Of a stretch of DNA of 64,000 bases, positions 1 to 64,000 are shown piece after piece. The position numbers were made by a program, and so were the translations under genes. Numbering within the stretch: position 1 is the first letter of the stretch; the number at the start of each line of letters is the position of its first letter. Under the pieces are notes generated by a model. It searched no databases and had not been told where the DNA came from. It saw only the letters and a list, made by a program, of their open reading frames with translations. Source of the DNA: a virus; IMG/VR virus record IMGVR_UViG_3300032235_000792. One strand, given 5' to 3'.

Positions 1-39
1 CATACCTATCTAACAACTGAACACGGTCCATATTCACCT

Positions 40-198
40 CTATAGTTTATCTTTACAGCACATCAACATAAATAAGTCGAACATATTAGGGCGCCCAATG
101 CCTAAGTACATAAACGTGAATACTAGGTTAGCTACAGCTTGACCACTAACTCCACTGGCGTACTCCTTCATCTGTTCATCTGTTATTTCTCTATTCAC
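40..198 (-). CDS. micro-ORF, 52 aa, motif family (LVFTFMYLGIG)
   Basis: Hand translation GTG..TAG; start overlaps the upstream stop (TAGTG); below ORF-track cutoff. Confidence 0.55.
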   Translation of the reverse strand: MNREITDEQMKEYASGVSGQAVANLVFTFMYLGIGRPNMFDLFMLMCCKDKL

Positions 199-308
199 TA
201 AAGCTCCCTATGATCTATATCTTCTAAAAACAAGTACCACACTACAATAAAGAACCTACGTAGCACAACCTTATCTTCATCAGAGCTATACTTATATTCA
301 GTTACCAC
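198..308 (-). CDS. micro-ORF, 36 aa hypothetical
   Basis: Hand translation MVTEYKYSSDEDKVVLRRFFIVVWYLFLEDIDHREL; tightly packed between neighbours. Confidence 0.45.
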   Translation of the reverse strand: MVTEYKYSSDEDKVVLRRFFIVVWYLFLEDIDHREL

Positions 309-312
309 AAGC

Positions 313-393
313 TTACTTAGCATGCATACCGTATATAGCCATAACTCGTTGAGCCCCAGTTATTACACCTATTCGTACTAAAATATCGAACAT
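313..393 (-). CDS. micro-ORF, 26 aa, motif family (MFDILVRIGVI)
   Basis: ATG overlaps the stop of 393..941 (TAATG coupling). Confidence 0.5.
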   Translation of the reverse strand: MFDILVRIGVITGAQRVMAIYGMHAK

Positions 394-941
394 TAAGATT
401 CTTCTCTCAAAGTTTGGCTCCATAAGCTAATCCCCTCTAGTTTCATCAACCGTTCAGCCTCACCACCTACCAATAATAGCTTAACACTATACTCAGCTAG
501 CCGCTCATAATCCATACCATCCTCATCAAAGCCTATATCCATATTTATAGTTCCACTAGCACTACGCACATATCTTACAAAGTCTTTCCACTCACCAAAT
601 ACATTAATAACTGCATAGAATACCTTAGCAACCATATACATAGGCTCATCTACATCACCATCATAATTAAAGTCTATATCTTGTACATTAACATACTCTT
701 TTATCTCAGCTACAACAGGCACATCGTCACCTACTACACTAAAAGAGAAGCCACCTACTTCACCTATAGAACTAAACCTAGGGGCTTTACTTATGAACTC
801 AGAGACCTCACTAGAGTGGGACGAGGCGTTCACTTCTCGGCCAACTGTAAATTGACCTGATTCGTCTGAGAATAGACCGTATGGACCTACTATTTGGGCG
901 TGGAAGCGGAGCTTGTATTGAACCATCAGTATACCCCACAA
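393..941 (-). CDS. hypothetical protein (likely start ATG ~926)
   Basis: 182-aa ORF; GGGG SD-like sequence before MVQYKL. Confidence 0.75.
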   Translation of the reverse strand: MWGILMVQYKLRFHAQIVGPYGLFSDESGQFTVGREVNASSHSSEVSEFISKAPRFSSIGEVGGFSFSVVGDDVPVVAEIKEYVNVQDIDFNYDGDVDEPMYMVAKVFYAVINVFGEWKDFVRYVRSASGTINMDIGFDEDGMDYERLAEYSVKLLLVGGEAERLMKLEGISLWSQTLREES

Positions 942-1042
942 AGTTATATATGATATCTGTTGTAGTTATACAAGCCATTGTATTTACGAGTTAGTCGAGG
1001 GTAAAAGATAGGGTTTGGCCGCGAGCCCCATAGCCCCACTTC

Positions 1043-1312
1043 GTCCCCAACAGACCAACTGCCTGCCCATCGACAGACCAGCGCGCGGGTCCCAACAGAT
1101 CGGTCCACGCGTACCGAGCAATGTTAGGCCGCAACATTGCTCAGCGCGACAGGCCTGTTACTGGCCAACAGACTGTTTCCCTAGGGGGTTTTGAGGTGCC
1201 TGCTGGCCAACAGAGCTCCCCCGTTGGGCGGCGTAGCAGTGTCACAGACGTCTAGCTGCCAGCAGACCCGCTTAACAGACTGCTGGCGTAGGACCTGTGG
1301 ACTTAACAGACT
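1043..1312 (+). repeat. GC-rich non-coding cluster of AACAGA boxes with inverted repeats
   Basis: Exact AACAGA at 1049, 1094, 1167, 1209, 1274, 1305 plus 4 near matches; perfect 10-bp inverted repeat 1116-1142. Confidence 0.85.
1230..1244. repeat. conserved 15-mer GGCGTAGCAGTGTCA, copy 1
   Basis: Exact copies at 1230, 2296, 3709, 4368, 5130. Confidence 0.95.
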
Positions 1313-1535
1313 ACTCTTCTAGCATCTTGTTGATGGCCAGAGCTGCTCTGACTTCTGCTAGTAGCTCATCGTCATCACTGGCATAGGACTCGTACTCCTC
1401 TAACAGCTCTTGATCTGTCATATTGCGCAGCCCCGGAAAGTTACCGCCATAGAGGATATAGTCTCTGAGTTCAAAACAGCCATACATGTCATCGAACAGT
1501 ACATCCATCAGCTTGTTTCTAGTAACTTCGTCCAT
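1311..1535 (-). CDS. small acidic hypothetical protein
   Basis: 74-aa ORF with AGGAG SD. Confidence 0.8.
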   Translation of the reverse strand: MDEVTRNKLMDVLFDDMYGCFELRDYILYGGNFPGLRNMTDQELLEEYESYASDDDELLAEVRAALAINKMLEE

Positions 1536-1553
1536 ATTAGCTCCTTTATGGTT

Positions 1554-1584
1554 AAAGAAAAGGCCGGAGAGTTACTCCGGCCTT
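1554..1584 (-). terminator. intrinsic terminator after paralogue 1
   Basis: AAGGCCGGAG/CTCCGGCCTT stem followed by U-rich tract on minus strand. Confidence 0.85.
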
Positions 1585-1588
1585 GGAA

Positions 1589-2071
1589 CTAGCCTACTAA
1601 GTGACGTAGGTGCTCTGGGAGAGCGTCAACATTGATCTCTACTTTAGCTTCGGGCTTGATCTCTGCTAGTCTAGCATCAATCGCTTGTTGAACTTGTGTT
1701 TTAGTTTCAGCATCAGTAACCGTCTTGAGTAGAGCTTTAAGAGCTTTGATCTGAGCGTCACCAGAACCAGAGCGAGAACCTGGGTTTTTGGTGGTATAGC
1801 TCTGACCATTGTTGAACTGCGGGTTCTTTCTAATCCAGTTATCTAGTAGGCCAGAGACATACTTCTTAAGCTCGGAGTCAAAGGCATACTTATCACTAGC
1901 TTCGGCTGACATCTGGACTTGGCCAGAGCGGAAGCCAGCGACCAGCTTCTCTTTCATAGTATTCTTTTGCTCTGAAGTTATGATGTCGGACAGCACGACT
2001 TCACCGCCCAGCTCATAGTTAGGCACTACAGACATGACAACTTGAGTAACTGCATCTTTTTGACTAATCAT
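1589..2071 (-). CDS. unknown ~160-aa early protein, paralogue 1 of 3
   Basis: Shares GFRSGQxQMSxEASDKYAFDSEL, NWxRK and KNPGSRxGSGD with 3760..4248 and 5372..5857. Confidence 0.9.
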   Translation of the reverse strand: MISQKDAVTQVVMSVVPNYELGGEVVLSDIITSEQKNTMKEKLVAGFRSGQVQMSAEASDKYAFDSELKKYVSGLLDNWIRKNPQFNNGQSYTTKNPGSRSGSGDAQIKALKALLKTVTDAETKTQVQQAIDARLAEIKPEAKVEINVDALPEHLRHLVG

Positions 2072-2295
2072 ACTAAACCCCTTTAGTAGCTAGCATTATT
2101 GCTAGTGATTAAATATAATATTTGTTAGAGTCCTTGAGTTAATAACTGACAGTTCATCATTTTAGGTGTCTGCACTGTCAAACCGCCCACCGGATACTAA
2201 TATGCCTAGTCCACGCTTGTTAGTCTATGTAAGACTTTTTTACAACCGTATTGGTTGATGTTAATATATAGAATCTGTTAAGGCGGGGGATGGCA

Positions 2296-2310
2296 GGCGT
2301 AGCAGTGTCA
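2296..2310. repeat. conserved 15-mer, copy 2
   Basis: Exact match; abuts hairpin 2311-2328. Confidence 0.95.
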
Positions 2311-2341
2311 CTCGGCCACTAGGCCGAGCGCACGCTGGAGG

Positions 2342-2545
2342 CTAGAACCCTTGGGAGGTGAAATCCAACTCTCCATCTTCTTCATCGTAACTATCTTCTA
2401 CATATACTTCTAGTGTATCTTCGTCACTGAACTCGGCATTCATATCATCTAAGTCTGCCTGTTCGATAGCATCTCGTATCTCTTCCTCAGTATCGATGTC
2501 GTCCTCAAAGTCCTCGTATGAATCGAATAAGTTCATGCTTCTCAT
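2342..2545 (-). CDS. extremely acidic 67-aa protein (possible nucleic-acid mimic)
   Basis: 28 D/E versus 2 R; AGGAG SD. Confidence 0.8.
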   Translation of the reverse strand: MRSMNLFDSYEDFEDDIDTEEEIRDAIEQADLDDMNAEFSDEDTLEVYVEDSYDEEDGELDFTSQGF

Positions 2546-2578
2546 ATAACTCCTATGTTTATTTAGTTTTAAAGAAAT

Positions 2579-2594
2579 GAGCCATCCATGGCTC
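2579..2594 (-). promoter_or_regulatory. leader hairpin with ANGGA loop (CsrA/RsmA-type)
   Basis: GAGCC-ATGGAT-GGCTC on minus strand. Confidence 0.65.
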
Positions 2595-2601
2595 GAATAA
2601 C

Positions 2602-2829
2602 TTAGGCACAGTACTCACGAAGACGCTTGTTGTACTTGATTCTTAAAGCTTCAGCCTCAGCTTTTAGCTCAGCCGCCTTATCATCAGAGCTCGTCTTCAT
2701 AGCGTCAGCGAGTTTATTCCAGTAGGCTGATTTGAACTTAGCCAGGTGCTGTTCATGAAACTCGATCGCTCTAGGATTCTGGATGTCTTCAACTCTAGTA
2801 ACACCATTACATTCTTTAGATTTAGTCAT
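2602..2829 (-). CDS. hypothetical protein
   Basis: 75-aa ORF, GGAGG SD. Confidence 0.8.
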   Translation of the reverse strand: MTKSKECNGVTRVEDIQNPRAIEFHEQHLAKFKSAYWNKLADAMKTSSDDKAAELKAEAEALRIKYNKRLREYCA

Positions 2830-2871
2830 TTAACCCTCCCAAGGTTAGATCATCTACTAGATGATCATTTA

Positions 2872-2896
2872 ATTATGATATATTATAGAATCTGTT
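2872..2896 (-). promoter_or_regulatory. AACAGA-N13-CATAAT promoter
   Basis: Same geometry as the four TATAAT copies; followed by 5' hairpin GATCATCT/AGATGATC. Confidence 0.65.
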
Positions 2897-2904
2897 GGAG
2901 ATAT

Positions 2905-3222
2905 CTACAGACAGGCAGCCAGCCATCTTATTGTATTCTCAATATCTTCTCTATCTTTGATGTAGTCTTTGCCATCATGACAACCACAGCGGCTAGACAC
3001 AACCATATCATCATCTATGTGTATCTGGCATGGTGGACACTCATCATTCTCATACAGCCATTCGCCAGTGAAGTCTTCAAACTCCGCTTGCTCGCTCTCA
3101 CTTAGATGGGAATAGTCTGGTACATTCTTAAGATATGAGTATGCATGATCACAATCCCAGTCATACCCAATCTCTTTGTCACTTTCCATGAATAGCTTTT
3201 TCAAATCACCAAGTGTTTTCAT
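2905..3222 (-). CDS. acidic Cys-containing hypothetical protein
   Basis: Start moved to MKTLGD (GGAGG SD); CPPC and CGC motifs. Confidence 0.8.
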   Translation of the reverse strand: MKTLGDLKKLFMESDKEIGYDWDCDHAYSYLKNVPDYSHLSESEQAEFEDFTGEWLYENDECPPCQIHIDDDMVVSSRCGCHDGKDYIKDREDIENTIRWLAACL

Positions 3223-3238
3223 GTTACCTCCAAAGTTA

Positions 3239-3254
3239 GAGCCATCCATGGCTC
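3239..3254 (-). promoter_or_regulatory. leader hairpin with ANGGA loop
   Basis: Identical to 2579-2594; lies just upstream of the SD. Confidence 0.65.
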
Positions 3255-3262
3255 GAGTTTAG

Positions 3263-3616
3263 TTAGACTTTGCGGAACTGTAAGATACCGTAGTAGAGAC
3301 CGTTGCCAGAACCATCTTGCTCATAGAATAAGCTATAACCATAGTGCTTCATATATATCTCAATGGCTTCAAGTACACCATTAGTTTTACAGTTATCACC
3401 GAGCATCCAACTAACGAACTTGTCGCTCTCCTCCTTTTTGCCCCACAGTTCTTCATCGCTAAAATCATAGTAGACAACGATATCACTTGGGGCGAGATCA
3501 GCTTCATCACCAAGCGACGCCTCATCGTGGGTGATCACACTTAAGTTACCGAGCTTTGGGTAATAGTTGTAGTGGTTTAAGAACTTGCCGAGTGCACTTA
3601 TCATAACTTGATCCAT
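3263..3616 (-). CDS. hypothetical protein
   Basis: 117-aa ORF, GGAGG SD. Confidence 0.85.
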   Translation of the reverse strand: MDQVMISALGKFLNHYNYYPKLGNLSVITHDEASLGDEADLAPSDIVVYYDFSDEELWGKKEESDKFVSWMLGDNCKTNGVLEAIEIYMKHYGYSLFYEQDGSGNGLYYGILQFRKV

Positions 3617-3632
3617 AGTTGCCTCCGAGTTG

Positions 3633-3649
3633 GAGTCAGTCCGTGACTC
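3633..3649 (-). promoter_or_regulatory. leader hairpin with ACGGA loop
   Basis: GAGTC-ACGGACT-GACTC. Confidence 0.65.
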
Positions 3650-3662
3650 GATTAATATTGTA

Positions 3663-3687
3663 ATTATAAAAATATATAAAGTCTGTT
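3663..3687 (-). promoter_or_regulatory. AACAGA-N13-TATAAT promoter
   Basis: Conserved box, 13-nt AT-rich spacer, perfect -10. Confidence 0.75.
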
Positions 3688-3708
3688 AGAGTTTGTGTAG
3701 GTGTGAGC

Positions 3709-3723
3709 GGCGTAGCAGTGTCA
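3709..3723. repeat. conserved 15-mer, copy 3
   Basis: Exact match. Confidence 0.95.
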
Positions 3724-3751
3724 AAATAATAGGTGGGGCTTTCGCCCCACC
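3724..3751 (-). terminator. intrinsic terminator after paralogue 2
   Basis: GGTGGGGC-GAAA-GCCCCACC plus U-rich tail. Confidence 0.85.
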
Positions 3752-3759
3752 GTGGTGGC

Positions 3760-4248
3760 CTAGCCTAGCAGGTGGCGTAGGCTTTCAGGTATCAAGCTCG
3801 CATCGATCTCGATCTTAGGTTTCAACTCTTCAAGACGCTTATCGATCTCGACTTGGATGGTTGCCTTGACCGAAGGGTCGTTGACAGTACTCATCAATGC
3901 TCTCAGAGCTTTCAGCTTCTCGTCACCAGACCCGCTTCGTGATCCAGGATTCTTGGCTTGGTAAGTGTTGCCGCCGTTGAACTCAGGTGCCTTACGCAAC
4001 CAGTTGTTCAGTAGTCCGACACAGTACTTGCGGAGCTCGGAGTCGAAGGCATACTTGTCACTAGCCTCGCTCGACATTTGGATTTGACCCGAGCGGAACC
4101 CAGCGATCAGCATCGCCACAGCGTTCTCCTTGTCACTCACGGTGAACACCTCACTCACAGGTGTCTCGCCATTGAGAGTGTAGTTAACACCACGCTTAGA
4201 AAGAGTAGCTAACACGATAGAGACAGTTGCTTGACGTTGATTAACCAT
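3760..4248 (-). CDS. unknown ~160-aa early protein, paralogue 2 of 3
   Basis: Start moved to MVNQRQ (GGAGG SD; aligns with paralogue N-termini). Confidence 0.9.
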   Translation of the reverse strand: MVNQRQATVSIVLATLSKRGVNYTLNGETPVSEVFTVSDKENAVAMLIAGFRSGQIQMSSEASDKYAFDSELRKYCVGLLNNWLRKAPEFNGGNTYQAKNPGSRSGSGDEKLKALRALMSTVNDPSVKATIQVEIDKRLEELKPKIEIDASLIPESLRHLLG

Positions 4249-4324
4249 ACGAGATCCTCCCAAGGATTAAGCGCGCACGACATGTGAGCACTATTAGTTA
4301 ATTAATATAATTAAATAAGTTATA

Positions 4325-4382
4325 TATTTAATTATAAATAATATTAAAGTCTGTTAAATTATATAGCGGCGTAGCAGTGTCA
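4325..4382. repeat. 58-bp exact duplicate of 5087-5144 (promoter plus 15-mer copy 4)
   Basis: Direct comparison. Confidence 0.95.
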
Positions 4383-4402
4383 GTAGGCCTTGCGGCCTAC
4401 TG
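4381..4402 (-). terminator. hairpin (GCAA loop) after 4413 gene
   Basis: CAGTAGGCC-GCAA-GGCCTACTG; no U-tract, runs into the 15-mer. Confidence 0.6.
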
Positions 4403-4412
4403 CACCAGATAA

Positions 4413-4688
4413 CTAGACGACCAGTCCTTGGTCTTGGAGTTGTTGGTCAAGTGTCTTACCATCGTAGTTGAGTAAGTCACTACCATCGTTGAGATCAGTG
4501 AACATATCCTGCTTGACCTCGCTATAGGTCTGCACACACTCGGGATCCTCGTGGCACATGAACCACAGTTGACCGTTGATGCTGTAGACTTCGAAGTCGT
4601 AGATAGCGTGGTTACCGATGTGGACACAGCCGACATGGTTAGATTCAAAGTCTTCGTGGTTAAAGTTAGATGGATCGAAAGTTGTCAT
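4413..4688 (-). CDS. acidic hypothetical protein
   Basis: Start moved to MTTFDP (GGAGG SD). Confidence 0.8.
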   Translation of the reverse strand: MTTFDPSNFNHEDFESNHVGCVHIGNHAIYDFEVYSINGQLWFMCHEDPECVQTYSEVKQDMFTDLNDGSDLLNYDGKTLDQQLQDQGLVV

Positions 4689-4706
4689 GATTACCTCCAA
4701 GATAGA

Positions 4707-4722
4707 GAGTCGTCCATGACTC
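4707..4722 (-). promoter_or_regulatory. leader hairpin with ANGGA loop
   Basis: GAGTC-ATGGAC-GACTC. Confidence 0.65.
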
Positions 4723-4757
4723 AGTTAATTTATATTGATTGTTAAGATTTGTTAGGG

Positions 4758-5027
4758 CTACGCTTCGGTATCCCAGCGGAAGAGTAGCTCGTTGTACTTA
4801 GCTTCGCTGATCACCACCCAACTCCATGTGTTAAGGTAGCGGACCGCATGATTCTTCTTGCCAGTCATGCGCAGCGACTTGCCGTACATTTGGGACTTGG
4901 CTCGCTCTTTGATGACACCAGACTCTTTATGGCCGCTCAGCGAGTGCGACTCATACTCGTAAGAGTAAGGGTTGTTGTCAGTGGCGTCGATAGCACGGAC
5001 GAGCTTAATGAGTGACAATGATTTCAT
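4758..5027 (-). CDS. basic hypothetical protein
   Basis: 89-aa ORF, GGAGG SD. Confidence 0.8.
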   Translation of the reverse strand: MKSLSLIKLVRAIDATDNNPYSYEYESHSLSGHKESGVIKERAKSQMYGKSLRMTGKKNHAVRYLNTWSWVVISEAKYNELLFRWDTEA

Positions 5028-5042
5028 AGTACCTCCAAGTTG

Positions 5043-5059
5043 GAGTCAGTCCGTGACTC
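5043..5059 (-). promoter_or_regulatory. leader hairpin with ACGGA loop
   Basis: Within a 31-bp exact duplicate of 3628-3658. Confidence 0.65.
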
Positions 5060-5086
5060 GATTAATATAATAAATAATTTTAATTT

Positions 5087-5144
5087 TATTTAATTATAAA
5101 TAATATTAAAGTCTGTTAAATTATATAGCGGCGTAGCAGTGTCA
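5087..5144. repeat. 58-bp duplicate (promoter plus 15-mer copy 5)
   Basis: Identical to 4325-4382. Confidence 0.95.
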
Positions 5145-5184
5145 ATAGGTAAGCGGGCCATCATGGCCCGCATAACCTCGGAGA

Positions 5185-5277
5185 TCACTCAGCATCTTCG
5201 CTAAGCAATTCATAATCATCGTAATCAAGATAGCTTAAGTTATAATCATCATCTTCATTCATATTTATATCGTTCAT
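5185..5277 (-). CDS. 30-aa acidic micro-protein
   Basis: MNDINMNEDDDYNLSYLDYDDYELLSEDAE; GGGGA SD; followed by hairpin 5153-5171. Confidence 0.65.
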   Translation of the reverse strand: MNDINMNEDDDYNLSYLDYDDYELLSEDAE

Positions 5278-5342
5278 AATTTCCCCCATTAGTTATATCC
5301 GCTATTAAGTACCAAGATAGACATCTTAATACTTAATAGAAG

Positions 5343-5362
5343 GGAGGGACTTTCGTCCCTCC
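5343..5362 (-). terminator. terminator hairpin after paralogue 3
   Basis: GGAGGGAC-GAAA-GTCCCTCC. Confidence 0.8.
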
Positions 5363-5371
5363 AGTTAACCT

Positions 5372-5857
5372 CTAGAGTAGGTGGCGTAAGCTCTCAGGGA
5401 TCAGATCAGCATTGATCTCGATCTTAGGCTTAAGCTCTTCGATTCGCTTATCGATCTCAGATTGGATCGTAGCCTTGGTAGTAGGATCACTTACCTTAGA
5501 CATCAGAGCTCGTAGGGCTTTCAGCTTCTCATCACCAGATCCCGTTCTAGATCCAGGGTTCTTAGCTGTATAAGCATTACCACCGTTGAACTCAGGAGCC
5601 TTGCGGATCCAGTTGTTAACCAGACCAACCACATATTTCTTAAGTTCAGAGTCGAAGGCATACTTATCAGAAGCCTCAGAGGACATTTGTATCTGTCCAG
5701 ATCGGAAGCCCGCGACCAGCTTGTTGACAGCTTGTTCCTTGTCAGTTACCGTTAGGACATCTGCGATACATTGCTCACCGTTTAGGTTGTAGTCGATACC
5801 GCGCTCAGAGAGAACAGATAAGATAACAGATACAGTTGCTTGACGTTGAGATACCAT
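5372..5857 (-). CDS. unknown ~160-aa early protein, paralogue 3 of 3
   Basis: Clear paralogue; AAGGAG SD. Confidence 0.9.
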   Translation of the reverse strand: MVSQRQATVSVILSVLSERGIDYNLNGEQCIADVLTVTDKEQAVNKLVAGFRSGQIQMSSEASDKYAFDSELKKYVVGLVNNWIRKAPEFNGGNAYTAKNPGSRTGSGDEKLKALRALMSKVSDPTTKATIQSEIDKRIEELKPKIEINADLIPESLRHLL

Positions 5858-5875
5858 TGAGAACTCCTTGGTTAT

Positions 5876-5891
5876 GAGTCATCCGTAACTC
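5876..5891 (-). promoter_or_regulatory. leader hairpin with ANGGA loop
   Basis: GAGTT-ACGGAT-GACTC, 8 nt downstream of TATAAT. Confidence 0.6.
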
Positions 5892-5899
5892 GGTGGTTA

Positions 5900-5924
5900 A
5901 TTATAAAAATTTATAAAGTCTGTT
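5900..5924 (-). promoter_or_regulatory. AACAGA-N13-TATAAT promoter
   Basis: Same geometry; a second variant lies at 5954-5978. Confidence 0.75.
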
Positions 5925-6102
5925 AAAAAATAGGGCCGGGTAACTTTATTATTTATATAAGTATTGTTAAAATCTGTTGGATCTGGTACCCCACGAACTC
6001 TGGGAGGACACTTCGCCATAAAATAGGGCCCACTGGCTTCTACCCCATAATAGGCAAACTCACCAGGTACCACTACTTCAATTTTTATATATTATTTTTT
6101 AT

Positions 6103-6246
6103 CTAACAATAAGGCCAGAAATAATACCCACTGCCGTACCACTTCTCATCTTGGGTCATCTCAAACTTGAACACACCTAAATTCTGAAACACGCGTAACA
6201 ACCGCATTCTTTCCTGATAATCATTATAATTATTCTGAAAACTCAT
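6103..6246 (-). CDS. micro-ORF, 47 aa, motif family (LLRVFQNLGVF)
   Basis: Hand translation; GGGGTG SD. Confidence 0.6.
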   Translation of the reverse strand: MSFQNNYNDYQERMRLLRVFQNLGVFKFEMTQDEKWYGSGYYFWPYC

Positions 6247-6259
6247 CTTCACCCCAACC

Positions 6260-6349
6260 TCACATATCGAGCTCAATAAGACCTAACCTATATAAGGTGA
6301 ACCACATAGATATCTCACAATAAAAATCGCCATACCACTCGTCAAACAT
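6260..6349 (-). CDS. micro-ORF, 29 aa, motif family (MWFTLYRLGLI)
   Basis: Hand translation; GGTGAG SD; overlaps upstream ORF end. Confidence 0.55.
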   Translation of the reverse strand: MFDEWYGDFYCEISMWFTLYRLGLIELDM

Positions 6350-6407
6350 CTAACTCACCAAGCCCTAACTTCGACCAAAGCATGACAATGAGATTAAACT
6401 TTAACAC
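6342..6407 (-). CDS. micro-ORF, 21 aa (MLWSKLGLG)
   Basis: Hand translation from GTG. Confidence 0.35.
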   Translation of the reverse strand: MLKFNLIVMLWSKLGLGELDV

Positions 6408-6420
6408 GATACCATCTTGC

Positions 6421-6690
6421 CTACTCTTCGCTGTCATCTTGAAACCTCTCGGCTAATACAAATCTTCTGTTGCATATCACATTGTTCCCTTCGTCCCAAA
6501 ACGTCAACACCACACCATAAACTTCCTGAGGGTTACTAAACTCGAAATTACCTAACCTATTGATCGTCAACCTAGGCTTTCTTTCCCATGTCACTATATA
6601 ACTCGTGGGCTCTAACAAACCTAGACCCTTCAATACATCGAGTGTATCTATGAGCGTCATAAAATCATTTAACCCTATATAACTTCGCAT
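6421..6690 (-). CDS. hypothetical protein, motif family (TLDVLKGLGLL); likely start 6660
   Basis: ORF track; MTLIDT start directly follows the stop of 6665..6793. Confidence 0.7.
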   Translation of the reverse strand: MRSYIGLNDFMTLIDTLDVLKGLGLLEPTSYIVTWERKPRLTINRLGNFEFSNPQEVYGVVLTFWDEGNNVICNRRFVLAERFQDDSEE

Positions 6691-6793
6691 ACCAGCGCAA
6701 TTCTCCCATCCATTCTATAAACTCATTGAACGATGTTGCTCTATCTATGAGATCTAACCGTCTCAACATGATGAACACGTCTCTAACTGTCAT
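6665..6793 (-). CDS. micro-ORF, 42 aa, motif family (VFIMLRRLDLI)
   Basis: Hand translation; GAGG upstream. Confidence 0.55.
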   Translation of the reverse strand: MTVRDVFIMLRRLDLIDRATSFNEFIEWMGELRWYAKLYRVK

Positions 6794-6822
6794 AACCTCG
6801 TGCCAATCGTCTGCTTGCTGAT

Positions 6823-6975
6823 TCACGGCTCTACATCCTTAACCACACCGATGCACCCGACGCTACCCGCGCCATCCGGTAGCTTGTTTATCTCGTACAT
6901 ATCTTCTGTCGAAAATATCCATATCATATCCAACTGGTCGATATCGTTAAATATTCGCCCCAATATCAACCACAT
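6823..6975 (-). CDS. micro-ORF, 50 aa hypothetical
   Basis: Hand translation MWLILGRIFND...; GAGG upstream. Confidence 0.5.
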   Translation of the reverse strand: MWLILGRIFNDIDQLDMIWIFSTEDMYEINKLPDGAGSVGCIGVVKDVEP

Positions 6976-6988
6976 TATCTTTCTGGCC

Positions 6989-7261
6989 TCAAAATCTTTC
7001 ATATATAGTTATTATATAGCCAATCTGCCCCAAGTCATCTCGAGTTACGCGCAGACCAGAAAGGCCGATTAAATTGAGCGAATTAAGGATCTTCAGGATC
7101 GGGCATAACGCCTCGAGATCACGGCCAGCAAATACGCGCGCACTATGATGTAGTTGTGACTTATTTGTCACGTGATTTCCGATCAAGGTAGATGACGACC
7201 CACGGTGCGGCCAGTGTTGCGACAAGTTGTGCGCCAGCGAGCATAACTCGCAGTAGTTCAT
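6989..7261 (-). CDS. hypothetical protein, motif family (ILKILNSLNLI)
   Basis: ORF track; ATGA overlap with the upstream micro-ORF. Confidence 0.55.
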   Translation of the reverse strand: MNYCELCSLAHNLSQHWPHRGSSSTLIGNHVTNKSQLHHSARVFAGRDLEALCPILKILNSLNLIGLSGLRVTRDDLGQIGYIITIYERF

Positions 7262-7368
7262 AAGTGGTCATTTAAGACCCCCATCTTTATTAAGACAGTA
7301 ATGACGCGGTAGAGCTTGCGTTTATCTTCGAAAGGTAAGCTTAGGAACGCGTTTGAGCAACGAAACAT
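7258..7368 (-). CDS. micro-ORF, 36 aa, motif family (VITVLIKMGVL)
   Basis: Hand translation MFRCSNAFLSLPFEDKRKLYRVITVLIKMGVLNDHL. Confidence 0.55.
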   Translation of the reverse strand: MFRCSNAFLSLPFEDKRKLYRVITVLIKMGVLNDHL

Positions 7369-7393
7369 GTTCGCTCTAGTTCTCAGAGCATGT

Positions 7394-7594
7394 CTAGTAG
7401 GTTTCACGACTGTCTCCGTTTATGATCGCTTGATAGATCTTCATTTGAAATGAATTGCACATAGTATAGTATTCTTTCGCTGTTATGACACGAAGCTTGT
7501 ATAGGGAGTACAACATTAGACCATGACGAGAGAATGTCTCGTGGATGGATTTAGCGTTATCAGAGCAGGTAAGTAAGTATTCTTGATAGTTCAT
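7394..7594 (-). CDS. hypothetical protein, motif family (MLYSLYKLRVI)
   Basis: 66-aa ORF. Confidence 0.65.
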   Translation of the reverse strand: MNYQEYLLTCSDNAKSIHETFSRHGLMLYSLYKLRVITAKEYYTMCNSFQMKIYQAIINGDSRETY

Positions 7595-7703
7595 ATAGTT
7601 CTTTTAAGTTATCAACAACTTATGCGGTAGGGGCCCCCTAACCGCTTCGCGGGACATTAAAAATGCTTGATAATATTATACTATGTTACAGTATAATAAA
7701 TGC

Positions 7704-8390
7704 ATGGACAACATAGTCAAGACATACTTAGAACAAATGGGTGCAATACCGATGCTTAGCGTGAAGGAAGAGGCGCGCATCGCTAAATTAGCATTTGAAG
7801 GTGATCAAGAAGCTAGGAAGATACTCATAGAGTCTAACTTGAGACTAGTTGTTTCTATCGCTAAGAAATACACCAGCTCAGGCATGGACTTACTAGACCT
7901 CATCCAGGAAGGTAACATCGGCTTGATGAAAGCAGTTGAAAAATTTGAGTATAAGCGCGGACATAAGTTCAGTACTTACGCTACATGGTGGATAAGGCAG
8001 GGAATAACAAGATCTATTGCAGATTCCGGTCGTACCATCAGACTGCCTGTTCATATGGTAGAAACAGTTGGCAAGATATTCCAGTCTATACGTGAAATAA
8101 TATACGACACCGGAAAAGAGCCAAGTGTTGCAGAGTTATCTAAGTATATGGGAATAACTGAAAAGAAATTAAGAGAAGCACTTGATGTAGCCAAGATACC
8201 AGTCTCGCTAGATATGAAGATATATGATGACTCGGCAAGCTTAATGGATAAAGTCCCTGATATAAAATTAGATTATCATTTAGATAGAGTCGATACGGCA
8301 GATCTCTCTAAGAATATAAAGATAATATTGAAGACTCTCACCCCAAGGCAAGAAAAAATACTGAGAATGAAGTTTGGGATTTCAGATTAA
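7704..8390 (+). CDS. RpoD-like sigma-70 factor lacking region 4.2
   Basis: Region 1.2, region 2 ([41 protein letters not shown]), RTIRLPVH and region 3 present; ends at LRMKFGISD; probable leaderless start 6 nt after TATAAT. Confidence 0.92.
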
Positions 8391-8498
8391 CGATTTCTAA
8401 TATCTAACAGAACAGCTATCATCATATATAATCTCATTTGAATCATGTCTAGTTCTTCCTTGTTGTTCCAGAAAATCCTAGTTTTGTTCATCTTGCTC

Positions 8499-8699
8499 CT
8501 AGACATCCAGCAGTATCTCTTCTGCCAGTTTATCCAGTGCCCACTGGACACGTGTTGCAGTTCCAATTGACTTTCCAGTATTTAGAGTTAGTGTCAGGCA
8601 CTTGTCCATGAAAATACATTTGTGGCATTTTGGGACAGCATCCTTGTCTTTGAAACAATCGCCGTCTAATTCTATGATTCTTTCGTATATATCATCCAT
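8499..8699 (-). CDS. small Cys-rich hypothetical protein
   Basis: CxxC...C motif; probable leaderless start MDDIYE 7 nt after TATAAT. Confidence 0.7.
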   Translation of the reverse strand: MDDIYERIIELDGDCFKDKDAVPKCHKCIFMDKCLTLTLNTGKSIGTATRVQWALDKLAEEILLDV

Positions 8700-8765
8700 T
8701 GAATATATTATACGAATTATAAAAACGGGGGGCATTTCGTGGTAAAATATAGGCCTGGAGTTGAT

Positions 8766-9563
8766 ATGTCACCATTAGATAAGCCGAATAAACAGTACAC
8801 GAATAGCGCTAGGTCTTACTCGTCACCGATGCCAGACCTTATTCCAGATATAAGCATACGAGGAGAGTCTTGGGATCAACTTGTTCAAAATAGAGGAATC
8901 AGGTTCATTCATAGACTAGCAGCGCCATGTCCAAACATGAGAAGACTCAACGACAACAATCACGACCCAGAGTGTAGCTTCTGTGACGGTAGTCAAATTA
9001 TATACATACAAGAAAAAGAAATATTTGGAACGTTTACAAATAACTCGTTAGAGAAGCTGTTTGAGGTTCAGGGAGTATGGGAAATCGGCACTGCCGTAAT
9101 AAGTTTTCCGACCGAATATCCAGATACAGAACAAGCTGACTTTAATGTATTCGACAAACTTATATGCCCAGATTTTCAAATTAGATTAACTGATCTAAAA
9201 GAATACGAACCTAACTCTAGTAACATGATGTCGATGAAATATCCGATAATTAGAGTATCGGATATGACATCTGTGGTCAATGGGGCAATTAAGAAATACG
9301 TACAAGGTATTGATTTTACTATAGTAGATGGAAATATAAGATGGGAGCAAGGTCGTGCACCTTCATATGATAGCATAGAAGAAATTGGTGAAGTACTGTC
9401 AATAACATACTCCGCGAATCCTGTGTATAATGTACTACAGAATATGCATGAAATAAGAGCAACTCAGCAAATGGTTAACGGGCAGAAGGTGGCGAAAAGG
9501 CTACCACAGCATGTCTTAGTCAAGAGGGATTTCTTGTTTAAACCAGATTCTAAGGAGCTCTAG
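8766..9563 (+). CDS. putative neck/head-completion protein
   Basis: First gene of the structural cluster; CP..CSFCDG motif; GGAG SD before MSPLDK. Confidence 0.6.
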   Translation: MSPLDKPNKQYTNSARSYSSPMPDLIPDISIRGESWDQLVQNRGIRFIHRLAAPCPNMRRLNDNNHDPECSFCDGSQIIYIQEKEIFGTFTNNSLEKLFEVQGVWEIGTAVISFPTEYPDTEQADFNVFDKLICPDFQIRLTDLKEYEPNSSNMMSMKYPIIRVSDMTSVVNGAIKKYVQGIDFTIVDGNIRWEQGRAPSYDSIEEIGEVLSITYSANPVYNVLQNMHEIRATQQMVNGQKVAKRLPQHVLVKRDFLFKPDSKEL

Positions 9564-9612
9564 GCTTACATTTAAGATATAATATCTAAGCATTAGAGAT
9601 ATTTGGAGCAAT

Positions 9613-11127
9613 ATGCCGCAAGCAGCAAGTAAAAAACAATTTAGATTTATGCAGGCAGTCCTGCATGGATATAAAGGACATTCTAGAGGGGTTCCGCCTA
9701 AAAGTGTAGCGGCTAAGTACGTTTCTAATAAGAGTGCACCAGAAAGTAAGAACAATGATAAAGGTGGCACGTGGTCAGAGGATCACCATAAGTTGCATGG
9801 TGAAGGCAAAAAGAAGAAGAAAGAAAAGAAGAAGCTCAAAAAAGCATTTGAGCAGTACTATTCCGGCCGTGGTGTTGGCTTAGTAGTTACTGACGATGAC
9901 GGTCAAATTCTTGTAGGTAAAGGTCATGACGGAACCTGGCAAACTCCAGGCGGACACGTTGAGGCCGGAGAAGATTTCTCAGATGCAGCTAATCGTGAAT
10001 TAAAAGAAGAAGCTGGAATTAGCGCAGGACCGATGCGAGAGATAGGTCATGCTAAGCTAGACGGTAATGACGCTAAGATTTTTCATGTTGAGTCTTTTTC
10101 TGGAAAAGTTAAGGATTCTGAGGAACTTAAAGAACTACATTTCGCTCCACTCCATGATGTCTTAGATTTGGATCTAAGAAGCTGTTCTAGAGCTGGACTG
10201 GAGATGTACGTACAGTCTCATCTTAAAAAATCTACAAAATTAAGTGATTTAGTTATATTAGAAAAATTAAATAAGAATATATTAAGAGGCGCAGATCAGC
10301 GCACTGCTGTGTTAGACGTGAGTCACGGAGAAGCCCTCAGATTAGTTGGCAATGGCTGCTTTAGAATGTTGCAAAGCGCCACTAAAGATATGGGTGACGA
10401 GGATTTTAGAGAGATCAAGATCGACACATATACAATAAGCATACGAAAGCATCTTAACGATGTATATTCTGGGCGCATAAATGACGGACACAAAGTAATT
10501 CATCAATTCACAAACAAGTCGCTTCCTCAACTATGTGCAGATGTTATGTCTGTATTTGAATGGTACTCAGATGAAGACGACAAAGTATTTGATATTCTTG
10601 ACGAAGAAAAATTACCTGACGACGCTATTCACGGCGGACTACATCAGCTTTCTGAAAACTATAAAAAACATAATCTAGCTAATATATATACAGAGATGGA
10701 GAATATTAGAAAAGAGATTAGGAACGGCGTTGCCGTGGATATTCAGCAAGTAGAAAGCAAGATCATGTCTTTGTTTGACAAACTTGAGAATTCTGTTTTA
10801 ACAATAATCGATAAACATAATCAACTAAATCAAGATGCCGGTAAAGAAATCGAGATCATAGAAAGCAAACTATTAGAGCTTCAAGAAAAGATAGAAGAAC
10901 TTAATCGCAAGCCGTCAAGTGTTGATGTAGTGCAATCTAAGAAGATAGATCCTAAAAAGGTTTATGAAAGTCAATATATGTACTTACCTAAACCAAAAAT
11001 TCAATTAAGCTCAGACGGCAATATCTCCATATCTTTTGATAAAGAGTGGACAGACCTAGAAAAATCAAATTTCCTCTGTGACATGAAGGCGAGGATCTTG
11101 AAGAAGGGTCGAGATGATAGACGCTAG
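9613..11127 (+). CDS. multi-domain protein with Nudix hydrolase domain, probably virion-associated
   Basis: Nudix box GGHVEAGEDFSDAANRELKEEAGI; lies among neck genes. Confidence 0.8.
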   Translation: MPQAASKKQFRFMQAVLHGYKGHSRGVPPKSVAAKYVSNKSAPESKNNDKGGTWSEDHHKLHGEGKKKKKEKKKLKKAFEQYYSGRGVGLVVTDDDGQILVGKGHDGTWQTPGGHVEAGEDFSDAANRELKEEAGISAGPMREIGHAKLDGNDAKIFHVESFSGKVKDSEELKELHFAPLHDVLDLDLRSCSRAGLEMYVQSHLKKSTKLSDLVILEKLNKNILRGADQRTAVLDVSHGEALRLVGNGCFRMLQSATKDMGDEDFREIKIDTYTISIRKHLNDVYSGRINDGHKVIHQFTNKSLPQLCADVMSVFEWYSDEDDKVFDILDEEKLPDDAIHGGLHQLSENYKKHNLANIYTEMENIRKEIRNGVAVDIQQVESKIMSLFDKLENSVLTIIDKHNQLNQDAGKEIEIIESKLLELQEKIEELNRKPSSVDVVQSKKIDPKKVYESQYMYLPKPKIQLSSDGNISISFDKEWTDLEKSNFLCDMKARILKKGRDDRR

Positions 11128-11851
11128 ATTCGAGATAGACAAGCTAAAACAGGTCCTCAGACAAAAGAATATGCCTGAATCTATAATTCAAGAGATCTGT
11201 AACGATGCAGCTAGAGATATTAGTTCAGCTACAACAGACTTATTGGCTGATGCTATGATAGCAGCAGTTAATGCAGGTGGCGATGTTAGCTCATCACAAT
11301 TTGTTAGTGAAGTATTGTCAGTGAGATCTGGTCACACCTTTAATGTAGACACATCTTCTGGTAAGCAGAACTTCTCTGAACCGCCGTTTCCAATGTTGCC
11401 AAAACTTCTCAAGAATGCAAAAATCTCTAAAGACGGTGAAGCATACAGAGTAATTCCTATATCTAATAAATCAGGGCCATCAAGTGCTGTTACTACTGAA
11501 GCGGCTATTCGCAACATAAATCAAGCAAGGCAAGCAGCCAAAGATGAACGTGACGCCAAAGAGAAAGGTACGAAAACAGCGTCCACTCCGGATCCTATGG
11601 CAGGCATGGAAATTTTAGCGGCAATACAGGGTGCTGGTCGTCCTTCGCCGCAAAAAAGAGAAAGTAAAATAAAAGAAGGAAGTATAACCTTTAGAACTGC
11701 CTCTAGTAAGCAAGATGCTTCGGTTAGTTGGGTTATGCCAGCAAAGAACGCAGATTTAACAGAGAGACTTAGAGACATAAATAATAACTTACAAGACTCT
11801 ATTGATAGGGTTATTTTGGATATCGTCAATAGATATTCTGGGATGTATTAA
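11114..11851 (+). CDS. putative neck/tail-completion protein
   Basis: Synteny; TFRTASSK..SWVMP motif reminiscent of large-myovirus neck proteins. Confidence 0.5.
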   Translation: MIDARFEIDKLKQVLRQKNMPESIIQEICNDAARDISSATTDLLADAMIAAVNAGGDVSSSQFVSEVLSVRSGHTFNVDTSSGKQNFSEPPFPMLPKLLKNAKISKDGEAYRVIPISNKSGPSSAVTTEAAIRNINQARQAAKDERDAKEKGTKTASTPDPMAGMEILAAIQGAGRPSPQKRESKIKEGSITFRTASSKQDASVSWVMPAKNADLTERLRDINNNLQDSIDRVILDIVNRYSGMY

Positions 11852-12555
11852 TGGCTTTTGTTATGCCTGAGGTTGCTTTACAGCGACTAGTACAAATTGG
11901 ACTGTCCAACCTACGAACTAATCGTGCGGCGTTTAATTGTATCTTTGCGCAGTTCCTAACTCCAGAAATGAGCGGAGCTTATGGGCAGCAGCATATAGAT
12001 AAGATCTATAATTGGTTTATTGGCTCTAAACTACCGGTACTTCAAGCATGGTCTTTTGACCCAACTAGAGTGCCTGCATATAGCATACACTTGGCAGATG
12101 AAAGTGAAGATGAGAGCAAGGCTGCAATAAGTGATTACTTTGGAATGGGTGAGAACTCAGAGATATTAACTGGACCATCTACTGTATCTCTAGACATTGG
12201 TATTCATGCCGACAAGTCTAAGGATCATGTCCTGTGGATGTACTACATACTTGCTTACATTTTTTACAAAGAAAAGATGACTGGGCATGGATTAGGTCTG
12301 CAATTATATACATTTAGAGCTTCTGATTATAACAAAGAAAGCAAGTACATGGCAGACAATGTGTGGTCTAGATGGATTCGATTTAGATGTACAGTTCAAA
12401 ACTATCTGGATGGCGAAGAATACATGGATCAACCTGTTATAAATATTGATATCGATGCTAGTGCGATAGATAATTATGATGAAACAACTGATATATATAG
12501 TGAAACTCTAGGTGGACCAGATTCACCAGATATAAGGAGAAGCAATGGAACCTAG
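11851..12555 (+). CDS. putative tail terminator/completion protein
   Basis: Position upstream of sheath; size. Confidence 0.5.
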   Translation: MAFVMPEVALQRLVQIGLSNLRTNRAAFNCIFAQFLTPEMSGAYGQQHIDKIYNWFIGSKLPVLQAWSFDPTRVPAYSIHLADESEDESKAAISDYFGMGENSEILTGPSTVSLDIGIHADKSKDHVLWMYYILAYIFYKEKMTGHGLGLQLYTFRASDYNKESKYMADNVWSRWIRFRCTVQNYLDGEEYMDQPVINIDIDASAIDNYDETTDIYSETLGGPDSPDIRRSNGT

Positions 12556-12793
12556 TGAATTAGAGCTTAAACAAAAAATTAAAGAGATGGAGCAGCAAAA
12601 AAGAAAGGTAGAATCTCCGGCTAATGAGCTAGTTACCTTTGACACTTGGTTTCATAAGAGAAAAGACTCCATACCTAGTCGTCACATGAAGGAAATACTT
12701 TTTGCTGACTTTTCTGCTAGAGGACTGAAGGGGGCTGCAACAATGGAACAGTTCGATAAGGCTCTGGCCCTTTATGGGGTAAAACTTAAGTAA
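12545..12793 (+). CDS. small hypothetical protein preceding sheath
   Basis: 82-aa ORF, AGGAG SD. Confidence 0.7.
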   Translation: MEPSELELKQKIKEMEQQKRKVESPANELVTFDTWFHKRKDSIPSRHMKEILFADFSARGLKGAATMEQFDKALALYGVKLK

Positions 12794-12846
12794 ATATACA
12801 TGTTATAATATAATTAATGCAATGAAACTGATTAGGAGAGACTAAC

Positions 12847-15030
12847 ATGGCAATTAATGTATCATTCAACGGTTCTACGATCTATAAGCCAGGTGCTTAC
12901 TCTAGAACTACAATAGATCTTGGCGGTGGATTTCCACTTGGTCCTGCTGGTATAGTAGCCATTTTTGGTGAATCAACTAAAGGAAAGCCCGGTAGCGAAG
13001 AAATTATCGCAAATAATGTATTTAATGCTAATCAGATAGCACAAGTTCGTCAAAAGTACGGATCTGGTCCTATTGTTGATGCCATGAACTTCTTGTTTGC
13101 TCCAGCTTCTGATGGAGCTATTCCAAGCGGTGCTCAAGCTGTGTACATCTATAAAACAAATGATTCAACTAGAGCGTCAATTGCTTTAGCTAATTCATTC
13201 GGTACTGTTAGATCTCTAGAGCATGGTGTTGGTGGTAACACTATTACATTCTCTGCTTCTGAAGTTTCTGAGGTTGCACCGTCATTGTCATCTTCTTCTG
13301 CATTTGATGAAGCAGCAATCGCTGCTGGTTCATTCGATATTTTCGTAAACGGTGTTAAATCTACTGTTGCTGTTGCTGGCGGTTATGCTGATAAAGCAGC
13401 TCTAGTTGCGGATGCCGCTTCGTGGTCGGTAGATGATGTATCTTTTGTAGTTGGTGGCGCAGATGGTGCTTGTACTTTACAAGTTTCAATTGATGCTGAC
13501 GCACAAGCTGCTAGAAAGGGTTGGGGAAAATCAATTCAATTAGCAGATGGTTCTGGCGCTCCTCTTGCTGCAATGAACATGTCTGAAGATATGGAAGTTT
13601 CTTCTGTTGAATCAGCTATGACAGTTACAATTAAACAAACAAGAGATCTTCTTCAAGAACAAGACACTATCGGTGGTAACGTTGTTCTAGAAGTTGGTTA
13701 CAGCGGTGCTCAAGCTGCAGCAAGCATAGAAATCACAGATACGCAAGTCATATTGACTGCTGGTGCATCTATCTCTATCGACAAAAGCTCATACCCAACA
13801 CTTAGTCAATTAGTTAACGCTATCAACCTTAATCCAGGATGGAAAGCCGCTCTAACTAGTTCACTATATAATTCAATTTCGCCTAAGATGCTTGATCAAG
13901 TTGACGTAGGCGCTAAATCACCTGACGCAGAAACTAGCAAGCCAGCAAGAATCAAGAAAGATTCTGGTGAAGCTGCTCAGCTATTTGCAGAATCTGCTAT
14001 CGTTGATATTGCAGATCAATCTTCTGCTGGATTAATGGATGCAATGTCTGAAGCTGCTTTGACTGGTGGAACACTTGGATCAACAACATCTGCAGACATC
14101 GTAGATGCACTAGCTGCTCTTGAAGGTGTTCGAGTTAATGCAGTAGTTCCTCTATTCTCTAGAGATGCTATCGTTGATTCTGACACTGCTACGGGCGATG
14201 TTGCTGATAATCTTACTGATGTCGCTTCATCATATACAATATTAGGTATTCATCAAGCTGTTAAAACTCACTGCAGCTTAATGAGCACAACTAAAAATAG
14301 AAGCGAAAGACAGGGTTACCTTTCTTATAAGAACGACTTCGTCTCTTGTAGAGAAAGAGCGTCACTTCTTGCTGATGCAAGAATGCAGCTTGCAATTCAA
14401 GATATTCGCAATATCGATTCTCAAGGAAACATCAAGTGGTTTCAACCATGGGCTCAAGCTTGTATGCTTGCTGGTGCTCGTTCTGGTTCTCCAGTTGGTA
14501 CTCCACTAACATTCAAATTCTTCAACGCAGTTGGAATCAGACAAACTGAACAGTCTATGTCTACGTCAGAAGAAGATATCATTGCTGATTTTAATCCTAA
14601 TACAGATGCTGATATTGCTATTCAAAGCGGTATTTCGTTCTTCGAAGCTCCTCAGTTGGGTGGAATAAGATGTGTCCTAGATAATACAACTTATCAAAAA
14701 GATGGTAACTGGGTTTACAACAGAGGTAACGTACTTTACGCTGCTGACATTTTAGCGTTTGATTTCAGAAATCAAATGGAGAATCTATATGTTGGTAAGA
14801 AAAATACAGTTAAAGCGAGTGAAATTAAATCAACAGCTTCTACTATACTAGATACATATCTAGCGCAAGGTATTACTGTCTCTTCTAATGGCGCACCAAA
14901 TGGCTATAAAGATCTTATTGTAAGTGTTAACGGTAATGTTATCAATATTAGCGTTACTGTAGTTCTTGTTGAAGGTATTGACTTTGTATTAAGTGATATC
15001 ACAATTACAAGAGCACAATCACAAGCTTAA
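12847..15030 (+). CDS. contractile tail sheath protein
   Basis: N-terminal FNG..IYKPGAYS; AIFGES..GKP; sheath-type C-terminus; 727 aa; TGnTATAAT promoter at 12801. Confidence 0.9.
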   Translation: MAINVSFNGSTIYKPGAYSRTTIDLGGGFPLGPAGIVAIFGESTKGKPGSEEIIANNVFNANQIAQVRQKYGSGPIVDAMNFLFAPASDGAIPSGAQAVYIYKTNDSTRASIALANSFGTVRSLEHGVGGNTITFSASEVSEVAPSLSSSSAFDEAAIAAGSFDIFVNGVKSTVAVAGGYADKAALVADAASWSVDDVSFVVGGADGACTLQVSIDADAQAARKGWGKSIQLADGSGAPLAAMNMSEDMEVSSVESAMTVTIKQTRDLLQEQDTIGGNVVLEVGYSGAQAAASIEITDTQVILTAGASISIDKSSYPTLSQLVNAINLNPGWKAALTSSLYNSISPKMLDQVDVGAKSPDAETSKPARIKKDSGEAAQLFAESAIVDIADQSSAGLMDAMSEAALTGGTLGSTTSADIVDALAALEGVRVNAVVPLFSRDAIVDSDTATGDVADNLTDVASSYTILGIHQAVKTHCSLMSTTKNRSERQGYLSYKNDFVSCRERASLLADARMQLAIQDIRNIDSQGNIKWFQPWAQACMLAGARSGSPVGTPLTFKFFNAVGIRQTEQSMSTSEEDIIADFNPNTDADIAIQSGISFFEAPQLGGIRCVLDNTTYQKDGNWVYNRGNVLYAADILAFDFRNQMENLYVGKKNTVKASEIKSTASTILDTYLAQGITVSSNGAPNGYKDLIVSVNGNVINISVTVVLVEGIDFVLSDITITRAQSQA

Positions 15031-15040
15031 TAGTATAATA

Positions 15041-15066
15041 AAAAGGTCGACGTACGTCGACCTTTT
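15041..15066. promoter_or_regulatory. perfect 26-bp palindrome (terminator, 5' hairpin or operator)
   Basis: AAAAGGTCGACGTACGTCGACCTTTT between TATAAT (15034) and the SD of the next gene. Confidence 0.7.
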
Positions 15067-15082
15067 AACACTAAGAGGATCA

Positions 15083-16201
15083 ATGAAAAAGCTATTAGAA
15101 TTAGAAAAAAGACTTAGAGAAGCTAAGCAAGAGCTTGAGAAAGCAAAATCAGATAAAGGCTTATCTAACGATGAAAAGATAGCAGCAAGACAAGAAAGAA
15201 ATGTCCGCACTCCAAGTAAGAATAAGAAGACTATGGTTGGTTCTCCAAAAGAAACTAAAATGCCAGAGCAAACTTTCTTATCTGGCATGAAAGAGATAAT
15301 TGAAGAAGAGAAGAAAAAACCTCAAGAAAAATTAGCAGCTTCTCTAGAAGGTAGAGCTTCAGAGAATGAAGAATTATCTAAGACTTTAGATGAGACTATC
15401 GATAGACTGTTAGAGAAAACATCAGGTCTTAATAAGATCATGTCTTCTGGAACAACTCAGGCTGGAAGCGTTAATTCGACTGGCGGTTCATCTCTTGCAT
15501 CTCAGATCGGATTTGGTAAAGGCGAAGATAAGAAATTAGTCGGTGGTCAAAAAGAACTAGATGCAGATAAAGATGGCGATATCGAAGCTGATGATCTAGC
15601 TGCCTTAAGAGAAAAAAAGAAGAAGATGGATAAGGCCGAACACGAAGACGAGAAAGAAGACAAGGAGCTTATAGCTGAGGCACTAGATCGTCACAATGAA
15701 AAAAAGCATGGTGAAAAGAAAAGTGTTGATTCTGCTAAAAAAGAAATATTCAAAACTTTAGCTAATGGTCAATGGTCTATGCATAAAGCAGACGACATTG
15801 AGACTATGTTTCCAGCTTCTAAAAACTTTCCTAAAGAAAAGCCTGCTAAAGAAGCTAAAGAGCCAAAAGAAGATCAGCCAAAGATAGAGACAGAGGAAAT
15901 GTTCCCTGAATCTAAGAGATTCCCTAAAGAAGGCGAAAAGAAACTAAGTAAAGGTCTTGGCGCTAAGCTAGAAGAAAGCTCATGGAGAAGAGGAAAAGAC
16001 AAGTCTATGGCAACTAGACAGCCAGCAAAAGTTACAGATGTAAAATCTGGTGAAACTAAGATGGTTTCTCCAGGTGAGCAAGTCACTCAAGCAAAGGTTG
16101 CTAGAGCTTCAAGTAAGTCTGAGGCAAAAATGAAAGGTGAAGCTGCTGCAGCAGCTAGGCGTGCCAAAATGAAATCAGAGGCCGCAGCCGAAAAAAAATA
16201 A
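15083..16201 (+). CDS. K/E-rich low-complexity protein with EF-hand-like loop; possible internal head protein
   Basis: Start moved to MKKLLE (GAGG SD); DADKDGDIEADD loop. Confidence 0.75.
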   Translation: MKKLLELEKRLREAKQELEKAKSDKGLSNDEKIAARQERNVRTPSKNKKTMVGSPKETKMPEQTFLSGMKEIIEEEKKKPQEKLAASLEGRASENEELSKTLDETIDRLLEKTSGLNKIMSSGTTQAGSVNSTGGSSLASQIGFGKGEDKKLVGGQKELDADKDGDIEADDLAALREKKKKMDKAEHEDEKEDKELIAEALDRHNEKKHGEKKSVDSAKKEIFKTLANGQWSMHKADDIETMFPASKNFPKEKPAKEAKEPKEDQPKIETEEMFPESKRFPKEGEKKLSKGLGAKLEESSWRRGKDKSMATRQPAKVTDVKSGETKMVSPGEQVTQAKVARASSKSEAKMKGEAAAAARRAKMKSEAAAEKK

Positions 16202-16209
16202 GAAACCTT

Positions 16210-16239
16210 AAAACCCTCTTTTCAGAGGGTTTTTTGTTT
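16210..16239 (+). terminator. intrinsic terminator
   Basis: AAAACCCTCT/AGAGGGTTTT plus T tract. Confidence 0.85.
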
Positions 16240-16325
16240 AGCCCCATAAATGATACAATATATTTGGTTACATAAGTAACCGTTAAAAAATTCTAGGTAA
16301 GTGGAACCGAACCACAAGGAGATTT

Positions 16326-16853
16326 ATGTCAGGATTAAAACCGTCTTTTGTAACAGGTGCAAATGCTAAGATTAAGCTTGCAGGAAAGACAATGGCTTAC
16401 GCACAAGATGTTAGCTATGCAGTTACAGTTTCTACAATCCCTGTTGAGACCATGGGTCGATATGAGGTTGTTAATCATGAGCCAGTTGCTTATTTCGTAG
16501 AAGGAACTCTATCAGTTGTTAGATATACTAAGAACAGTTCTGCTATGGCAGGATCATCAGATGACGGCAACTCTACTAATAAATGGGGCGGTGCTACTGA
16601 TTCCATTGGCAAACCTGACCTAATGTTTAATCCAGGTCGACTAACTGCTTCTTCTACATTTGATGTAGATATATTTCAAAAAGGTACAGCAGAAGACATA
16701 AGTGTTGTAAAATTAAGAGACTGCAGATTCACTAGTAAAGGTGGTCAGCTAGATAAGCGTGGAATCTTAGTTGAAAGATTCGCATTTAACGCAATATACC
16801 TAGATGACGAAGGTACTTCTGTAAGCGGATCTGGAGATGAGGATCTAGCTTAA
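16326..16853 (+). CDS. tail tube protein (paralogue 1)
   Basis: Follows sheath; TGANAKIK..G..MAYA; ~175-aa beta-rich. Confidence 0.8.
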   Translation: MSGLKPSFVTGANAKIKLAGKTMAYAQDVSYAVTVSTIPVETMGRYEVVNHEPVAYFVEGTLSVVRYTKNSSAMAGSSDDGNSTNKWGGATDSIGKPDLMFNPGRLTASSTFDVDIFQKGTAEDISVVKLRDCRFTSKGGQLDKRGILVERFAFNAIYLDDEGTSVSGSGDEDLA

Positions 16854-16870
16854 TAAGCGAAAGGGCGTAG

Positions 16871-17422
16871 ATGTCCGGCAAAAAACCATTGTTTTTAACT
16901 GGTGCAAATGCCAAGATCAAAGTTAACGGCGTGACCTTGGCATATGCAGTAGATTTAAGTTATTCAATAAGAGTGGAGCATGCTACCCCGACTGTGTTGG
17001 GAATGTATGAGGCCAGTTCAGTTGAGCCTATAAGCTATTCTGTAACTGGTACATTCACTGTTGTTAGGTATGTGGCTGAAATGCATCAAAAAACTGGCGG
17101 AAACGCTGGTACCTCTAAAAAGGGAAACGGTGCTGGAACTTGGGGCGGAGATGCCGGTCTACTAAAGACGACTGGTAGAGCCTATGAAAGCTTTGTTCCT
17201 TCTAAGCTAAGCACATCTTCTTCGTTCTCAATAGAGATATTTCAGAAATACAACGGTGGCTCTATGCCTGTAGCCAAAATAAGAGACGCACGCATAACTG
17301 CCAGCGATTTTCAAATTGACAAGAAGAGCACTGCAATGCAGAGATTCTCTTTTACTGCCCTTTATGCAGACGAGGACAGCTTTATCGCTGACTTCTCTGG
17401 TGATGGCCAACAATTCTCATAG
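16871..17422 (+). CDS. tail tube-like protein (paralogue 2)
   Basis: Clear paralogue of 16326 (TGANAKIK, GTxxVVRY, KxRDxR). Confidence 0.8.
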   Translation: MSGKKPLFLTGANAKIKVNGVTLAYAVDLSYSIRVEHATPTVLGMYEASSVEPISYSVTGTFTVVRYVAEMHQKTGGNAGTSKKGNGAGTWGGDAGLLKTTGRAYESFVPSKLSTSSSFSIEIFQKYNGGSMPVAKIRDARITASDFQIDKKSTAMQRFSFTALYADEDSFIADFSGDGQQFS

Positions 17423-17429
17423 GTGAAGT

Positions 17430-17951
17430 ATGTCTGGAGAAAATAAGTTAGAGTCAGGTAGCGGTCTTAATTTAGCAGACAATCTAGCCTCTAATCTTGG
17501 TGTGTTTTCTATAAAACCTATAGCTAAGTACTTAAGTGGTGCAAGATGTACTCTTAAGGTTGGCGGTAGGATCATAGGGTTTGCTTTCTCTGTATCTTGG
17601 ACTGTAGAGACCAAAGTGACAGAAATACTAACTATAGACAACTATGAACCTCACGAGTTAGCACCATCTCGTATAGATGTTCACGGAAGTATATCTGGAT
17701 TTAGGATTCCGGGATCTGGTCCTGGGCAGCTATATATGCAATCAGATGTATTAAACTTCTTACATCAGCCATACATTGAAATAGAGGTTAGAGATTCTCA
17801 GACTGATGAGATTATCTTCATGACTAAGAGAGCAATGATAACAAATAGACAAGAAGCCATAAAAACTAATAGCTTAGCTGAATTAACTTTACAGTTTAAG
17901 GCAATAGGCTTTAGAGACGAGTTGACGCCAGAACCACCTAAAACATTGTAA
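17430..17951 (+). CDS. tail tube-like protein (paralogue 3, divergent)
   Basis: SGARCTLKVGGRIIGFA aligns with the N-termini of the other two. Confidence 0.7.
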   Translation: MSGENKLESGSGLNLADNLASNLGVFSIKPIAKYLSGARCTLKVGGRIIGFAFSVSWTVETKVTEILTIDNYEPHELAPSRIDVHGSISGFRIPGSGPGQLYMQSDVLNFLHQPYIEIEVRDSQTDEIIFMTKRAMITNRQEAIKTNSLAELTLQFKAIGFRDELTPEPPKTL

Positions 17952-18009
17952 GTATATAAATTATATTTTGATACTCTTGGTATAATGTCCTTAAATATAA
18001 GGAGCTACA

Positions 18010-18384
18010 ATGGATCTTCCTAAAAATGAAAAATCTTTCGCACTAGATCATATTGGACAAACAACTGGCAAGAAATATCAAGGTACATTTACAGTTAAAT
18101 GTGCTTTAAGCATGGCAGATAAAAGAAAGCTAGAAATTGAAAAAACTAGTCTTTCTGCTGACTTCAATAACCCAACTGCAGAACTCGCTGCAATCTCATC
18201 AATTATTGCAAATCTAAGAGTTAAAGTTATAGATGGCCCAGACTGGTTTAAACAATCTATTAGAAGTCTAGACATCCTAGACGAGGATGTATATCTAGAG
18301 ATTTTCGATAAATGCTTTGAAAAAAGCGAAGAATGGCTAAATGAAGTTAAAGCCAAATCTTTAGGTGAAGAAGTGGGAAACTAG
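18010..18384 (+). CDS. tail assembly chaperone (G)
   Basis: Between tube and tape measure genes; ends in slippery G GGA AAC. Confidence 0.85.
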   Translation: MDLPKNEKSFALDHIGQTTGKKYQGTFTVKCALSMADKRKLEIEKTSLSADFNNPTAELAAISSIIANLRVKVIDGPDWFKQSIRSLDILDEDVYLEIFDKCFEKSEEWLNEVKAKSLGEEVGN

Positions 18385-18405
18385 AGGCCGGTGAACTAGA
18401 CCGGC
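18375..18405 (+). other. programmed -1 frameshift site with stimulatory hairpin
   Basis: GGGAAAC 18375-18381; GCCGGT-N7-ACCGGC 18387-18405; -1 frame open to 18830. Confidence 0.9.
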
Positions 18406-18830
18406 TATCGATCCTAGATGCCATAAAAGACATAACAGACAAAGCAGCAAAAACGCCAATAGACGATGAACGATCTACTGAATTGTATTTACGTAGTTGG
18501 TGGTCTAAATTTTACAATAAACCCCTCAAAGATCCTATCCTAGATCAATACACTGTCTATGAGCTAATGTATGAATTTTACGATAAAATATCACGTAAAG
18601 TTGCAGAAGAAGAAAGAGCTGGGCAAGAAGCTGATAAAATAGAAGATAAGAAAATAGATGACACACTTAAGTGGATCGAAGAGGAAGAGCGCAAGGAGCA
18701 AGAACTGAGCGCTAAGAAGTCAAGTGATGCACCTAAAGAGTCTTCTGTAGACGACGAAAAATGGATGCTGGAGCAGCTTAAGAAGCAGCACGGTGATGAC
18801 TTTGGGGAAGACATAGATCTTAAATTTTAG
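18381..18830 (+). CDS. tail assembly chaperone frameshift extension (GT)
   Basis: -1 frame is continuous from the slippery site into the ORF-track 18483..18830. Confidence 0.85.
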   Translation, partial: LEAGELDRLSILDAIKDITDKAAKTPIDDERSTELYLRSWWSKFYNKPLKDPILDQYTVYELMYEFYDKISRKVAEEERAGQEADKIEDKKIDDTLKWIEEEERKEQELSAKKSSDAPKESSVDDEKWMLEQLKKQHGDDFGEDIDLKF

Positions 18831-18837
18831 GTAAATT

Positions 18838-21690
18838 ATGGCAGACGAAAATAAGAGCAATCGACCAGTTAACTCATCTGAAAAACCTGTAAATAAAATT
18901 TACGAGACAACTGCCGAATCAATAGAGAGAAGCTTGGTTGCAGGACTTGAGACTGCGCATCAAGACGTAGAAGAGAATATTCGGAAAAAGGGTATAGTAA
19001 ATCCGCAACAGCAAAGAATGATGAGAGCTCAGGCTCACGGTGCAGAAAAGAAAAAAGCGTCAAGATTACTAAATACGTTAGCATCGCCTAGCAGAATACA
19101 AAGTGAAGTGGCAACCCTAGCTCACCAAGAGGCAACCAGAAGAAATGTGTCTGGTTCGTCATTGATGGGTATGTCAGACTATCTTCTTGAACAAGGCTAT
19201 CAAGAAGATATGCTCCGAGCAAATGAACACAGAATGAAGGTAGCTAATTCAGTTAAAACGGCAAATATAAGCAGCGGTGGGTCTCCTCAGCTAAGCACTG
19301 CTTATCGCGAAGATTTAGCGGCGGGTGGATTTTACGCACAAGAAGCCGCTAAGAAAAAAGCAGCAATTAATGAGAGAAGAAGAACCGGCATAAGTGATGT
19401 TAAAGTTGAATCTGCAATACAAGAAACACGAGATAGACGATCTGTCTTTACGCAAGATGAAGCCCTTAAGCGGCAGATTAGTGAGAACAAGTTATCAAGA
19501 AAAGATCTTGAGTCTCAGTATGAATCAACATATTCGAAATTTGAAAAAATGGAGCGAGGGCGAGGTAAGTTAGCAACTCGCGCAGAGCAAATAATGGCAG
19601 AAAAGTCATTAAGAGAACAGGCGCTAAATCAAACTGTCGAAGAGCAGAAGATGTTACACGGCGGTAACAAGAGCGCTGCAGACATAATAAAAGATTCTCC
19701 TGCTTTACAGGCTGCACAGAAAGAGATTGAAAAACTAGAGAAAAATTTAGAAAGTGTTGGTAAGGCTGCAGCAAATGCAGATAAAGAATTACTTGGATAC
19801 AATCAAGAGCTCTCTAAACAAGAAAGAATGCTTAAGTCAATGCCAAGAGGCGGAGTTGGTGGATTCATGCAAGGTGGTGGCGGTGATGCTATCATAGAAG
19901 CCATGGGTACTGCATCTCAATTATATAGAAGCCAAATGGTTGGCGTGCCAATGCGCGAAGAGAGAGCAAAAGCCGGTATTGCTAATTTAGCGTTAAGTAG
20001 ATATAATAGACAGTTTGCAGCCACGCAAGGTGACATGGGTGCTTACTATGAGATATTGCAAGACAGAGGCGGTGCAGAAGCTTTTGGTAAACAAATGGAG
20101 CTGCGTGGAAAAATTTCAAGTGGAACAGAGGCGACTCTGAACGTTGCAGAAGGACTGCACGGCGTACTAGGTGTAGCTATGGGCAGCGGAGACACGAGTA
20201 AGTCTATGGCTGGAATAGCGAAAATGTTTTCCAAAGGTACTCAAGCAGGTGCTGCGGCAGTTAGAGGCGTTAATGAAAATGCGGTTGTCGGTGCAGAAAC
20301 TAAACTAGAAGCAATACTCACAAGAGATCAATATAACGCTGCTGTAGCCGCAATAAGAAGTCAAGGTGGTCAAGCTTTATACAACCAAGCAATGGGTGCG
20401 GCAAACATATCTGTTGGGTCAGGTAATGCGGCTGCACTTGAAGAAAAATTAAGCAGTATTAGTGGAATGCAGGACGCCGTTACTAGGGGAAACCTATCAC
20501 CTGAAGAATATAGACAAGTAACTGCTCAAGTTGGTCAGTCAGTATACGGTGCAAATCAAGATCGTGCAGACATAGCCATAAGAGCTGGCGAAATGCAGAA
20601 AAAAAGGGTAATGTCAACTGATCAATTTACTCAAGCTATGGGTATACAATCTGCAGCGGGTGGATCAGTTGGTGGCTTAGAGTCTACATTAAAAAGAGCA
20701 GTTGCAGCCGGTGTTAACGACTCTAAATTATTAGTTGAATTTGTTCAACTAAGCTCAAACTTAAATCAGAGCTTAACTGATATGGGTACAAGTGCAGAAA
20801 ATCATACTGCATATTCAAATAAAGTACAGCAGATGAAAGAAGCAGGCGTAAGTGAGGTCTTAGCGACAAGATCCGCGGCTTCTCAAATTGGAGCAATTGA
20901 CGCGATGCTTAGAGATACCTCGATAAATGAGGGATCTATTTTAAAAGCTGGTGTAATACAGAAAGCGCTTGGCCCTGGAGCCACAGACCTTGAAAGAATG
21001 TACTTGCAAAAAGCAGATACAGCACAATTGTCAATGCTAACAAAAGATACATTGACGGCAGAAGAGCGCCAATCACTTTCTCCAGTACAAAAAAGCATAA
21101 GAACTAAATTTGAGAAAGATCTACAAGCTTCACAAGGGTATGCAGCAGAGATGACGAACATTGCAGCAATGAGTGCTGCTGGTACTCTGTTCATGCAAGG
21201 TGCACCGGATGCAATGCAGGCAACACAGATCATGCTCAACCAGCGAGACACTAAGGAAAGGAACATAGTCAATTATAACGGTAAAACATCCGGTGCAGAT
21301 TTTAAAGATCAATCTGGTAAAGCGGAAGAAAGAGGACAAGATCAGGCTCAAGCAGCACTTAATCAAATAGTGCAAGCAGCTAAAGCATTAGGTGGAGTTA
21401 AGGAGACGTTCAGCGCGATAACAGATAGTTTAAAAATAATAACTGCAAATCTAGATTCAAATAAAGCAGCAACTGCTGCTCAAACAGATGCTGCAAATCT
21501 TCAAGCAAATGGTGTATTCAAGGCAGCAACAGATAAATTTGCAGCAGCTGTAGATCAAATGCAAACAAAGATGGGGATTACACCTGCTGAGAAAGCTGCA
21601 GTTGATAATACCAATAAGAATCCAGGTCTTGGATTTGAAAAATCTAAAGGCTCTAAGACCAATAATGGATTAAGATGGGGTAGCGGTTGA
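18838..21690 (+). CDS. tape measure protein
   Basis: 950 aa, Ala/Gln/Gly-rich helical; follows the chaperone pair. Confidence 0.85.
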   Translation: MADENKSNRPVNSSEKPVNKIYETTAESIERSLVAGLETAHQDVEENIRKKGIVNPQQQRMMRAQAHGAEKKKASRLLNTLASPSRIQSEVATLAHQEATRRNVSGSSLMGMSDYLLEQGYQEDMLRANEHRMKVANSVKTANISSGGSPQLSTAYREDLAAGGFYAQEAAKKKAAINERRRTGISDVKVESAIQETRDRRSVFTQDEALKRQISENKLSRKDLESQYESTYSKFEKMERGRGKLATRAEQIMAEKSLREQALNQTVEEQKMLHGGNKSAADIIKDSPALQAAQKEIEKLEKNLESVGKAAANADKELLGYNQELSKQERMLKSMPRGGVGGFMQGGGGDAIIEAMGTASQLYRSQMVGVPMREERAKAGIANLALSRYNRQFAATQGDMGAYYEILQDRGGAEAFGKQMELRGKISSGTEATLNVAEGLHGVLGVAMGSGDTSKSMAGIAKMFSKGTQAGAAAVRGVNENAVVGAETKLEAILTRDQYNAAVAAIRSQGGQALYNQAMGAANISVGSGNAAALEEKLSSISGMQDAVTRGNLSPEEYRQVTAQVGQSVYGANQDRADIAIRAGEMQKKRVMSTDQFTQAMGIQSAAGGSVGGLESTLKRAVAAGVNDSKLLVEFVQLSSNLNQSLTDMGTSAENHTAYSNKVQQMKEAGVSEVLATRSAASQIGAIDAMLRDTSINEGSILKAGVIQKALGPGATDLERMYLQKADTAQLSMLTKDTLTAEERQSLSPVQKSIRTKFEKDLQASQGYAAEMTNIAAMSAAGTLFMQGAPDAMQATQIMLNQRDTKERNIVNYNGKTSGADFKDQSGKAEERGQDQAQAALNQIVQAAKALGGVKETFSAITDSLKIITANLDSNKAATAAQTDAANLQANGVFKAATDKFAAAVDQMQTKMGITPAEKAAVDNTNKNPGLGFEKSKGSKTNNGLRWGSG

Positions 21691-23624
21691 TAACTAATCC
21701 AAATGCTGCAGTTATAATTTACAGCTATAGAGACAGACTTGGTTCTGAAAAAATAACCAATGATAATTCTGTGAGTGAAAACGAGGCAGAAGAGATGATT
21801 ATAACAACAGAACTTATTTCTGTAAGAACTAATAAGGTAAAATCTGCGCCCGCTGGTAATTTTGAAATACAACTTGCTCCATCTACAAACTGGATAACGG
21901 CCATAACTCCGGGTAGTTGGTGCGTTATTTTAATGAGCAGAGACGGTATAGACATACCAAGCACATCAAGCTCTTCAAGGTCTAGTGCAGCGAATACACA
22001 AAACGACAATGCTGTTGCAGGCCTGCAACAGCAGTCAGACAGTCCTAACATAGTAAAACAATCAGAGCTTAGAATGGTGGGTCGCATTGATAGTGTTAGG
22101 TTATCATCGCTCGTTTCTCAAGATGGTACTATAAGCAGTGCATATATAGTGACCGGAGTAGACTGGGGTTCTATTTTTGATAGTTATTTCTATTTAGATC
22201 AAATATATAAAACTAATTTCGACAACAGAGATGGCGGAATAATCTTAAGTAAGATATATGAAACCTACATGGCGCATGGAAGTGTAGGTAAAAAAAATAT
22301 AAAAAACAAAGACGCACAAAATTCAAGCAGTAAAGAAGAAGAACTGGTACCGCCAATAGAAAATTGGACGACAACGGCGACAATGAAAAAATTGCTGCTA
22401 ATTTGGGGCAATAGCGAAAAATTTGCCTCCCAGAGCAAAGAGGGAAGCCCGACTGCAAATCTTTTAAGTAAAGCGCTTAATCAATTTTCAATACCTGAAA
22501 AATTAGCGAGGTATCTTGGATTTGTACAAGACGGTAATGTGATAACGGCGATGTCGGAGTTAATAAAATTTAGAGGTGGCGTCCTTGTTGATAAAGATAC
22601 TTATAGCGATAAGGACGACGTATCTGATTTATCTCATAGTGATGGTGTTTGCTATTTACAGGCACAGAACTTATTTTCAATGAACACAGTGTGGCAAATA
22701 TTGGCCGCGCACTCTAATCCTACACTCAATGAAATGATATGTGATATTAGGTTTGAAGATGGCAAGCCTAACTTTACTTTATATAAAAGAGTAAAACCAT
22801 TCTCAATAAGAGACCCAAACTCTTTACCACAAGATGAAGTCTTTTTTAAAGAAACAGATGACCACAAGACGGCAAGAGAGAACTCCAGAAGTTATGCTAA
22901 GAGTTTGTTATCTAACTTTAAAAACGTTAGAAGAGTAGACATTGACATAGAAGATGTAATATCGATAAACGCGGGAACAAATTGGAAAGACAGGGTAAAT
23001 TTTATAGAAGTTAGATCCGGCAGATCAGAGCCATTTTTTCAGATGGTGGGAATATGGAACAGGACCGATTTTCAAATATTCGACTCTGGATCCGTGAGGC
23101 GCGATGGGCTGCTACCTATGGTTGGGGAAGTCTTCAATATGCCATTCACTGTAGATAGAAAAGGTGTTGACTACAACAACATAGCAGCATATAAATATTT
23201 ACTAAGAGAGTGGTTTTTCGATACACATAAAATGTTAAATGGGGCTATAAGTACAATTGGCCAAGACCAGTATATTCAGGTTGGCGATAACATACTAGTA
23301 CCAGCCAAGGCTCTTGGGGCAAGTTACAACTACAGCAGTAAAGAGAATGAAGAGTATCTTGCTGGTCAAGACTTGTACTTACTTGCACATGTAGAATCAA
23401 TAAGCCATAACGCACTAGTTGATCCTAATGGCGCCAGATCTTTCATCACAGATATCCAGTTTGTGCGAGGTATTATAGTAAGTACTTTTGCACTTGATGG
23501 GGACATCAATATGACTTTAGATCAAGACAGATACAAGATGAACGGATCTTCTATTAATAATTCAGTGACTACATCTAGTTACGCATCGAGCGGTAAAAAA
23601 TCTAGCAGCGATAAGGGTAATTAA
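21687..23624 (+). CDS. putative baseplate hub protein
   Basis: Synteny after TMP; NKVKSAPAGNFEIQL N-terminus; VESISH..FITDIQFVRG C-terminus. Confidence 0.6.
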   Translation: MITNPNAAVIIYSYRDRLGSEKITNDNSVSENEAEEMIITTELISVRTNKVKSAPAGNFEIQLAPSTNWITAITPGSWCVILMSRDGIDIPSTSSSSRSSAANTQNDNAVAGLQQQSDSPNIVKQSELRMVGRIDSVRLSSLVSQDGTISSAYIVTGVDWGSIFDSYFYLDQIYKTNFDNRDGGIILSKIYETYMAHGSVGKKNIKNKDAQNSSSKEEELVPPIENWTTTATMKKLLLIWGNSEKFASQSKEGSPTANLLSKALNQFSIPEKLARYLGFVQDGNVITAMSELIKFRGGVLVDKDTYSDKDDVSDLSHSDGVCYLQAQNLFSMNTVWQILAAHSNPTLNEMICDIRFEDGKPNFTLYKRVKPFSIRDPNSLPQDEVFFKETDDHKTARENSRSYAKSLLSNFKNVRRVDIDIEDVISINAGTNWKDRVNFIEVRSGRSEPFFQMVGIWNRTDFQIFDSGSVRRDGLLPMVGEVFNMPFTVDRKGVDYNNIAAYKYLLREWFFDTHKMLNGAISTIGQDQYIQVGDNILVPAKALGASYNYSSKENEEYLAGQDLYLLAHVESISHNALVDPNGARSFITDIQFVRGIIVSTFALDGDINMTLDQDRYKMNGSSINNSVTTSSYASSGKKSSSDKGN

Positions 23625-23626
23625 TT

Positions 23627-24724
23627 ATGTACTATACGGTCAGAGATTCATCAGTATTCCAAGATCCTAATAGCTACAGTGCATACAACAATAAAGAAAA
23701 TAGAATAATGGTTGGCACGGTAAGAGAGGAACTGTTTGACAAGGAGTCCAAGCAGACCAAATATCTCGTGGACGTTTGGCTGGACGGAATCACTATGTCG
23801 ATTGTTTGCTCTAACTGCACTAGATTCGGGGGGATTTATAATTATGAGGAGTACACTAGGCAAACATACAAAGTAGACGATAGCAAACGACCAGTCTCCA
23901 ACTCCGTAATTCCTGGTGATCATGTCATTGTCGCTTTCTTAGGCGGAGATGCTAGAGAGGGTGTCATATTAAGCGGATACAAGCACTTTGGTCGACGTGA
24001 GACTATAGATTTTAAAAAAGATTCAGCTAGCTCTCAGTTTTTGAATAGAGAAACTAAAATAGCAGCGACAAAGTATGCAAGTGAATTTAATGGTGTAGAA
24101 AAGATGATAAATGCAGACGGTGAGTATCGTGTGACATTCAAAGGACAGCCTACTAATCTTGCTAATTTAGTAGCAATAGGCGACAAAGAGATACCAAATC
24201 CCCAGTATGATACGTCAATAGGGTCTAGCTATTATGAATTTGATAAAACTGGCTCATACTTCATAACTGACAACTCTAAAGAAAACCCTCAATCAATAAA
24301 AATAGACAAGCAAAATGGTAAAGTTATTATAACATCTGGAAAAACTTCGCTCGTTATAGATAAAAAGGAAGAGTCTTACATCATAACAAATAAGAAAGTA
24401 ACTTTTAACACTGCTACGGAGTGGAATTTAAACACAAAGAGTACGAGTATAAAATCTTCAAATGTAATAATTGCAGAATCTAAAGATATAAAGACGACAG
24501 GTAAGATTACACAAAAAGGTGACGTCCAGATAACTGGAGGAGTTAAGCAGACCGGCAATAATGAGATAACTGGTAACTTAAAAACTACTGGTGAAACACT
24601 TCTAGCTGGTGGCTCTTTTCCGCTTATATATGATATAGTTCTAATACTAGGTGTGGGTAATGCAGGTGCACCTGTTGTAAGCAGCGCGATAGTACTTAAG
24701 ACAGCCCTAACAAAGGCAACGTAG
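23627..24724 (+). CDS. baseplate central spike (gp5/gpV-like)
   Basis: OB-fold-like PGDHVIVAFLGG; C-terminal beta-helix-type repeats (ITGGVKQTGNNEITG). Confidence 0.7.
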   Translation: MYYTVRDSSVFQDPNSYSAYNNKENRIMVGTVREELFDKESKQTKYLVDVWLDGITMSIVCSNCTRFGGIYNYEEYTRQTYKVDDSKRPVSNSVIPGDHVIVAFLGGDAREGVILSGYKHFGRRETIDFKKDSASSQFLNRETKIAATKYASEFNGVEKMINADGEYRVTFKGQPTNLANLVAIGDKEIPNPQYDTSIGSSYYEFDKTGSYFITDNSKENPQSIKIDKQNGKVIITSGKTSLVIDKKEESYIITNKKVTFNTATEWNLNTKSTSIKSSNVIIAESKDIKTTGKITQKGDVQITGGVKQTGNNEITGNLKTTGETLLAGGSFPLIYDIVLILGVGNAGAPVVSSAIVLKTALTKAT

Positions 24725-25743
24725 TGTCAATACTAAATACATTAGATGAAGAGATTGCCCGTAGAAAAGCAGCGTCTAAGACGCTAGAGCAAGCTGTTCC
24801 TGATTTAATACAGGCAGAGCAACAATTTAACGCGTTGGACCAGATTCATAGAACAAATGAAAAATCAGCAAGAGATACATTAAATAGTATCTATGGCGAG
24901 AATAAGTTTTATACTGGAAAAATACCTAAGGTTTATTCTTTCACCGAAACAGAAAAGTACCCTTTTTTTGCTGGATCTAGTGATGCCGACTGTAATCCCT
25001 ACTTTCCAATAACAAAAGTTCAAAATAAAACATTTGATGGTATAAGTCCGCTTTATATTCCACCAACTGGTGGAACTGGCGTCTGGAGCAGGGATATAGC
25101 TTTCCCTGGCACAATAGAGTCATCTCTTAGAAATGTTGCACTTCCTGCTATACAGGCGTTTCCTGACTTATCAAACGAAGTAGGTGCTGGTTACTGCTCT
25201 AATCCATCAATCACAACGCAGACTGCTTGCACCGCTGACGGTGGAACGTGGACTACCGAGTACGCAGCTGGATCAACTGCAACAGCCAAACTAAGAAATG
25301 CAGTAACTCCGTGGAGAGATCGAATACAGGAGATGCTGCCAAGCATCTATAATCAACCAGATAACTCTATGTATAATTTTTGGCAAGACATACTGAATAA
25401 GCTAAATGCTATATTAACGGCTGTTCAAGTGGATACTACGTACCCTGGCACAACTCAAGACTTTATTGCTGGCAGTCCAGCAGATACAGCAAGAGATTAC
25501 TTAGTAGCAAATATATCAAGTATAAATACACAAATAACTAATAGAATCAACTATTTAGCCTCAGAAGCGTCAAAGCAAGAGCAGATTTTTTTTGGTGTAA
25601 TTAAGCTTAGGTTGCATCAAGCTAATGGTTCTTTTGCAAAATTAAAGACAATAAAAACTCAGATATCTACCAACAAGTCATTGATAAATGACAATATAGA
25701 AGCCATCAGCTCCTTAAATCTTTTAAAGGTTAAAAATTCTTAG
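24724..25743 (+). CDS. hypothetical structural protein
   Basis: 339-aa ORF coupled to the spike gene. Confidence 0.7.
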   Translation: MSILNTLDEEIARRKAASKTLEQAVPDLIQAEQQFNALDQIHRTNEKSARDTLNSIYGENKFYTGKIPKVYSFTETEKYPFFAGSSDADCNPYFPITKVQNKTFDGISPLYIPPTGGTGVWSRDIAFPGTIESSLRNVALPAIQAFPDLSNEVGAGYCSNPSITTQTACTADGGTWTTEYAAGSTATAKLRNAVTPWRDRIQEMLPSIYNQPDNSMYNFWQDILNKLNAILTAVQVDTTYPGTTQDFIAGSPADTARDYLVANISSINTQITNRINYLASEASKQEQIFFGVIKLRLHQANGSFAKLKTIKTQISTNKSLINDNIEAISSLNLLKVKNS

Positions 25744-25805
25744 TCATAACTCATTTTGCTATATAATATATAAATATCATTGATATTTAAAGAATATAGG
25801 CACAT

Positions 25806-26825
25806 ATGGATTTAAGTAAAATAGCAGGACTAGCTGGGATTCCTAGTAGTGACTTGGCTGGCGATAAAGCTGATGCAGATAGAATAAAAAAAGAAGATAA
25901 CTCAGGACTGAACCTTGAGGAGATGTACGAGTCAGATCCTAAGCTGTGGTGGAAGCAATCTCCATATACTTTTGTGTTTAAAGAGGAAAATACAGGCGAG
26001 GGACTGGGGAAGCGGTACGCCTTTAGTTTGCCAATATCACCGTCTAATATATCAATAACAACACATTTTGCTACAAACGTAGTAACTACCATGTATGGAA
26101 CAGTGGAAGAACATTCTGAACAAAGGTATTTTGATATAAACATATCTGGTACAACAGGTATGAGTCCAACGTACTCTACATACGCTAAATTATCTGATAT
26201 AAACACACCCAATATGGATCCTGCTAAGCTAGACGGTCCTGGTGGTAAAAAAGCAAAAAATGAAAGAAAAAGAAAAAGCTACAGCACTGCTAGTGTGATA
26301 AGTGCAGGAATCGACACGCTTGGTTTCTTGAGAAGATCGGCCAATATAGCAGAAACAATAGCTAGTCAAGCAAAAGATCTTTTTAACGCCCCAAAGCCAA
26401 TAGGTATTTCTACAGAAAATGTAAATACTGGTTACATGGCTTTTCATAATTTTTATAGGTTTTTACTTAAATATAAAAAACATACGTCTTCTAAAAGATC
26501 TAATACTAATGCAGGAATTCATCCACTAACATTTATTAACTGGAAAGACAATAATCAGTACGATGTTGTGATTAGCAATTTTCAATTAATGAGAGATGCA
26601 AGTAATCCAATGCTGTATAATTATACAATATCTATGCGTGCATATAATTTAACAACAGCGGGTTCTGGCGACGCAGCAATGCAGATCGATCAATATGATC
26701 TGCTTAAATCTATTGGCCTAGACAAAGTCAACGGATCTGCAAAAGCACTACTTGCTAGAAAAGCTAGAAATGCTAGAAACGCTGCATATGCAGCTATTGC
26801 ATTAACAAAAGTTGCAGGTCAATAA
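25806..26825 (+). CDS. putative baseplate/tube-initiator protein
   Basis: LPISPSNISI..INISGTTG..YNYTISM pattern; synteny. Confidence 0.55.
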   Translation: MDLSKIAGLAGIPSSDLAGDKADADRIKKEDNSGLNLEEMYESDPKLWWKQSPYTFVFKEENTGEGLGKRYAFSLPISPSNISITTHFATNVVTTMYGTVEEHSEQRYFDINISGTTGMSPTYSTYAKLSDINTPNMDPAKLDGPGGKKAKNERKRKSYSTASVISAGIDTLGFLRRSANIAETIASQAKDLFNAPKPIGISTENVNTGYMAFHNFYRFLLKYKKHTSSKRSNTNAGIHPLTFINWKDNNQYDVVISNFQLMRDASNPMLYNYTISMRAYNLTTAGSGDAAMQIDQYDLLKSIGLDKVNGSAKALLARKARNARNAAYAAIALTKVAGQ

Positions 26826-28426
26826 TGGCGGCAGGATTTGAGAACAGCATTTCTGAGCTCTCTAAACTAGATCTATGGTATAAGGTCAGTGACGGAGTAC
26901 GACTTAATTTAACTGACGTGCCAGAGTTGATAAGATTAAGATGGTTGTATTTCAGAGATAACTGGCAGTTCTTAAAAGAGAGCTATATATCTAAAATACC
27001 AGACTACTCAGATCCTAATAAGTTAAAGTTAGAAATAGATTTATTTAGCGAATTTATTGAATCTCAAAGAAACTACAGTATAAATAGAAATCCATTTGAC
27101 TCAGAAAGTATATTGTATAGATTTTTCTCTATATTTGATTTGACGAGCGTATATGATATATCTCTTTCTTTCGAAGAAGTAAATATACTGTCAACGAAAA
27201 TCAACTCTATCAGAAACATGACGAGAAGAGATTTTCTTGAAATGCGCGGCAAGATAGTCCAGGACAGGGATGCTATAGCCGATAGAGTTGGATTATCAGA
27301 CCCTGATTATAACTCTACGTACGACAGAAGCTCTCAGCCATATAGAACTGCAGTAAAAAACAAAGATATAAACAACATGTTTGAGTTGCAACAGGCAATT
27401 AAGTCCATAGATTATATATTGGCTAATTATTTTACGACAGAAAGACTAGCAGTAGATCCTTTTGCAATAGCAAGAAGTAATGCCAATAATCCACTTATAG
27501 ATATTGGTAATTATTCTTCTGGCGTTTTAGTTAAAATGCAATATGGTGAGAACCTGCAGTCTTTAGCAAAAAGAACACTCGGTACGCCAGATAAATGGAT
27601 AGACATTGCAATAGCTAACGGATTAAAGCCTCCTTATATAGATGAGATAGGTTACAAAATACCACTCATATCTAATGGAAGCAAGAATCAAATAAACATA
27701 GCTGGAAAAGATTCTTTTCAGAATGCTAACATAGACAAGGTTTACGTAGGACAAGTCCTGTTCCTGAAATCAGATATCGAAAATTCTACAGAGCAAAGAT
27801 CTATAATAAACATTAGACAAGTGCCTATATCTGATGAGATAATTATAGAGTTAGACGGAGTGCAGGACCTAGATCGGTACAAGATCGGCGACAATGCAAA
27901 CATTAGAGTATATAGACCTAACACCACTAACAGTTCATTTTATATACTGATACCAACAGACGAGCAGATTGAGCCAGAGGTCAAAAACGGAACACCTTGG
28001 TTTCTAAAAAGCAGTGATGCGGTAGAGAAAAAACAAAAAATTGACATTAATATAAGCGATGACGGCGACATAAACTTTAACTCTACAGGGGATCTGCAGT
28101 TATCTTACGGATTAGACAACTCTATACAGGCAATAAAACTTAAGATGTCAGTAGAGAGTGGCGAATTAAAGAGGCATCCATCATTTGGGTTAATATCTGT
28201 TGCCGGAGCAGGCAGCACAGATGTCGAATCAACAAAAAGATCATTGACTAGCTCTATAGTTGATAGTATAACTGCTGATAGCAGATTTTCAATGGTAGAG
28301 TCAATATCTGTTGACTATTCTAATCCAAAAGACGCAGAATCACCAAGTTATTTCAGTATAAATATATCAGTTAGATTGTCAGGGTCTAATCAACTAGTTC
28401 CAATAAGTTTTAATATAAGAGGATAG
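26825..28426 (+). CDS. baseplate wedge protein (LysM-like plus gp25-like domains)
   Basis: GENLQSLAKRTLG..W.DIAIANGL; C-terminal GDLQLSYGLDN..QAI..GEL.RHPSFG. Confidence 0.7.
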   Translation: MAAGFENSISELSKLDLWYKVSDGVRLNLTDVPELIRLRWLYFRDNWQFLKESYISKIPDYSDPNKLKLEIDLFSEFIESQRNYSINRNPFDSESILYRFFSIFDLTSVYDISLSFEEVNILSTKINSIRNMTRRDFLEMRGKIVQDRDAIADRVGLSDPDYNSTYDRSSQPYRTAVKNKDINNMFELQQAIKSIDYILANYFTTERLAVDPFAIARSNANNPLIDIGNYSSGVLVKMQYGENLQSLAKRTLGTPDKWIDIAIANGLKPPYIDEIGYKIPLISNGSKNQINIAGKDSFQNANIDKVYVGQVLFLKSDIENSTEQRSIINIRQVPISDEIIIELDGVQDLDRYKIGDNANIRVYRPNTTNSSFYILIPTDEQIEPEVKNGTPWFLKSSDAVEKKQKIDINISDDGDINFNSTGDLQLSYGLDNSIQAIKLKMSVESGELKRHPSFGLISVAGAGSTDVESTKRSLTSSIVDSITADSRFSMVESISVDYSNPKDAESPSYFSINISVRLSGSNQLVPISFNIRG

Positions 28427-28427
28427 T

Positions 28428-31400
28428 ATGGCTAATATAGATATTAAAAGTTATAATCAGATTCTTGGCGATATGGTTCGAAAAATTGTCGCAGATACGC
28501 CGGTAAACGACGTAAGTGTGGGATCCGTGCTACTAACTATACTTGAAGCAGCAGCCTCAAACGATTATGAAAACAACACTGCAATTCTTAACGTACTAGA
28601 ATTACTTAACATTGACATTATTAAAAACAATGACTTAGATGCATATGCTTCTAATCTGGGTCTCACTAGAAAAATTGCGACAAAGTCTACCGGATTTGTG
28701 GTTGTGTCTGATTCTAGCATAACAAAAAGAAGCACAACACTGTACTCCATAAAGCCTGCACCTATAGCAGGATCTACTAAGCTTTACGTAAATAATGCGT
28801 CAAATTGGAATGCCTTTGGTGGGTCAGTTTATATAGGTAGAGGTACACCTAATTTCGAAGGCCCATTAACATATACATCAATAGAGAATAACGGAACTTT
28901 TTATACAATAAATCTAGCGTCTTCTTTACAAAAAGATCATTTAATCTCTGAATCTGTGATAGATGGGCAAGGAACCACTGACAGGAGCATACCGTCTGGG
29001 ACTATTGTTAAAATTCCAGCGAACAGTGTATCTCCAGAAATAGAGTATTCTACACTAAGATCTTCAGTCGTTCCAGCAGGAGAAGACACATCAGAGAGTA
29101 TACCTGTCGTTGCAGTAAGAGCAGGTTCAGCCAGCAACGCAGGAATAGGGACTATATCTTTATTTAAAGCGCTACCAACAAACTTCACTTCTGCAACAGT
29201 TAAAAATACTACAGCTTTTTCTAGTGGTAGAGATATTGAGTCTGATGAAGATTTTAGAGACAGAATCAAATCTTACTCTAATTCTTTAGCAAGAGGCACA
29301 AAAGATGCTATTTTATCTGCTATTAGAGGAATATCAGATGACACTGACGGTAAGCAAGTTCAATCTGCTGTAATAACGGAGCCAGCAAGTGTTGGTGATG
29401 CCTCTATTGTTTACATAGACGACGGTGCTGGATTTCAGCCAAGCTATGAGGGTCAATCTGTTGACCTATTGATTCCTTATGCCAATGGTAGCGAAGAGTT
29501 TTTGCAACTTGCAAACTATCCTTTACCAAGACCTCAAGTTATAAATTCTGCTGAGTCTCCGTTTTCTTTAATAGAAGGAAGCGAGCTCAAGGTTAAAGTA
29601 GACGATATAGAAGAGACTATCCTATTTACATCTTCTTATTTTAGAAATATGGCTATTGCTTCAATATATGAAGTAGTTATAGCCATAAATAGTCAATCCA
29701 CGCTATTTAAATGCAGATTAGATAAGGAATCTACTAGACTGCTGCTATATCCGGTTAGTAATATTGCTGAAAATATACAAGTAATAAGTGATGAAAGTAC
29801 ATTAGATGCGAATCTACAACTAAAGTTTCCTACAAACGAGTTTTCTTACATTAAGTTATATAAAAATAATCAACTTCTTAAAGAAGTTGAAAAACCAGCA
29901 ACAGTCGCGTCGGCCCCTTTCTACACATGGAACATCAGCGCGCCTGGAAACCTAGCCTTATCTGTTGACGGTACACCAGATCAAGATCAATACTTTACTG
30001 CATCAGATTTTAATGGTGCAACATTCACGTCGTTAAATTTAAGTGATTGGGTTACGGCAATTAATCGAAAATATGCAGGCATTACTGCATCCGAAACAAC
30101 GACAGGGCGACTTGTAATAACATCAAATAAAGAAGGTAGTGCATCAACTATTGAGATAGTTGGTGGGTCTTATTTGGATAAAATTTTTGGCGGACAGCAG
30201 ATATCGGCTGTTGGACAGAACTCGGACTACACACTTAATAGACAAAATGGTAGTATTCAAATTAGTACAACGATTTCTGCAGGCGATTCTATATCTGCCG
30301 GATCTAGCGACACCAAAGGCTCAATTACTTCGTATTCAGCTGTTGGCGGATTATTCAACTTAGCGGTAGACGCAAATGGTAGACCATCAGAAATGGTAGT
30401 AGTAGCCGATGCAGAAAGAGTTGTTATTAGAAATTTGAATATGGCTATCGGTTCAACTATACAAGTGTCTAATCAGGGTTCTAGCATAATGAGAGTAATG
30501 TCAGGTGCTGCTGTAACTTTCAAAGAGGTTCAACCTGGGGACTACATCTATTTAGTAAACAGAGGAGATACGGCCGAAGGTGGATCTTGGCTGGGCATCG
30601 AATCATCTGGGCTTTACAAGGTTAAATATAAAGGGTCACATACGGCTGATGGTGTAGATACATACTTAGACGTAGATAACGCTAATATGTTTACTGGTGG
30701 ACCTTACACATACTCAGTGCAAGATACAGCAGACATATACGCCTTTTATTCTGACGCATATCCTCAGATTTGGAGAGGCTCGTACCTCTCGGTTCCTGCA
30801 ACAGCAAGTGCGCAAGAAGTTGTCACCTCATTAAATTCTAATTTAAGAAACACAAAGGCATCTTTATTTAAAACAAATTATGTAAAAATAACGTCCACTA
30901 CAGAAAATACCGGTAGTGTGTCAATACCTGTATCCGTTGGATCGTGTGCGCAGCTTTTTGAAACAGAGCAGGAGCGGCAGGGCGGAACTCAGTCACATAT
31001 AGCAAGTATATCCCCAGACAAGGACTACATAACATTCTTCAGAGCATCTGAACCTACAAATACATGGCTAGATAGACACACTTACACTGACATTAGAGGA
31101 TCTATAAGTCTAGACCAAGAATCAAACATAGACGGAACTGGTACTTATTCTGAAATCATTAATGACACTGCTACGGTAGACTTTAACACAGACTGCTCAT
31201 ACGATAATATCGTAACTATAACAAGTGGTTCAAATAAGGGGCAAATTAGAACTGTACGCTCTATAATAGATTCTGAAAACATAGGGACACGGAACGATAA
31301 TCTTAGAACATTAATGGATTTTACTGCTGGCGATGAATATCAGATTGTCAAAAGTTTAGAAATTTCAGCAGAAGATACTATGGTAGTTATTATGGATGAT

Positions 31401-34400
31401 GACGCCATTGCAAAAACTATAGATATATCTTTCTCAAGAACCGGTAAAGTAAATAGTGGATCTCAAGCTGCAACTTTTATACCAACAAATTTAGCGTTTT
31501 CTGCAAATGATGCAGATAATGAGACTGGCATTGATTTTGGTGAACTTAGCGTTTGGGAAGTTTATCCTTCTCAAAGAAATACAAATTTTGATGATTATGC
31601 TATTTGGTTTAAAGCAAGAAATTGGTATTCTGAAAATGGTGCATGTATTTTATTAAGAGCTAAAGAGTATGGACCGATAGGGGATAAAATAAAATTTAGA
31701 ATAGAGTATCCAAGTGCTCAAAATAGTTCAAGTGTAGTATTCCATACTAATACTCCAGAAGAAACTTTAGTAACTTATGTATTTGGATCCAGCGCTGCAG
31801 CAACTACTGATGTTGCCCCAGGGGACCTGTTTACTATTACAGATTTAGGCTCTAATATAGCTAGAATTAAGTTTCCATCTACAGCAACAGTTGCAAATAT
31901 AGAAATTAATAACATTTTAAGTATAGCAGAGGACAGCGGTTTTTCTGCGGCAAATACTGGTACATTCTCTATCGTAAATAAGAGTGATATAGATAAAACA
32001 GTAGATGTGTATAACCCCAATGCTCAATTTACAGTAATTGGAGTAAAGGGCGAGCAGCAGATTCAGTGTGTAGGTGATTCAGCAGACTCACTTAACGGCA
32101 AATATTTTGTACTATCTGCGCCAGATGGATCTACTGTAAAATTTTGGTATGATAACAACGATGCTGGTACAGTAGAGCCAGCTATTGGTACAACAACAAG
32201 ATCTTGGGAGATCAATGTTGTGACTGATGCATCAGACGTAGACGTAGCAACTACCACAGCAGCTGCTATAATGAATGATTTAGCTTTTAGCTCTGCAACT
32301 AATTTAAGTGGTACATCTAGTCTAATAACAATAACAAATGCAGACAATGGTATTTCAGCTGTTGGCAGTAATGGAGCGGGATCAAACTCTGCAGGTTTTA
32401 CATTTACGGAGACTGTTATTGGTGTATTAGACACATATGAAACTTTAAATTTAGTTAGCAAATTCACTGTGTTCCCAATGCAAGATACAGATGCAGCAGC
32501 TATTGTCTTAAAAATAAATGAAACTAAAATATTAGAATCAGTGGTTAAGACCGCAGGAAGCTTCTCAAAGGCCACAAGAGAAATATATAACACAACAATA
32601 AACGAACTTGCATACGACCATGATCCTGATCCTGCAAGTGGAAAAAATGAGCATGTGAGTCTATGGGATTCTTCTAACTGGGTTTCTACTTTTAGAAATT
32701 TAAATCCAAATTTTGAATTAAAATCAGAATTAGCTTTAAGTGGTGTTTCATCTAATTACCAAATGGACACTGCACCCAACGTCGACGGTACTCAAGGCGA
32801 GTATTTCAAACTTGTGCCATGTAATTTAAAAAACCTTCAGCATCATCTTGCTCATAAAGCATTATCTCAATTATCTATAGTTTCTGACATAGACTTCGCT
32901 GCAAAAAACAAAAAAATTCAAATAAAATCTAAACTTCTTGGTTCAAATGGTGCAATTGAAGTTGTTGGAGGAAGGGCCAATATCGCTTCATTTAAAATAT
33001 TTGGCGATTCTTCTATTAGTGAAGTTAATGACAATAAATATTTAGAGACAAAAATTCGTGCTTTTCCTAATACGTTTAGTCCAGGTCAACACGTTGTATT
33101 AAGTAATGATTTTGGTGTAGAAAGACTAAATCGAATGAATAGTCTAGATACAATGGATGTAGTCAAGGTTGGCAATGGTTGTGAATATAAGTTTAATGCT
33201 AAAGCAACTAACTTTAATGAATTTACTAATATATCCATAGTTGATGCTAACACCGTGGATCCTACCTCGTATCCAAAGCCTGGGATAGTTTGGAGGTGGA
33301 CTCACGATGATATTCTTGCAACATTGGCAAATGTTTCACCTGGTGATATAGTTATGGCAAGTGGAATACCAGCTTGGGACGCAGGAAACATGGTTTCAGA
33401 AACTGGAAGCGGTGCAGTCGGTGGATTTCCGATTATTAAAGTATCTAACACAGATAAATATATAGACGTAGTAAATACTAGCGGCGCGGCAATGCCGTCA
33501 ACAAGTATAGGATCTGGAACTCTTAATATAAGTGCTACACCAATAATAGAGTGGAAGCTACAACACTCCAGTGATGTGGTATCTCCAACTAAATATAAAA
33601 TTGAAAGCTTAGGTTACAATGATATGTTTAGATTATCTAGGCAACAGGGAACACCCGCAGCTAATTTTGCAAGTTGTGGTGCGGCAGTAGATGATATTTT
33701 GGTAATAAGCGGTACAACATTTAATTCAATAAACAGTGGTGAATTCAGAATCTTAGGTGTAGACGATGACTCCATTATATATCAAAATGTAAGTGCACAA
33801 GAAGACTTAGATGATTTCCGATCGTTTAATGATTTAGATATTGCAGTATTCTGGTCTACAAACTCAGAAGCTGTAACAGGGACAGCTGGTTCATTTGAAA
33901 ATGTAGCTATAGGGGATTGGGTTAAAAAGACAACAGATAGTGACGAGTATTTTGTTCAAGTCTTAGACTTATTAGATAATTCAAATGTGTCTGTATCATC
34001 TAATTTGGCTACGAAGTTATTGCTAGGGTCTAGCTACAATGGAATCAGCGGGTTTTCAAGATCACATGCGATAAATCAGACAACTGAGACAAACACGGGT
34101 AGATCACTTAAGAGTGTGTCTGATATAAGAATATTAGAGGCGGACTCTGTTAGACTAGGTGACAGCCTCTTCATTCCAGAAAATGTATCTACTTCGTGGT
34201 TTAATGTTCTTAATTGTGGAAAATTTGAAATAAAGGACTTCGGAACACGCTCTGTACTAGGCTCTAGTGACGATATGTATATTTACATTAAAGTAGAAAA
34301 TATAAGTGGAGTAGCTCAAGAAGACGTAAATATGGGTACAATCAATTCTAAGTTCGCAATAACTGAAGGTTATGAAAACAGATTTAGAAGCATTAAACAG

Positions 34401-34955
34401 ATAAAGCATGTAGCTATAGATGATATTAACTCAGATAGAAGGGTGGTATACCTGTCTCCAGGAGATAGATCGTACAAATGGAGCCAGTCTAATGCTACCT
34501 CAATATCTGCATTAGGTAAGATTGGATTCTCACAAGATATTACCTCAGGCATAGACGGATACCTATACTACACTGGTCTTCTTAGAAAAGTGCAAAGAAC
34601 TATCGATGGCTTTGAACCAGATCCATCTAATTTTCCAGGTAGACGCGCTGTAGGAAGCTTGATTGAGATACTGCCGCCACTACCAGTAAGAATATCGATT
34701 GCTATTGAAGTAACAACTAGAGACGGTATTAATCTAAGTGAAATAAGTGATGAAATAACGTCGTCAATAATAAATTATGTTTCAAATCTTGGTGTCGGAG
34801 AAGATGTCATACTTTCGGATATAATAGTTAGAGTTAAGAACATAGATGGTGTTGCAGCCGTGACGTTCATAACACCAGAGCCAAACAACGAGCGTATATT
34901 TGTTGGCAATGGAGAAAAGGCGTTTATTGAACCATCAGATATAAGTATAGCATAA
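28428..34955 (+). CDS. giant baseplate J/gp6-like wedge protein
   Basis: N-terminal J motifs (GSVLLTILEA, GRDIESDEDFRDRI, LARGT) and C-terminal J motifs (YVSNLGVGEDVILSDII..IDGV); 2175 aa. Confidence 0.85.
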   Translation: MANIDIKSYNQILGDMVRKIVADTPVNDVSVGSVLLTILEAAASNDYENNTAILNVLELLNIDIIKNNDLDAYASNLGLTRKIATKSTGFVVVSDSSITKRSTTLYSIKPAPIAGSTKLYVNNASNWNAFGGSVYIGRGTPNFEGPLTYTSIENNGTFYTINLASSLQKDHLISESVIDGQGTTDRSIPSGTIVKIPANSVSPEIEYSTLRSSVVPAGEDTSESIPVVAVRAGSASNAGIGTISLFKALPTNFTSATVKNTTAFSSGRDIESDEDFRDRIKSYSNSLARGTKDAILSAIRGISDDTDGKQVQSAVITEPASVGDASIVYIDDGAGFQPSYEGQSVDLLIPYANGSEEFLQLANYPLPRPQVINSAESPFSLIEGSELKVKVDDIEETILFTSSYFRNMAIASIYEVVIAINSQSTLFKCRLDKESTRLLLYPVSNIAENIQVISDESTLDANLQLKFPTNEFSYIKLYKNNQLLKEVEKPATVASAPFYTWNISAPGNLALSVDGTPDQDQYFTASDFNGATFTSLNLSDWVTAINRKYAGITASETTTGRLVITSNKEGSASTIEIVGGSYLDKIFGGQQISAVGQNSDYTLNRQNGSIQISTTISAGDSISAGSSDTKGSITSYSAVGGLFNLAVDANGRPSEMVVVADAERVVIRNLNMAIGSTIQVSNQGSSIMRVMSGAAVTFKEVQPGDYIYLVNRGDTAEGGSWLGIESSGLYKVKYKGSHTADGVDTYLDVDNANMFTGGPYTYSVQDTADIYAFYSDAYPQIWRGSYLSVPATASAQEVVTSLNSNLRNTKASLFKTNYVKITSTTENTGSVSIPVSVGSCAQLFETEQERQGGTQSHIASISPDKDYITFFRASEPTNTWLDRHTYTDIRGSISLDQESNIDGTGTYSEIINDTATVDFNTDCSYDNIVTITSGSNKGQIRTVRSIIDSENIGTRNDNLRTLMDFTAGDEYQIVKSLEISAEDTMVVIMDDDAIAKTIDISFSRTGKVNSGSQAATFIPTNLAFSANDADNETGIDFGELSVWEVYPSQRNTNFDDYAIWFKARNWYSENGACILLRAKEYGPIGDKIKFRIEYPSAQNSSSVVFHTNTPEETLVTYVFGSSAAATTDVAPGDLFTITDLGSNIARIKFPSTATVANIEINNILSIAEDSGFSAANTGTFSIVNKSDIDKTVDVYNPNAQFTVIGVKGEQQIQCVGDSADSLNGKYFVLSAPDGSTVKFWYDNNDAGTVEPAIGTTTRSWEINVVTDASDVDVATTTAAAIMNDLAFSSATNLSGTSSLITITNADNGISAVGSNGAGSNSAGFTFTETVIGVLDTYETLNLVSKFTVFPMQDTDAAAIVLKINETKILESVVKTAGSFSKATREIYNTTINELAYDHDPDPASGKNEHVSLWDSSNWVSTFRNLNPNFELKSELALSGVSSNYQMDTAPNVDGTQGEYFKLVPCNLKNLQHHLAHKALSQLSIVSDIDFAAKNKKIQIKSKLLGSNGAIEVVGGRANIASFKIFGDSSISEVNDNKYLETKIRAFPNTFSPGQHVVLSNDFGVERLNRMNSLDTMDVVKVGNGCEYKFNAKATNFNEFTNISIVDANTVDPTSYPKPGIVWRWTHDDILATLANVSPGDIVMASGIPAWDAGNMVSETGSGAVGGFPIIKVSNTDKYIDVVNTSGAAMPSTSIGSGTLNISATPIIEWKLQHSSDVVSPTKYKIESLGYNDMFRLSRQQGTPAANFASCGAAVDDILVISGTTFNSINSGEFRILGVDDDSIIYQNVSAQEDLDDFRSFNDLDIAVFWSTNSEAVTGTAGSFENVAIGDWVKKTTDSDEYFVQVLDLLDNSNVSVSSNLATKLLLGSSYNGISGFSRSHAINQTTETNTGRSLKSVSDIRILEADSVRLGDSLFIPENVSTSWFNVLNCGKFEIKDFGTRSVLGSSDDMYIYIKVENISGVAQEDVNMGTINSKFAITEGYENRFRSIKQIKHVAIDDINSDRRVVYLSPGDRSYKWSQSNATSISALGKIGFSQDITSGIDGYLYYTGLLRKVQRTIDGFEPDPSNFPGRRAVGSLIEILPPLPVRISIAIEVTTRDGINLSEISDEITSSIINYVSNLGVGEDVILSDIIVRVKNIDGVAAVTFITPEPNNERIFVGNGEKAFIEPSDISIA

Positions 34956-34962
34956 GGATTAT

Positions 34963-37092
34963 ATGGCAGAGGCTAAAAATAGAATAGATTCTTTACATGA
35001 TCAAATGCCTGCTATATATAGCACAAGAACCAATCCTAATTGGTCTGCTTTAATTAGTGCGCTAGGCTCATCAGATGATGAAATAATGCAATTAATTCAA
35101 TCAGTGAGAGAACAATTCTTTATTAAAACAGCTAAAAGGCCTTACTTAGATAGATTAGGCACTGCGAACTTAGTACAAAGACCTAGATTTATTGGAATGG
35201 ATGACTCTGCTTTTAGAAAATTTATTCCAGTAGTTGCGTACAGTCCAAAGCAAGTTAAGTTAATATTAGATGAATTACTAGATGTTTTCTTTTTCAAAGA
35301 CTCTACTACATCATTTGCCATGACTAACCAGTTTGAGCCTTTTGTGCTACAAGACGGCTGGGACTTAGAGTACGAGATAGACTCATATTCTAAAGAAAGA
35401 ATAGAATTTAGAGAAGAAGAGTTTGAAGATATTTCTAACGCAAAAGCAAATGAAATTGTTGCTGCAATAAATAGGCAGTCTTCTAATTCATTTGCAATAG
35501 CATTTGAAGACAATTTAACAAAAAAAATAAACATAAGAATATTTACAAACACAGTTGGATCAAAAGGCGCTGTGAAAATAATTGGTGGAAAAGCAAACAT
35601 CGGACTGCAGTTTGACGGATTTAACGAAGAAGCCGGAGCAGGCGGTAACTCAGAATGGGAAATAACAAAGATCGGTGATACCGTAAAAATGAGATACACC
35701 AATGTTGGTAACTCTCCAAAAATAGAGACTTTAAATGTTGGCGATGTAGTTATAATAACTAGACCAGAAAACGAGGGTAGTTTTTTAATTAATGAAGTTA
35801 ACGTAATAGAGAATTATATAGTTTTTACTAATATTTTCGCAACAGAAGAAACTTTTACTCAATCATCAACAGAAGATGTTAGATTTTTTACCCCACTTAA
35901 GAACAATGTGTTTTTAAAAGATAGAAGAGCTGTTGTTTGGGAAGTTAGGCCTGGCGAAATAATAGTTGAAATGCCGCCTTCTCCTCCTATTGTTAAAAGA
36001 AATAGAAAAGGCGCTGCTCATATAAACGGAATTGAATCCAAAGTACAAGCGTACAACAAAACATTAAGTAATATAACCCTAGATAGACCAGACGAGTTCC
36101 CAACAACAGGTGGGCAGTTCTATTTTATCCCTGAAAATGAAATACAGACGTACTTCCCCAACGATGGTGACACTACTTATTTTAAATACAATAGCAGATT
36201 ATGCAGTGATATGCCAATATATACATATGTGTCTAGGGTTGGCAATGTTATTCAGGGTGTGTCGCCTCAATTGCCAGATCCCGCTTCTCTAAATCAGTTT
36301 ATGCTTACATCAGCAAATAGAGACACAAGTAACACAATAACAGTAACCACAACAGTTCCTAATAATTACAGCATTAACGATTTTGCAATTATAGAAAACG
36401 CTATGTTAGGCGCAGGCTCTGGGCCTTCTGTTAATGGAACTTGGAGGATCACCGAGATAGTGAGTTCAACACAATTTAAAGCATATTCTTTTGGTGGATC
36501 TCATGGAGACCGCCAATCTACCGGTGGCACCGTTCGTGTTGAAAAAGCAGCATTCTCTACTAGTGGCGGAATAGTACTGATGCGTTCTTCTAAATTAGAG
36601 CCTAGAAAACTAGGTCCATATATATGGGACCAGGACTCTAACTTTGTGTTATCGTCTTTTACAGGAACGCTGACAGAAGAAATAAATGCAGGATCTACTC
36701 AGAGAAATATATACTTGTCCACAAACAACATACCTAATGAATCTGGTCAATTAATATTTAACTTTGGAACAGAGCGTGAAGAAGGGCCAGTTAGATTCTT
36801 CTTAAAACCAAGCTCTAATGTTATAGCGATAGACCCATCCTATGTGTTTGAAAATACTCATCAAGTTGGAGATTACGTGACGGTAATAAGAAGACAGGGA
36901 GGGATGGTGCTTGGGCCATACGGTGAACAGATAGCACCGTACATAACTGATCCAGCTGCAGCTAGAGAAGTACTAAAAGAGCTAATGCAAAGAGTTAAGT
37001 CCGTAGGTATCTTTATTAATTTCTTGGTGAGGTATCCAGAACAATATTATGCAACTATTGATGTTTATAGAAGCGGAATAGATCCAGGTTAG
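34963..37092 (+). CDS. baseplate wedge protein (gp7/tail-I-like)
   Basis: TAKRPYLDRLG..MDDSAFR motif; follows baseplate J. Confidence 0.65.
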   Translation: MAEAKNRIDSLHDQMPAIYSTRTNPNWSALISALGSSDDEIMQLIQSVREQFFIKTAKRPYLDRLGTANLVQRPRFIGMDDSAFRKFIPVVAYSPKQVKLILDELLDVFFFKDSTTSFAMTNQFEPFVLQDGWDLEYEIDSYSKERIEFREEEFEDISNAKANEIVAAINRQSSNSFAIAFEDNLTKKINIRIFTNTVGSKGAVKIIGGKANIGLQFDGFNEEAGAGGNSEWEITKIGDTVKMRYTNVGNSPKIETLNVGDVVIITRPENEGSFLINEVNVIENYIVFTNIFATEETFTQSSTEDVRFFTPLKNNVFLKDRRAVVWEVRPGEIIVEMPPSPPIVKRNRKGAAHINGIESKVQAYNKTLSNITLDRPDEFPTTGGQFYFIPENEIQTYFPNDGDTTYFKYNSRLCSDMPIYTYVSRVGNVIQGVSPQLPDPASLNQFMLTSANRDTSNTITVTTTVPNNYSINDFAIIENAMLGAGSGPSVNGTWRITEIVSSTQFKAYSFGGSHGDRQSTGGTVRVEKAAFSTSGGIVLMRSSKLEPRKLGPYIWDQDSNFVLSSFTGTLTEEINAGSTQRNIYLSTNNIPNESGQLIFNFGTEREEGPVRFFLKPSSNVIAIDPSYVFENTHQVGDYVTVIRRQGGMVLGPYGEQIAPYITDPAAAREVLKELMQRVKSVGIFINFLVRYPEQYYATIDVYRSGIDPG

Positions 37093-37140
37093 CACGTATT
37101 CTGGTATAATTAAGTATATTTAGAGGCTAAAGGAAGTTGC

Positions 37141-40100
37141 ATGGCAGTATTAGGAAGAGTTTTAGTCAGTTCAGCTGAACGACTTGATTTACCAGATTTT
37201 CTAAGTATCGACTCTTATACACAGGGTGACTTCAAATACTTAATTAAATCTTTTGTAGGATCAGACAAGGCCTATGTGCTAAAAGGGTTTGAAGTAATAA
37301 ACCCTAATGCAGCAATCGATACGCAAAACTTATCAATTAATGTAGCAAATTCAGTAGTTTACTATCCAGATTCAAAAGCTGGCCCTTTCTTTTATGGCTT
37401 AGAGGATGGAAATCCAAAAGCAGCACCGCTAGTTCCTGAATTAAGAAAAAACGCAATAAATTATGTTTATCTAGTACTATCAACATCAGAGTCTGCAAAA
37501 GATTCTCGTGCTTTTTGGGATCCTGATAGAGAGGGCGGCGTTGGTGGAGAATTCAATCAAGATGTAAGTACAGAGTCGTTTTTATCAGTAGAAGTTAACG
37601 TATCAGTATCAGGGTTTCCAGATAATGTAGTACCAGTATGTAAAGTTACAGTTGGCACTAGCGTCATATCTTCTATAGAAGATTGTAGAAATTTAATGTT
37701 TAGACTTGGATCAGGTGGCATAAGCCCGAATCCTTTATCTAGATTTGAATTTAGAGAACAACCTCTAGCACAATATAAGAGATCAGAGCCAAATACCAAG
37801 ATGACTAAATACGACCCTAATTCTTTTAGGGGAGGAGACAAGAACATCTATACACTTAAAGAGTGGATGGATGCGGTCATGACAAGATTGTTAGAGCTTG
37901 GCGGTACTACATATTGGTATCAAGATCAGTCTTCTTATAGCTTAGTAAACATATTTAAAGATGCATTGGCTACGTCTATAAAATCAAAAGGCACTTGGGC
38001 AAACTCAGATGTTACACCAGGGCTTTTAACTTGGACAGAAGATATTATTCTTCAGTCAATGACAGATAAAAGAGATATAGTGATTAGAGCTGGAGATGCA
38101 ACACTTGGTGATGGCCAGGTTATGCTAATTAAACAGCAAAGAAATATACCAATAAATAGCGGTTCCGTTTCTGCAGATTGGATACAAGGTGTTAATTACA
38201 TAAATGCTCAAGATAATGGCCAAGGTACTTTTGAAAATTTATCAAAAGGAGACTGGATAAAGAAGGCTGGAGATCCAGATTACAGATTTCGTAGGGTTGA
38301 AAGATTCTGGATCGGACAGGAAAAAAGCGTGGGGCTTACATCAGATGCAGCAATCGCTCAGTGTGTAGAGCTAAGCGAACCATATGAAGGACTGAGCGAG
38401 CTATCACAAGGAATATTTAGCAAAGGTGAATACAGTAACGTAGATATTCAAGTTTTAGATAGAGATGATCCCATGCTGTATGATGCTGGTGGAGATCTTT
38501 GTTGGTTAGCTACTAGAGCAGATAGAATACTAAACATTTCAGATATAGTGTCAACTGAGTTAATAATCGATATTAGTGATCATGACGGTCAAAAAGCTAA
38601 GTGTACGTCTGTTGCGCATAATTTATCTGACAAGCAGAGAATTTACATAGCAAGTCCTTCTTTATTTGAAGGTGAATATCAGATAGAGGTTGAAAGCGAA
38701 GATATTTTTTATATAATGAATTCGAGTAGTTCGCTTGCTGATGAAGTTGGACAAAGTGCTTACTTTGCAACAGTCACAACTGCAGCAAATTATTCGTCGC
38801 CAGGTTTGTTCTTGTTAGAATCTGAGAACCATGGCTTTGATGTTAATCATAACATTTCTGTAACTGGATCTTCTGCCGGATACAACAACACGTACAAAGT
38901 CTTTCCTAAGACATCTACAGAGTTTACGATACCTGTGACGTCTTTGCTTCCATCAGAATCTTTTACAAGTGATCCAGCTAAGGTAACATCTGTTGAGATT
39001 TATGTAAGGACTGATATTGGTCCAACCAAGATTGAACAGGGCGAAATTAAACAAATCGGAAAAGTAGATTCGCAGAATATTATGTCTTTTATAGGCATGG
39101 AAAATTCTGCAATGATGAAGCCTGTATACTCTGTTGAACCTTTTTACAATACAATATTTGGGCAAGAAAACTACAACTCTAGTTCTGCGGATAATCTGAC
39201 ACAAAGAGTATCTAAACTATCTGCAATGATGGCAGATAAAGCACAAGATAAGACAATAACGTATGATTTGCAAAATGTATACGCTATAGTTAACACTCAA
39301 AATGGATCATACAGGGATATCGCCGCTTTTGCAAAAGCTGGTACTATACCTAAACTATTGTTCATTCAACCATCTACAGAATATAAAGTTGAAATTACAT
39401 TAAGCGGAACAATCAGCCTATTAGAGAATCAGGTCGCGTATTTACAACTCAACAGAAATGGAAATACTCTGATATCTAACCTAAACTCTTTAATAATAAC
39501 AGACACAGATAAGTTACCTTTAAGTGAGAACATATTTATTTTCGCCATTAGAGGTCCGGGTGGATCTGTTCTTCTATGGGATAAAACTCCCGTAAGAAAT
39601 TACTCGACTATATTAGATGAAGCTGAAGTTCAAGTAACAACGATAACCTTACCTTCGTCTTCAAGCATAAGTTCTGGTCAATATTTTAATATAAACTCAG
39701 CACTTGATACAAACAAATACTACGTGTGGTTTAACAAAAACAGTGGTGGACTGGACCCTTTTGTTATAGGTAAGATCGGCATAGAAGTTCAAGTTAGCAC
39801 TGGTGATAGCAACGCAAGTATTGCAGCCGCATTAAATTCAGCAATAAATGCAATAGCAAGCAGCGATATGTCTTCCATAGATAATCTAGACGGAACAGTC
39901 ACTATAACTAACAATATTGCTGGTTTTTGTACTGATGCATCTAATGTAGATGTCGGAGGATCATTCTCTGTATTTATAAATCAAGTAGGAACCGGCGCTC
40001 AATTAAATTTTGTATCTGACGGCGATTTGCTAGAAACAAGTATTAAAAAATTAGATGAAAAATTAGCAGAATTATCGCAAAGTATACCTAAAAAAGCTTA

Positions 40101-40881
40101 CGAAGAAACGATAACTATAACGTCTGGACCTACGACTGGCCTAAGTGAAGTAAATGAACTAGACGCAGTATCCGGATCAGAGTTACAGATTCCGCTAGAT
40201 TCTAGAAATAGCAATCTAGTAAAAAGTTATACAGTAAATTCTGGTCAATTAGAAGTATTCTTAAATGGGCAGTATTTAACACTTGACCAAGATTGGGAGC
40301 AGGTTGGAGCGAGCCAGGAAGAGTCGATAAAGATCAAGCTACTAAGAGACATGCAAGACGGAGATGTTCTTCTTGTTAGAATAGATAATACAAGCTTTTC
40401 CGGATCTGGTGGAGGCGGTGGATCATACGGCGAAGCGAATACTGCATCTAATGTCGGTGGTGGATTTTCTTTATTTAAAAACAAAATTGGCGTTGATTTA
40501 AAGTTTAGAACACTGGTTGCCGGAGCTGGAGTATCAATATCTCAGTCAAGCGATGTAGTATCGATATCTTCAACACCAACAGCTTCACTATTAAGTGTTG
40601 TAACTATAAACGGTACTAATTACAATATATTACCATCGAATGATGTAATATTAGTTAGTAATTTAGGCATGCTTGTCAGTGTATATTTGCCGTCTGCAGC
40701 AGCTAATCCAGGTAAAAGATTCGATATTAAAAAAGTAGACTCTGGTAGCATTGTTAGAATTAGAGGCCAAAGCGGTGACACTCTTGATGATGTGAATTTA
40801 TTTACAAGCTCAATAGATATATCTATACAGTATGAATCAGTTACAGTAGTAAGCAACGGTGTAGCCTGGTTTATAATATAA
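37141..40881 (+). CDS. large baseplate/fibre-attachment protein
   Basis: 1246 aa multi-domain; C-terminal GVDLKFRTLVAG and LPSAAANPGKRFDIKK fibre-type modules. Confidence 0.65.
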   Translation: MAVLGRVLVSSAERLDLPDFLSIDSYTQGDFKYLIKSFVGSDKAYVLKGFEVINPNAAIDTQNLSINVANSVVYYPDSKAGPFFYGLEDGNPKAAPLVPELRKNAINYVYLVLSTSESAKDSRAFWDPDREGGVGGEFNQDVSTESFLSVEVNVSVSGFPDNVVPVCKVTVGTSVISSIEDCRNLMFRLGSGGISPNPLSRFEFREQPLAQYKRSEPNTKMTKYDPNSFRGGDKNIYTLKEWMDAVMTRLLELGGTTYWYQDQSSYSLVNIFKDALATSIKSKGTWANSDVTPGLLTWTEDIILQSMTDKRDIVIRAGDATLGDGQVMLIKQQRNIPINSGSVSADWIQGVNYINAQDNGQGTFENLSKGDWIKKAGDPDYRFRRVERFWIGQEKSVGLTSDAAIAQCVELSEPYEGLSELSQGIFSKGEYSNVDIQVLDRDDPMLYDAGGDLCWLATRADRILNISDIVSTELIIDISDHDGQKAKCTSVAHNLSDKQRIYIASPSLFEGEYQIEVESEDIFYIMNSSSSLADEVGQSAYFATVTTAANYSSPGLFLLESENHGFDVNHNISVTGSSAGYNNTYKVFPKTSTEFTIPVTSLLPSESFTSDPAKVTSVEIYVRTDIGPTKIEQGEIKQIGKVDSQNIMSFIGMENSAMMKPVYSVEPFYNTIFGQENYNSSSADNLTQRVSKLSAMMADKAQDKTITYDLQNVYAIVNTQNGSYRDIAAFAKAGTIPKLLFIQPSTEYKVEITLSGTISLLENQVAYLQLNRNGNTLISNLNSLIITDTDKLPLSENIFIFAIRGPGGSVLLWDKTPVRNYSTILDEAEVQVTTITLPSSSSISSGQYFNINSALDTNKYYVWFNKNSGGLDPFVIGKIGIEVQVSTGDSNASIAAALNSAINAIASSDMSSIDNLDGTVTITNNIAGFCTDASNVDVGGSFSVFINQVGTGAQLNFVSDGDLLETSIKKLDEKLAELSQSIPKKAYEETITITSGPTTGLSEVNELDAVSGSELQIPLDSRNSNLVKSYTVNSGQLEVFLNGQYLTLDQDWEQVGASQEESIKIKLLRDMQDGDVLLVRIDNTSFSGSGGGGGSYGEANTASNVGGGFSLFKNKIGVDLKFRTLVAGAGVSISQSSDVVSISSTPTASLLSVVTINGTNYNILPSNDVILVSNLGMLVSVYLPSAAANPGKRFDIKKVDSGSIVRIRGQSGDTLDDVNLFTSSIDISIQYESVTVVSNGVAWFII

Positions 40882-40890
40882 GAGGTTTTT

Positions 40891-41331
40891 ATGACTTACA
40901 GACCATATTCTCAAATATCTAGCTCAGTAGACTTATCTACGATAAAGACGCCATTATTAAATAGTAGCGGTCTTACTATATTGGAACACATGCCTGTTAA
41001 GGTCAATGTAAACGGAGACGTCGCATTTGTTGATGTATCTAATGAAAATGATATATTTAGCTTAGTCGGCATATCAAATACTATGATAACATCTGGTACA
41101 TATGGTGACATAGTTACTCAAGGTCGTGTCGTAGATATTAGCGGCTTTGATTTTGGTGAATATGTTTATATATCTAAAACTGGCGGACTAACAAATATTC
41201 TGCCAGATGAAGGTAGCTATGGGTTCGTATCTGGAGACTGGGTCGTGAAGGTTGGAGTAATAGCTAAAAATCCAAGTGACCCTATGCTAAAAGATCTTAT
41301 CGTCAATATGCAGATAGTTGGACAATTGTAA
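40891..41331 (+). CDS. fibre/decoration-type beta protein
   Basis: GEYVYISKTGGLT motif common in phage structural proteins. Confidence 0.55.
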   Translation: MTYRPYSQISSSVDLSTIKTPLLNSSGLTILEHMPVKVNVNGDVAFVDVSNENDIFSLVGISNTMITSGTYGDIVTQGRVVDISGFDFGEYVYISKTGGLTNILPDEGSYGFVSGDWVVKVGVIAKNPSDPMLKDLIVNMQIVGQL

Positions 41332-41332
41332 C

Positions 41333-41503
41333 ATGAGTGCATTTAATGTTGAAGGATTGTCAGAAGAAGAACTATTAGAGGTGCAGAAGGAAATATCCGA
41401 GGCGCTTATACAAATATTAAACAGAACAGAAAAAGAATCAAACTCTGTATTGGAAAAATACGGTTTAAAATGTCAGATTCTTTTTGAATTAAAAGAAAGA
41501 TAG
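41333..41503 (+). CDS. small hypothetical protein
   Basis: MSAFNV... fills the gap in the operon. Confidence 0.55.
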   Translation: MSAFNVEGLSEEELLEVQKEISEALIQILNRTEKESNSVLEKYGLKCQILFELKER

Positions 41504-41511
41504 GACTAACT

Positions 41512-42891
41512 ATGGCGGAAATATCTAAGTTATCAAGATTAATGGGTGGAGCTAGCAGAAACATAAGCTTTGCTACTAATACGCTTGTCGTAGATAATCT
41601 AAAACTAAAATTAGGAGGCACAGGGTCTGTATCTTTTTCTGGTGCTTTAACATCAGATTACACTATAGGTGTACCTAATGAGAACGTTAATTTAGGCAAT
41701 GTTAACTCATTAAATACACTAAGCGGTGTATCAGCTGGATCAGCGAATTTAGGAGCTTTTCCTGGGTCTGTTATTCAAAACAATAGAAGCATTAAAGGCG
41801 CTCTGCAAGATCTAGAATCATATATAGAGAGTAACACTGGCGGAACATTTTCTGATGTAAATTTTTCTGTCTATGACGATATAGATCCTAGTAAAAGAAT
41901 ACTATTTCAGGCTTCTGGAATAGCGACTGGGCAGTCTAGGTCTATCCTAATGCCTAATTCAGATGTTGATCTAGGCCTAATATCTACACATGAAACAAGA
42001 TTAGATGATGTAGAAGATTCTGTTACAGACCATGAGACACGAATATCTGTAATAGAAGACGCGCTATCTTACAGTAAATTAACTGTTTTTTCAAGTAATT
42101 CAAGTGTATACCAAGATGGGTCAAGGGGCACGGCAGATACTAGTTCTGATTTTAGAGATGGTTGGTATTTTAAAAATACATCGATTAGACAATCCATAAA
42201 TTGGAAACTATTTGATGAGCCTAGCTCAATAACTTTAGATAATTTTTTTGCTTATGCTGTTGTAACTTTTGATTCTACCATAGATACGCCATATATAACG
42301 ATATATACTGAACCTACAGGAACAGGCGACTTCGACCCTTCTTATCACTCAAAGGCAGTATATGCAATTACTTCTCCAATAGCTATTAATGAAAAGTATT
42401 TAATTCATGTAGGTAACGCTCCGAGTATTCATCCTGAATTACCTAGAATTGAGCTTACACTAGATTCATCTAGGTCGCAAGGTGATTTAGCAGATTCTGA
42501 AAATGTAATAAAGTGTAATTTAGAAACAGATGCAGCTAGTGTTTACGATAATCTACAATTTGTAGTAGATAGACTTGGTTTGAATTTAGCCAGTAAGAAA
42601 GTTGACTTTAGTTTAAGAATAAAGGAGCTATCTGGAAAAGAGCGGTTTCCTATAAACGATGTGGCTCAATTTGTTCATATTGACTTATCTAAAGAAGTTA
42701 TAGAAAGTTCTCTCGTTGTCAGCATTGATAGGCTAATGTTGCATGAAGACGATGACTATACCTTAAGTACTGTTCAAACAGTAGATGGTCTAGTCACTAG
42801 ATTAACATGGGCCGGAGATATTGCTATTGGTGGCGATTCTGCGATAGAAATTGGTGACAATATAAGAGTGAATTATCGACACAACGCGTAA
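41512..42891 (+). CDS. tail fibre protein
   Basis: HETRL/HETRI coiled coil; shares domains with 42971 and 45706 products. Confidence 0.7.
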   Translation: MAEISKLSRLMGGASRNISFATNTLVVDNLKLKLGGTGSVSFSGALTSDYTIGVPNENVNLGNVNSLNTLSGVSAGSANLGAFPGSVIQNNRSIKGALQDLESYIESNTGGTFSDVNFSVYDDIDPSKRILFQASGIATGQSRSILMPNSDVDLGLISTHETRLDDVEDSVTDHETRISVIEDALSYSKLTVFSSNSSVYQDGSRGTADTSSDFRDGWYFKNTSIRQSINWKLFDEPSSITLDNFFAYAVVTFDSTIDTPYITIYTEPTGTGDFDPSYHSKAVYAITSPIAINEKYLIHVGNAPSIHPELPRIELTLDSSRSQGDLADSENVIKCNLETDAASVYDNLQFVVDRLGLNLASKKVDFSLRIKELSGKERFPINDVAQFVHIDLSKEVIESSLVVSIDRLMLHEDDDYTLSTVQTVDGLVTRLTWAGDIAIGGDSAIEIGDNIRVNYRHNA

Positions 42892-42970
42892 ATAGTTAGT
42901 TATACTCATCATTGCTTAACCCAAAAATATGTTAAAATAGTGACATAAAAAATATCTTAAAGGGGATAGC

Positions 42971-45634
42971 ATGTCAGTAAATCAAATTAAAGGCAAGTTT
43001 GTTAAATTATCTAACAATGAGGCCTTATCGTCAAAAAATCAAGCTGGTGATGGAAACGTAGACATCCTGAAGGTTGATACCTCTGATGAAGTTATACTAT
43101 TAAAGCTTCCTATAGTAGATGATGGAGTTAGCCCTTCGTCTAACGTATCTACTGAGGCTTATGTTGATCAAGAGATCGCATCAGTAAATGATAGAATTCA
43201 AGATCACGTTGACGGTGTTGCTGAAAAGCACAGCGCAGCAGATATTGAAGTATCTCCATCTGGTGATCTATCTTCTACAAACATTCAATCAGCGCTAGAA
43301 GAAATTCAGAACGATGCCTCTCAAGGGATCTCTGACGCTGCTACGGCGCAATCTGCAATAAACAGCCACATTGCTGATTCTACAGATGCACACGATGCTT
43401 CTGCTATATCAGTATCACCTACTGGTAACCTTGGATCTACAGACGTTCAAGCTGCTCTACAAGAGTTGCAAGGTGACGTTGACGATATCAACGATACATT
43501 ATCTAATTTAAGTGCAGAAGCTTCGGCTATCACAGTTGTTCCAGCTGGTAATATTGGATCTACTAATGTTCAAGCTGCTATTGAAGAATTAGATTCTGAA
43601 AAAGTAGCTAAAGCTGGCGACACAATGACTGGCTTTCTTACATTGCACGCTGATCCAACGGCAGACATGCATGCCTCTACAAAGAAGTACGTTGATGATG
43701 AAATCGGTGCTCTTAGCTTTGAAGCTTCTGCCATCTCCGTTTCTCCTACTGGAAACCTCGGATCTACTGATGTTCAAGCGGCTTTACAAGAGTTACAAGG
43801 CGATGTAGACGGAATAAACACAACTATTGGAAATCTTAGTTTTGAAGCAGATGCAATAGCTTTTACCCCTGCTGGCGATATTGGTTCTACCGATGTTCAA
43901 GCTGCTATTGAAGAATTAGATTCTGAAAAAGTAGCTAAAGCTGGCGATGAAATGACTGGCTTTCTTACTTTACATGCAGATCCAACATCTGATTATCATG
44001 CTGCAACTAAGAAATACGTTGATGCTGTTGCTGAAGGACTTCATGTTCATAGCCCAGCTAGATTACTTGCAGACTTCGATCTAGACGGCTCATACAATAA
44101 CGGTGTTGACGGTGTTGGTGCTTACTTAGACGTAAGTGGATCTCCTATTGCAGGAATCGATGGCGTTTCTTCTTTTAATGTCGGAGACAGAATCATAGTA
44201 GCATTACAAAATGGTAATGTGCTTGACCCTGAAAACGGTGTTTATTTTATTGCTGATTCGGCAGACATAAACGGCAACGGCGATATTATAAAATTAACAA
44301 GAACATCTGATTTTAATACTCCTACTGAAATGGCTGGCGGAGACTTTATCTTTGTTCAAGATGGTTCTCAATATGCTGATAGTGGTTGGGTAATGACAGA
44401 AACTGTTACATCAGTTGGTGTTACACCTGTTAAGTTTGTTCAGTTTTCTGGTGCAGGAACATACCTTCCAGGTGATGCATTGTCTTTAACTGGTGGTGAG
44501 TTTGATGTACTTTTTGATAATTTTACAATCGGCATTAACGGGGTTAACCAATTAGAGGTTAAAGACGATTCTATAAATGAATTTAAATTACAAGATAATT
44601 CAGTAACTGGTGCCAAATTAAACATGGATGTAGCTGGTGACGGCTTAAGCCAAGGTATGATGGGTGAGTTACAAGTTAATGTAGATTCGATGTCCCTTGA
44701 AATTTCAATGGACGCACTCAGAATCAAAGACCAGGGTGTTACTGAGTTTAAACTAGGTGATTTATCTGTATCTACTTTTAAATTGCAAGATGACTCTGTA
44801 ACTGCTGCCAAATTAAACATGGATGTAGCTGGTGACGGTTTAATCCAAGGTATGATGGGTGAACTACAGGTCAACACTGACAACATGTCCCTTGAAATTT
44901 CAATGGACACACTTAGAATCAAAGATCAAGGTGTTACTGAATTTAAACTAGGTGATTTATCTGTTTCTACTTTTAAACTACAAGATGACTCTGTTACTGC
45001 AGCTAAGATCAACATGGATGTAGCTGGTGACGGTTTGATCCAAGGTATGATGGGTGAGTTACAAGTTAATGTAGACTCAATGTCTATAGAAATTTCGATG
45101 GACACACTTAGAATCAAAGACCAGGGTGTTACTGAGTTTAAACTAGGTGATTTATCTGTATCTACTTTTAAATTGCAAGATGACTCTGTTACTGCAGCTA
45201 AGATCAACATGGATGTAGCTGGTGACGGTTTAATCCAAGGTATGATGGGTGAGTTACAAGTTAATGTAGGTTACGGGCTTGAAATACTATCTGATGCTGT
45301 TAAAATTAAGCCTGAATTCACAGGTACTGCAGACATATCTATAAGCAGCAATGGTTTAAGCATAGTAAATAGATTCAACAAAGAAGTGTATCAAATATCT
45401 TCAACTTTAGGGGCTGGTGCATATTTTGATCTTGCTTTTGAAATTGAACCTAACTCTATGCATGCATTTGTTGATCGTCTAGCAATTCATGAAGGCATAG
45501 ATTACGACTATACTATCAGTACTGTAGGTAGCGTTAGCCGAGTTACTTTCATAAATGCCTTAGTCACCCCAGGTCAACAGCAATTAACTGCTGGTGATAC
45601 TGTTTTCTTCAGTTATCAGAAAAAAGCAAATTAA
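42971..45634 (+). CDS. long tail fibre protein with internal repeats
   Basis: STDVQAALQEL, KAGDTMTG..ATKKYVD and SVTAAKL repeats. Confidence 0.8.
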   Translation: MSVNQIKGKFVKLSNNEALSSKNQAGDGNVDILKVDTSDEVILLKLPIVDDGVSPSSNVSTEAYVDQEIASVNDRIQDHVDGVAEKHSAADIEVSPSGDLSSTNIQSALEEIQNDASQGISDAATAQSAINSHIADSTDAHDASAISVSPTGNLGSTDVQAALQELQGDVDDINDTLSNLSAEASAITVVPAGNIGSTNVQAAIEELDSEKVAKAGDTMTGFLTLHADPTADMHASTKKYVDDEIGALSFEASAISVSPTGNLGSTDVQAALQELQGDVDGINTTIGNLSFEADAIAFTPAGDIGSTDVQAAIEELDSEKVAKAGDEMTGFLTLHADPTSDYHAATKKYVDAVAEGLHVHSPARLLADFDLDGSYNNGVDGVGAYLDVSGSPIAGIDGVSSFNVGDRIIVALQNGNVLDPENGVYFIADSADINGNGDIIKLTRTSDFNTPTEMAGGDFIFVQDGSQYADSGWVMTETVTSVGVTPVKFVQFSGAGTYLPGDALSLTGGEFDVLFDNFTIGINGVNQLEVKDDSINEFKLQDNSVTGAKLNMDVAGDGLSQGMMGELQVNVDSMSLEISMDALRIKDQGVTEFKLGDLSVSTFKLQDDSVTAAKLNMDVAGDGLIQGMMGELQVNTDNMSLEISMDTLRIKDQGVTEFKLGDLSVSTFKLQDDSVTAAKINMDVAGDGLIQGMMGELQVNVDSMSIEISMDTLRIKDQGVTEFKLGDLSVSTFKLQDDSVTAAKINMDVAGDGLIQGMMGELQVNVGYGLEILSDAVKIKPEFTGTADISISSNGLSIVNRFNKEVYQISSTLGAGAYFDLAFEIEPNSMHAFVDRLAIHEGIDYDYTISTVGSVSRVTFINALVTPGQQQLTAGDTVFFSYQKKAN
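43396..44030 (+). repeat. ~327-bp internal duplication in fibre gene
   Basis: ASAISVSPTGNLGSTDVQAALQELQGDVD...TKKYVD occurs twice. Confidence 0.8.
44578..45270 (+). repeat. 195-bp tandem repeat, ~3.5 copies (65-aa Met-rich unit)
   Basis: AACATGGATGTAGCTGGTGACGG at 44621, 44816, 45011, 45206. Confidence 0.95.
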
Positions 45635-45705
45635 TTTTTTAAAAAATTAGTCGTTAAAATTTAGGGTGCAACATGAGTTGCACCCCAATAAACAAAAGGA
45701 TTTAT

Positions 45706-47988
45706 ATGTCTTTATCAATTAACCCAAAGTTCCTATCCGGACTAATGACAACGGATCAGGAACTTTTAAATGAAGCGCAGGTTAGACAGGACGCCGATAC
45801 GGAGTTGCAGTCTAATATTGATGATGAATCATCAGCGCGACAAGCAGCTGATGCTGCGGAAGCTGCCCTTAGAGAAGCTGCAGATTTAGCTGAAGCTTCT
45901 GCTAGACAAGCAGCAATAGACGCTGAAGTTTTAGCTAGAAACGCTGCTATTTCTGTTGCAGTTACAGCAGAACAGCAAGCTAGAGAGCTATTCGATGGAA
46001 TGCTTGATGCTAAAATTGATCAAGAAATTTCGGATAGACAGGCTGCCGATACACAGCTTAGTGATACTATTTCAAGCACAGCAACTTCTCTCATGGGAAC
46101 AATCGGTGCTGTAAATGATAGAGCTCTTGCCGCAGAACTAGTTCTTGACGGAAAAATTGAAGCTGAAAAGTCTCGTATCGATGCTATACTTTCTGCTTCT
46201 GACGCTGACAAAGATTCATTTGCTGAAATCGTTACTTTAATTAACTCAGTAGACACAACCAACGATCAAGCCTTTGCTGGATACGTGTCGTCTAACGATG
46301 CTAGAGTTTCAGAGGTTGAATCTGATTTAGCTCAAGAATCATCGGATCGTCAATCTGCTGTTCAAGGTGTACAATCTAATTTAGATAGTGCTGTATCTTC
46401 AATAAATACTTCAGTAAACAGCTTACAAAGCCAAATTACATCTGAAAATAGCAGAGCTCTTGCAGCAGAAGCTTCTCTTCAGTCTGAAATTAACGCTGAA
46501 GAATCTCGTGCTATGGGTGTTGAAGCTGAACTTCAATCTGACTTAGATGATCTTGACGGTTATGCTCAAGATATTAGATCTGACTTAGATGATCTTGATG
46601 GCTATGCTCAAGATATCAGATCAGATGTTGACCTTCTTGAGTCTAGTGTAAGCTCTGAATCATCAGCTAGACAACTTGCTGATCAAAGCTTACAATCTCA
46701 GATTAATACTGAAAAGTCTCGTATCGATGCTATGCTTTCTGCAGCAGACGAAGATAAAAACAGTTTTGCTGAAATTTCTTCATTAATAGAGTCTACTAGT
46801 TCTTCTCTTCAATCTAGCATAAGCTCTGAATCATCAGCTAGACAACTTGCTGATCAAGGCTTGCAATCTCAGATTGATACTGAAAAATCTCGTATCGATG
46901 CTATGCTTTCTGCTTCTGAAGCTGACAAAGATTCATTTGCTGAAATCGTTACTTTAATTAACTCTATTGATACTACAAACAGTGAAGGCTTTGCGTCTTA
47001 TGTTATATCTAATAATGCTAGAGTTTCAGAGGTTGAGTCTGATCTATCTCAAGAAGCATTAGACAGACAATCGGGTGACTCTGCTCTTGATGAAAGAATT
47101 GTTCCTATGGAAGAAATTCTTGAGTTCGAGAAAGCAATTGCTTATGAGAATAATTCAGCAGTTTATGCTGATGCTCAACCTGGTATAGAAGATGCTAGCT
47201 TAAGACCTGGTTGGTATTACAAGAATTCAGTAGCTGGTCAAAAAATTAACTGGTATTTCTTTGATGGTGTAAATCAAGCAAATGTAAGTCTTGGTGACTT
47301 ATCTGCTTACGCGGTCATGACGTTTGATTCAGTGTCTCCTGTTAAATCGCCTATTATGGCTGTTTATACAATGCCAACTGGTACAAATGACATCATGCCA
47401 GGATTCGCTCATTCAAGAGTTGTTTACTCTGGTCTAAGCGTTACTCCTTCAGCTGGCAAAAAGTATTTAGTATATTTTGGACAAAACCCTGCAATTCACC
47501 CTGAATTACCTAGAATACAATTATCTATGAGTACTAGTAATTCTGTTGGCGAAAAAAATCCTTCAGAAAGAGTTCTTACTACTTCTTTTGGGTCTAATTC
47601 TAGTGATGGAGTAAATACTGTTCAATTTATGGTTGAAGCTTTAGGTGTTAGCTCATCATCTTTTAAAGGTGAAGTTGAGTTAAAAATCCGTGGTGCTTCA
47701 CTTAAAAAACTTGAAGATATTACTTCTAGATTAGCAGCTATTGAAGATAACGGTTTTTCAAACGGTAACGTTACTGTTGGTGCAGAACTAGGATACGTAG
47801 ACCTTGATAGACAGTACTCTAAGCTTATGTCTGTCTCTATTGGTCGTCTAGCGATTCACGAAGGTGAAGACTTTACTGTTTCCGTTGTAGACGGAAAAAC
47901 TAGATTAACCTGGATTAACTCTTTAGCAGTTGGTGGCGATCAAGCTATTCAAACTGGCGATAGAGTTTTCTTCGTTGGCGCTTACTAA
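45706..47988 (+). CDS. coiled-coil tail fibre protein
   Basis: Start moved to MSLSIN (AAGGA SD); E..ARQ.AD heptad repeats; DKDSFAEI repeats. Confidence 0.8.
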   Translation: MSLSINPKFLSGLMTTDQELLNEAQVRQDADTELQSNIDDESSARQAADAAEAALREAADLAEASARQAAIDAEVLARNAAISVAVTAEQQARELFDGMLDAKIDQEISDRQAADTQLSDTISSTATSLMGTIGAVNDRALAAELVLDGKIEAEKSRIDAILSASDADKDSFAEIVTLINSVDTTNDQAFAGYVSSNDARVSEVESDLAQESSDRQSAVQGVQSNLDSAVSSINTSVNSLQSQITSENSRALAAEASLQSEINAEESRAMGVEAELQSDLDDLDGYAQDIRSDLDDLDGYAQDIRSDVDLLESSVSSESSARQLADQSLQSQINTEKSRIDAMLSAADEDKNSFAEISSLIESTSSSLQSSISSESSARQLADQGLQSQIDTEKSRIDAMLSASEADKDSFAEIVTLINSIDTTNSEGFASYVISNNARVSEVESDLSQEALDRQSGDSALDERIVPMEEILEFEKAIAYENNSAVYADAQPGIEDASLRPGWYYKNSVAGQKINWYFFDGVNQANVSLGDLSAYAVMTFDSVSPVKSPIMAVYTMPTGTNDIMPGFAHSRVVYSGLSVTPSAGKKYLVYFGQNPAIHPELPRIQLSMSTSNSVGEKNPSERVLTTSFGSNSSDGVNTVQFMVEALGVSSSSFKGEVELKIRGASLKKLEDITSRLAAIEDNGFSNGNVTVGAELGYVDLDRQYSKLMSVSIGRLAIHEGEDFTVSVVDGKTRLTWINSLAVGGDQAIQTGDRVFFVGAY
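46537..46620 (+). repeat. 42-bp tandem duplication (SDLDDLDGYAQDIR x2)
   Basis: Direct comparison. Confidence 0.85.
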
Positions 47989-47993
47989 TCAAC

Positions 47994-48029
47994 AAAGATG
48001 GCACCGATACTACTCGGTGTCATCTTTAT
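47994..48029 (+). terminator. intrinsic terminator
   Basis: AAAGATGGCACCGA/TCGGTGTCATCTTT stem. Confidence 0.8.
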
Positions 48030-48097
48030 TAAATGTTTTGAATTAATTATTAAAATATTTAAGAAGGAAATTAATCCTTCTTTTATAGGGAGAAAAA

Positions 48098-49708
48098 ATG
48101 GCTATTTATACTGTGCGGAAAGACGGAAGTGGCACGCACACCACTATTCAACTTGCTATGTTTCAAGCAACAACTGGTGACATTATTGATGTTGGGCCAG
48201 GGGTCTTTGAAGAGAATGTTGATTTTTATAAGTCAGGTATTACCTTAAGAGGTGCTGGTAAAGAACAAACAGAAATTAAAGGTATTCAAGAAGCAAATGT
48301 AACTAAATCTTGTAGTTGGGCAGTTGGTGCCACAACTCTTTCGTTTCCTGGTGGAACTTCAGGGTTTGCAGTTGGAAGATTTCTTTCTGGTTCAGGTTTA
48401 GCGACTAACACTAGAATTACTTCAGTTTCTCCAACTTCTATAACTATTTCTGCCGCAGCTACTGTAGCTAAAACAAATCAATCTGTAGTTATGCCGCTAA
48501 TACCTTCAACTATTGTTGTTCGTGGTGCAAATCACACGATTCAAGATTTAAAAATTACTGCGCCTCAAGCGTTAGAGTCAAGGTGTCTTGCAGACAACGG
48601 AGCAATCTTTTTTAGAAATACGGGGAACGGCGAGGCCGCTGCTTCTGGATATATTCTTCAAGATTGTATTATTGAAGCAAGAGGTGAATCAGCAATAATG
48701 ACTGATGCTGCCGCTGGAGTTGGGAACGGGATTATCCGTAGAAACATAATTCAGGGTCAGACATTTGTTGGTGCTGCTGCCGCTCAAGTTCCAGCTTTTG
48801 GTACTATGACTAAAACAGGTACAGTTTTATCTGCTAGAACTATTCAGTTCAGTGATCTAAGTGGTATTACCGCACCACATGCTGGTAACTCTCAAGGAAG
48901 TGAGATTACTCCGGGATTGCGAGTTGCTTCAATTAGTGGAAATATCGTTACAGTTACTGCGAACATCCCTGACGCTGTAGGAACTTCGCGTTCTTTTTCT
49001 TTTGTTAACGTACAGTTTAACTATCCTAACGTTGCAAGGCAGTTAGTCGTTATTCAAGGTAATAACATTGCAACACAATTTTTAAACAATACAGTTAAGG
49101 GCACCACTGGAAGCGGGATTTCTTTTAACACAGCCGTAACTATTGACTCAGCGAACTCTCCTGTTACTTCGAATATCTTAAAAGGTAGTTTTAAATTTGG
49201 GTATGCATTGAGAGCAAGAGGTGCAAACTCTGGAACAAACGTTACTAGCAACGTAAACTACTCTCTACCTGGAAACGAGAACGCTGGTTATTTGATTGGA
49301 CCTACTGGATCACAGGTGGCTGGTTATACTATAGGAACAAACTCAACGGTTGTAAAAAGTCTAGTTTCTGCATCTCAATCTGTTGCTGGACAGCCAGTTG
49401 CGACAAGCCTAGATAAAGCTCAATTAAAACTTGTACCTAAAGTTTCTAGTTCTACAGCTTTTAGCGATGATACAACTTGGGAACTTGTTTCTTGTATTTA
49501 CAAGAAAGTTGGTGGCTCTCAAAGAATGAGTATATCTTTTAGAGATTTTTCTGCTCAAAAACTTGGAAAGCTTAAGCTAGGTATGTCTGGTGGTGATAGT
49601 TTTGAATTACATAAAATTATCATCTCTAAATCAGATAGAACCTTACTTGTTCTTAATCGTTCAGACATTGCAGATGCTCCTGATAACGATTTTTCTTTAA
49701 AGTCTTAA
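48098..49708 (+). CDS. pectin-lyase-like beta-helix protein (putative depolymerase/tailspike)
   Basis: N-terminal VRKDGSGTHTTIQ.A..GDII.VGPGVFEENV; Asn-ladder-like repeats. Confidence 0.7.
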   Translation: MAIYTVRKDGSGTHTTIQLAMFQATTGDIIDVGPGVFEENVDFYKSGITLRGAGKEQTEIKGIQEANVTKSCSWAVGATTLSFPGGTSGFAVGRFLSGSGLATNTRITSVSPTSITISAAATVAKTNQSVVMPLIPSTIVVRGANHTIQDLKITAPQALESRCLADNGAIFFRNTGNGEAAASGYILQDCIIEARGESAIMTDAAAGVGNGIIRRNIIQGQTFVGAAAAQVPAFGTMTKTGTVLSARTIQFSDLSGITAPHAGNSQGSEITPGLRVASISGNIVTVTANIPDAVGTSRSFSFVNVQFNYPNVARQLVVIQGNNIATQFLNNTVKGTTGSGISFNTAVTIDSANSPVTSNILKGSFKFGYALRARGANSGTNVTSNVNYSLPGNENAGYLIGPTGSQVAGYTIGTNSTVVKSLVSASQSVAGQPVATSLDKAQLKLVPKVSSSTAFSDDTTWELVSCIYKKVGGSQRMSISFRDFSAQKLGKLKLGMSGGDSFELHKIIISKSDRTLLVLNRSDIADAPDNDFSLKS

Positions 49709-49720
49709 CTTACTTTACTG

Positions 49721-49744
49721 TGTAGGGGCGAAAGCCCCTATACA
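49721..49744 (+). terminator. terminator hairpin
   Basis: TGTAGGGGC-GAAA-GCCCCTATACA. Confidence 0.75.
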
Positions 49745-49913
49745 TCTAAGTTCATTAATGAGAAATCATCTGTTCCTTAGTGATATCAATAGCTTATAAA
49801 TAGTATTCTTAAATTATTTTCATTTTAAAACTAAAACATATTTTTAAATATAAATTACATAAGTAATTATGCGGTATAATATCATATAATTACGTAAGTA
49901 TTTTAGAGGAAAT

Positions 49914-51863
49914 ATGTCATTAACTAGACAGAATCTACAGCAAATAGAATCAAAGACTATAAAATTTAAGAACTTAGGGTTTTCCTCAAATGTATCTCTA
50001 AACAATATATTAGACAGTATTGACTCAGATCTAGACTTTCCTTTAAAATTATCGGCGACGTTTCCTTCAAATAATTCTAAATTAAATATATCTGGAACAA
50101 CAGTGGTTGCGCCAGACGGTGCCAATAAGATAATATCTCCAATTAAGAAACAGATATTCTCAGATATACCAGATCTTTGGGTAGATTTTCAATTAAAGAC
50201 AGTTTCTCACTCAGATTTATTTGATTTGACATGGCCAACAACCAATAACATAGGTTCTTACAGACGTTTGGCAATAAGTTTAAATAAGTTTGGTAAGGTT
50301 AGTATTGTTTTTTCTGATGAACAATTAGTTTTGGCTGACTTAGAAGATCCATCATCTTTGTTTCCAAGAGAATCGTATCCTATTGGATACATAGATCTAG
50401 AGTGTAATAGTTCTCTTGGTAGATTTAAAACTCCGGGGCAAGTTTCTAATATTATCTCAAATGAGACTATAAATAGATTTGAATCTGGTGGAGGAGCTAG
50501 CGGTAGCTCATTTGAAGGTCAACTAATAGATGGAGAACCAGTTGTTGCTCCAGATGTAGGAAATCTTAACGCGGTTTACTACAATGAAATAACTCAAAGA
50601 TACGAGAAAGCAAACGCCTCAAATGTATCTACTAGAAGTGCGGTAGGCCTTTACGATGCGGAAAATAATACTGTTGTGTTTAGTGGCGTTGTAAACTTTA
50701 CACATGCAGAGTTGCCATACACAAATGTATATTTATCAGAAGATATAGATGGTGGTATAACACTTGGAACAACCTCTACTATTTTAGGGCACACACTATA
50801 CTTTAATAAGCTATTCGTATCTCCTACAGTAAGTGAATCAACGAGCGGAACTATAACGGATCCTAACGGAGATAAATTCTTACTACTACAACCGGATTTA
50901 ATAAAAACTCTGGTTCTAGAATCTGAAGGCGGATCTAAGTACAGCGTGTTAGTATCTAATGACGGTGTTTTAAGTACTGAGCCAACTACAGAATTAGCAT
51001 CTTCTATCTTTAGAACGACTAAGCCTAATGGTACATATGCTAAAATTGGCGTATTAGATGACGGTACACTTTATACAGAAGATACATCTGATTTATCTAT
51101 ACTTATAGATGACTTTTTTTACATTAACTCGCCAGATTTAAACGCATGGAAATTTACAATTGATGATAGTGGCAATATAGTAACTAAAACACATGCTAAT
51201 AATTTTTATGTGTCAGCGACACCTAATAACCTTCTTGAGGTAAGACAATTAGTTTCTGGTAGGGGCAGTGTAGCTTTTCCAAACATACAATCATTTGATC
51301 TAATAGAGCCGCAGCAGACTTCCCCAAGAGAGGGTTTGACATCTTTTTCTGTACTCAAAGATAATGCAAATGAAAATGGTGTTTTAGTTTCTTTCAATAA
51401 CGAAAACGTATGGTCATCAGTTGGATCAACAGTAGGAGATGTCAAGCAGTCTGTTTTAACAGAAGAACAATTCCTATCACTTAACGGAAATGCTTGGGCA
51501 TTAATGGACGGTAGAGACGTAACTGGGTCTGTTTACCACGCTATAACTGGTAATATAGTAATACCAGATATGGTAACTCAAGGAGCATTCTTGAGACAAG
51601 CCACAGATGGAAGAGCCCTAGGCTCATATGAGGCAGATGCATTGCAGGGTCACCATCATTTAATGCAAGATGATCTTAATGGTGGTGGCCAAATGACTTT
51701 TAGTCACGCACCTGGATACAGAAGTTACGCCACTCCGACACACACAATGTTATCTGTTAGGGCAACAACACTGCTAGACGATGGCGTAAACGGTACTCCT
51801 AGAGTAGCTAATGAAACTAGATCTAAAAACGTAGCAATAAACTTTTTTATTAAGATAAATTAA
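49914..51863 (+). CDS. tail fibre protein with C-terminal tail-collar-like domain
   Basis: VGDVKQS..WALMDGR..PD..G.FLR..GSYEADALQGHHH..ETRSKNVAINFFIKIN. Confidence 0.75.
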   Translation: MSLTRQNLQQIESKTIKFKNLGFSSNVSLNNILDSIDSDLDFPLKLSATFPSNNSKLNISGTTVVAPDGANKIISPIKKQIFSDIPDLWVDFQLKTVSHSDLFDLTWPTTNNIGSYRRLAISLNKFGKVSIVFSDEQLVLADLEDPSSLFPRESYPIGYIDLECNSSLGRFKTPGQVSNIISNETINRFESGGGASGSSFEGQLIDGEPVVAPDVGNLNAVYYNEITQRYEKANASNVSTRSAVGLYDAENNTVVFSGVVNFTHAELPYTNVYLSEDIDGGITLGTTSTILGHTLYFNKLFVSPTVSESTSGTITDPNGDKFLLLQPDLIKTLVLESEGGSKYSVLVSNDGVLSTEPTTELASSIFRTTKPNGTYAKIGVLDDGTLYTEDTSDLSILIDDFFYINSPDLNAWKFTIDDSGNIVTKTHANNFYVSATPNNLLEVRQLVSGRGSVAFPNIQSFDLIEPQQTSPREGLTSFSVLKDNANENGVLVSFNNENVWSSVGSTVGDVKQSVLTEEQFLSLNGNAWALMDGRDVTGSVYHAITGNIVIPDMVTQGAFLRQATDGRALGSYEADALQGHHHLMQDDLNGGGQMTFSHAPGYRSYATPTHTMLSVRATTLLDDGVNGTPRVANETRSKNVAINFFIKIN

Positions 51864-51871
51864 GGGATTTT

Positions 51872-53077
51872 ATGCCTAATAAGACACACCTAACAAGACA
51901 AGAAGAAGCAATTAAAGAAGTCGGTGTTCAATTAAGAACAGTCGACCCTGTTTCACCAACGGAAGAGCAGGTTTGGCTCAATGTAAACGAGAACAAATTA
52001 AAATCATTTGTAGATGGTCAGGTTCGTGTTTACTTTGAAAATTATACAACCACGTCTATAGAAATACCATCGTCTGGGTTAATGGACGCAAACGTGTCTT
52101 ACAATTATTATAAAGAAATATTAGACTCAGAAACTTTTACCATAGATAATATATTAGATGGCGTTGATGTTAAAATAATGCTAACAAATAATCAAAATGA
52201 TTCTGTAAAAAAAGTAGATGTAGCATTACCATCTGCTGCTCAAATGAATAACGGTAATTATTGGATAATCAAGTCTGCAGCAAACTCAGAAACATATCAT
52301 GTATGGTATGATTTTGATGGAACTGGGTTGGCCGAGCCCGTTGTTGTAGATAGTCAGCCAATTAGAGTAATAGTTACACAGGGGCGCAAGGAAAAAACAG
52401 ACCTTCTGTTTAAGAATATATCTACTACTGGTTCATCTTATTTTACATTATCTGACCATACTGGCGGAAGTTACTACGTTTGGTATAACATAAATGGACT
52501 TAATGTTAACCCACTTGGAAGCACTCCCGGCGGAATACAGGTTAACTTAACAACAGGTATGACTGCAGCTCAAGCAGCTTTAGCTACACAAACAGCTATA
52601 AATTTTGTAGGAGTAGATGTGACAACCACTATTGTTGGTCAAACATTAACAATAGAAGCTAACAGTTTTGGTTCGTCTAATGATATCCAATCATTTGGAA
52701 CAGACGTCATTCAATCCGTAACTAGATTAGTCGATGGTGCACCCACTACAAGTCAAGATCAGGTAGCCTCTTTAACAGCTAATGCACTAAATTTAACTAG
52801 TAATTTTTCTGCGACAACATTGACAAATACTGTACATATTACTTATTTACAGCCAGGTAAATGTGATGACGTCGTAAACGTAGATGTTCCAGTGGGATTT
52901 TCCTTCTTAAATATTGAACAAGGTAGCGGACCAATTGCTATATCATTTACAAACTCTATATCTTTCGCAAACTACGCTGAAGCCATAGTTGTTCCAAGTA
53001 ACTCATTTAGACTTTATGAAATTGTAAAAATAGGTCCAACAATAGTTGGCATATATAGTGACTTTGACATTGCTTAA
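51872..53077 (+). CDS. fibre-associated protein with nested repeated module
   Basis: Two YxVWY-containing modules; N-terminus shared with the 53086 product (EVGxQxR..DP..QxW.N). Confidence 0.65.
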   Translation: MPNKTHLTRQEEAIKEVGVQLRTVDPVSPTEEQVWLNVNENKLKSFVDGQVRVYFENYTTTSIEIPSSGLMDANVSYNYYKEILDSETFTIDNILDGVDVKIMLTNNQNDSVKKVDVALPSAAQMNNGNYWIIKSAANSETYHVWYDFDGTGLAEPVVVDSQPIRVIVTQGRKEKTDLLFKNISTTGSSYFTLSDHTGGSYYVWYNINGLNVNPLGSTPGGIQVNLTTGMTAAQAALATQTAINFVGVDVTTTIVGQTLTIEANSFGSSNDIQSFGTDVIQSVTRLVDGAPTTSQDQVASLTANALNLTSNFSATTLTNTVHITYLQPGKCDDVVNVDVPVGFSFLNIEQGSGPIAISFTNSISFANYAEAIVVPSNSFRLYEIVKIGPTIVGIYSDFDIA

Positions 53078-53085
53078 GGTGATAC

Positions 53086-56000
53086 ATGAAAAATGTTTCC
53101 ATAACTGAAACTAAAGAATCTAGTGAGATAGTTGAAGTAGGAATACAGCGCAGAGCTGACGATCCTAATCCGGTCTATCCAATAGATAATCAACTTTGGA
53201 TTAATTCGTCTAAGACATCAATTGATGCTAGGATGGATTCTATGGAATACTCCAAGGGATCCAGAATCAACACAACTTCATTTTTAAATGTAGAAGGCTT
53301 TACAACTGATCTAATAAGACTAGATCAAGCTCCAATATGGTCAAGCAGTATAAGCGGAGTAATCGCACCAAAATTTTACAAAAAGCAGTTACCAACTATA
53401 GCACTAGCTCATGTAGCAGATAGCGTTAAAACTAATAGTGATGGCCATACATTTGTATCATATAGAGTTACAGCAGGAGCAGCGCCATTTGCAATAGTGT
53501 TAAAAAAATATTCATTTGACGGTGAAGAGGTTGCTAATTTTAGTTTAAATTTTGGAGCGGTAACAATTCCTGCCGCAGCAGCAACTATTCTTGTCGTATC
53601 AGATACGCACGTAATACTTGCATGTGCTGCATTAATGACAATGACAGGTAACTCTGCTGGTACAGTATCTCCGTCTTATCTATACAAAATAGACTTTAAT
53701 GGTAAGGTTGATACAGTATTTCAAACTAGTCTAGGAACCGGTCTAAATGGAGCGATATTAGGTGCAGAGTTAGATGGTGCAAATCTTTTAGTAGGCGGTA
53801 GTTTTACAACTATTAACGCAATAGCAACTACAAGATTAGCGAAAATAAATTTAAATGCAACATCATCTGCTCAATTACTGGACACAGCGTTTAACACAAA
53901 CATAGGCAACGGTGCCAACGGTGACGTTAACTGTATACTTAAAGCAATTAATGGCGATTATATAATTGGTGGTAATTTTACTACATTCAATACCTCAGTA
54001 GGTGGCACAGCAAGAGTAAGAATCGCTAAGATGACTTCTGCCGGAATATTAGACACCACGTTTTCTACGAATATTGGTGCTACTAGTTTCAATGCGACTG
54101 TCAGAAAAATAATTCAACTTAGGGATTCGTCTGCACATTTTATATGTGTTGGGGACTTCACAGCATTCAGAGGCGTAGTTGCAAATAGAATATCAAGAAT
54201 ATCAACTAATGGTCAATCAGACAGAGCCGATTACAATATAGGTACAGGCTTCAATGCTGTAGTTAATGCACTTGAGATAGACTCGTCTTCGAGAATTATT
54301 GCAGGTGGAGATTTTACTACCTATAATGCCGTTGCTCAGAATAGACTTATACGACTAAATGGTGATGGTGCTAAAGACGCTACATTTAACGTTGGGACTG
54401 GTTTTAATGGTGCAGTTAATGCAATTGCATCAACGTCATTAGGTGTATACGTAGGTGGATCATTTTCAACATTTAACTCTTTAGCTCAAATATCTTTAGT
54501 TCGTCTAACGTCTTTAGGCGCCAAAGATGCTACATTTAATATTGGAACCGGATTTTTAGGTTCTGTTTCTAGCATTAAAGTAGATTCTAGCAATAAAGTT
54601 TTAGTAGGCGGTACTTTTAGTCAATATCAAGGTGTTACTCAAAATAGATTAGTTAGATTAAATACTGACGGTTCAAAAGATGCTACTTTAAATATAGGCA
54701 CAGGTTTTGATTCTAACGTTAGTGCTATTGCAATACAGCCAGATGGTAAGATTATTGTTGTAGGTGATTTTACTCAATTTAATGGCTCTGCTCAAAACAG
54801 AATTATCAGATTAAATACAAATGGTTCAAAAGATACTACATTTAACGTTGGAACTGGTTTTAATCTTAGTGCTAAAGCAGTATACGTTCAACCAGATGGC
54901 AAGATAATTATTGGTGGCGATTTCACTCAATTTAACGGAATTAATTTAAACAGAATAGTTAGATTAAATACAGACGGATCTTTAGATACAGCTTTTAACT
55001 CAGGTGCTGGGTTTAATTCTTCTGTGAACTCTATTACTATCTCTAACGGCGCAATAGTTGTTTGTGGTGCTTTTACTTCTTATAAAGGCGTAAGTGAAAA
55101 TCGTGTTGTTGCATTAAATACTAACGGTGAAAGAATCACATCATATACATTTAGTAACGGTTTTGATGCAGAAACAAAAGCAGTAGTTCAATACTCTACT
55201 GATTCTGTATTTATCGGTGGTAACTTCACTACATATAGAGGAACAGCACAGGCCCGTCTTTTAAAACTAGATACGTCCTATAATTTAGGCCAACGATACA
55301 TGCAGTTTTACACAATGACTGGTGGTGGATTGGGCGGTAGTGGTTTATCTTTAGAAGTTGATGATAATTTTATATATGTTGGAACAAATTTCGCAACAAA
55401 AGCCTTATATAAATTTAATTATTACGGAGAGCTTAGTCTAACACCATATTTATTTACTGGAACAACGATTCGTGATCTTAAAATTAAAGAGCACATCCTA
55501 TATGCTTGCGGTGATTTTACTGCCTATAATAGTGACACAAATGAAAAAAATATTGTAGCAATTCATAGAGAAAGTGGGCAAATAAATGTTCTACCTTCTA
55601 ATTTTCAAAATAGAAGACATGGTCACATTATCCTAAAAAATGAATCTTTAGCTATTGCTACCATAAACCTATCTACTCAATATAGTAAGACTGTAGCCAA
55701 CTCAACTACTTTAGAAGCTGGAGATGGCCTACTTATAAAATTTAGTACACTAAATGGTAAGTTATTGCTCGATGAGGCTGCAGTATTTGAAGCAGCACCT
55801 TTTCCTAAAGGTACATTAGGTCCTCTTGAGATTATTGCTGGACAAACCGTAAGTATAGCAGCTGGCGGAGTATACGATTATGCCTCTATAAATATTCACG
55901 CTGGTGGAACACTAAACATAGACGGGACTATAAGTCCAGAGTTAACTGAAATATATTGTAACGGTACATTTACACTAAATGGAACCATAAGAGGAAGACG

Positions 56001-56787
56001 CCAGGGTAATGGTGGATATTTTGAAAGAACTACAGCAGTAGGAGAGCACGTCAGTTTTGAGGTAATTCAAAAACTAGGTGGAGATGGAGTCAAAGGATTC
56101 TCTACTAACGGCGGTGTTGGTGGGACAGGACTGAACGGTTTTGGTGGCGGTGGTGGAGGAGGTCAGGGTCGTGGAGGTCAATACGGCGGAGCTGGCGGAG
56201 CAGGCGGTGCACCAGGCGCAAATGGAAATCCAGATACTAGAACCGCTGGAGGAATCGGCGGTGTAGGTAATTTTACACTAGGAAGCGGCGGACAAAACGG
56301 TCCAAATAATGGTGGAAGAAACGGCGGAACTGGTGGTGCAGGCGGTGGATCTGGTGGAGGCGGTGGATCTGGTGGAGAATACAACAAGTATAGTTCTGAT
56401 CTTCTTCCTGGAGAAGGCGGAGCTGGTGGTGGATACAAGGGTCAACATGGAATTGGCATTTACTTATATATAAAAGGCGCAGTAAGTGGTAATGGCTTGA
56501 TTGATTTATCTGGAACAAACGGATACAACGGTGGAAACACAGTGGTTTATTACTATGGATACGGCGGAGCAGGTGGTGGTGGTGCTGGTGGAAGTGGCGG
56601 CAGTCTTACAGCTAGAGATGTTGGTAATTCTTTTAATAATAAAGCATCTACCATATATAATCCAAGTAAAATATGGGTAAAGATAACTGGTGGAAACGGT
56701 GGAGCAGGCGGTACTAGCGCTGGCGGAAGCGGTGGAGCTGGTCAATTAGGTAACACAGGTACATACACTGTGGCAGGAATATCATGA
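53086..56787 (+). CDS. receptor-binding/fibre protein: delta-60-type beta-propeller plus Gly-rich tip
   Basis: Repeated IQPDGKIIVVGDFTQFNG..NRIIRLNTDGSKDxTFNxGTGF units; C-terminal polyglycine-rich region. Confidence 0.8.
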   Translation: MKNVSITETKESSEIVEVGIQRRADDPNPVYPIDNQLWINSSKTSIDARMDSMEYSKGSRINTTSFLNVEGFTTDLIRLDQAPIWSSSISGVIAPKFYKKQLPTIALAHVADSVKTNSDGHTFVSYRVTAGAAPFAIVLKKYSFDGEEVANFSLNFGAVTIPAAAATILVVSDTHVILACAALMTMTGNSAGTVSPSYLYKIDFNGKVDTVFQTSLGTGLNGAILGAELDGANLLVGGSFTTINAIATTRLAKINLNATSSAQLLDTAFNTNIGNGANGDVNCILKAINGDYIIGGNFTTFNTSVGGTARVRIAKMTSAGILDTTFSTNIGATSFNATVRKIIQLRDSSAHFICVGDFTAFRGVVANRISRISTNGQSDRADYNIGTGFNAVVNALEIDSSSRIIAGGDFTTYNAVAQNRLIRLNGDGAKDATFNVGTGFNGAVNAIASTSLGVYVGGSFSTFNSLAQISLVRLTSLGAKDATFNIGTGFLGSVSSIKVDSSNKVLVGGTFSQYQGVTQNRLVRLNTDGSKDATLNIGTGFDSNVSAIAIQPDGKIIVVGDFTQFNGSAQNRIIRLNTNGSKDTTFNVGTGFNLSAKAVYVQPDGKIIIGGDFTQFNGINLNRIVRLNTDGSLDTAFNSGAGFNSSVNSITISNGAIVVCGAFTSYKGVSENRVVALNTNGERITSYTFSNGFDAETKAVVQYSTDSVFIGGNFTTYRGTAQARLLKLDTSYNLGQRYMQFYTMTGGGLGGSGLSLEVDDNFIYVGTNFATKALYKFNYYGELSLTPYLFTGTTIRDLKIKEHILYACGDFTAYNSDTNEKNIVAIHRESGQINVLPSNFQNRRHGHIILKNESLAIATINLSTQYSKTVANSTTLEAGDGLLIKFSTLNGKLLLDEAAVFEAAPFPKGTLGPLEIIAGQTVSIAAGGVYDYASINIHAGGTLNIDGTISPELTEIYCNGTFTLNGTIRGRRQGNGGYFERTTAVGEHVSFEVIQKLGGDGVKGFSTNGGVGGTGLNGFGGGGGGGQGRGGQYGGAGGAGGAPGANGNPDTRTAGGIGGVGNFTLGSGGQNGPNNGGRNGGTGGAGGGSGGGGGSGGEYNKYSSDLLPGEGGAGGGYKGQHGIGIYLYIKGAVSGNGLIDLSGTNGYNGGNTVVYYYGYGGAGGGGAGGSGGSLTARDVGNSFNNKASTIYNPSKIWVKITGGNGGAGGTSAGGSGGAGQLGNTGTYTVAGIS

Positions 56788-57278
56788 GCTTAATATATCC
56801 TATATTAGTACTATATGATGGTGATGCTTTCATATGCCAAAACTCTTGCCTTGGAGATCCTAAGAGTTACGTCGAGTCGTATCTTTCATCGAATAATTTA
56901 GATAAAACCAATATTCAAGTCTATGCATATGAAAGAAAAAAATGGATCGCTCTACTCTTAGAGTCTAAAAATAATAAGCTTGATTTTATCATAGAGAAAG
57001 ATAAAATAAAACTGCTTAAAACTGTAGAAGATCTAGAAGAAGTTGACATGGACGTTGACTGGGCAAAAGACAGCGAACTATCTGAGTTTTATTCAGAAGA
57101 AGAAATAGAGAAAATAAACGAAAATAAGCAAATATTATCTACATTCTCTTTTATAACTCAAGAGATACGAGACAGTCTGCCTCATCAAATACCTGTAAAG
57201 AAAAGAAAAGTTTCAATAAAGGTTAGAAAACAGGTAGTAGAAAAAGAAGTTAGCGGAGTTAAGTTAGAACTTACATAG
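56784..57278 (+). CDS. hypothetical protein (possible fibre chaperone)
   Basis: ATGA overlap with the fibre gene. Confidence 0.6.
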   Translation: MSLIYPILVLYDGDAFICQNSCLGDPKSYVESYLSSNNLDKTNIQVYAYERKKWIALLLESKNNKLDFIIEKDKIKLLKTVEDLEEVDMDVDWAKDSELSEFYSEEEIEKINENKQILSTFSFITQEIRDSLPHQIPVKKRKVSIKVRKQVVEKEVSGVKLELT

Positions 57279-57296
57279 TTAGTATAATATGTAAGC

Positions 57297-57869
57297 ATGG
57301 AAAACCTAACGTCTTTACCGCTAAGGCAAGTTCCTTACGAATCATTTATAGAAGTAGACAGCGTCTTCTCCCCTGAAGAGTGCAGTTTTTTAATAAAAAA
57401 AATAAAAGACAACGTTTCTATTTCTACTGTAGATGGTGGATTTGTAAATAAAGAAATACGTAGTAGTAAGTCTTTTTTTATAGATAGAGGCGGAGAATTT
57501 GAATGGGTATTCGAAAGAGTTTGGCACTATATGAGGTTAGTCAATTTAGAATTTTATAATTTTGATTTAGCCTGTTTTAGAGAAGGAATTCAATTTAGTC
57601 AATACGATGCAGGCGATTTTTATAATTGGCACAAAGACTACGGCCCTTTAAATTTTTCAACGAGAAAATTATCTGGCGTAATAAATCTGTCTTCTCCAGA
57701 GGAGTATTCCGGTGGAGAACTTGAACTATTTAGAGTATTAAAGCAACCTCAAAAGAGTCAGGGCAACTTGATAGTGTTTCCTAGTTTTGAGCAGCATAGA
57801 GTAAATAATATAGTTAGCGGAACTAGGTACAGCTTAACCACCTGGATCTCAGGCAACTGCTTTAGGTAA
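57297..57869 (+). CDS. 2OG-Fe(II) oxygenase (PKHD/prolyl-hydroxylase-like)
   Basis: YNWHKD, RKLS, YSGGELE, VFPS..HRV..G.RYSL. Confidence 0.9.
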   Translation: MENLTSLPLRQVPYESFIEVDSVFSPEECSFLIKKIKDNVSISTVDGGFVNKEIRSSKSFFIDRGGEFEWVFERVWHYMRLVNLEFYNFDLACFREGIQFSQYDAGDFYNWHKDYGPLNFSTRKLSGVINLSSPEEYSGGELELFRVLKQPQKSQGNLIVFPSFEQHRVNNIVSGTRYSLTTWISGNCFR

Positions 57870-57872
57870 ATT

Positions 57873-58484
57873 ATGATAGTTAACTTTAACACTGATCCAG
57901 TACCTTATTTAATAATAGATAACTTCTTAGATAACTTTAATGAAGTATCAGATATAGCAGAAGATCTTTATTATCTAACAGACTTAGGTACACATAATCT
58001 TTATGTTAAAGACCTAGTTAAAAGAAACGAATTTTATCTATATAGTCGAATTGAAGATCCTAATGTAAAAAAATTAGCAGAACACATGAACTGTGCTTTT
58101 TGGAGAGAGTCTGTCAGAGAGATATATGACAGTGCACCATATCCGTTTCCAATGATAAACTCTGTTACCTACGATGGCCTTTTAATAGGTTACTACGGCA
58201 ATAGCGGATACTACAGTTTACATAGAGATACCTGTTTTATAACAGGACTAGTCTTTCTTCATAAAGAGGTAAATTTCGAAGGTGGTAATTTTATTCTTTC
58301 AAATAAAACAGAGAGAACTATAAATAAAGAATTTAAGTCTGTAGAAATAGAACCAGTCTCAAATAGAGCAGTGTTTTTTCCTTCTTGCTATTTCCACGGA
58401 GTTTCCAGTATCAAAACCAATAGCGATGAAATATCTTCTATGCGAATAAGTTTTCAAAATTTTATGTCTTTTAAGAACGACTAA
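57873..58484 (+). CDS. 2OG-Fe(II) oxygenase
   Basis: YSLHRD, FEGG, NRAVFFPS..HGV..R.S. Confidence 0.85.
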   Translation: MIVNFNTDPVPYLIIDNFLDNFNEVSDIAEDLYYLTDLGTHNLYVKDLVKRNEFYLYSRIEDPNVKKLAEHMNCAFWRESVREIYDSAPYPFPMINSVTYDGLLIGYYGNSGYYSLHRDTCFITGLVFLHKEVNFEGGNFILSNKTERTINKEFKSVEIEPVSNRAVFFPSCYFHGVSSIKTNSDEISSMRISFQNFMSFKND

Positions 58485-58486
58485 TT

Positions 58487-58768
58487 ATGAATAAATTAAT
58501 ATTTAGAGTATATAGAACTTCAACGTTTCTTTTTGGTCATAGGCCAGAAAACAATAGGTCATACTTAGCTTTAAAGAAGAGATTAGATGACAAGTGTTCA
58601 TTAGAAAATTGGTTTATAGATTTTAAAGACCATACTGATGTGCTTAATTTTGCACTTGAATACTCACCTGTTTTAATAAAAAAACCAACATATCATGGCA
58701 CTGTTGGTGATATAGAGATATATGACTGCGAAAGAGAAAATCTAAGCATAGATTTAACGGTAAATTAA
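58487..58768 (+). CDS. hypothetical protein
   Basis: 93-aa ORF in operon. Confidence 0.65.
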   Translation: MNKLIFRVYRTSTFLFGHRPENNRSYLALKKRLDDKCSLENWFIDFKDHTDVLNFALEYSPVLIKKPTYHGTVGDIEIYDCERENLSIDLTVN

Positions 58769-58770
58769 AT

Positions 58771-59073
58771 ATGTTTAAAAAATTAAATAAATATGGCATC
58801 CCATTTCCAATGATAAGAGATCCTAGAACAGGATTAGGGTCTGTATCTTTAACCTTAGTTTTTTTGTCTAGTATATACGTACAATTGGCTCTTTTAAATA
58901 TGTTCGCACAAATGTTTAAAGGTGTAGATATAGTTAATGCCCTCTATTGGCACGGCATGAGTTTAGCACTTTACTTTGGAAGATCTTTTAAGAAAGAAGG
59001 TGATGTGTCTTTGGATGCGGAAGAAACGACAGAGGAGACACCCAAGAAAAGATCTAGGATGCCTCCAAAATAA
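58771..59073 (+). CDS. small membrane protein (holin-like)
   Basis: Two hydrophobic segments and a charged C-tail; last gene of the structural cluster. Confidence 0.55.
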   Translation: MFKKLNKYGIPFPMIRDPRTGLGSVSLTLVFLSSIYVQLALLNMFAQMFKGVDIVNALYWHGMSLALYFGRSFKKEGDVSLDAEETTEETPKKRSRMPPK

Positions 59074-59078
59074 TCATG

Positions 59079-60338
59079 TCAGATCGTAGTGCTGTCTGAA
59101 TAGTACACTGGCAAAGCTTTGCAGATATCAATAACTTCTTGTTTTAATTTTTTTGCAACATCTAAATCTCCAGCATTCTTCAAGCAAGTAATAATCAGCC
59201 TAGCGACTTCTTTCATCTCTTGCTCTTTAAATCCACGAGTAGTTAAAGCTGGAGTACCTAAGCGAATACCTGATGTAACGAATGGGGATCGCTTGTCTCC
59301 TGGAACCATATTCTTATTACAAGTAATACCGATGTGTTCTAGGTAGTTAGAGGCATCTTTACCTGACATGTTAAAGCTATCTGTTTTAGCTAAGATAAGA
59401 TGATTGTCAGTCCCACCGCTAACAACCGCAAGTCCTCCGGCTATAAGTTCTGTTGCCAAGACTTTAGCGTTAATAATAACCTGCTGCTGATATGCCTTAA
59501 AATCTTCAGATAGTGCTTCCTTAAATGCCACAGCCTTAGCAGCAACAACATGTTCGAGAGGTCCACCTTGAATGCCAGGAAAAATATTACTGTTCACTTT
59601 CTTAGCGATGTCTTCGCTATTTGTGAGTATGATTCCGCCCCGTGGTCCTCTCAGTGTTTTATGTGTCGTAGATGTTACAACATCTGCCAAGCTAACTGGA
59701 TTCTGGTGCAGTCCTGCAGCAATTAGACCAGCAATATGTGCCATATCTACCATTAGATATGCACCAACTTCATCTGCAATATTTCTAAATTTCTCAAAAT
59801 CAATTGATCTTGGGTATGCAGATGCACCAGCAATAATTAGCTTAGGTTTTTCTTTAATAGCAATATTTCTTATGTTATCATAATCTAAAACTTCAGTAGA
59901 TTCATCAACACCATAAAAACTAGTAGCAAATAGTTTACCAGAAAAATTAACTGGACTTCCATGAGTAAGATGTCCACCTTGACTTAAGTCCATGCCTAAG
60001 ATTTTGTCTCCACTGTTTAGTAGTGAAAAATATACTGCCATGTTTGCAGAAGATCCAGAGTGTGGCTGTACGTTAGCGAACTTACTTCCAAATATTTGAT
60101 TTAGCCTAGATATAGCGAGTGCTTCGATCTCGTCAACAATATCACAACCGTTGTAATACCTTTTACCGGGATAGCCTTCTGCATACTTATTTGTAAGGAT
60201 CGATCCTTGCGCTTCCATTACTGCTTTAGAGCAATAGTTTTCAGAAGCAATAAGCTCTAACCCTAGTTCTTGTCGTTGAGATTCTAGTTGTATAAGTTTA
60301 TGTATTTCTGAATCAGATGAATCAAGATTACTGTTCAT
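59079..60338 (-). CDS. glyA: serine hydroxymethyltransferase
   Basis: [54 protein letters not shown] (PLP lysine). Confidence 0.98.
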
Positions 60339-60348
60339 GTTTATCCTT

Positions 60349-61215
60349 TTAGTTTATGGTTTTTATTGATTTAAGAAAAATCGTAGCAGTGTCTCTGTGT
60401 CCGTTGTTTTTAAGTACATCGTTCCAGTCCATATCTGTATCGCCGGTAACAGCATAGTGAGTTATAGCTTTAGCCTTATTCAATTTACTAAGTCCTTTCA
60501 AGCCTGCTTCATCAGAGTCAAATGCACACACTATCTTAATGCCTGCATCTTTTAGTTCCAGCAATTTATCGATCTGGTGCTCAGTAGTTCCACAACCAGA
60601 GGTAGCGACTGCCTTCCATGGATTCTTAAGAACTCCACCGTAAAGTTTATCTAAAGATTGCTGAATAGATAGGGCATTAAATGCACCCTCACAAACAATT
60701 AAGCCTTTTATGTTAGTAACAAAAGGATTCTGGTTCCAGTTATAAAAAACAAGACCGAGACGTGTACCGGGTAGAGTAAGGACTTTAACAGTATCGCCAT
60801 CTCGCTCCCAAGGTTCTATTAGTCTAGTTTGTGAACCAACAAATACAGAGTCAAAATAATATGGAAAAACTATGCCTTCGCGCTCAGTATCATAGTACAT
60901 ATCACCTTTTGGATCAAGTCCTCGTGACCTAATGTATTCGACTCCTTTAATAGCCCTTGGATCAGATAGCGGTAAGAAATGAGAAGGCCAGTCCAAACGA
61001 GAAACCTCATTTGGTGTGGCTTTCGTCATATCAAAATCACCTTTAAGAAACTCGTTCAGATCCACGCCAGCAGTGTGGCAGTACTCTCTTAGAGAGTAAC
61101 CTCGTTGACATCTACCACTACACCAGCACCATATAGCTCCAGTATCTTCGTCTGAATGCCAGTAGATAGTATCATTAGGTCTTTTACAAATCAAGCATTT
61201 CTTGGTATTCACCAT
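60349..61215 (-). CDS. DNA primase (Zn finger plus TOPRIM)
   Basis: CLIC..CWC..C; VCEG..; FDSDEAG; DWND. Confidence 0.85.
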
Positions 61216-61290
61216 TGTGTAGTCCTAATTTTCTTAACGTAAAAATAATATCTATTTTTAGACCAATTACAAAAAATGGATCAGACTTTT

Positions 61291-61722
61291 TCATAATTTA
61301 AACCTATTGATCCAATCGAAAAAATTAACTTGAGCTTGATCTTCAGATCTAAACATTAAATAAAGCAATGGGTGATCCATTAGCTCAGATCGTTTTAGAC
61401 CTTTAGTGTAGTGTATATACTCTTTTCTTGTCATCTGTCGCGTGTCCATAAGGTATTTATTTACTATATTACCACCGAATATTTTCTGAAGATCTTCTAG
61501 CGATGAGGTGGCACTTGTGGTACTGTTTTCGGAAGATCTTTCTGTTGTATTACTTCTAGCTTCAGCAATGTCATCCACAGCCTTCTCTTCGTTATTATCA
61601 ATATCTTCTGATGCGTCAACCCTCTGATTTTCGACATAACTGAGTTCCTTTGCTTTACCTGTTATCTCTGCTAATTTTTGAAGAACTTCATCTTTACTCA
61701 TAAATATTAATTGTTGCGTCAT
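61291..61722 (-). CDS. hypothetical protein
   Basis: 143-aa ORF coupled to the helicase gene. Confidence 0.7.
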   Translation of the reverse strand: MTQQLIFMSKDEVLQKLAEITGKAKELSYVENQRVDASEDIDNNEEKAVDDIAEARSNTTERSSENSTTSATSSLEDLQKIFGGNIVNKYLMDTRQMTRKEYIHYTKGLKRSELMDHPLLYLMFRSEDQAQVNFFDWINRFKL

Positions 61723-62741
61723 TCTTCATCTCCGTTATAACCTACCTGAGAAAGTAGACTAGTTAGTTTTTCTTGTTTAACCTTTTCCATATGATTTGCA
61801 GTGATCTCAACGTATCTACCTTTATCAAAGGCGCATTCAATCTTCATACCTTGATAACCAAAACGATCTTTCTTTATTAAGAACTTAGTGGTCTTGTTTT
61901 CAAAGTCAGGCACGATTTCTACTACTACAGTTGATGGCTCGTATACACTCGGACAATCCTTTATTCGAGAATCAAGTTCTTGATTATTTCTTTTTCCAAG
62001 AGAGTGAAGCTGAGCAAACAATACCACAGGAATATTCGACTCGCGTATGTATTTACCTAGCCACATTCTTAAATCAGTTAAAGTCTCAAAACTACTTCTA
62101 GCCGGATTATTTACAGATGTTTTTATTTGCTGAAAATAATCAATCATAACGGCAGAATAATCTGCGGTTTTTACCTGAGTAAGTATGTTCTTAACACCTT
62201 CTAAGGTAGATGTTATTCCGTTGTTATAAACGACATCTACAACCTTAACGTATTTACATATCTCAGGGTAGAGTTTCATACATTCTAGCTGCTGAGATTT
62301 AGGCATTACGCCTTTTTTGTAGTCGTTAAAATTAAACCCAAGCTCAAGACATGCAATACGATATATGATATCTTGCTTTGGTTCTTCGTTAGATATAACC
62401 AGCGTCTTCTTGCCTTCTTTCCATAATGGGTGAGATATGTTCGCAGCAATAGTAGACTTACCATTACCAGAATAACCGCACATAAGATAAAGATTTTCTC
62501 GTGTAAACGGAATTGCAGCTGTCAACGCCTTGTTGATAAAAGTAATCTTTTCACCAAGCATCCTATTATAAGATGCAACACTTTCATACATCTCTTTAAT
62601 AGATTCTTTATCACCGAAAGAATCTAGCTCATCTAACGATACTTCGATATTGATATCAGTAATCGGTTGAACAGAATTTTTAGTACGACTAGGTGTTGCA
62701 GACAATGCTTTGGCAATTTCTTGCTCAGATAGTTTTGCCAT
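61719..62741 (-). CDS. DnaB-like (SF4) replicative helicase
   Basis: Walker A GYSGNGKS; ISNE; IDYFQ; VVLFAQL; KKDRFG. Confidence 0.9.
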   Translation of the reverse strand: MAKLSEQEIAKALSATPSRTKNSVQPITDINIEVSLDELDSFGDKESIKEMYESVASYNRMLGEKITFINKALTAAIPFTRENLYLMCGYSGNGKSTIAANISHPLWKEGKKTLVISNEEPKQDIIYRIACLELGFNFNDYKKGVMPKSQQLECMKLYPEICKYVKVVDVVYNNGITSTLEGVKNILTQVKTADYSAVMIDYFQQIKTSVNNPARSSFETLTDLRMWLGKYIRESNIPVVLFAQLHSLGKRNNQELDSRIKDCPSVYEPSTVVVEIVPDFENKTTKFLIKKDRFGYQGMKIECAFDKGRYVEITANHMEKVKQEKLTSLLSQVGYNGDEE

Positions 62742-62742
62742 A

Positions 62743-63306
62743 TTATAGATCTCCTAGGTCAATGTTTACGTTAACATGACTAGGGTCAACACTCGGTCCT
62801 TTTTCTGATGCCTGCTGCTCAAGAATAAGAGCCTCCCAATCTAATGTAGGGTGCGAATCTGCATATTTCTGTTGTTTTCTATATTCAGATGCAGACATAC
62901 TGCCATATTTAGGAGCAGAATCAGATTCGGCATTTTCTATTTCATAGATAGAAAAGAAAACACGTTTGCCAGCGTTAGCTATAAATTCTTTCCAAGAAGA
63001 TTCAAATTCAGACAATGTTTCAATTCTTCCAAATTTCTTCATGCTTTTATATACAGACTTAACAACATAATCAGATGGATAATGAGCTTTAATAGCTTTC
63101 TCTAAATAGACTAAAGCATCTTCCATAGGAACTTTGGACTTGTTCATTGAATGAAAGAGTATATCAAAGTTGCCTTCAACTGCAGCTTTAGATCTGTCCA
63201 TGTCAGCAAGGTCAGCCTTCCACTTCATAAAGATAAGTTCAGCTTTACTACTCATGGCTAACCTCCAAGACTTCAGTCTTCTTGGATTTAAGGTTAGTAA
63301 TCTCAA
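62743..63306 (-). CDS. hypothetical protein (likely start MSSKAE ~63255)
   Basis: Upstream of the helicase; GGAGG SD. Confidence 0.7.
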   Translation of the reverse strand: MRLLTLNPRRLKSWRLAMSSKAELIFMKWKADLADMDRSKAAVEGNFDILFHSMNKSKVPMEDALVYLEKAIKAHYPSDYVVKSVYKSMKKFGRIETLSEFESSWKEFIANAGKRVFFSIYEIENAESDSAPKYGSMSASEYRKQQKYADSHPTLDWEALILEQQASEKGPSVDPSHVNVNIDLGDL

Positions 63307-63445
63307 TTTTGGCAGAATTATTTATCTTGTCAATAAATAATAGTCGGATTTCGTACTCTCCATTGATAATGAAAGGTTTTTTCTTACCTAACCACCATAC
63401 GAGAGTATCTTGAAGCTTGTCCTTAAAACTAGACATGTTTTCCAT
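63248..63445 (-). CDS. small hypothetical protein
   Basis: 65 aa; AGGAG SD. Confidence 0.7.
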   Translation of the reverse strand: MENMSSFKDKLQDTLVWWLGKKKPFIINGEYEIRLLFIDKINNSAKIEITNLKSKKTEVLEVSHE

Positions 63446-63528
63446 AGAACTCCTAAAAAACGTTTAATAAAAAATCGTATATATTTTATACGAATATATG
63501 AATTTTAACTATTAAGTATAATAGATAA

Positions 63529-64000
63529 ATGAAGGCGATCATCACTAATAAATTAATCGTTATCCAAAATCCAACAGACGATATTGTACGAACGTTTGAG
63601 AAAATATGCTCTTTCACCGATAAGCAAAAAGAGTTTCAAGTTAAGCGGATGGAGCGAAATCCTTTTCAGAAAAATTCACCTTTCTTAAATAAGTTAAGAA
63701 AAGAAGTAAATGGTTCTTTGCTTAAAAGAATAACAGGCGGTCATCTAGTCTTTAATTCAGGCTTACATTTTTATTTACCTGACTTATCAATAACAGATAA
63801 AAGACAAGATACCGGCAGTACTATGGCTTTGCCTTGGAAGAAAAAGCCGCATGACCCTAGGCCATATCAAGAAGAAGCTATAGAAGTAGCAATCAATTCT
63901 TGGCGCGGAGTTATAAACTTTGCAACTGGCTTAGGTAAGACTTTAACTGCTTTACATCTTTTAAAGAGATTAAAAAGAAAAGCACTTGTAGTAGTTCCTT
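63529..64000 (+). CDS. SF2 helicase (UvsW/ResIII-like), partial, runs off window
   Basis: Hand translation MKAIITNK...PRPYQEEA...FATGLGKT...ALVVVP; absent from the ORF track. Confidence 0.9.
   Translation, partial: MKAIITNKLIVIQNPTDDIVRTFEKICSFTDKQKEFQVKRMERNPFQKNSPFLNKLRKEVNGSLLKRITGGHLVFNSGLHFYLPDLSITDKRQDTGSTMALPWKKKPHDPRPYQEEAIEVAINSWRGVINFATGLGKTLTALHLLKRLKRKALVVVP

Follow-up and report, generated by a model that had tools for sequence, protein, structure and literature searches.

The window analysed here, a stretch of 64,000 nt from an uncultured lake phage (IMG/VR record IMGVR_UViG_3300032235_000792), contains a run of small minus-strand genes punctuated by a short, perfectly repeated box, and this raises the question whether the box is a local repeat, a joint for the exchange of gene cassettes or a site that is read by a dedicated factor. 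On the minus (coding) strand, the box, named M, reads TGACACTGCTACGCC; its plus-strand form GGCGTAGCAGTGTCA has five exact matches in the window (Table 1), compared to a chance expectation from shuffles of 0.13 matches at up to two mismatches. M is asymmetric and contiguous and has a GC content of 60%. Exact matching and gene calls bore out the first-pass annotation, which had reported exactly five occurrences, all of them intergenic. The same holds for its description of the surroundings on the minus strand: four copies have a GC hairpin 0-8 nt ahead of the box, and the AACAGA promoter box follows 12, 12, 21 and 16 nt downstream (the last value being that of copy 4).

Table 1 Features of the window around the five copies of M. 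RNA coverage refers to an RNA run that yielded contigs only, the ends of which are unreliable. SD, Shine-Dalgarno site.
Feature	Position	Strand	Basis or remark
M copy 1	5130-5144	-	exact; 8 nt after hairpin 5153-5171; 12 nt before promoter box
M copy 2	4368-4382	-	exact; first 2 nt of M in stem of hairpin 4381-4402
M copy 3	3709-3723	-	exact; 8 nt after terminator-like hairpin 3732-3751 with T-rich tail
M copy 4	2296-2310	-	exact; first 2 nt of M overlapped by hairpin 2309-2330
M copy 5 (orphan)	1230-1244	-	exact; no nearby promoter box; opens GC-rich iteron region
GC-rich noncoding iteron region after orphan M	1000-1229	-	sequence composition and repeats
Promoter module P (28 nt, six copies)	5898-5925, 5091-5118, 4329-4356, 3661-3688, 2870-2897, 2253-2280	-	repeat family D2 and regex scan
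Weaker P copies	near 5978, 4770, 2126, 961	-	regex scan
5'-leader hairpins, just before SD sites	5876-5891, 5043-5059, 4707-4722, 3633-3649, 3239-3254, 2848-2866, 2579-2594	-	natural deletions join there
160-aa family, paralog 1	5372-5857	-	RNA contig covers 5372-5711
160-aa family, paralog 2	3760-4263	-	M on both flanks
160-aa family, paralog 3	1589-2071	-	RNA contig covers 1617-2094
Sigma70-family phage gene	7683-8390	+	Pfam PF04542, PF04539, PF00140; regions 1.2, 2 and 3

A search of related phages recovered the 15-mer in all nine relatives tested, which are freshwater myoviruses of 166-177 kb, each at least 90% complete. Every one of them carries 4-7 copies, all on one strand, although the sheath proteins of these phages are only 50-74% identical and their GC contents range from 35 to 49%. 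The family DNA searched, 1.45 Mb, contains 154 exact copies of M in sense orientation, 32 with one mismatch and 9 with two, and no antisense copy at up to one mismatch. Variation among the family copies is limited to positions 15, 7, 1 and 9, and the invariant core is GACACYGCTACGC, 13 nt in length. The box is a clade-wide signature, not a local repeat. In each genome, the M sites cluster within 10-20 kb shortly behind the strand switch, where the block of genes diverging from the structural genes begins, and some copies lie 8-13 kb away, outside the cassette arrays. M has remained letter-perfect despite half-identical structural proteins and a 14-point difference in GC content, and must therefore have a reader that is under very strong constraint. 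M is a real, previously undescribed element with a probable role in control.

The surroundings of M follow one layout in the window and in the relatives: a hairpin is followed by M and, after 4-30 nt, by a phage-specific promoter box (P), the order of the complete module being hairpin, M, P, leader, SD and ATG. A hairpin of at least 6 bp was found within 60 nt upstream of 67% of the M copies, compared to 19-21% in controls. A promoter box lies at most 80 nt downstream of M in 97 of 150 copies, mostly at 5-25 nt, versus 5 of 150 for the upstream side, and the next SD-preceded start follows M at a distance of 42-550 nt. The hairpin stems often reach 1-8 nt into M. In G006 and G008, canonical terminator hairpins with T5-8 tracts precede M, which would therefore lie past the point of RNA release, in the non-transcribed spacer before the next promoter. 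Since even related copies have M-to-P spacers of different length and sequence, M is best regarded as a block of its own; the first-pass annotation had proposed a separate element, and this view gained support from a spacing to the promoter of 4 to about 30 nt and from a promoter box that drifts between phages while the 15-mer stays fixed. No helical periodicity was found in the M-to-P spacing, which argues against a rigid contact between a bound protein and the polymerase.

Each genome has one orphan M, which stands at the start of a GC-rich iteron region. In the window, the 200 nt after the orphan have a GC content of 61% and contain five CTGT(T/G)GG-type repeats, and there is no other promoter for about 250 nt. 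The region has an 18-nt block in common with L036 and, with mismatches, with L105, and the arrangement of orphan and iterons was also found in four of the relatives (G001, G004, G006 and G011).

Four of the six P modules in the window are preceded by M. Their pattern is AACAGAY, 2 nt and a TATAWA-like element, and across phages it becomes C(C/A)GAY, 1-4 nt and TATAWA, without a -35 element; both recognisable promoter classes of these phages have a TATA-type -10. The product of the sigma70-family gene in the window, in which the Pfam search gave no match to region 4, probably reads the -10-type P boxes. These phages also have a small sigma-r4.2-like protein that is clade-specific like M but has a recognition helix that varies between phages, a point against the protein-read site proposed below. 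A sigma70 scan of positions 1-9000 gave 29 sites, near the 21.3 +/- 4.4 expected from shuffles. M was also considered as a sigma70 -35 box and rejected, as no -10 hexamer is present 16-18 nt downstream of its TGACA; TAnnnT occurs at spacers of 16-18 nt after M in 2-5%, no higher than at other offsets. A search with PF00940 for a phage RNA polymerase returned nothing, the control genomes being equally silent. Among the ORFs of at least 450 aa outside the structural block of G001, no RNA polymerase was found, these large ORFs being Pol III alpha, NrdD, GroEL and SbcC.

The first-pass annotation had taken the locus as a shuffling-prone accessory array of reusable parts, and the array itself is supported: of the roughly 115 family loci, only 0-5 have its ORFs, and variants in lake metagenomes carry cassette deletions. 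The shared blocks are real as well, with 4325-4387 matching 5087-5149 (63 nt, 98%; the M+P modules of copies 2 and 1), 3622-3666 matching 5032-5076 (45 nt, 91%) and 2579-2596 matching 3239-3256 (18 nt, 100%), but the adjoining ORFs, which had been called unrelated, include three paralogs of 57-78% identity. Only operon ends carry M, and several cassettes and promoters of the array lack it, so that the array is delimited by the box in part only. It is very unlikely in our view that M is a recombination site for the capture or excision of cassettes, similar to integron attC or to PeSLs (see below), or at least an anchor of microhomology. Like attC, which is located at the 3' end of cassettes, M stands at a cassette 3' end beside a variable hairpin, the gene content between Ms is completely different among relatives, and two block boundaries adjoin M, namely the upstream edge of the duplicated 63-nt block and a replacement in run X3, in which the hairpin between 3723 and 3761 was exchanged and M retained. 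This replacement is the only similarity break that abuts the box. Whereas attC would have a linked integrase and gain and loss junctions at the site, and the first-pass annotation had suggested a test for breakpoints at the 15-mer, two of the three joints (4240 to 4707 and 3231 to 4707, runs X2/X3) fall within the 5'-leader hairpin/SD spacer, and the nearest M is about 60-120 nt away. Moreover, no recombinase is known to go with M, there are only 4-7 copies of M for many more cassettes, and the orphan and the copies at 8-13 kb stand outside the arrays. Because the natural deletions join in the leader hairpin/SD spacer, the array is PeSL-like and M is not the crossover point. Judged by sequence, cassette shuffling is a property separate from M, carried mainly by the promoter and leader-hairpin parts.

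It is also conceivable, but unlikely, that M itself is a promoter or a promoter specificity element for a dedicated phage transcription factor, such as a mini sigma that consists of domain 2 only; the linked operons would then each have two promoters in tandem, M and P, that belong to different temporal classes, and from the orphan a noncoding transcript would run through the iteron region. An asymmetric, contiguous box that is oriented as the genes, upstream of them and after terminators would suit such a role, as would the enrichment of purines at +1/+2 after M, the lack of another promoter behind the orphan and the several sigma-like factors encoded by these phages, and clade-wide invariance has a precedent in the late promoters of T4. 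However, M is GC-rich and is followed by a GC-rich spacer without an AT-rich -10, whereas both promoter classes of the phages are TATA-type; a -10 at sigma70 spacing is missing, the 13-nt core exceeds the footprint of a sigma domain 2, and the large G001 ORFs include no phage RNA polymerase. In addition, the RNA contig of paralog 3 stops at 2094, shortly after the P box at 2126, and does not extend to M (2296), which is weak evidence since contig ends are unreliable. Somewhat less probable still is an action of M in RNA, where hairpin and conserved single-stranded tail would together serve read-through transcripts as a module for 3'-end formation, processing or termination, the tail being read by an RNA-binding protein or nuclease. 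The strict sense orientation and the tight coupling to the upstream hairpin are in line with this, the stems, which often take up the first 1-8 nt of M, might reflect a function as RNA or single strand rather than as a DNA site, and many M-linked hairpins have no U tract and would thus not terminate on their own. On the other hand, the full T tracts in G006 and G008 should end transcripts before M, the hairpin is missing at a third of the copies, and M is linked to the downstream promoter as tightly as to the hairpin; an invariant target of 13 nt would be unusual for a nuclease, and no antisense partner of M that could encode a complementary RNA was found in the three genomes checked. We regard as improbable, to the same degree as a recombination site, a non-transcriptional DNA signal, be it a polar barrier to replication forks, a component of an origin or packaging apparatus, or a site of strand-specific nicking such as T5 and phiKMV-type phages have. 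In favour of this, M lacks symmetry, keeps to one strand and has few copies, and one of them adjoins an iteron-rich GC region resembling an origin or pac-type element, but the orientation of M follows the transcription block, and its constant position between terminator and promoter is not one that nick, fork or packaging signals would require. A fork trap is contradicted by copies of M in the same orientation on both sides of the iteron region.

The analysis shows how M is conserved, that it is confined to one strand, by what grammar it is placed and how it is distributed in the clade. As an explanation we favour, tentatively and at slightly less than even confidence, that M acts in cis as double-stranded DNA and is recognised by a conserved phage protein with sequence specificity, through which a small regulon is controlled or insulated. 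M would mark the boundaries of operons at 4-7 places where the early/middle gene block begins, each time in the spacer that separates the terminator hairpin of the previous operon from the -10-only, phage-type promoter of the next. Centred roughly at -32 to -55 relative to this promoter, it would take the position of a -35 box or of a class II activator site. The reader, presumably a protein, would act on transcription with either sign, setting promoter activity by recruitment or repression, and/or would form a polar block to read-through that insulates each strongly expressed unit. As the site is asymmetric, binding by the putative protein probably involves a monomer or two domains. M has likely stayed frozen while the promoter boxes drift because several sites, and possibly paralogous readers, must change together.

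The 160-aa family, of which three paralogs surround M in the window, co-occurs with M in the clade, and both are absent from Myxococcus phage Mx1, the closest isolate by sheath protein. We therefore name, as an unlikely elaboration of the protein-read site, a new phage regulatory system in which nucleic-acid-binding paralogs of a new fold read the 13-bp site. Three to four divergent 160-aa paralogs per genome would read M through their invariant motif (Y75, G78, N82, K86, N91 and the 100-109 loop) and would switch or insulate the early operons with high expression; since a change would have to be made in several sites and several paralogs at once, M would have stayed the same across hosts of 35-49% GC. 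A structure search with the family gave no significant match (best VIA Z, 4.9-5.2), HTH/winged-helix rows were at noise level only, and the proteins are not strongly basic overall.

As a bait oligonucleotide or in reporter designs, M offers a concrete entry point to transcription control in widespread uncultured large freshwater phages, which also carry unusual truncated and mini sigma factors, and in metagenomes it is a marker of the clade and its accessory-gene array. Modular exchange in the style of PeSLs is seen here in a phage with Mx1 as closest isolate, with exchange points mapped in natural populations.

Among known systems, the host-takeover module of SPO1 and the pre-early region of T5 consist of dense tiny genes, each with a strong promoter and terminator, and the present locus resembles them as a dense array of very small genes at the start of the early region. 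To our knowledge, neither has an invariant extra box, and no sequence relationship to them was found. Start-associated sequences (SAS) are motifs of cluster K mycobacteriophages (PMC3203893). M shares with them the character of a conserved 13-bp asymmetric intergenic motif oriented with transcription, but SAS are located a few bp upstream of start codons and M 42-550 nt upstream, before the promoter box. The number of SAS copies is about 10-20, and we know of no established function for them.

Repressors of the L5 gp71 type recognise 13-mer asymmetric sites whose orientation follows transcription, and a monomer with two DNA-binding domains is a proven reader of such an asymmetric site (PMC9283540), which sets a precedent for the protein-read site favoured here. 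The stoperators of L5 (cluster A mycobacteriophages) are, like M, asymmetric multi-copy sites of 13 nt in short intergenic spaces, with an orientation locked to transcription. They differ in that more than 20 sites are spread genome-wide, including the inside of long transcription units, as part of a temperate immunity system with a consensus that diversifies between subclusters, whereas the 4-7 sites of this clade lie in one region, in the terminator-promoter spacer, and are frozen across a deep clade.

PeSLs are composite terminator/promoter cassettes of T4-like phages (PMC2839356, PMC4122927). Here as there, small ORFan genes of a hyperplastic region are separated by copies of one arrangement, in which a stem-loop directly precedes a promoter and an SD site and start codon come next; where close relatives differ by indels, the joints fall inside these repeated regulatory elements. 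PeSL promoters, however, are early host sigma70 promoters (-35/N17/-10) that vary between phage subgroups, and not phage-type -10-only boxes as in this clade. The joints observed here lie in a second hairpin, in the 5' leader, and between stem-loop and promoter the array carries what PeSLs lack, an extra 15-mer that is invariant clade-wide.

In agreement with the first-pass annotation, the 15-mer occurs in five exact copies, all on the plus strand, where about 0.13 matches would be expected even with two mismatches allowed. Since the minus strand carries the genes of 1-7600, the box is read in the sense direction as TGACACTGCTACGCC (M). A search for M in related phages returned 4-7 copies in each of the nine near-complete relatives, in every case on one strand with none on the other. 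An exact-match scan of IMG/VR yielded 117 stretches, many of them holding 3-5 copies, and at least 63 of the loci fetched also carry a gene of the 160-aa protein family of the array, which marks them as true relatives; isolated single matches lacking this family context are probably due to chance. In 1.45 Mb of family DNA, the sense copies numbered 154 exact, 32 with one mismatch and 9 with two, and no antisense copy with up to one mismatch was found; the three-mismatch background was at chance level on both strands. M varies at positions 15, 7, 1 and 9 only, leaving GACACYGCTACGC as invariant core, and its flanks are unrelated between phages, with weak preferences for C at -1, A at -2 and purines at +1/+2. 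The cluster always lies near the start of the block of genes diverging from the structural ones, in its first 2-15 kb. M is a signature of this clade, and we found no occurrence of the 15-mer, on either strand, in the literature.

The phage itself is a divergent myovirus with sheath, baseplate and fibre genes on the plus strand from 7.7 kb, and its array has a GC content of 43-45%, compared to 35-40% in the remainder of the window. Region 1000-6100 gave no nucleotide match among the INPHARED phages in either near or distant mode, and Myxococcus phage Mx1, with 33% identity in the sheath protein, comes closest among isolates; this outgroup lacks both M and the 160-aa family. Lake and freshwater metagenomes of 14 studies contain near-identical DNA. 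In the relatives with at least 90% completeness (n=9, 166-177 kb), the sheath protein shares 50-74% identity with that of the window, and GC contents of 35% and 49% were found in two complete ones. The relative G011 (146,658 bp; L255, LNEN01000305.1) has a second database entry, as one contig of a Cytophagales MAG, and this binning alone gives a weak hint at Cytophagales as host. The clade phages use strong Shine-Dalgarno (SD) sites. The window also encodes a glyA-like serine hydroxymethyltransferase, which shares 55-62% identity with its counterparts in Aeromonas T4-like phages and others; its gene adjoins those for primase and a DnaB-like helicase.

Features of the window and of its relatives, with coordinates
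Feature	Genome	Position	Strand	Remark
M, exact copies (starts)	window	1230, 2296, 3709, 4368, 5130	+	sense on minus strand; 1230 is the orphan copy
160-aa paralogs 1-3	window	5372-5857, 3760-4263, 1589-2071	-	
5'-leader hairpins	window	5876-5891, 5043-5059, 4707-4722, 3633-3649, 3239-3254, 2579-2594	-	GGA-containing loops, just before SD
Natural deletion	window	4240->4707		two lake runs; 25 replaced letters recreate a paralog 1-like leader
Natural deletion	window	3231->4707		one lake run
GC-rich region after orphan M	window	1000-1229	-	
GC-rich region after orphan M	L007, L036, L098, L105, L312, L315, L318			
ORF-less unit	window	2130-2280	-	
ORF-less unit	G001	122513-122690		
ORF-less unit	L083	12733-13130		
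Sigma70-family gene	window	7683-8390	+	235 aa
Late promoter boxes, upstream regions	window	9613..49914	+	gTATAATAT type
First 13 nt of M, exact	window	14181-14195	+	sheath gene
First 13 nt of M, exact	window	31163-31177	+	baseplate-wedge gene
glyA-like gene	window	59079-60338	-	

On the minus strand of the window, one order of parts is repeated: ORF stop, GC-rich hairpin whose loop is often GNRA, M, the 28-nt promoter-like module P, 5'-leader hairpin, strong SD and ATG, with 0-8 nt from hairpin to M and 12-21 nt from M to P. This order recurs in the relatives. A hairpin of at least 6 bp lies within 60 nt upstream of M in 67% of 150 distinct copies, compared to 19-21% in controls; its stem either runs into M, ending within the first 1-4 nt, or stops 5-10 nt short of M, in the latter case often with a T run in between. 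The lack of a U-tract did not discriminate M-adjacent from other hairpins (7/29 vs 25/177). A promoter-like box follows within 80 nt downstream in 97 of the 150 copies, 76 of these at 5-25 nt, compared to 5/150 in upstream controls, and the M-to-box distances are unimodal with no 10-nt periodicity. The box type changes between phages (AACAGAC, ACCGATTCGA, CCCGATCC and CCGAAC types), and each type is followed by 1-4 nt and TATAWA. As just five of the approximately 20 promoter boxes of the relative G001 come after an M, M is optional and accompanies only some of the promoters.

Because the box lies 25-30 nt from the ATG in the relatives, we interpret it as an element of extended -10 type. A sigma70-family protein encoded in the window is the likely reader of P: it has regions 1.2, 2 and 3 and lacks region 4, as fits promoters with a -10 element alone. 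Late and structural genes have a -10-only box of gTATAATAT type upstream, lacking a -35 element; it differs from the AACAGAY box and makes up a second class of phage promoter. Separately, relatives encode a Cys-rich protein of 119-125 aa (4/4 clade genomes, not in Mx1) whose C-terminus matches sigma region 4.2 and whose N-terminal Cys/His half shows much higher conservation than the HTH; since its recognition helix varies between phages, it was not favoured as reader of M.

The 160-aa family is clade-specific and all-helical, with 3-4 paralogs per genome and the invariant motifs Y..G...N...K....N and NPGSR.G..D. As a candidate reader of M, it is physically linked to the box: M lies 32-60 nt after the stop codon of 27/101 of its genes and up to 450 nt upstream of 32/101. 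No named family was found for it in Pfam, PHROGs or Atlas. The confident AF2 model (pLDDT 91 for the whole protein, 85 for residues 1-112) had no Foldseek match at E <= 0.001, and its best VIA-wide Z values were 4.9-5.2, with winged-helix/HTH rows at 4.3-4.7, within noise. Two of the six metatranscriptome contigs on this stretch cover 160-aa genes; since RNA run X20 consists of contigs only, uncovered parts are uninformative and transcript ends are not readable.

Repeat comparison bore out the sharing of regulatory parts between units proposed earlier. A 63-nt module of M and P is duplicated almost exactly in two units with unrelated flanks. Not all adjoining ORFs are unrelated: three of them are 160-aa paralogs. 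The proposed shuffling-prone accessory array is supported both by the turnover of cassette ORFs and by natural deletion variants in lake DNA: the ORFs between M copies were found in just 0-5 of about 115 family loci, the 160-aa family in 63, and the order within the array is kept alongside this turnover. The deletions were detected by aligning contigs of three lake DNA runs to window 1-9000. The first-pass annotation had proposed to test whether breakpoints map to the 15-mer; both joints fall in the spacer between 5'-leader hairpin and SD and not at M. The crossover parts of the array are thus promoter and leader, and the leader hairpins are the joining points. In a lake variant, the M at 3723 is kept and a different hairpin stands between it and the stop codon at 3761. 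A recombination site is one of the rival readings of M; at most, M is a passive anchor in this process. Overall, the array behaves like the promoter-early stem-loop (PeSL) cassettes of T4-type phages (PMC4122927).

A nick or replication signal is another rival reading of M. In at least five genomes (window, G001, G004, G006 and G011), one M per genome is an orphan without a box nearby. It stands at the start of a GC-rich (~60%) noncoding stretch of about 250 nt, which contains 4-8 repeats of the CTGT(T/G)GG type as well as short blocks that are conserved from phage to phage; this stretch may be an origin, a packaging site or a structured RNA. As a separate observation, short transcription units of about 150-370 nt from promoter box to hairpin contain no ORF and sit between two boxes or ahead of a paralog; these are possibly small noncoding RNAs. 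The ORF-less unit of the window had no Rfam match, and Rfam and tRNA scans of the M region revealed nothing relevant. As for the near-copies of M inside late genes, both are in sense orientation and in a common reading frame (D-T-A-T). The homologous position of the sheath-gene copy has no conserved match in relatives, so its function is doubtful; 8 nt after the baseplate copy, a stretch ACAGAC...TACGATAAT resembles the P box.

The remaining rivals are that M acts in RNA or is a promoter in its own right. The former would suit a box adjoining a hairpin. In the relatives G006 and G008, M comes after canonical hairpin-plus-T-run terminators, past the release point and ahead of the promoter that follows. 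M would then be mostly absent from RNA, and its position favours a role in DNA. No phage-encoded antisense guide to M was detected in three phage genomes, G:U pairs allowed, and a genome contig scan gave only scattered single matches in unrelated taxa, so M is not part of a conserved cellular gene or RNA. As to a promoter, M is not a sigma70 -35 box although it contains TGACA, for no -10 is enriched at 16-18 nt; a sigma54 promoter was rejected on reading the sequence, which has GA in place of GG and spacing one nt short. Being GC-rich and without a TATA element, unlike P and the late boxes, M is not obviously a promoter for bacterial polymerase. Among the G001 ORFs of at least 450 aa, which are structural proteins, Pol III alpha, NrdD, GroEL and SbcC, no phage RNA polymerase was found, and a PF00940 search had no match, its control being silent too.

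Judged from sequence, a protein-binding DNA site best fits such an asymmetric, orientation-locked and frozen site of 13-15 bp, a tentative reading that we place just short of probable. From box-to-TATA geometry and M-to-box spacing, we infer that M is centred at about the position of a -35 box or class II activator, which supports a protein-binding site. M would then be bound sequence-specifically between the terminator and a -10-only promoter, and the bound protein may tune adjacent promoters and/or impose a polar block on read-through. Of the mechanisms already proven, the L5-type operator/stoperator comes closest to such a site. Stoperators and SAS, as conserved asymmetric repeats between genes, and PeSLs, as composite terminator/promoter cassettes, are already known kinds of element; M unites the two kinds and, in this uncultured clade from fresh water, is invariant to an unusual depth.

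Follow-up and report, generated by a model that had tools for sequence, protein, structure and literature searches.

Do the mRNAs of an uncultured phage carry binding sites for a global regulator of its host? The question is raised by six short hairpins found in a 64-kb stretch of DNA (the window), which belongs to the genome of a lake myovirus of roughly 163 kb, with about 99 kb of it lying outside the window, and in which the minus strand is the mRNA strand. In the original prediction, the hairpins were described as leaders of early genes with an ANGGA loop of the CsrA/RsmA type, placed beside a Shine-Dalgarno sequence (SD) with a second GGA, in such a way that the early programme of the phage would be wired to the host Csr system.

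Hairpins and cassettes in the window

As shown in Table 1, the six hairpins are all present on the minus strand with the sequences and positions predicted for them, and both the C-G/U-A swap and the one G-U pair described in their stems are real. Since H2 equals H4 and H5 equals H6, only four independent sequence types are represented. The pattern GAGYYAYGGAYRRCTC gave 4 matches in the window against 0.00 expected (100 shuffles), and the six top matches of a covariance model run over the 64 kb were H1 to H6, with no others of their kind. The bare 8-mer CANGGANG was at chance level in the window (20 found, 16.6 expected), so that only the hairpin context is enriched. The GGA is exposed in the loop of all six hairpins, and the minimum-energy fold includes the hairpin in five of the six leaders, with pairing probabilities of 0.02 to 0.99, the stems being weak (-3.5 to -7.8 kcal/mol). 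As to natural variation, 40 of 61 variable positions were listed and the six hairpins contain none of these 40; since about one would be expected there by chance, this says little about constraint.

Table 1. Hairpins, boxes and genes of the cassette region, in window coordinates.
Feature	Position	Strand	Sequence (mRNA sense for H1-H6)	Context
H1	5876..5891	-	GAGUU-ACGGAU-GACUC	about 9 nt past promoter-like TATAAT (5905-5900); 7 nt ahead of SD AGGAG (5868-5864), gene 5372-5857
H2	5043..5059	-	GAGUC-ACGGACU-GACUC	alternative fold with 6-bp stem and loop CGGAC; SD GGAGG (5036-5032) 6 nt downstream, gene 4758-5027
H3	4707..4722	-	GAGUC-AUGGAC-GACUC	cassette joint of lake strains at edge 4707; SD GGAGG (4698-4694) 8 nt downstream, gene 4413-4688
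H4	3633..3649	-	same as H2	SD GGAGG (3626-3622) 6 nt downstream, gene 3263-3616
H5	3239..3254	-	GAGCC-AUGGAU-GGCUC	intercistronic, 8 nt past stop codon of gene 3263-3616; SD GGAGG (3231-3227) 7 nt downstream, gene 2905-3222
H6	2579..2594	-	same as H5	intercistronic, 7 nt past stop codon of gene 2602-2829; SD AGGAG (2554-2550) 24 nt downstream, gene 2342-2545
Cassette array, small genes with hairpins	2342..5857	-		genes 5372-5857, 4758-5027, 4413-4688, 3263-3616, 2905-3222, 2342-2545
15-nt box	5130..5144	-	TGACACTGCTACGCC	one of five copies bounding cassettes
15-nt box, other copies	1230-1244, 2296-2310, 3709-3723, 4368-4382			
Leader hairpin without GGA	2848..2866	-	GAUCAUCUA-G-UAGAUGAUC	comparison element, outside the family
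Further leader hairpins without GGA	2090-2105; about 4270-4290			comparison elements, outside the family

The proximity to a GGA-containing SD claimed for five of the hairpins was also found, with gaps of 6-8 nt, and 24 nt in the sixth; from GGA to GGA the distances are 16-17 nt and 34 nt, respectively, the latter still within the 10-63 nt over which bridging by CsrA works. Only four of the hairpins follow a promoter-like motif; H5 and H6 are intercistronic, each starting directly past the stop of the preceding gene. The assignment of the genes as early comes from their layout. The two leader hairpins without GGA that had been set apart from the family are real as well, and a third was found.

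Across the array (positions 1300-5900), the order promoter-like motif, hairpin, SD and ORFan is repeated. The promoter-like motif is AACAGAC-N12-TATAAT, with TTAACA 15 bp from TATAAT, and a scan for the sigma-70 consensus gave 9 sites where 10.8 were expected, none of them at the repeated motif. None of the six small genes served by hairpins belongs to a Pfam or PHROG family, and no Pfam, PHROG or PDB fold match was obtained for the 160-aa early protein. No description was found in the literature for the 15-nt box, which in relatives often has an ANGGAN hairpin directly upstream. The gene content of the array varies among close relatives, and lake strains are distinguished by entire cassettes, the joints lying at a hairpin edge (that of H3), so that cassette exchange explains part of the similarity within the genome. 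The RNA run gave one contig inside gene 5372-5857, from which transcript ends are not visible and for which DNA carry-over is possible.

The hairpin family in related phages

Loci of related phages were fetched through the 160-aa protein or through the 15-nt box, in such a way that the hairpin was never used as a query. In these relatives, the sense strand has 81 instances of the A-N-GGA-N loop on a 5-bp stem, and the antisense strand has 11; with the loop written as A[ACU]GGA[ACU], the counts were 37 against 5 for loci obtained via the 160-aa protein, where AnGGAn is the commonest hexaloop class of the sense strand, and 44 against 6 for those obtained via the 15-nt box. A covariance model gave 37 matches in 640 kb of relatives, all but one weak match in cassette regions, and none in two complete relatives that lack the hairpin. 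The presence of the hairpin among relatives is patchy, and no enrichment was detected in three complete ones (G001-G003).

Family-wide, the stems covary fully while the A and the GGA of the loop and the C-G closing pair are kept. The objection that the loop GGA might not be conserved in relatives, named in the original prediction itself, therefore fails. The closing pair is C-G in 24 of 29 diverse members, a feature that was not used in selecting them; the 100% pairing and the covariation of alignment A2 follow from the choice of its rows and are not independent evidence. Among close relatives the changes are ACGGAU to AAGGAU, GAGCC to GAGCU and AUGGAU to AUGGAC, all hitting loop positions N and X or preserving the pairing. 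The hairpin is also kept between phages that share only 40-60% identity in the early protein and have wholly different stems, and other leaders of the same arrays have hairpins of unconstrained loop. An SD with a start codon comes after the hairpin in 30 members, and in 16 of these the loop GGA is 16-19 nt from the GG of the SD. About a quarter of the family (19/77) precedes the 15-nt box (TGACAC box), not an SD, at the 3' ends of cassettes.

A search in Rfam gave no match at E<=5 and no credible family. Neither by megablast nor by tblastn did any isolated phage resemble the region, and the sheath alone matches Myxococcus phage Mx1 (33% identity), which does not have the 15-nt box. The hairpin family is thus larger than the six copies of the window and uncatalogued, and the element is strand-specific, confined to the cassette array and kept across deeply diverged relatives.

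Candidate readers of the loop

According to Duss et al. (2014), the high-affinity site of CsrA/RsmE consists of a stem that is capped immediately by an ANGGAX hexaloop, which in hcnA reads ACGGAU; the SELEX consensus for CsrA is RUACARGGAUGU, mostly with 6-nt loops and AC/GU pairing. Such a hexaloop is exact in four of the six window hairpins, the other two having ACGGACU, either as a 7-nt loop or as 5 nt on a 6-bp stem. The comparison supports that the element, as judged from its sequence, has every sequence and structural feature that defines a high-affinity CsrA/RsmE site. We propose that the hairpins are putative RNA-level protein-binding elements on early-cassette mRNAs, whose most likely reader would be a host protein of the CsrA/Rsm family, with a probability of about 0.45. 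Of the proposed wiring to the host Csr system, the parts that stand are this resemblance and the conservation of the loop GGA in relatives; no CsrA gene was found in the window or in ten records of related phages.

If CsrA is the reader, a single dimer could bridge the loop and the SD where the hairpin lies 16-19 nt (GGA to GG) before a GGA-containing SD, and this bridging would hold back translation of that gene. The copies at 3' ends, together with those in leaders of abundant early transcripts, might draw CsrA away from the targets of the host, acting as an mRNA-borne sponge, and repression and sponge together would work as a timer, the hairpin-led genes being translated once CsrA has been titrated. 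It is doubtful, although conceivable, that this whole family of uncultured phages of 150-177 kb would embed high-affinity CsrA decoys in its early mRNAs, in leaders as well as at 3' ends, so that the burst of early transcription would be a CsrB-like sponge resetting the post-transcriptional control of the host upon infection, while these sites would also delay translation of selected early genes. Many family members precede the TGACAC box and not an SD, so that the translational gating originally proposed cannot be the whole function. Classical CsrA repression likewise leaves those members unexplained.

The phage gene for CsrA/RsmA was sought by a motif scan of the 64-kb window, which found none, and by the Pfam profile PF02599, which had no match in ten records of related phages (completeness of at least 91% in six). 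Two individual candidates were rejected. The 65-aa ORF at 63248-63445 had, as a possible CsrA, no Pfam hit, an hhalign probability of 0.2% and no CsrA among its fold matches, and the 89-aa protein encoded downstream of H2, with only 9 close relatives, is too narrowly distributed to be the reader.

Concerning the host, the glyA gene of the phage is up to 70% identical to genes of Bdellovibrionota, with at most 62% identity in 101 Gammaproteobacteria and 81 Bacillota-type genomes, and no match at E<=1e-165 in 101 Bacteroidota. This points weakly to a host among Bdellovibrionota, the clue being one gene compared over unevenly sampled phyla; of 61 genomes searched in that group, 46 gave a csrA gene. 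In a betaproteobacterial order, CsrA was found in only 1 of 151 genomes, and in Verrucomicrobiota in 7 of 81, and many common lake bacteria therefore appear to be without it. One related phage contig was binned, which is weak evidence, with a Cytophagales metagenome-assembled genome without csrA; apart from this contig, a scan of genomes for the 15-nt box gave chance matches. The sigma factor of the phage shares only 34% identity with a Flavobacterium sigma, and its Atlas look-up returned viral clusters only; no member of the 160-aa family was found among bacterial genomes, and there is no tRNA in the window.

A different RNA-binding protein or an endoribonuclease, of phage or host, could also read the A-N-GGA-N loop, for processing at gene boundaries, protection or translational control. 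The location of hairpins at gene boundaries right past stop codons, with or without an SD, would suit such a protein, as would the phage records without a CsrA gene and the patchy presence among relatives, which fits gain or loss of a phage gene. Still, a protein unrelated to CsrA would need to match its optimum at eight positions by convergence, a presence/absence screen found no cassette-region ORF family common to the hairpin-bearing loci yet absent from hairpin-free genomes, and neither the 160-aa nor the 65-aa protein matches an RNA-binding fold, so we regard this explanation as possible but unlikely. It is rather improbable, in turn, that the hairpin is a structural part of mobile cassettes like the PeSLs described below, as a 5' stabiliser, attenuator or terminator, with a loop that recombination among cassettes preserves or that offers ribosomes a weak, SD-like standby site. 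The repeated layout of the array and the whole-cassette differences between lake strains, with their joints at the edge of H3, speak for it, and in high-GC relatives the ANGGAN loop caps stems of 9-11 bp where other phages carry GNRA-loop terminators; AAGGA loops are, besides, SD-like. However, AUGGA and ACGGA are poor SD mimics, the invariant first A is left unexplained, the stems in the window are weak and the loops of other leader hairpins in the same arrays are free to vary; moreover, recombination cannot explain a loop that is kept between phages so diverged in early protein and stem.

The inverted repeat might act on DNA, as a folded single-strand or duplex recombination site resembling integron attC. 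The element is strand-biased and bounds cassettes, and the cassette joints of natural variants coincide with a hairpin edge, but ordinary homologous recombination also gives joints at shared repeats, neither an integrase nor a recombinase was noticed in the array, and the preferred SD spacing of 16-19 nt points to RNA and translation, making this a very improbable explanation. Returning to host CsrA, if it reads these sites, the phage lineage would tie its early programme to a global RNA regulator of the host by cis elements alone, without a CsrA of its own, and its layout would combine mobile promoter cassettes with hairpins that bind a regulator. Irrespective of what reads it, the RNA element is conserved and strand-specific in an abundant phage group from freshwater, soil and sediment and has no Rfam entry, and the hairpin offers a concrete probe with which its partner protein, and perhaps the host, could be found.

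Comparison with known systems

The targets of CsrA, RsmA and RsmE, such as the glgC and hcnA leaders, share with the phage hairpins the A-N-GGA-X hexaloop and the short stem directly below it, whose closing pair is mostly C-G; H1 has the loop of hcnA, and a second GGA follows in the SD 16-17 nt away. They differ in that the putative sites are here on phage mRNAs, and in that many family members lie at cassette 3' ends without an SD partner. As in the sponge RNAs CsrB, CsrC and RsmX/Y/Z, many GGA-loop hairpins on abundant transcripts could titrate CsrA, although the phage has one or two hairpins per coding transcript instead of many on a non-coding RNA, and its hairpins match no Rfam family.

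A resemblance to the lambda-type nut sites (boxB, read by N) is found in the 5-bp stem-loop past early promoters and the first gene, before terminators; the phage loop differs from a GNRA-like pentaloop, and neither a conserved flank of the boxA type nor an N-like protein was identified. The layout recalls the promoter-early stem-loop cassettes (PeSLs) of the T4-type phages RB49 and phi1 (Arbiol et al. 2010, PMC2839356), which flank small ORFans in a plastic early region, in the order stop codon, promoter, stem-loop, SD and start, and whose exchange between cassettes reshuffles genes (PMC2839356). PeSL promoters fit the sigma-70 consensus, whereas the AACAGAC-N12-TATAAT motif is not canonical by the scan, and the G/C-tract stem-loops of PeSLs are terminators without a conserved loop (PMC2839356), in contrast to the phage studied here, which has a separate 15-nt box and a small hairpin with a conserved loop at a preferred distance from the SD.

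Cassettes and hairpins of the window

The phage is an uncultured myovirus, with a tail sheath encoded in the window, and is contained in lake-water metagenomes of 14 studies; sequence searches found no close isolated phage for the window, whose own paralogues lie on a 163,160-bp contig. Bases 1300-5900 are occupied by small minus-strand genes in cassette form, in the order terminator-like hairpin, 15-nt box (TGACACTGCTACGCC, the TGACAC box), promoter-like motif (TTAACAGAC, 12 nt and TATAAT), leader hairpin, Shine-Dalgarno site (SD) and gene. The box does not vary among 117 IMG/VR stretches, whose phages have a GC content of 35-50%; it mostly occurs in several copies and directly 3' of a terminator-like hairpin, and a lineage-specific promoter-like motif comes after it (CCCGATACTATA, ACAGACTCGATATA and others). 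Around seven minus-strand copies of RTCTGTT, which is the cassettes' AACAGAC promoter-like motif in reverse complement, occur in the GC-rich non-coding end of the array (1030-1320). An early protein of 160 aa has three paralogues in the window and at least 282 relatives in metagenomes; its predicted model is all-helical, and searches of Pfam, PHROG and PDB folds gave no match. In a separate region, CATGGATG repeats every 195 nt inside an ORF, pointing to a domain repeated in tandem in a fibre-like protein.

Six ANGGA hairpins had been noted (H1-H6), and they were found exactly at the stated positions, with no further one of their kind in the 64 kb. They represent four independent sequence types, two pairs being identical, and their stems are weak (-3.5 to -7.8 kcal/mol). 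Four of them are placed after promoter-like motifs; the two GAGCC copies (H5 and H6) lie between cistrons with a stop codon immediately upstream. The closeness of five hairpins to a GGA-containing SD was borne out, as they end 6-8 nt upstream of GGAGG or AGGAG; the distance from loop GGA to SD GGA is 16-17 nt in five hairpins and 34 nt in the sixth. The H5 loop includes an ATG in the reading frame of gene 2905-3222 (3249-3220, minus strand), so that ORF callers may place the start of this gene 9 codons too far upstream; the position of the SD favours 3222.

Positions of the features in the window
Feature	Position	Strand	Remarks
Hairpins H1-H6	5891-5876, 5059-5043, 4722-4707, 3649-3633, 3254-3239, 2594-2579	minus	
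15-nt box	1230-1244, 2296-2310, 3709-3723, 4368-4382, 5130-5144	minus	
15-nt box, further copies	14181, 31163	plus	
160-aa early protein	5372-5857, 3760-4248, 1589-2071	minus	three paralogues
Sigma factor	7683-8390	plus	RpoD-like; regions 1.2, 2 and 3 present, region 4 absent
Fibre-like ORF	42971-45634		
CATGGATG repeats	44623-45215	plus	
glyA (SHMT)	59079-60338	minus	
65-aa ORF	63248-63445	minus	99 relatives, 56-92% identity; highly conserved

The hairpin family in related phages

Close relatives, represented by contigs with 77-89% protein identity, have the same hairpins in the matching leaders, with changes only at loop positions 2 and 6 or preserving the pairing (ACGGAU to AAGGAU, GAGCC to GAGCU, AUGGAU to AUGGAC), and a relative at 62% identity has GUGACC-ACGGAU-GGUCGC downstream of the same gene. 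Two sets of loci were gathered blind to the hairpin, and A[ACU]GGA[ACU] hexaloops on 5-bp stems appeared 37 times in sense versus 5 in antisense among the 80 fetched through the 160-aa protein, and 44 versus 6 among the 117 fetched through the box. AnGGAn was the most frequent hexaloop class, terminator loops ranking behind. The stems share no common sequence (GGAGC/GCUCC, AGGAC/GUCCU, GACUC/GAGUC, CACUC/GAGUG and others), and despite this C-G closes the loop in 24 of 29 members; loop conservation and stem covariation extend to distant relatives. A covariance model built from these 29 gave 37 matches in 640 kb, all in cassette regions except one weak match, and none in two complete relatives without the element, which is missing from some complete relatives. 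Where present, it stays within the cassette array, at 61.5-63.6 kb in a relative of 153 kb, 2.1-4.7 kb in a second one and 2.5-5.9 kb in the window. Rfam gave no match for the hairpin. These data confirm and extend the original observation: the ANGGAN hairpin is a widespread RNA element beyond the window phage.

Among 77 unique members, 30 precede an SD and start codon, with a loop-to-SD distance peak at 16-19 nt (16 of the 30). Another 19 precede the TGACAC box, often with 9-11-bp stems, and occupy the position of GNRA-loop terminators in other phages; around half of the remaining 28 resembled chance or coding matches on inspection. Nearly all genuine members start a few bases downstream of a stop codon, so the element is a mark of gene boundaries and more than a ribosome-binding-site accessory.

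Host clues and candidate readers

No CsrA gene was found by a motif scan of the window, and the proposed check for a phage csrA was negative, PF02599 not being found in any of ten records of related phages, of which six have a completeness of 91% or more. The 65-aa ORF, with a predicted model of a helix and a four-strand meander, was rejected as CsrA-like: Pfam gave no hit, hhalign scored it at a probability of 0.2% with a CsrA alignment, CsrA was not among its Foldseek fold matches, and VIA-align did not show it as CsrA-like either. It is also found in relatives without hairpins.

A Cytophagales MAG lacking csrA is the sole bacterial record in which a related phage contig occurs, binning being weak evidence. 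The sigma factor gene, conserved in relatives with an adjoining NUDIX gene, encodes a protein with only 34% identity to the sigma of a Flavobacterium; the best matches in six genomes of other groups (two Bdellovibrionota, a Colwellia, a betaproteobacterial MAG, a Verrucomicrobiae MAG and a Paenibacillus) reached 47-54%. Bdellovibrionota were closest to glyA among the genomes sampled (up to 70% identity; 29/61 genomes at E<=1e-160), versus 62% in Gammaproteobacteria (3/101) and in a Bacillota-type phylum (4/81) at the same threshold; Bacteroidota reached 56% in one genome scored without a cut-off, and 0/101 at E<=1e-165. This gene may weakly point to a host in Bdellovibrionota. The prevalence of csrA is uneven between the sampled groups: 46/61 genomes in Bdellovibrionota, 35/81 in Planctomycetota, 7/81 in Verrucomicrobiota and 1/151 in a betaproteobacterial order. 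Together with the glyA clue, this makes a CsrA-bearing host plausible.

Cassette exchange and comparison with CsrA/RsmE sites

Lake strains vary by whole cassettes, paralleling the promoter-early stem-loop (PeSL) cassettes of T4-type phages. In contigs of other lakes 4240 or 3231 is joined to 4707, the edge of H3, and these joins are cassette losses or replacements with that breakpoint; in one lake variant the 162-aa gene has an ANGGAN leader that replaces its usual hairpin. The likeness of the six copies in one genome is thus partly due to exchange, and conservation in distant relatives is the stronger evidence. With joints at a hairpin edge, the element might be a recombination site at the DNA level, which we consider very improbable; that it is a purely structural part of the cassette is unlikely.

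In the high-affinity RsmE/CsrA site, an ANGGAX hexaloop sits immediately on top of a stem, the hcnA loop being ACGGAU (Duss et al. 2014). The CsrA SELEX consensus is RUACARGGAUGU, mainly in six-base loops closed by AC/GU pairing, and a single dimer can span a pair of sites separated by 10-63 nt. Reading of the loop by a different protein seems rather unlikely: no gene family of the cassette regions follows hairpin presence, as a phage-encoded reader would, and an unrelated protein would need to converge on the same eight positions, so the match to CsrA sites weighs heavily. The proposed wiring to the Csr system agrees in loop, stem and SD spacing, but no CsrA gene was found in the window or the ten related phage records, and many copies are not linked to an SD. 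Judged from sequence, reading by CsrA is the best single explanation, with a probability of around 45%: the consensus in these phages, a stem capped by C-A-N-GGA-Y-G and followed 16-19 nt downstream by the SD GGA, has all the features of a CsrA/RsmE site.

Follow-up and report, generated by a model that had tools for sequence, protein, structure and literature searches.

A chain of very small phage genes encodes a putative micro-protein family sharing one capped helix

The Schellman-type helix C-capping motif (hydrophobic-x-x-L-G-hydrophobic) is a local feature of all kinds of proteins. In phage T4, the internal proteins IPI, IPII and IPIII carry a capsid-targeting sequence that is strictly N-terminal, directs the packaging of late-made proteins and is cleaved by the prohead protease (PMC3012670). 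The host-takeover module of SPO1 is described as a cluster of small early genes (bioRxiv 10.1101/569657). Here we compare these systems with a chain of micro-genes in a 64,000-nt stretch of DNA (hereafter, the window) from an uncultured large tailed phage of lake or freshwater origin. DNA of this phage or of a close relative occurs in lake and freshwater metagenomes from 15 studies, and in a DNA search the only match to phage records was the gene for the phage's own sigma factor (approximately 7704–8390), which adjoins the chain. The window encodes a tail sheath (12847–15030), a virion protein, a Nudix-containing protein, a primase and a DnaB-like helicase, and its long genes, between 7.7 and 59 kb, are on the plus strand.

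Positions 1–7594 hold small genes that are read leftward, and the chain, which in our revised map comprises ten minus-strand genes (29–89 aa), heads this block on the strand opposite to the structural genes. A consensus scan placed a sigma-70-type promoter-like site (TTGACT-16 nt-TATTAT; 10 of 12 positions matched) on the minus strand at 7693–7720, upstream of the chain; downstream of this site comes a leader (about 90 nt) that contains GC-rich hairpins. The likeness to the SPO1 module lies in a dense block of small genes, opposite in strand to the structural genes and beside repeated promoter–terminator cassettes; the host polymerase probably transcribes this block as infection begins. A layout of this type was indeed found here (small genes, a strand opposite to that of the late genes and a promoter-like site at 7720–7693, the last at the consensus level only). 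The comparison is one of functional class and not of homology; the chain proteins matched no PHROG family, and several chain genes (29–36 aa) are far smaller than those of SPO1. The SPO1 module proteins are not known to share a helix, and it is a helix that sets the present chain apart: nine of its ten proteins contain an element of about 19 residues (hereafter, the module), [DE][DE]-h-x2-h-h-x2-h-h-x-h-h-x2-L-[GDNE]-h-h, in which h is hydrophobic.

With the sigma protein and the 89-aa chain protein as baits, related loci were fetched from viral and metagenome collections and also from contigs that code for close homologues. In related metagenomic phages, at least 12 loci carry orthologues of the chain genes, and the gene order is conserved there. 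Among these, order is kept in L001, L002/L011, L016/L024, L022, L023, L025 and L026, and also in the far more distant L028 and L027, in which the 89-aa protein is only about 35% identical.

All chain genes described below are on the minus strand. Nearest to the promoter-like site, F7394 (7394–7594, 66 aa) carries the module at residues 19–37 (ETFSRHGLMLYSLYKLRVI) and has orthologues in L001, L022, L023 and L028 (dN/dS 0.19). The next gene, F7258 (7258–7407, 49 aa), has the module near its C terminus (EDKRKLYRVITVLIKMGVL) and orthologues in L001 and L023 (dN/dS 0.20); in L002, L011 and L026 the same slot is occupied by different module-bearing genes (c20). TM36 (7161–7271, 36 aa), the sole chain member without the module, is a predicted single-pass membrane peptide that probably spans the membrane, given a hydrophobic run followed by a basic tail. 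No other chain gene is as well conserved (8 distinct orthologues; dN/dS 0.13), with 148, 91 and 430 differences at codon positions 1, 2 and 3, respectively. F6989 (6989–7171, 60 aa) begins at a GTG at 7171, carries the module (RDLEALCPILKILNSLNLI) and has a conserved C terminus, GYIITIYERF; its dN/dS of 0.48 was computed on a longer ORF that includes an overlap with TM36. F6823 (6823–7002, 59 aa; 9 distinct orthologues; dN/dS 0.19) has a variant of the module that is about one helical turn shorter (DFEARKIMWLILGRIF). In F6665 (6665–6826, 53 aa; dN/dS 0.26), AlphaFold places a second helix after the module (HEVMTVRDVFIMLRRLDLI), and orthologues of this gene reach the distant loci L027 and L028. 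The largest product, F6421 (6421–6690, 89 aa; dN/dS 0.32), is modelled with three long beta-strands after the module (NDFMTLIDTLDVLKGLGLL). It has 25 close homologues, all without a name, and 19 matches among 1.84 billion representatives, of which those that are 22–36% identical retain the module. The remaining three genes are o6342, F6260 and F6103. The first is a putative gene in a variable slot, consisting of the module only (6342–6437, 31 aa; IVMLWSKLGLGELDV); no orthologue was found in the related loci compared, and its tail, LGLGELDV, resembles LGLIELDM of the next gene. This next gene, F6260 (6260–6349, 29 aa), also encodes a module-only micro-protein (GDFYCEISMWFTLYRLGLIELDM), with 9 distinct orthologues of 27–35 aa in which M, W, L and L are invariant (dN/dS 0.35). 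In F6103 (6103–6246, 47 aa; 10 orthologues; dN/dS 0.31), the module (NDYQERMRLLRVFQNLGVF) is followed by FEMSQ..W.G.GYFWP.

This map departs from the preliminary description in that the 36-aa gene at 7161–7271 had been overlooked and two ORF starts are revised. One of these concerns an ORF at 6989–7261 that had been read as 90 aa. Stop codons interrupt its upstream part in L016, L023 and L026, where the protein begins at the point matching GTG 7171, and it was therefore shortened to the 60-aa gene that starts at this codon; the orthologue in L023 begins with MTNKK, which aligns with VTNKS in the window, and the first 30 codons of the longer ORF are the overlap with the TM36 gene. The other is the ORF at 6103–6276 (57 aa), which probably starts at the ATG at 6246, yielding 47 aa; this codon is preceded by a Shine–Dalgarno-like sequence (GAGG..GGGGTGAAG). 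An alternative genetic code or one long frameshifted gene was also considered and dropped, because the orthologues retain identical separate ORF boundaries.

The chain ORFs are, on comparative evidence, real genes under purifying selection. Conservation of the ORFs, chosen beforehand as a point on which the preliminary description could fail, was borne out by the conserved order and by a dN/dS below 1 in all families (family medians, 0.13–0.48), with third codon positions changing most. Within the module, changes per site were 0.43, 0.25 and 0.49 at codon positions 1, 2 and 3, so that the second position is the most conserved; this pattern marks selection for hydrophobicity and not for a nucleotide word. 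The orthologues retain the module pattern through different residues and codons, which, together with the synteny and the purifying selection, upholds the earlier proposal of a diversified micro-protein family. These data bear directly on the idea that the ORFs are untranslated and that the peptide only reflects a nucleic-acid element present in several copies (a binding site, for example, or AGG runs of Shine–Dalgarno type). The L-G pair is often encoded by TTAGGT or TTAGGG and two of the sites share a 32-nt stretch at 72% identity (family D16), as a nucleic-acid element might produce; against this stand the low dN/dS and third-position excess in all families, the conserved second codon position, the exchange of residues and codons between orthologues and an Rfam search of 5800–7800 that gave no match. 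We regard this explanation as highly improbable. A metatranscriptome contig matches 6472–6693 with one mismatch, which attests to presence in an RNA library and is not proof of transcription or a guide to its timing.

The eight motif peptides originally quoted, each 11 residues or fewer, were all found in minus-strand ORFs at the positions given for them. A core pattern derived from the data ([VLIMFWY]xx[VLIMFWY]xx[LIM][GNDR]hh) has 11 instances within the chain (549 aa), spread over nine of the ten proteins. The window's long genes also hold 11 instances, but in 17,901 aa, making the chain about 30 times denser, and the adjacent cassette genes, which include proteins of 67–95 aa, hold none in 1,301 aa. 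The preliminary description would have failed had the motif been as frequent in shuffled sequence; when the residues of each chain protein were shuffled 2,000 times, instances averaged 0.78 and never exceeded 5. Because the regular expression came from the data themselves, we added a leave-one-family-out test, in which a profile built from the other families was scored against shuffles of the left-out family's own residues. Family medians of p ranged from 0.002 to 0.157 (0.011 for the shorter variant in F6823), with a Fisher combined value of 6e-9, a significance that cannot separate descent from convergence. No single left-out score beat the best of 1,356 decoy pieces; the profile signal is collective and not pairwise.

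A profile made without any window sequence was also run against all 1,590 six-frame pieces of the window, and its top seven matches all fell in the chain or in a minus-strand ORF at the far end of the leftward block (313–423, 36 aa; NFERRILMFDILVRIGVIT). This ORF, which ranked fourth (15.1 bits), has no relative in the training set of that profile, and a similar ORF lies on the same strand in L004 (3781–3837). The micro-protein family resumes past the cassette block, in ORF 313–423 and in several minus-strand ORFs of L004. In the stretches examined of the more distant sigma-bearing phages L005, L007 and L008, no module match exceeded 8 bits.

The module extends well beyond the 11 residues first noted. 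In an alignment of 11 families in which position 0 is the G/D/N site, and which took in c12, c18 and c20 (genes from the same slots in relatives, absent from the window), hydrophobic residues recur at −14, −8, −7, −5/−4 and −1, the last nearly always leucine; position 0 is G, D, N or E, and +1 and +2 are again hydrophobic. Outside the initial motif, an acidic residue stands at −16 or −15 in 10 of 10 families (24% expected by chance; binomial P = 6e-7). F6823 has the same arrangement minus one helical turn. The module is placed near the N terminus in six families, centrally in F7394 and F6989 and C-terminally in F7258.

Two families, F6421 and F6665, were modelled with AlphaFold from family alignments. 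The F6421 model (pLDDT 82.7) consists of a short strand, a helix at residues 7–22, L23-G24 and three long strands, and the F6665 model (pLDDT 85.8) is a helical hairpin of helices 3–23 and 33–50, the first of which precedes L24-D25. Each of the two helices stops one or two residues short of position 0, in agreement with the amphipathic, C-capped helix that had been read from the sequence; the strand expected to follow the cap is predicted in F6421 but not in F6665, where a loop and a second helix come after it. The suggested likeness to the helix–wing junction of winged helices was not supported: neither of the two models has a three-helix core with a beta-hairpin wing, and no helix-turn-helix family was found in Pfam at E values up to 1, save one unrelated match at chance level. 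Judging by the secondary-structure layout, the helix of these two members probably belongs to the core of the protein itself. Among remote F6421 homologues, cap-region residues are among the best conserved, and the leucine at +1 is nearly invariant. In its preference for G, N or D at position 0, in its hydrophobic flanks and in the modelled helix end, the module resembles the general C-capping motif, which explains neither the acidic pair at a fixed 15–16 residues upstream nor the 30-fold local enrichment.

This resemblance is an argument for convergence: to fold or oligomerize, very small proteins would need one strongly amphipathic, well-capped helix, and unrelated genes would have arrived at it independently, aided by T-rich second codon positions. 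In the chain proteins L, M, F, W and Y are abundant and A, S and P scarce, and profile–profile probabilities are low, as convergence would have it: in hhalign comparisons between families the best probability was 34% (E = 4e-4; F6260 versus F6103) and most were below 5%. These comparisons also agree with the earlier statement that the parts outside the motif are unrelated between families, and their best alignments always fall on the module, in register. Convergence is harder to square with the cassette proteins of 67–95 aa, which are similarly small and lack the pattern, with same-residue shuffles that fail to reproduce it or with an acidic pair at one distance in all ten families. Nor is composition the cause, because an excess of G over C is limited to the genes at 6103–7002 (G–C skew, 0.40–0.49) and the four genes at 6989–7594, which show no skew, carry the motif as well. 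Finally, the number of extra module-only ORFs in the slot between F6421 and F6260 ranges from zero to two among the phages (none in L001, L002 and L016; one in the window, L022 and L023; two in L025 and L026), and this variation in copy number is a sign of ongoing duplication. With these points weighed, independent origin seems to us quite unlikely, and the simplest account is that the nine genes share common descent, presumably by local duplication and divergence. Formal homology is beyond proof on 19 residues; the module carries little information and looks much like a common helix C-cap. Judged by sequence, the nine proteins form an undescribed micro-protein family.

Successive chain genes overlap by 4–26 nt, except at the last junction (a 13-nt gap), most starts are preceded by a Shine–Dalgarno-like purine run, and no terminator-like site was found between 5800 and 7800. 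These features and the promoter-like site indicate a single operon whose genes are likely to be coupled in translation and which the host polymerase probably transcribes, and the layout suggests that expression is probably early. Searches of Pfam, PHROGs and NCBIfam returned nothing for any chain protein (no PHROG family at an E value below 0.06; no NCBIfam family at E values up to 0.1), and the ESM Atlas gave no usable feature match. Fold searches stayed under the noise level both for F6421 (best Foldseek E values of 0.11 in PDB and 0.03 in BFVD; best VIA-align Z of 4.4) and for F6665 (best Z of 5.6, to generic helical hairpins). Three long proteins that match the F6421 profile (P0039, P0040 and P0041) were rejected as relatives and read as summed weak matches; two of them are repeat proteins (MBG and PG_binding), and the third belongs to no Pfam family.

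On these grounds we favour, as reasonably probable, a joint reading in which the chain is an early operon, nine of its ten genes form one helix-defined family and the products are effectors built on a common core helix. The chain would be the first operon of the leftward block, read from a host-type sigma-70 promoter, and the family would have arisen by repeated local duplication followed by divergence of everything but the helix. In the larger members the helix would pack on the protein's own remainder, that is, a three-stranded sheet in F6421 and a second helix in F6665. The helix-only members (27–35 aa) could not bury the helix alone and would therefore self-associate, join other members or bind a target. 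Given where the genes lie and how small they are, the most likely role is that of early effectors in host takeover or anti-defence, each member having its own target and all sharing the helical core, and the tenth gene would add a predicted membrane peptide that is strongly conserved. Complex prediction for the pair F6103 and F6260 scored 0.01, which is no answer, neither for nor against binding.

The T4 internal proteins suggest another use for such a helix. Like them, the chain proteins are small, diverse and fast-evolving phage proteins of variable gene content that have one short conserved segment in common, and the T4 precedent of diverse payloads behind a single short tag (PMC3012670) makes it conceivable that the helix is a transferable docking tag by which all members bind one partner (a hub protein of the host, a component of phage assembly or packaging, as in T4, or one another), with the remainder of each protein as payload and the module-only members as competitors or decoys. 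The helix is the sole thing conserved across otherwise unrelated micro-proteins, and module-only members that are conserved and vary in copy number are hard to reconcile with a helix that serves only as a core; because they argue that the helix can act alone, the docking idea of the preliminary description stays alive. Several features point the other way or set the chain apart from T4. The T4 sequence lies at the extreme N terminus, a position not shared by all chain members, as only some modules start within the first ~10 residues, and the helix is at no fixed end of the protein; some members have no payload at all; and the genes form an early-type operon away from the late genes. In the two folded members, the helix accounts for much of a very small structure, and its packing is probably intramolecular. 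Family profiles compared with all six-frame pieces of the window revealed no similarity between the payloads and late or structural proteins (every E > 0.05), and a PHROGs search of all chain proteins found no sequence relation to the T4 internal proteins. We therefore rate a docking tag as unlikely, if the most serious of the alternatives to effectors built on a core helix.

A wider form of the same thought, which we consider doubtful, is that the helix is a universal adaptor through which all members, the helix-only ones included, connect to a single hub, be it a host protein or a bundle mixed from the family itself. If true, the chain would supply exchangeable tiny effectors and competitors for a single docking site, swapped and expanded by local duplication, and would form an analogue, among early genes, of the T4 internal-protein system with peptides down to 27 residues.

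Genes of 27–60 aa are routinely missed by annotation, and the chain contributes nine families of such micro-proteins that are conserved across a clade of freshwater phages. The shared helix provides a profile handle with which further genes of this kind may be found, and the chain offers a compact system for asking what a phage peptide of 30 residues does. It also raises the questions of whether the helix is a fold core, an oligomerization element or a docking tag, and of whether arrays like this one may be a general route by which phages diversify their early effectors.

The leader of the micro-gene operon (ten minus-strand genes at 6103–7594, read leftward) contains GC-rich hairpins (7600–7660; GCGGTAGGGGCCCCCTAACCGC then CCGCTTCGCGG), which lie downstream of a promoter-like site and ahead of the first start codon; no Shine-Dalgarno sequence precedes that codon. 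The most conserved of the operon genes (dN/dS 0.13) encodes a predicted membrane peptide of 36 aa (MTTYELLRV..AAPWVVIYLDRKSRDK; 7161–7271, minus strand) and shares part of its length with the region where the following gene starts. In some related metagenomic phage loci, the first slot of the chain is occupied by a cysteine-rich protein of 44–54 aa with C..C.C motifs (L016, 2777–2941; L025, 502–636; L026, 2677–2835), the C-terminal end of which is the capped amphipathic helix common to the chain.

Strand composition changes within this single operon. The coding strand shows a strong G-over-C skew of 0.40–0.49 across 6103–7002 that ends abruptly at approximately 7000, in contrast to 6989–7594. 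It arises mainly because the second and third codon positions rarely carry C (Ala, Ser and Pro are scarce), and the left flank (1–1000) has the same skew. Past the last micro-gene, the intergenic stretch 5932–6100 retains 74–79% identity to relatives, a conservation at least equal to that of the coding DNA. Given that the frame of its ORF-like pieces differs from locus to locus, a conserved non-coding element is suggested; a search of Rfam with this stretch returned no match. Further left, among the small-gene cassettes, position 4240 is followed, in contigs from two lake DNA runs, by 25 other letters and then by position 4707; natural populations therefore include a variant without one 466-nt cassette segment.

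Between the primase gene and the gene upstream lies an ORF of 36 aa (61184–61294, minus strand) that overlaps both. The helix of the chain also occurs in this ORF (score, 8.4 bits), and isolated members of the helix family may therefore exist elsewhere than in the early block.

Follow-up and report, generated by a model that had tools for sequence, protein, structure and literature searches.

An RpoD-like phage sigma factor that ends ahead of region 4.2 and is conserved in a large clade of uncultured myoviruses

The sigma factor gene studied here is carried by a 64-kb stretch of viral DNA, which was analysed as a whole and is called the window below. On one side it is flanked by a block of small minus-strand genes and on the other by a plus-strand structural module of 50 kb, which holds a tail sheath gene, a baseplate-like gene and a virion protein gene. 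The locus was delineated as follows.

7692..7697, plus strand: -10 hexamer TATAAT, 6 nt 5' of the sigma ATG, without Shine-Dalgarno sequence
7704..8390, plus strand: sigma gene, 228 aa plus stop codon TAA, SigA/RpoD-like without region 4.2
7716..7811, plus strand: region 1.2 (Pfam PF00140, Sigma70_r1_2; 30.7 bits for a cut-off of 22)
7824..8033, plus strand: region 2 (Pfam PF04542; 81.8 bits), holding the invariant -10 recognition/melting motif
8061..8261, plus strand: region 3 (Pfam PF04539; 46.9 bits), holding the invariant PVH.VE
8268..8387, plus strand: region 4.1 stub; residues 201-211 and 214-224 form its two helices, and its end reads KFGISD
8391..8498, no strand: intergenic DNA without region 4.2 remnant, second exon or conserved recoding signal
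8499..8699, minus strand: convergent 66-aa Cys4 gene (C-X7-9-C-X2-C-X5-C), conserved in L001, L010 and L011

The longest open reading frame at this locus spans 7683..8390 on the plus strand (235 aa, stop codon TAA). An earlier, sequence-only reading of the window had placed the start of the gene at 7704, and this position was kept. From the ATG at 7704 the N-terminus reads MDNIVK, homologues open with MDN or MSN, and the arrangement [A/G]GTATAAT-N6/7-ATG is retained in nine relatives despite saturated synonymous sites; judged by these comparisons, ATG 7704 is almost certainly the true start. Since the -10 hexamer lies 6 nt before the ATG and no Shine-Dalgarno sequence accompanies it, the sigma mRNA is probably leaderless.

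The domain content was examined with Pfam and with structure-based and sequence-based comparisons. Both Pfam and the alignments to SigA and sigma70 agreed with what had been described at first, i.e. RpoD-like regions 1.2, 2 and 3 in a reading frame that stops before region 4.2. The Pfam Sigma70_r4 model (PF04545) had no match in the sigma protein, a complete region 4 being absent. The best solved relative was Bacillus subtilis SigA (7ckq_F, E 7e-68), with residues 4-228 of the query aligned to residues 101-326 of the 371 of SigA and the alignment ending at RFGLDD; the alignment to Escherichia coli sigma70 ran from residue 354 to residue 565 of 613, the latter facing query residue 226. By these alignments, the phage protein ends at about sigma70 residue 567, in the loop ahead of the region 4.2 helix-turn-helix. 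The missing part corresponds to this helix-turn-helix and the last helix, i.e. about 45 residues. The structural model of the protein (pLDDT 73 overall, 71-81 over the 4.1 stub) matched SigA/sigma70 chains in holoenzyme structures with a Foldseek probability of 1.00, and the PHROG matches were to generic families of RNA polymerase sigma factors, collinear with RpoD throughout (phrog_351, E 1e-72).

Compared with primary and primary-like sigma70 factors (SigA, RpoD/RpoS; groups 1-2), the phage sigma is thus collinear and 45-54 % identical over regions 1.2-4.1, and its -10- and TG-reading residues are identical to theirs. Unlike them, it is devoid of region 1.1, of the non-conserved region, and of the whole of region 4.2 with the C-terminal helix. 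Inferring the host from the sigma was attempted and proved uninformative, the best cellular relatives, at 45-54 % identity, being distributed among Bacillota, Armatimonadota, Pseudomonadota, Myxococcota and others.

On the 3' side, a gene converging on the sigma gene about 110 bp further on had been reported. This gene is real: the minus-strand open reading frame 8499..8735 begins 108 nt past the sigma stop and is conserved in close relatives. The 66-aa Cys4 gene is considered here as a neighbour of the sigma gene, and no link to the sigma system is drawn. A WhiB identity was considered for this frame and discarded (Pfam E value of just 0.1, no family given by the Atlas), and an actinobacterial host was downgraded to a weak hint.

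A sigma factor cut inside domain 4 is, by prior expectation, suspected of being an artefact or a product of decay, i.e. an assembly error, a recent pseudogene, an intron-split gene, or a gene whose end is bypassed by frameshift or stop suppression. Homologues were sought among 5.8 billion proteins, and the best 120 clusters were analysed (59-98 % identity; JGI, ENA, Logan and NCBI sequences, on contigs of up to 166 kb). Region 4.2 was absent in 119 of these 120 clusters. The sole 4.2-bearing match was a 53 %-identical protein located at a contig end. The exact end, at [KR][FYM][GA][ILVM]xD, was shared by 111 of the 120 best clusters, and the remaining truncated homologues either ended 1-2 residues off or added an unrelated tail of 7-8 aa. 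The sigma copy of the related genome G006 had the same end point. Every cellular relative that was retrieved was full length.

Selection on the gene was then estimated from codon substitutions. Synonymous divergence (dS) was saturated even at 94 % amino acid identity; omega was about 0.02-0.04 for the whole gene and, where computable, 0.018-0.06 for the last 20 codons. Constraint on the 4.1 stub was similar to that on region 2 and far above that on the region 3 linker, with L212, R215, E217, K218, F224 and the terminal D228 invariant in the stub. The sequence-only reading had proposed to look in related phages for homologues ending at the same point under purifying selection, and this is what the clusters and the omega values display.

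The region 3' of the gene was also surveyed. It had been stated that no region 4.2 remnant lies downstream, and six-frame scans of the 64-kb window agreed with this, neither regular expressions nor an HMM built from the C-termini of three full-length sigmas (filters off, best E 2) detecting one. In G001, a complete relative of 165.8 kb, only 171 nt separate the sigma stop from the orthologue of the next structural gene, a gap too short for an intron plus a further exon. Rfam detected no family in the window, introns included, and the window contains no tRNA. Stop codons vary among relatives (TAA vs TAG) and the DNA 3' of the stop is unrelated, which rules out readthrough or frameshift. In one relative a 125-aa gene lies directly 3' of the sigma gene, and it was found to be unrelated to sigma4.2.

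Against an artefact or decay stand, therefore, the same end point in more than 100 independent assemblies from four sources, an omega of about 0.03, the lack of exon 2 or 4.2 coding in any frame, the short gap with no Rfam intron, and the non-conserved stop codons and downstream DNA; we attach a negligible probability to this explanation. An assembly error and pseudogenisation revealed by full-length relatives had been named beforehand as what would overturn the claim, and the comparative data speak against both. On this comparative basis, the truncation is real and ancient, is maintained by strong purifying selection and characterises a large phage-only clade.

Two DNA-reading elements are invariant across the clade, namely the -10 recognition/melting motif of regions 2.3/2.4 and the PVH.VE of region 3.0. 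By alignment offset, these motifs map to sigma70 Y430, W433, W434, Q437, T440, R441, H455 and E458, with H117 and E120 of the phage protein equivalent to H455 and E458. In sigma70, H455 and E458 read the TG of the extended -10 element, and the mapped region 2 residues read and melt the -10 element.

Extended -10 sites of the corresponding type were located in intergenic DNA of the structural module.

8740..8748, plus strand: extended -10 TGGTAAAAT, 26 nt 5' of the start of the virion structural gene; the orthologous site of G001 lies just after the sigma stop
12801..12809, plus strand: extended -10 TGTTATAAT, 46 nt 5' of the tail sheath gene; kept at the orthologous place in G001, G005, G006 and G009
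16251..16259, plus strand: extended -10 TGATACAAT, 75 nt 5' of the next gene and preceded by a terminator-like hairpin
17978..17986, plus strand: extended -10 TGGTATAAT, 32 nt 5' of the next gene
37102..37110, plus strand: extended -10 TGGTATAAT, 39 nt 5' of a 1246-aa gene
42930..42938, plus strand: extended -10 TGTTAAAAT, 41 nt 5' of the next gene

Six of the 17 plus-strand TGNTANAAT matches in the late module are thus intergenic, in DNA that makes up 4 % of this module, and lie 26-75 nt before gene starts (p = 4e-5); five of the six are kept at orthologous places in G001. The total count of TGNTATAAT in the window was not above chance (7 vs 5.65 expected), placement alone being significant. 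In an alignment of 55 -10 sites, all intergenic and taken from six related genomes, G at -14 was the sole enriched upstream position; no column upstream of -14 was enriched, i.e. no fixed -35 element was found.

Three complete relatives without any RpoD-like sigma (G005, G007 and G009) keep orthologous -10 or extended -10 promoters, e.g. TGTTATAAT before the sheath gene. Another sigma can therefore read these promoters, presumably the host's primary sigma. The promoter class belongs to the whole phage family and does not strictly require the truncated sigma, which seems to have been added in one clade, with an unchanged -10 specificity, and not to be the sole reader. The TGnTAnAAT promoters head structural operons and have no fixed -35 element; as they are kept in three relatives without the sigma, they are by themselves no proof of the redirection of host RNA polymerase that had been proposed.

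Taken with the end point, the invariant residues lead us to favour, with a probability of roughly 0.7, a functional, conserved and -35-independent phage sigma. Such a protein would bind the host core RNA polymerase, and the resulting holoenzyme would start transcription at promoters of the -10 or extended -10 type (TGnTAnAAT), with no -35 contact. The phage would thereby own a supply of a housekeeping-type sigma needing no region 4.2, the reading frame being built to end in the loop that follows region 4.1. One may also speculate that this sigma escapes a sigma4-directed inhibitor. The sequence-only reading had spoken of a functional -10-only sigma: its -35-independent part is the best supported, by invariant residues, selection and promoters, and '-10-only' may be an incomplete description, given the separate sigma4.2-like Cys4 protein presented below.

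The same reading had offered a dominant-negative decoy as an alternative, i.e. a competitor that binds core polymerase, cannot initiate, displaces the host sigma and shuts off host transcription. Regions 2.1, 2.2 and 3.2, which bind core, are indeed kept, as is the 4.1 helix, and in E. coli the loss of region 4.2 abolishes activity on -10/-35 promoters (PMC7948647). A decoy, however, has no reason to keep the residues that contact -10 DNA and TG and not core, and these are invariant; moreover, matching promoters precede the phage's own structural operons, and a decoy would block the phage's own sigma-dependent late transcription too. Given the invariant DNA-reading residues and the matching phage promoters, we consider the decoy very improbable.

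For the functional sigma, an engineered counterpart is available in E. coli sigma70 1-553, in which the regions up to 4.1 are kept and region 4.2 is deleted (PMC7948647). This protein was dead on lacUV5 and showed reduced but retained activity on the extended -10 promoter galP1cons (PMC7948647). The phage sigma differs from it in being natural, in occurring in more than 100 lineages and in having the 4.1 helix pair in full, which adds about 14 residues. In E. coli, region 4.2 touches the beta flap-tip helix and is also needed to suppress pausing in initial transcription (PMC7948647). Because of this latter need, a truncated sigma acting alone should initiate poorly unless region 4.2 is replaced.

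A Pfam Sigma70_r4 scan of G001 gave one match, confined to model positions 24-50, in a 116-aa open reading frame located 86 kb from the sigma gene. The family of this small protein comprises 181 clusters at 90 % identity (146 cluster representatives by exhaustive profile search). Its Sigma70_r4 matches always cover model positions 24-50 (18-50 in one member) and score 17-27 bits, i.e. weak homology, some members passing the curated cut-off (25-27 bits), always on the 4.2 half. With hhalign against the sigma4 alignment, homology starts at column 46 (RTLEEVG) and is weak (P = 4e-4, probability 34 %); the truncated sigma stops at column 42 of this alignment, four columns before the small-protein match.

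Four cysteines (C12, C24, C52 and C64) and a helix-turn-helix (PSDKEIAHMN..S..TVK) are invariant in the small protein; the recognition-helix arginines of sigma4.2 are not conserved in it. In the Atlas, the protein belongs among stand-alone phage clusters automatically named 'putative RNA polymerase sigma-70 region 4' (feature score 0.97, structure TM 0.70). A PDB search with the small-protein profile returned weak generic helix-turn-helix matches only, with FliA at E 0.82, and the AF2 monomer was of low confidence (pLDDT 64). A 504-aa match that could have been a fusion was found to be an intein insertion instead.

The truncated sigma and the small protein are co-encoded on G001, G006 and ERZ28593313 scaffold_13, 76-86 kb apart, and all long sigma-bearing contigs have the small protein. 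The small-protein gene always lies between the portal and prohead protease genes; no homologue is present inside the 64-kb window, and no consistent promoter was found upstream of the gene. In three of five near-complete related genomes the small protein occurs without an RpoD-like sigma, which indicates a separate function for it. A sigma2-only protein is present in the family as well. Its G001 version has 159 aa and a Pro-rich tail, its G006 version 123 aa, and the same domain forms the C-terminus of a 499-aa protein in G005 and of a protein of about 600 aa in G009. The small protein consequently has another possible partner and a history older than the truncated sigma.

A complex was predicted from sigma stub residues 183-229 of G001 P0065 and the small protein P0121. 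It scored 0.66, and the best of three controls 0.02, a result in which memory of the solved sigma4 fold possibly has a share; this mark was attained by 58 of 80 solved complexes, as against 2 of 110 mismatched pairs. At least 78 % of contacts were shared between runs, and the pLDDT of the partner was at least 72. The predicted contacts were between sigma residues 209-229 and the helix-turn-helix of the partner (82, 85-86, 93, 96-97 and 100-101) together with its residues 54-70. This predicted docking supports binding of the small protein on the 4.1 stub and does not show it, and the complex may pass because the model remembers the sigma4 fold, which is common when a domain is cut in two.

These observations bear on an obligate two-piece sigma, in which the truncated sigma would work only with the 116-aa Cys4 and sigma4.2-like protein: the helix-turn-helix would pack on the 4.1 helix, rebuild domain 4 on the beta flap, restore efficient initiation and perhaps read an upstream element. 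Inteins usually sit at functionally critical sites, and the one found at the invariant Cys52 of a small-protein homologue marks such a site. The complementary halves on either side of columns 42 and 46, the presence of both genes on the three long contigs, the predicted complex with its control, and the requirement of region 4.2 for efficient initial transcription in E. coli (PMC7948647) likewise argue for this two-piece arrangement. On the other hand, the small protein is broader in distribution than the sigma, the sigma2-only mini-protein of the same phages could be its real partner, the complex score may reflect model memory and the monomer model is poor. Furthermore, no fused (Rosetta-stone) form with sigma2-3 was found among the 146 small-protein clusters searched exhaustively, the two genes are distant from each other and belong to different modules, and the sigma4.2 arginines are not kept. 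We hold the obligate form to be possible, while leaning against it. The two-piece reading refines the best explanation rather than excluding it.

In a less strict form, the 4.1 stub of a -35-independent sigma could also be a seat for the Cys4 and sigma4.2-like protein, which would complete domain 4 in trans; this too is put forward tentatively, as something that we would sooner doubt than assume. More speculatively, domain 4 might be split between its second and third helices over two genes about 80 kb apart. The sigma would keep helices 1-2, a Cys4 protein, binding zinc or an iron-sulfur centre, would supply the helix-turn-helix, and the domain would reassemble on the beta flap. This metal- or redox-sensitive subunit, maybe also paired with the sigma2-only mini-protein, would then be a shared, exchangeable 'region 4.2 cassette' gating late transcription.

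Phages and bacteria offer several systems for comparison. With T4 gp55 and gp33, which the literature also lists as a two-subunit sigma, the sigma reads only a -10-like element, and the beta-flap/sigma4 role rests on a separate small protein. T4 gp55 is highly diverged and has the sigma2-like part only, gp33 is not known to have a sigma4.2-like helix-turn-helix, and the sliding clamp is needed. No sequence relation to gp55 or gp33 was seen, and the architecture of the sigma is 1.2-4.1, not sigma2 only. In two-subunit sigmas (B. subtilis SigO-RsoA, Tn916 Sig7-Sig8 and SPO1 gp33-gp34), two polypeptides jointly supply -10 and -35 recognition, as would be the case here. Their split, however, lies between sigma2 and sigma4 and their genes are adjacent, whereas the candidate split falls inside domain 4 (helices 2/3), with genes about 80 kb apart and an extra Cys4 module. 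In the literature searched, we found no description of the Cys12/24/52/64 module or of its link to a truncated sigma, nor, within the partial coverage achieved, of a natural phage sigma without region 4.2.

Region 4.2 is regarded as constant in primary-type sigmas, where it reads the -35 element, is the target of activators and anti-sigmas, and aids the first steps of RNA synthesis. Work on its removal has until now relied on laboratory truncations, and earlier sigma70 truncations without region 4.2 are reportedly those of Kumar et al. in 1993. The present clade represents a natural and long-kept truncation in a large group of uncultured myoviruses. It provides a natural system for how far a bacterial polymerase can go with -10 and TG contacts alone, for the role of the 4.1 helix pair alone, and for a region 4.2 function supplied in trans. 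If the Cys4 protein completes the domain, this would be the first sigma split within rather than between domains, and the metal centre would be a possible control point. For annotation, such genes should not be flagged as pseudogenes or as partial.

Near-identical DNA of the window was not found in cultured phages, and no cultured phage in INPHARED encodes the small protein or a sigma closely similar to this one. Myxococcus phage Mx1 lacks a Cys4/sigma4.2-like gene and gave just one weak match of sigma2 type; by its tail sheath, at 33 % identity, it is the nearest cultured relative.

The sequence [A/G]GTATAAT lies 6-7 nt upstream of the sigma-gene ATG and is kept in nine relatives (window 7660-7706 and loci L001, L004, L011, L085-L087, L148 and L165), in all of which a Shine-Dalgarno sequence is absent before this ATG. 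Because of this combination, the mRNA of the sigma gene is implied to be leaderless. Furthermore, the box lacks the TG present in the promoters of the structural genes, and may therefore belong to a different temporal class. A GC-rich inverted repeat (gcggtaggggccccctaaccgc) was also found at window 7627-7655, in the divergent intergenic region 5' of the sigma gene; it is kept in L011 and L148, and L087 has a GC-rich counterpart at the equivalent position.

Several orthologous late promoters display a TTAAS/TTAGC pentamer 7-10 nt 5' of the TG, with orthologous sites in the related phages G001 (truncated sigma), G005 and G009 (no RpoD-like sigma). In the window, these are:
12782-12786, TTAAS/TTAGC pentamer
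16237-16241, TTAAS/TTAGC pentamer
37088-37092, TTAAS/TTAGC pentamer
42915-42919, TTAAS/TTAGC pentamer
The pentamer also occurs at orthologous late promoters of phages without the sigma. Its distance from the -10 (11-13 nt) falls short of that of a canonical -35 element, and the pentamer was non-significant in an anchored alignment since its spacing varies.

Among homologues of the Cys4/sigma4.2-like protein, candidate partner of the truncated sigma, the 504-aa P0241 from a 12.7-kb JGI contig is interrupted by an intein, which contains homing-endonuclease domains (PF05204, PF14528) and whose insertion point coincides exactly with the invariant Cys52 (LPG|C...HN|C). On the 152-kb Logan contig around P0180, a 108-aa Fe-S_biosyn gene (PF01521, A-type carrier) lies about 650 nt 3' of the Cys4/sigma4.2-like gene, which hints that the Cys4 site may bind an iron-sulfur cluster rather than zinc.

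A second candidate partner of the Cys4 protein is a sigma region-2-only protein family, scoring 25-39 bits against PF04542. G001 and G006 (both with truncated sigma) encode it as a free-standing protein that ends in a Pro-rich tail; in relatives without RpoD-like sigma the region-2 domain forms the C-terminus of 499-aa and ~600-aa proteins:
L173:1282-1761, minus strand, region-2-only protein of G001 (159 aa)
L172:1396-1767, minus strand, region-2-only protein of G006 (123 aa)
L169:1396-2895, minus strand, G005 protein matching PF04542
L170:118-1905, plus strand, G009 protein matching PF04542

Another cysteine-containing protein is encoded convergently to the sigma gene:
window 8499-8699, minus strand, 66-aa protein with invariant C-X7-9-C-X2-C-X5-C
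Its tail holds a conserved TR.QWAL..LA.E, and its cysteine spacing resembles that of WhiB-like iron-sulfur proteins; the Pfam search gave only a match at E 0.1 and the Atlas search was empty. The gene is confined to closer relatives (sigma identity of at least 78 %) and is missing from the corresponding position in G001.

In relatives, the sigma gene is bordered on either side by a protein family beginning MEK[IV].YL.NGQW.L (44-519 aa), of which no member stands beside the sigma gene in the window itself:
L001:2548-3138, family member
L001:4193-5752, family member
L004:9324-9956, family member
L004:10727-10861, family member
Finally, one further gene belongs to the structural module and is conserved beside the virion protein in all relatives examined:
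window 9613-11127, plus strand, 504-aa protein with Nudix hydrolase domain (phrog_1198, E 1.5e-15)
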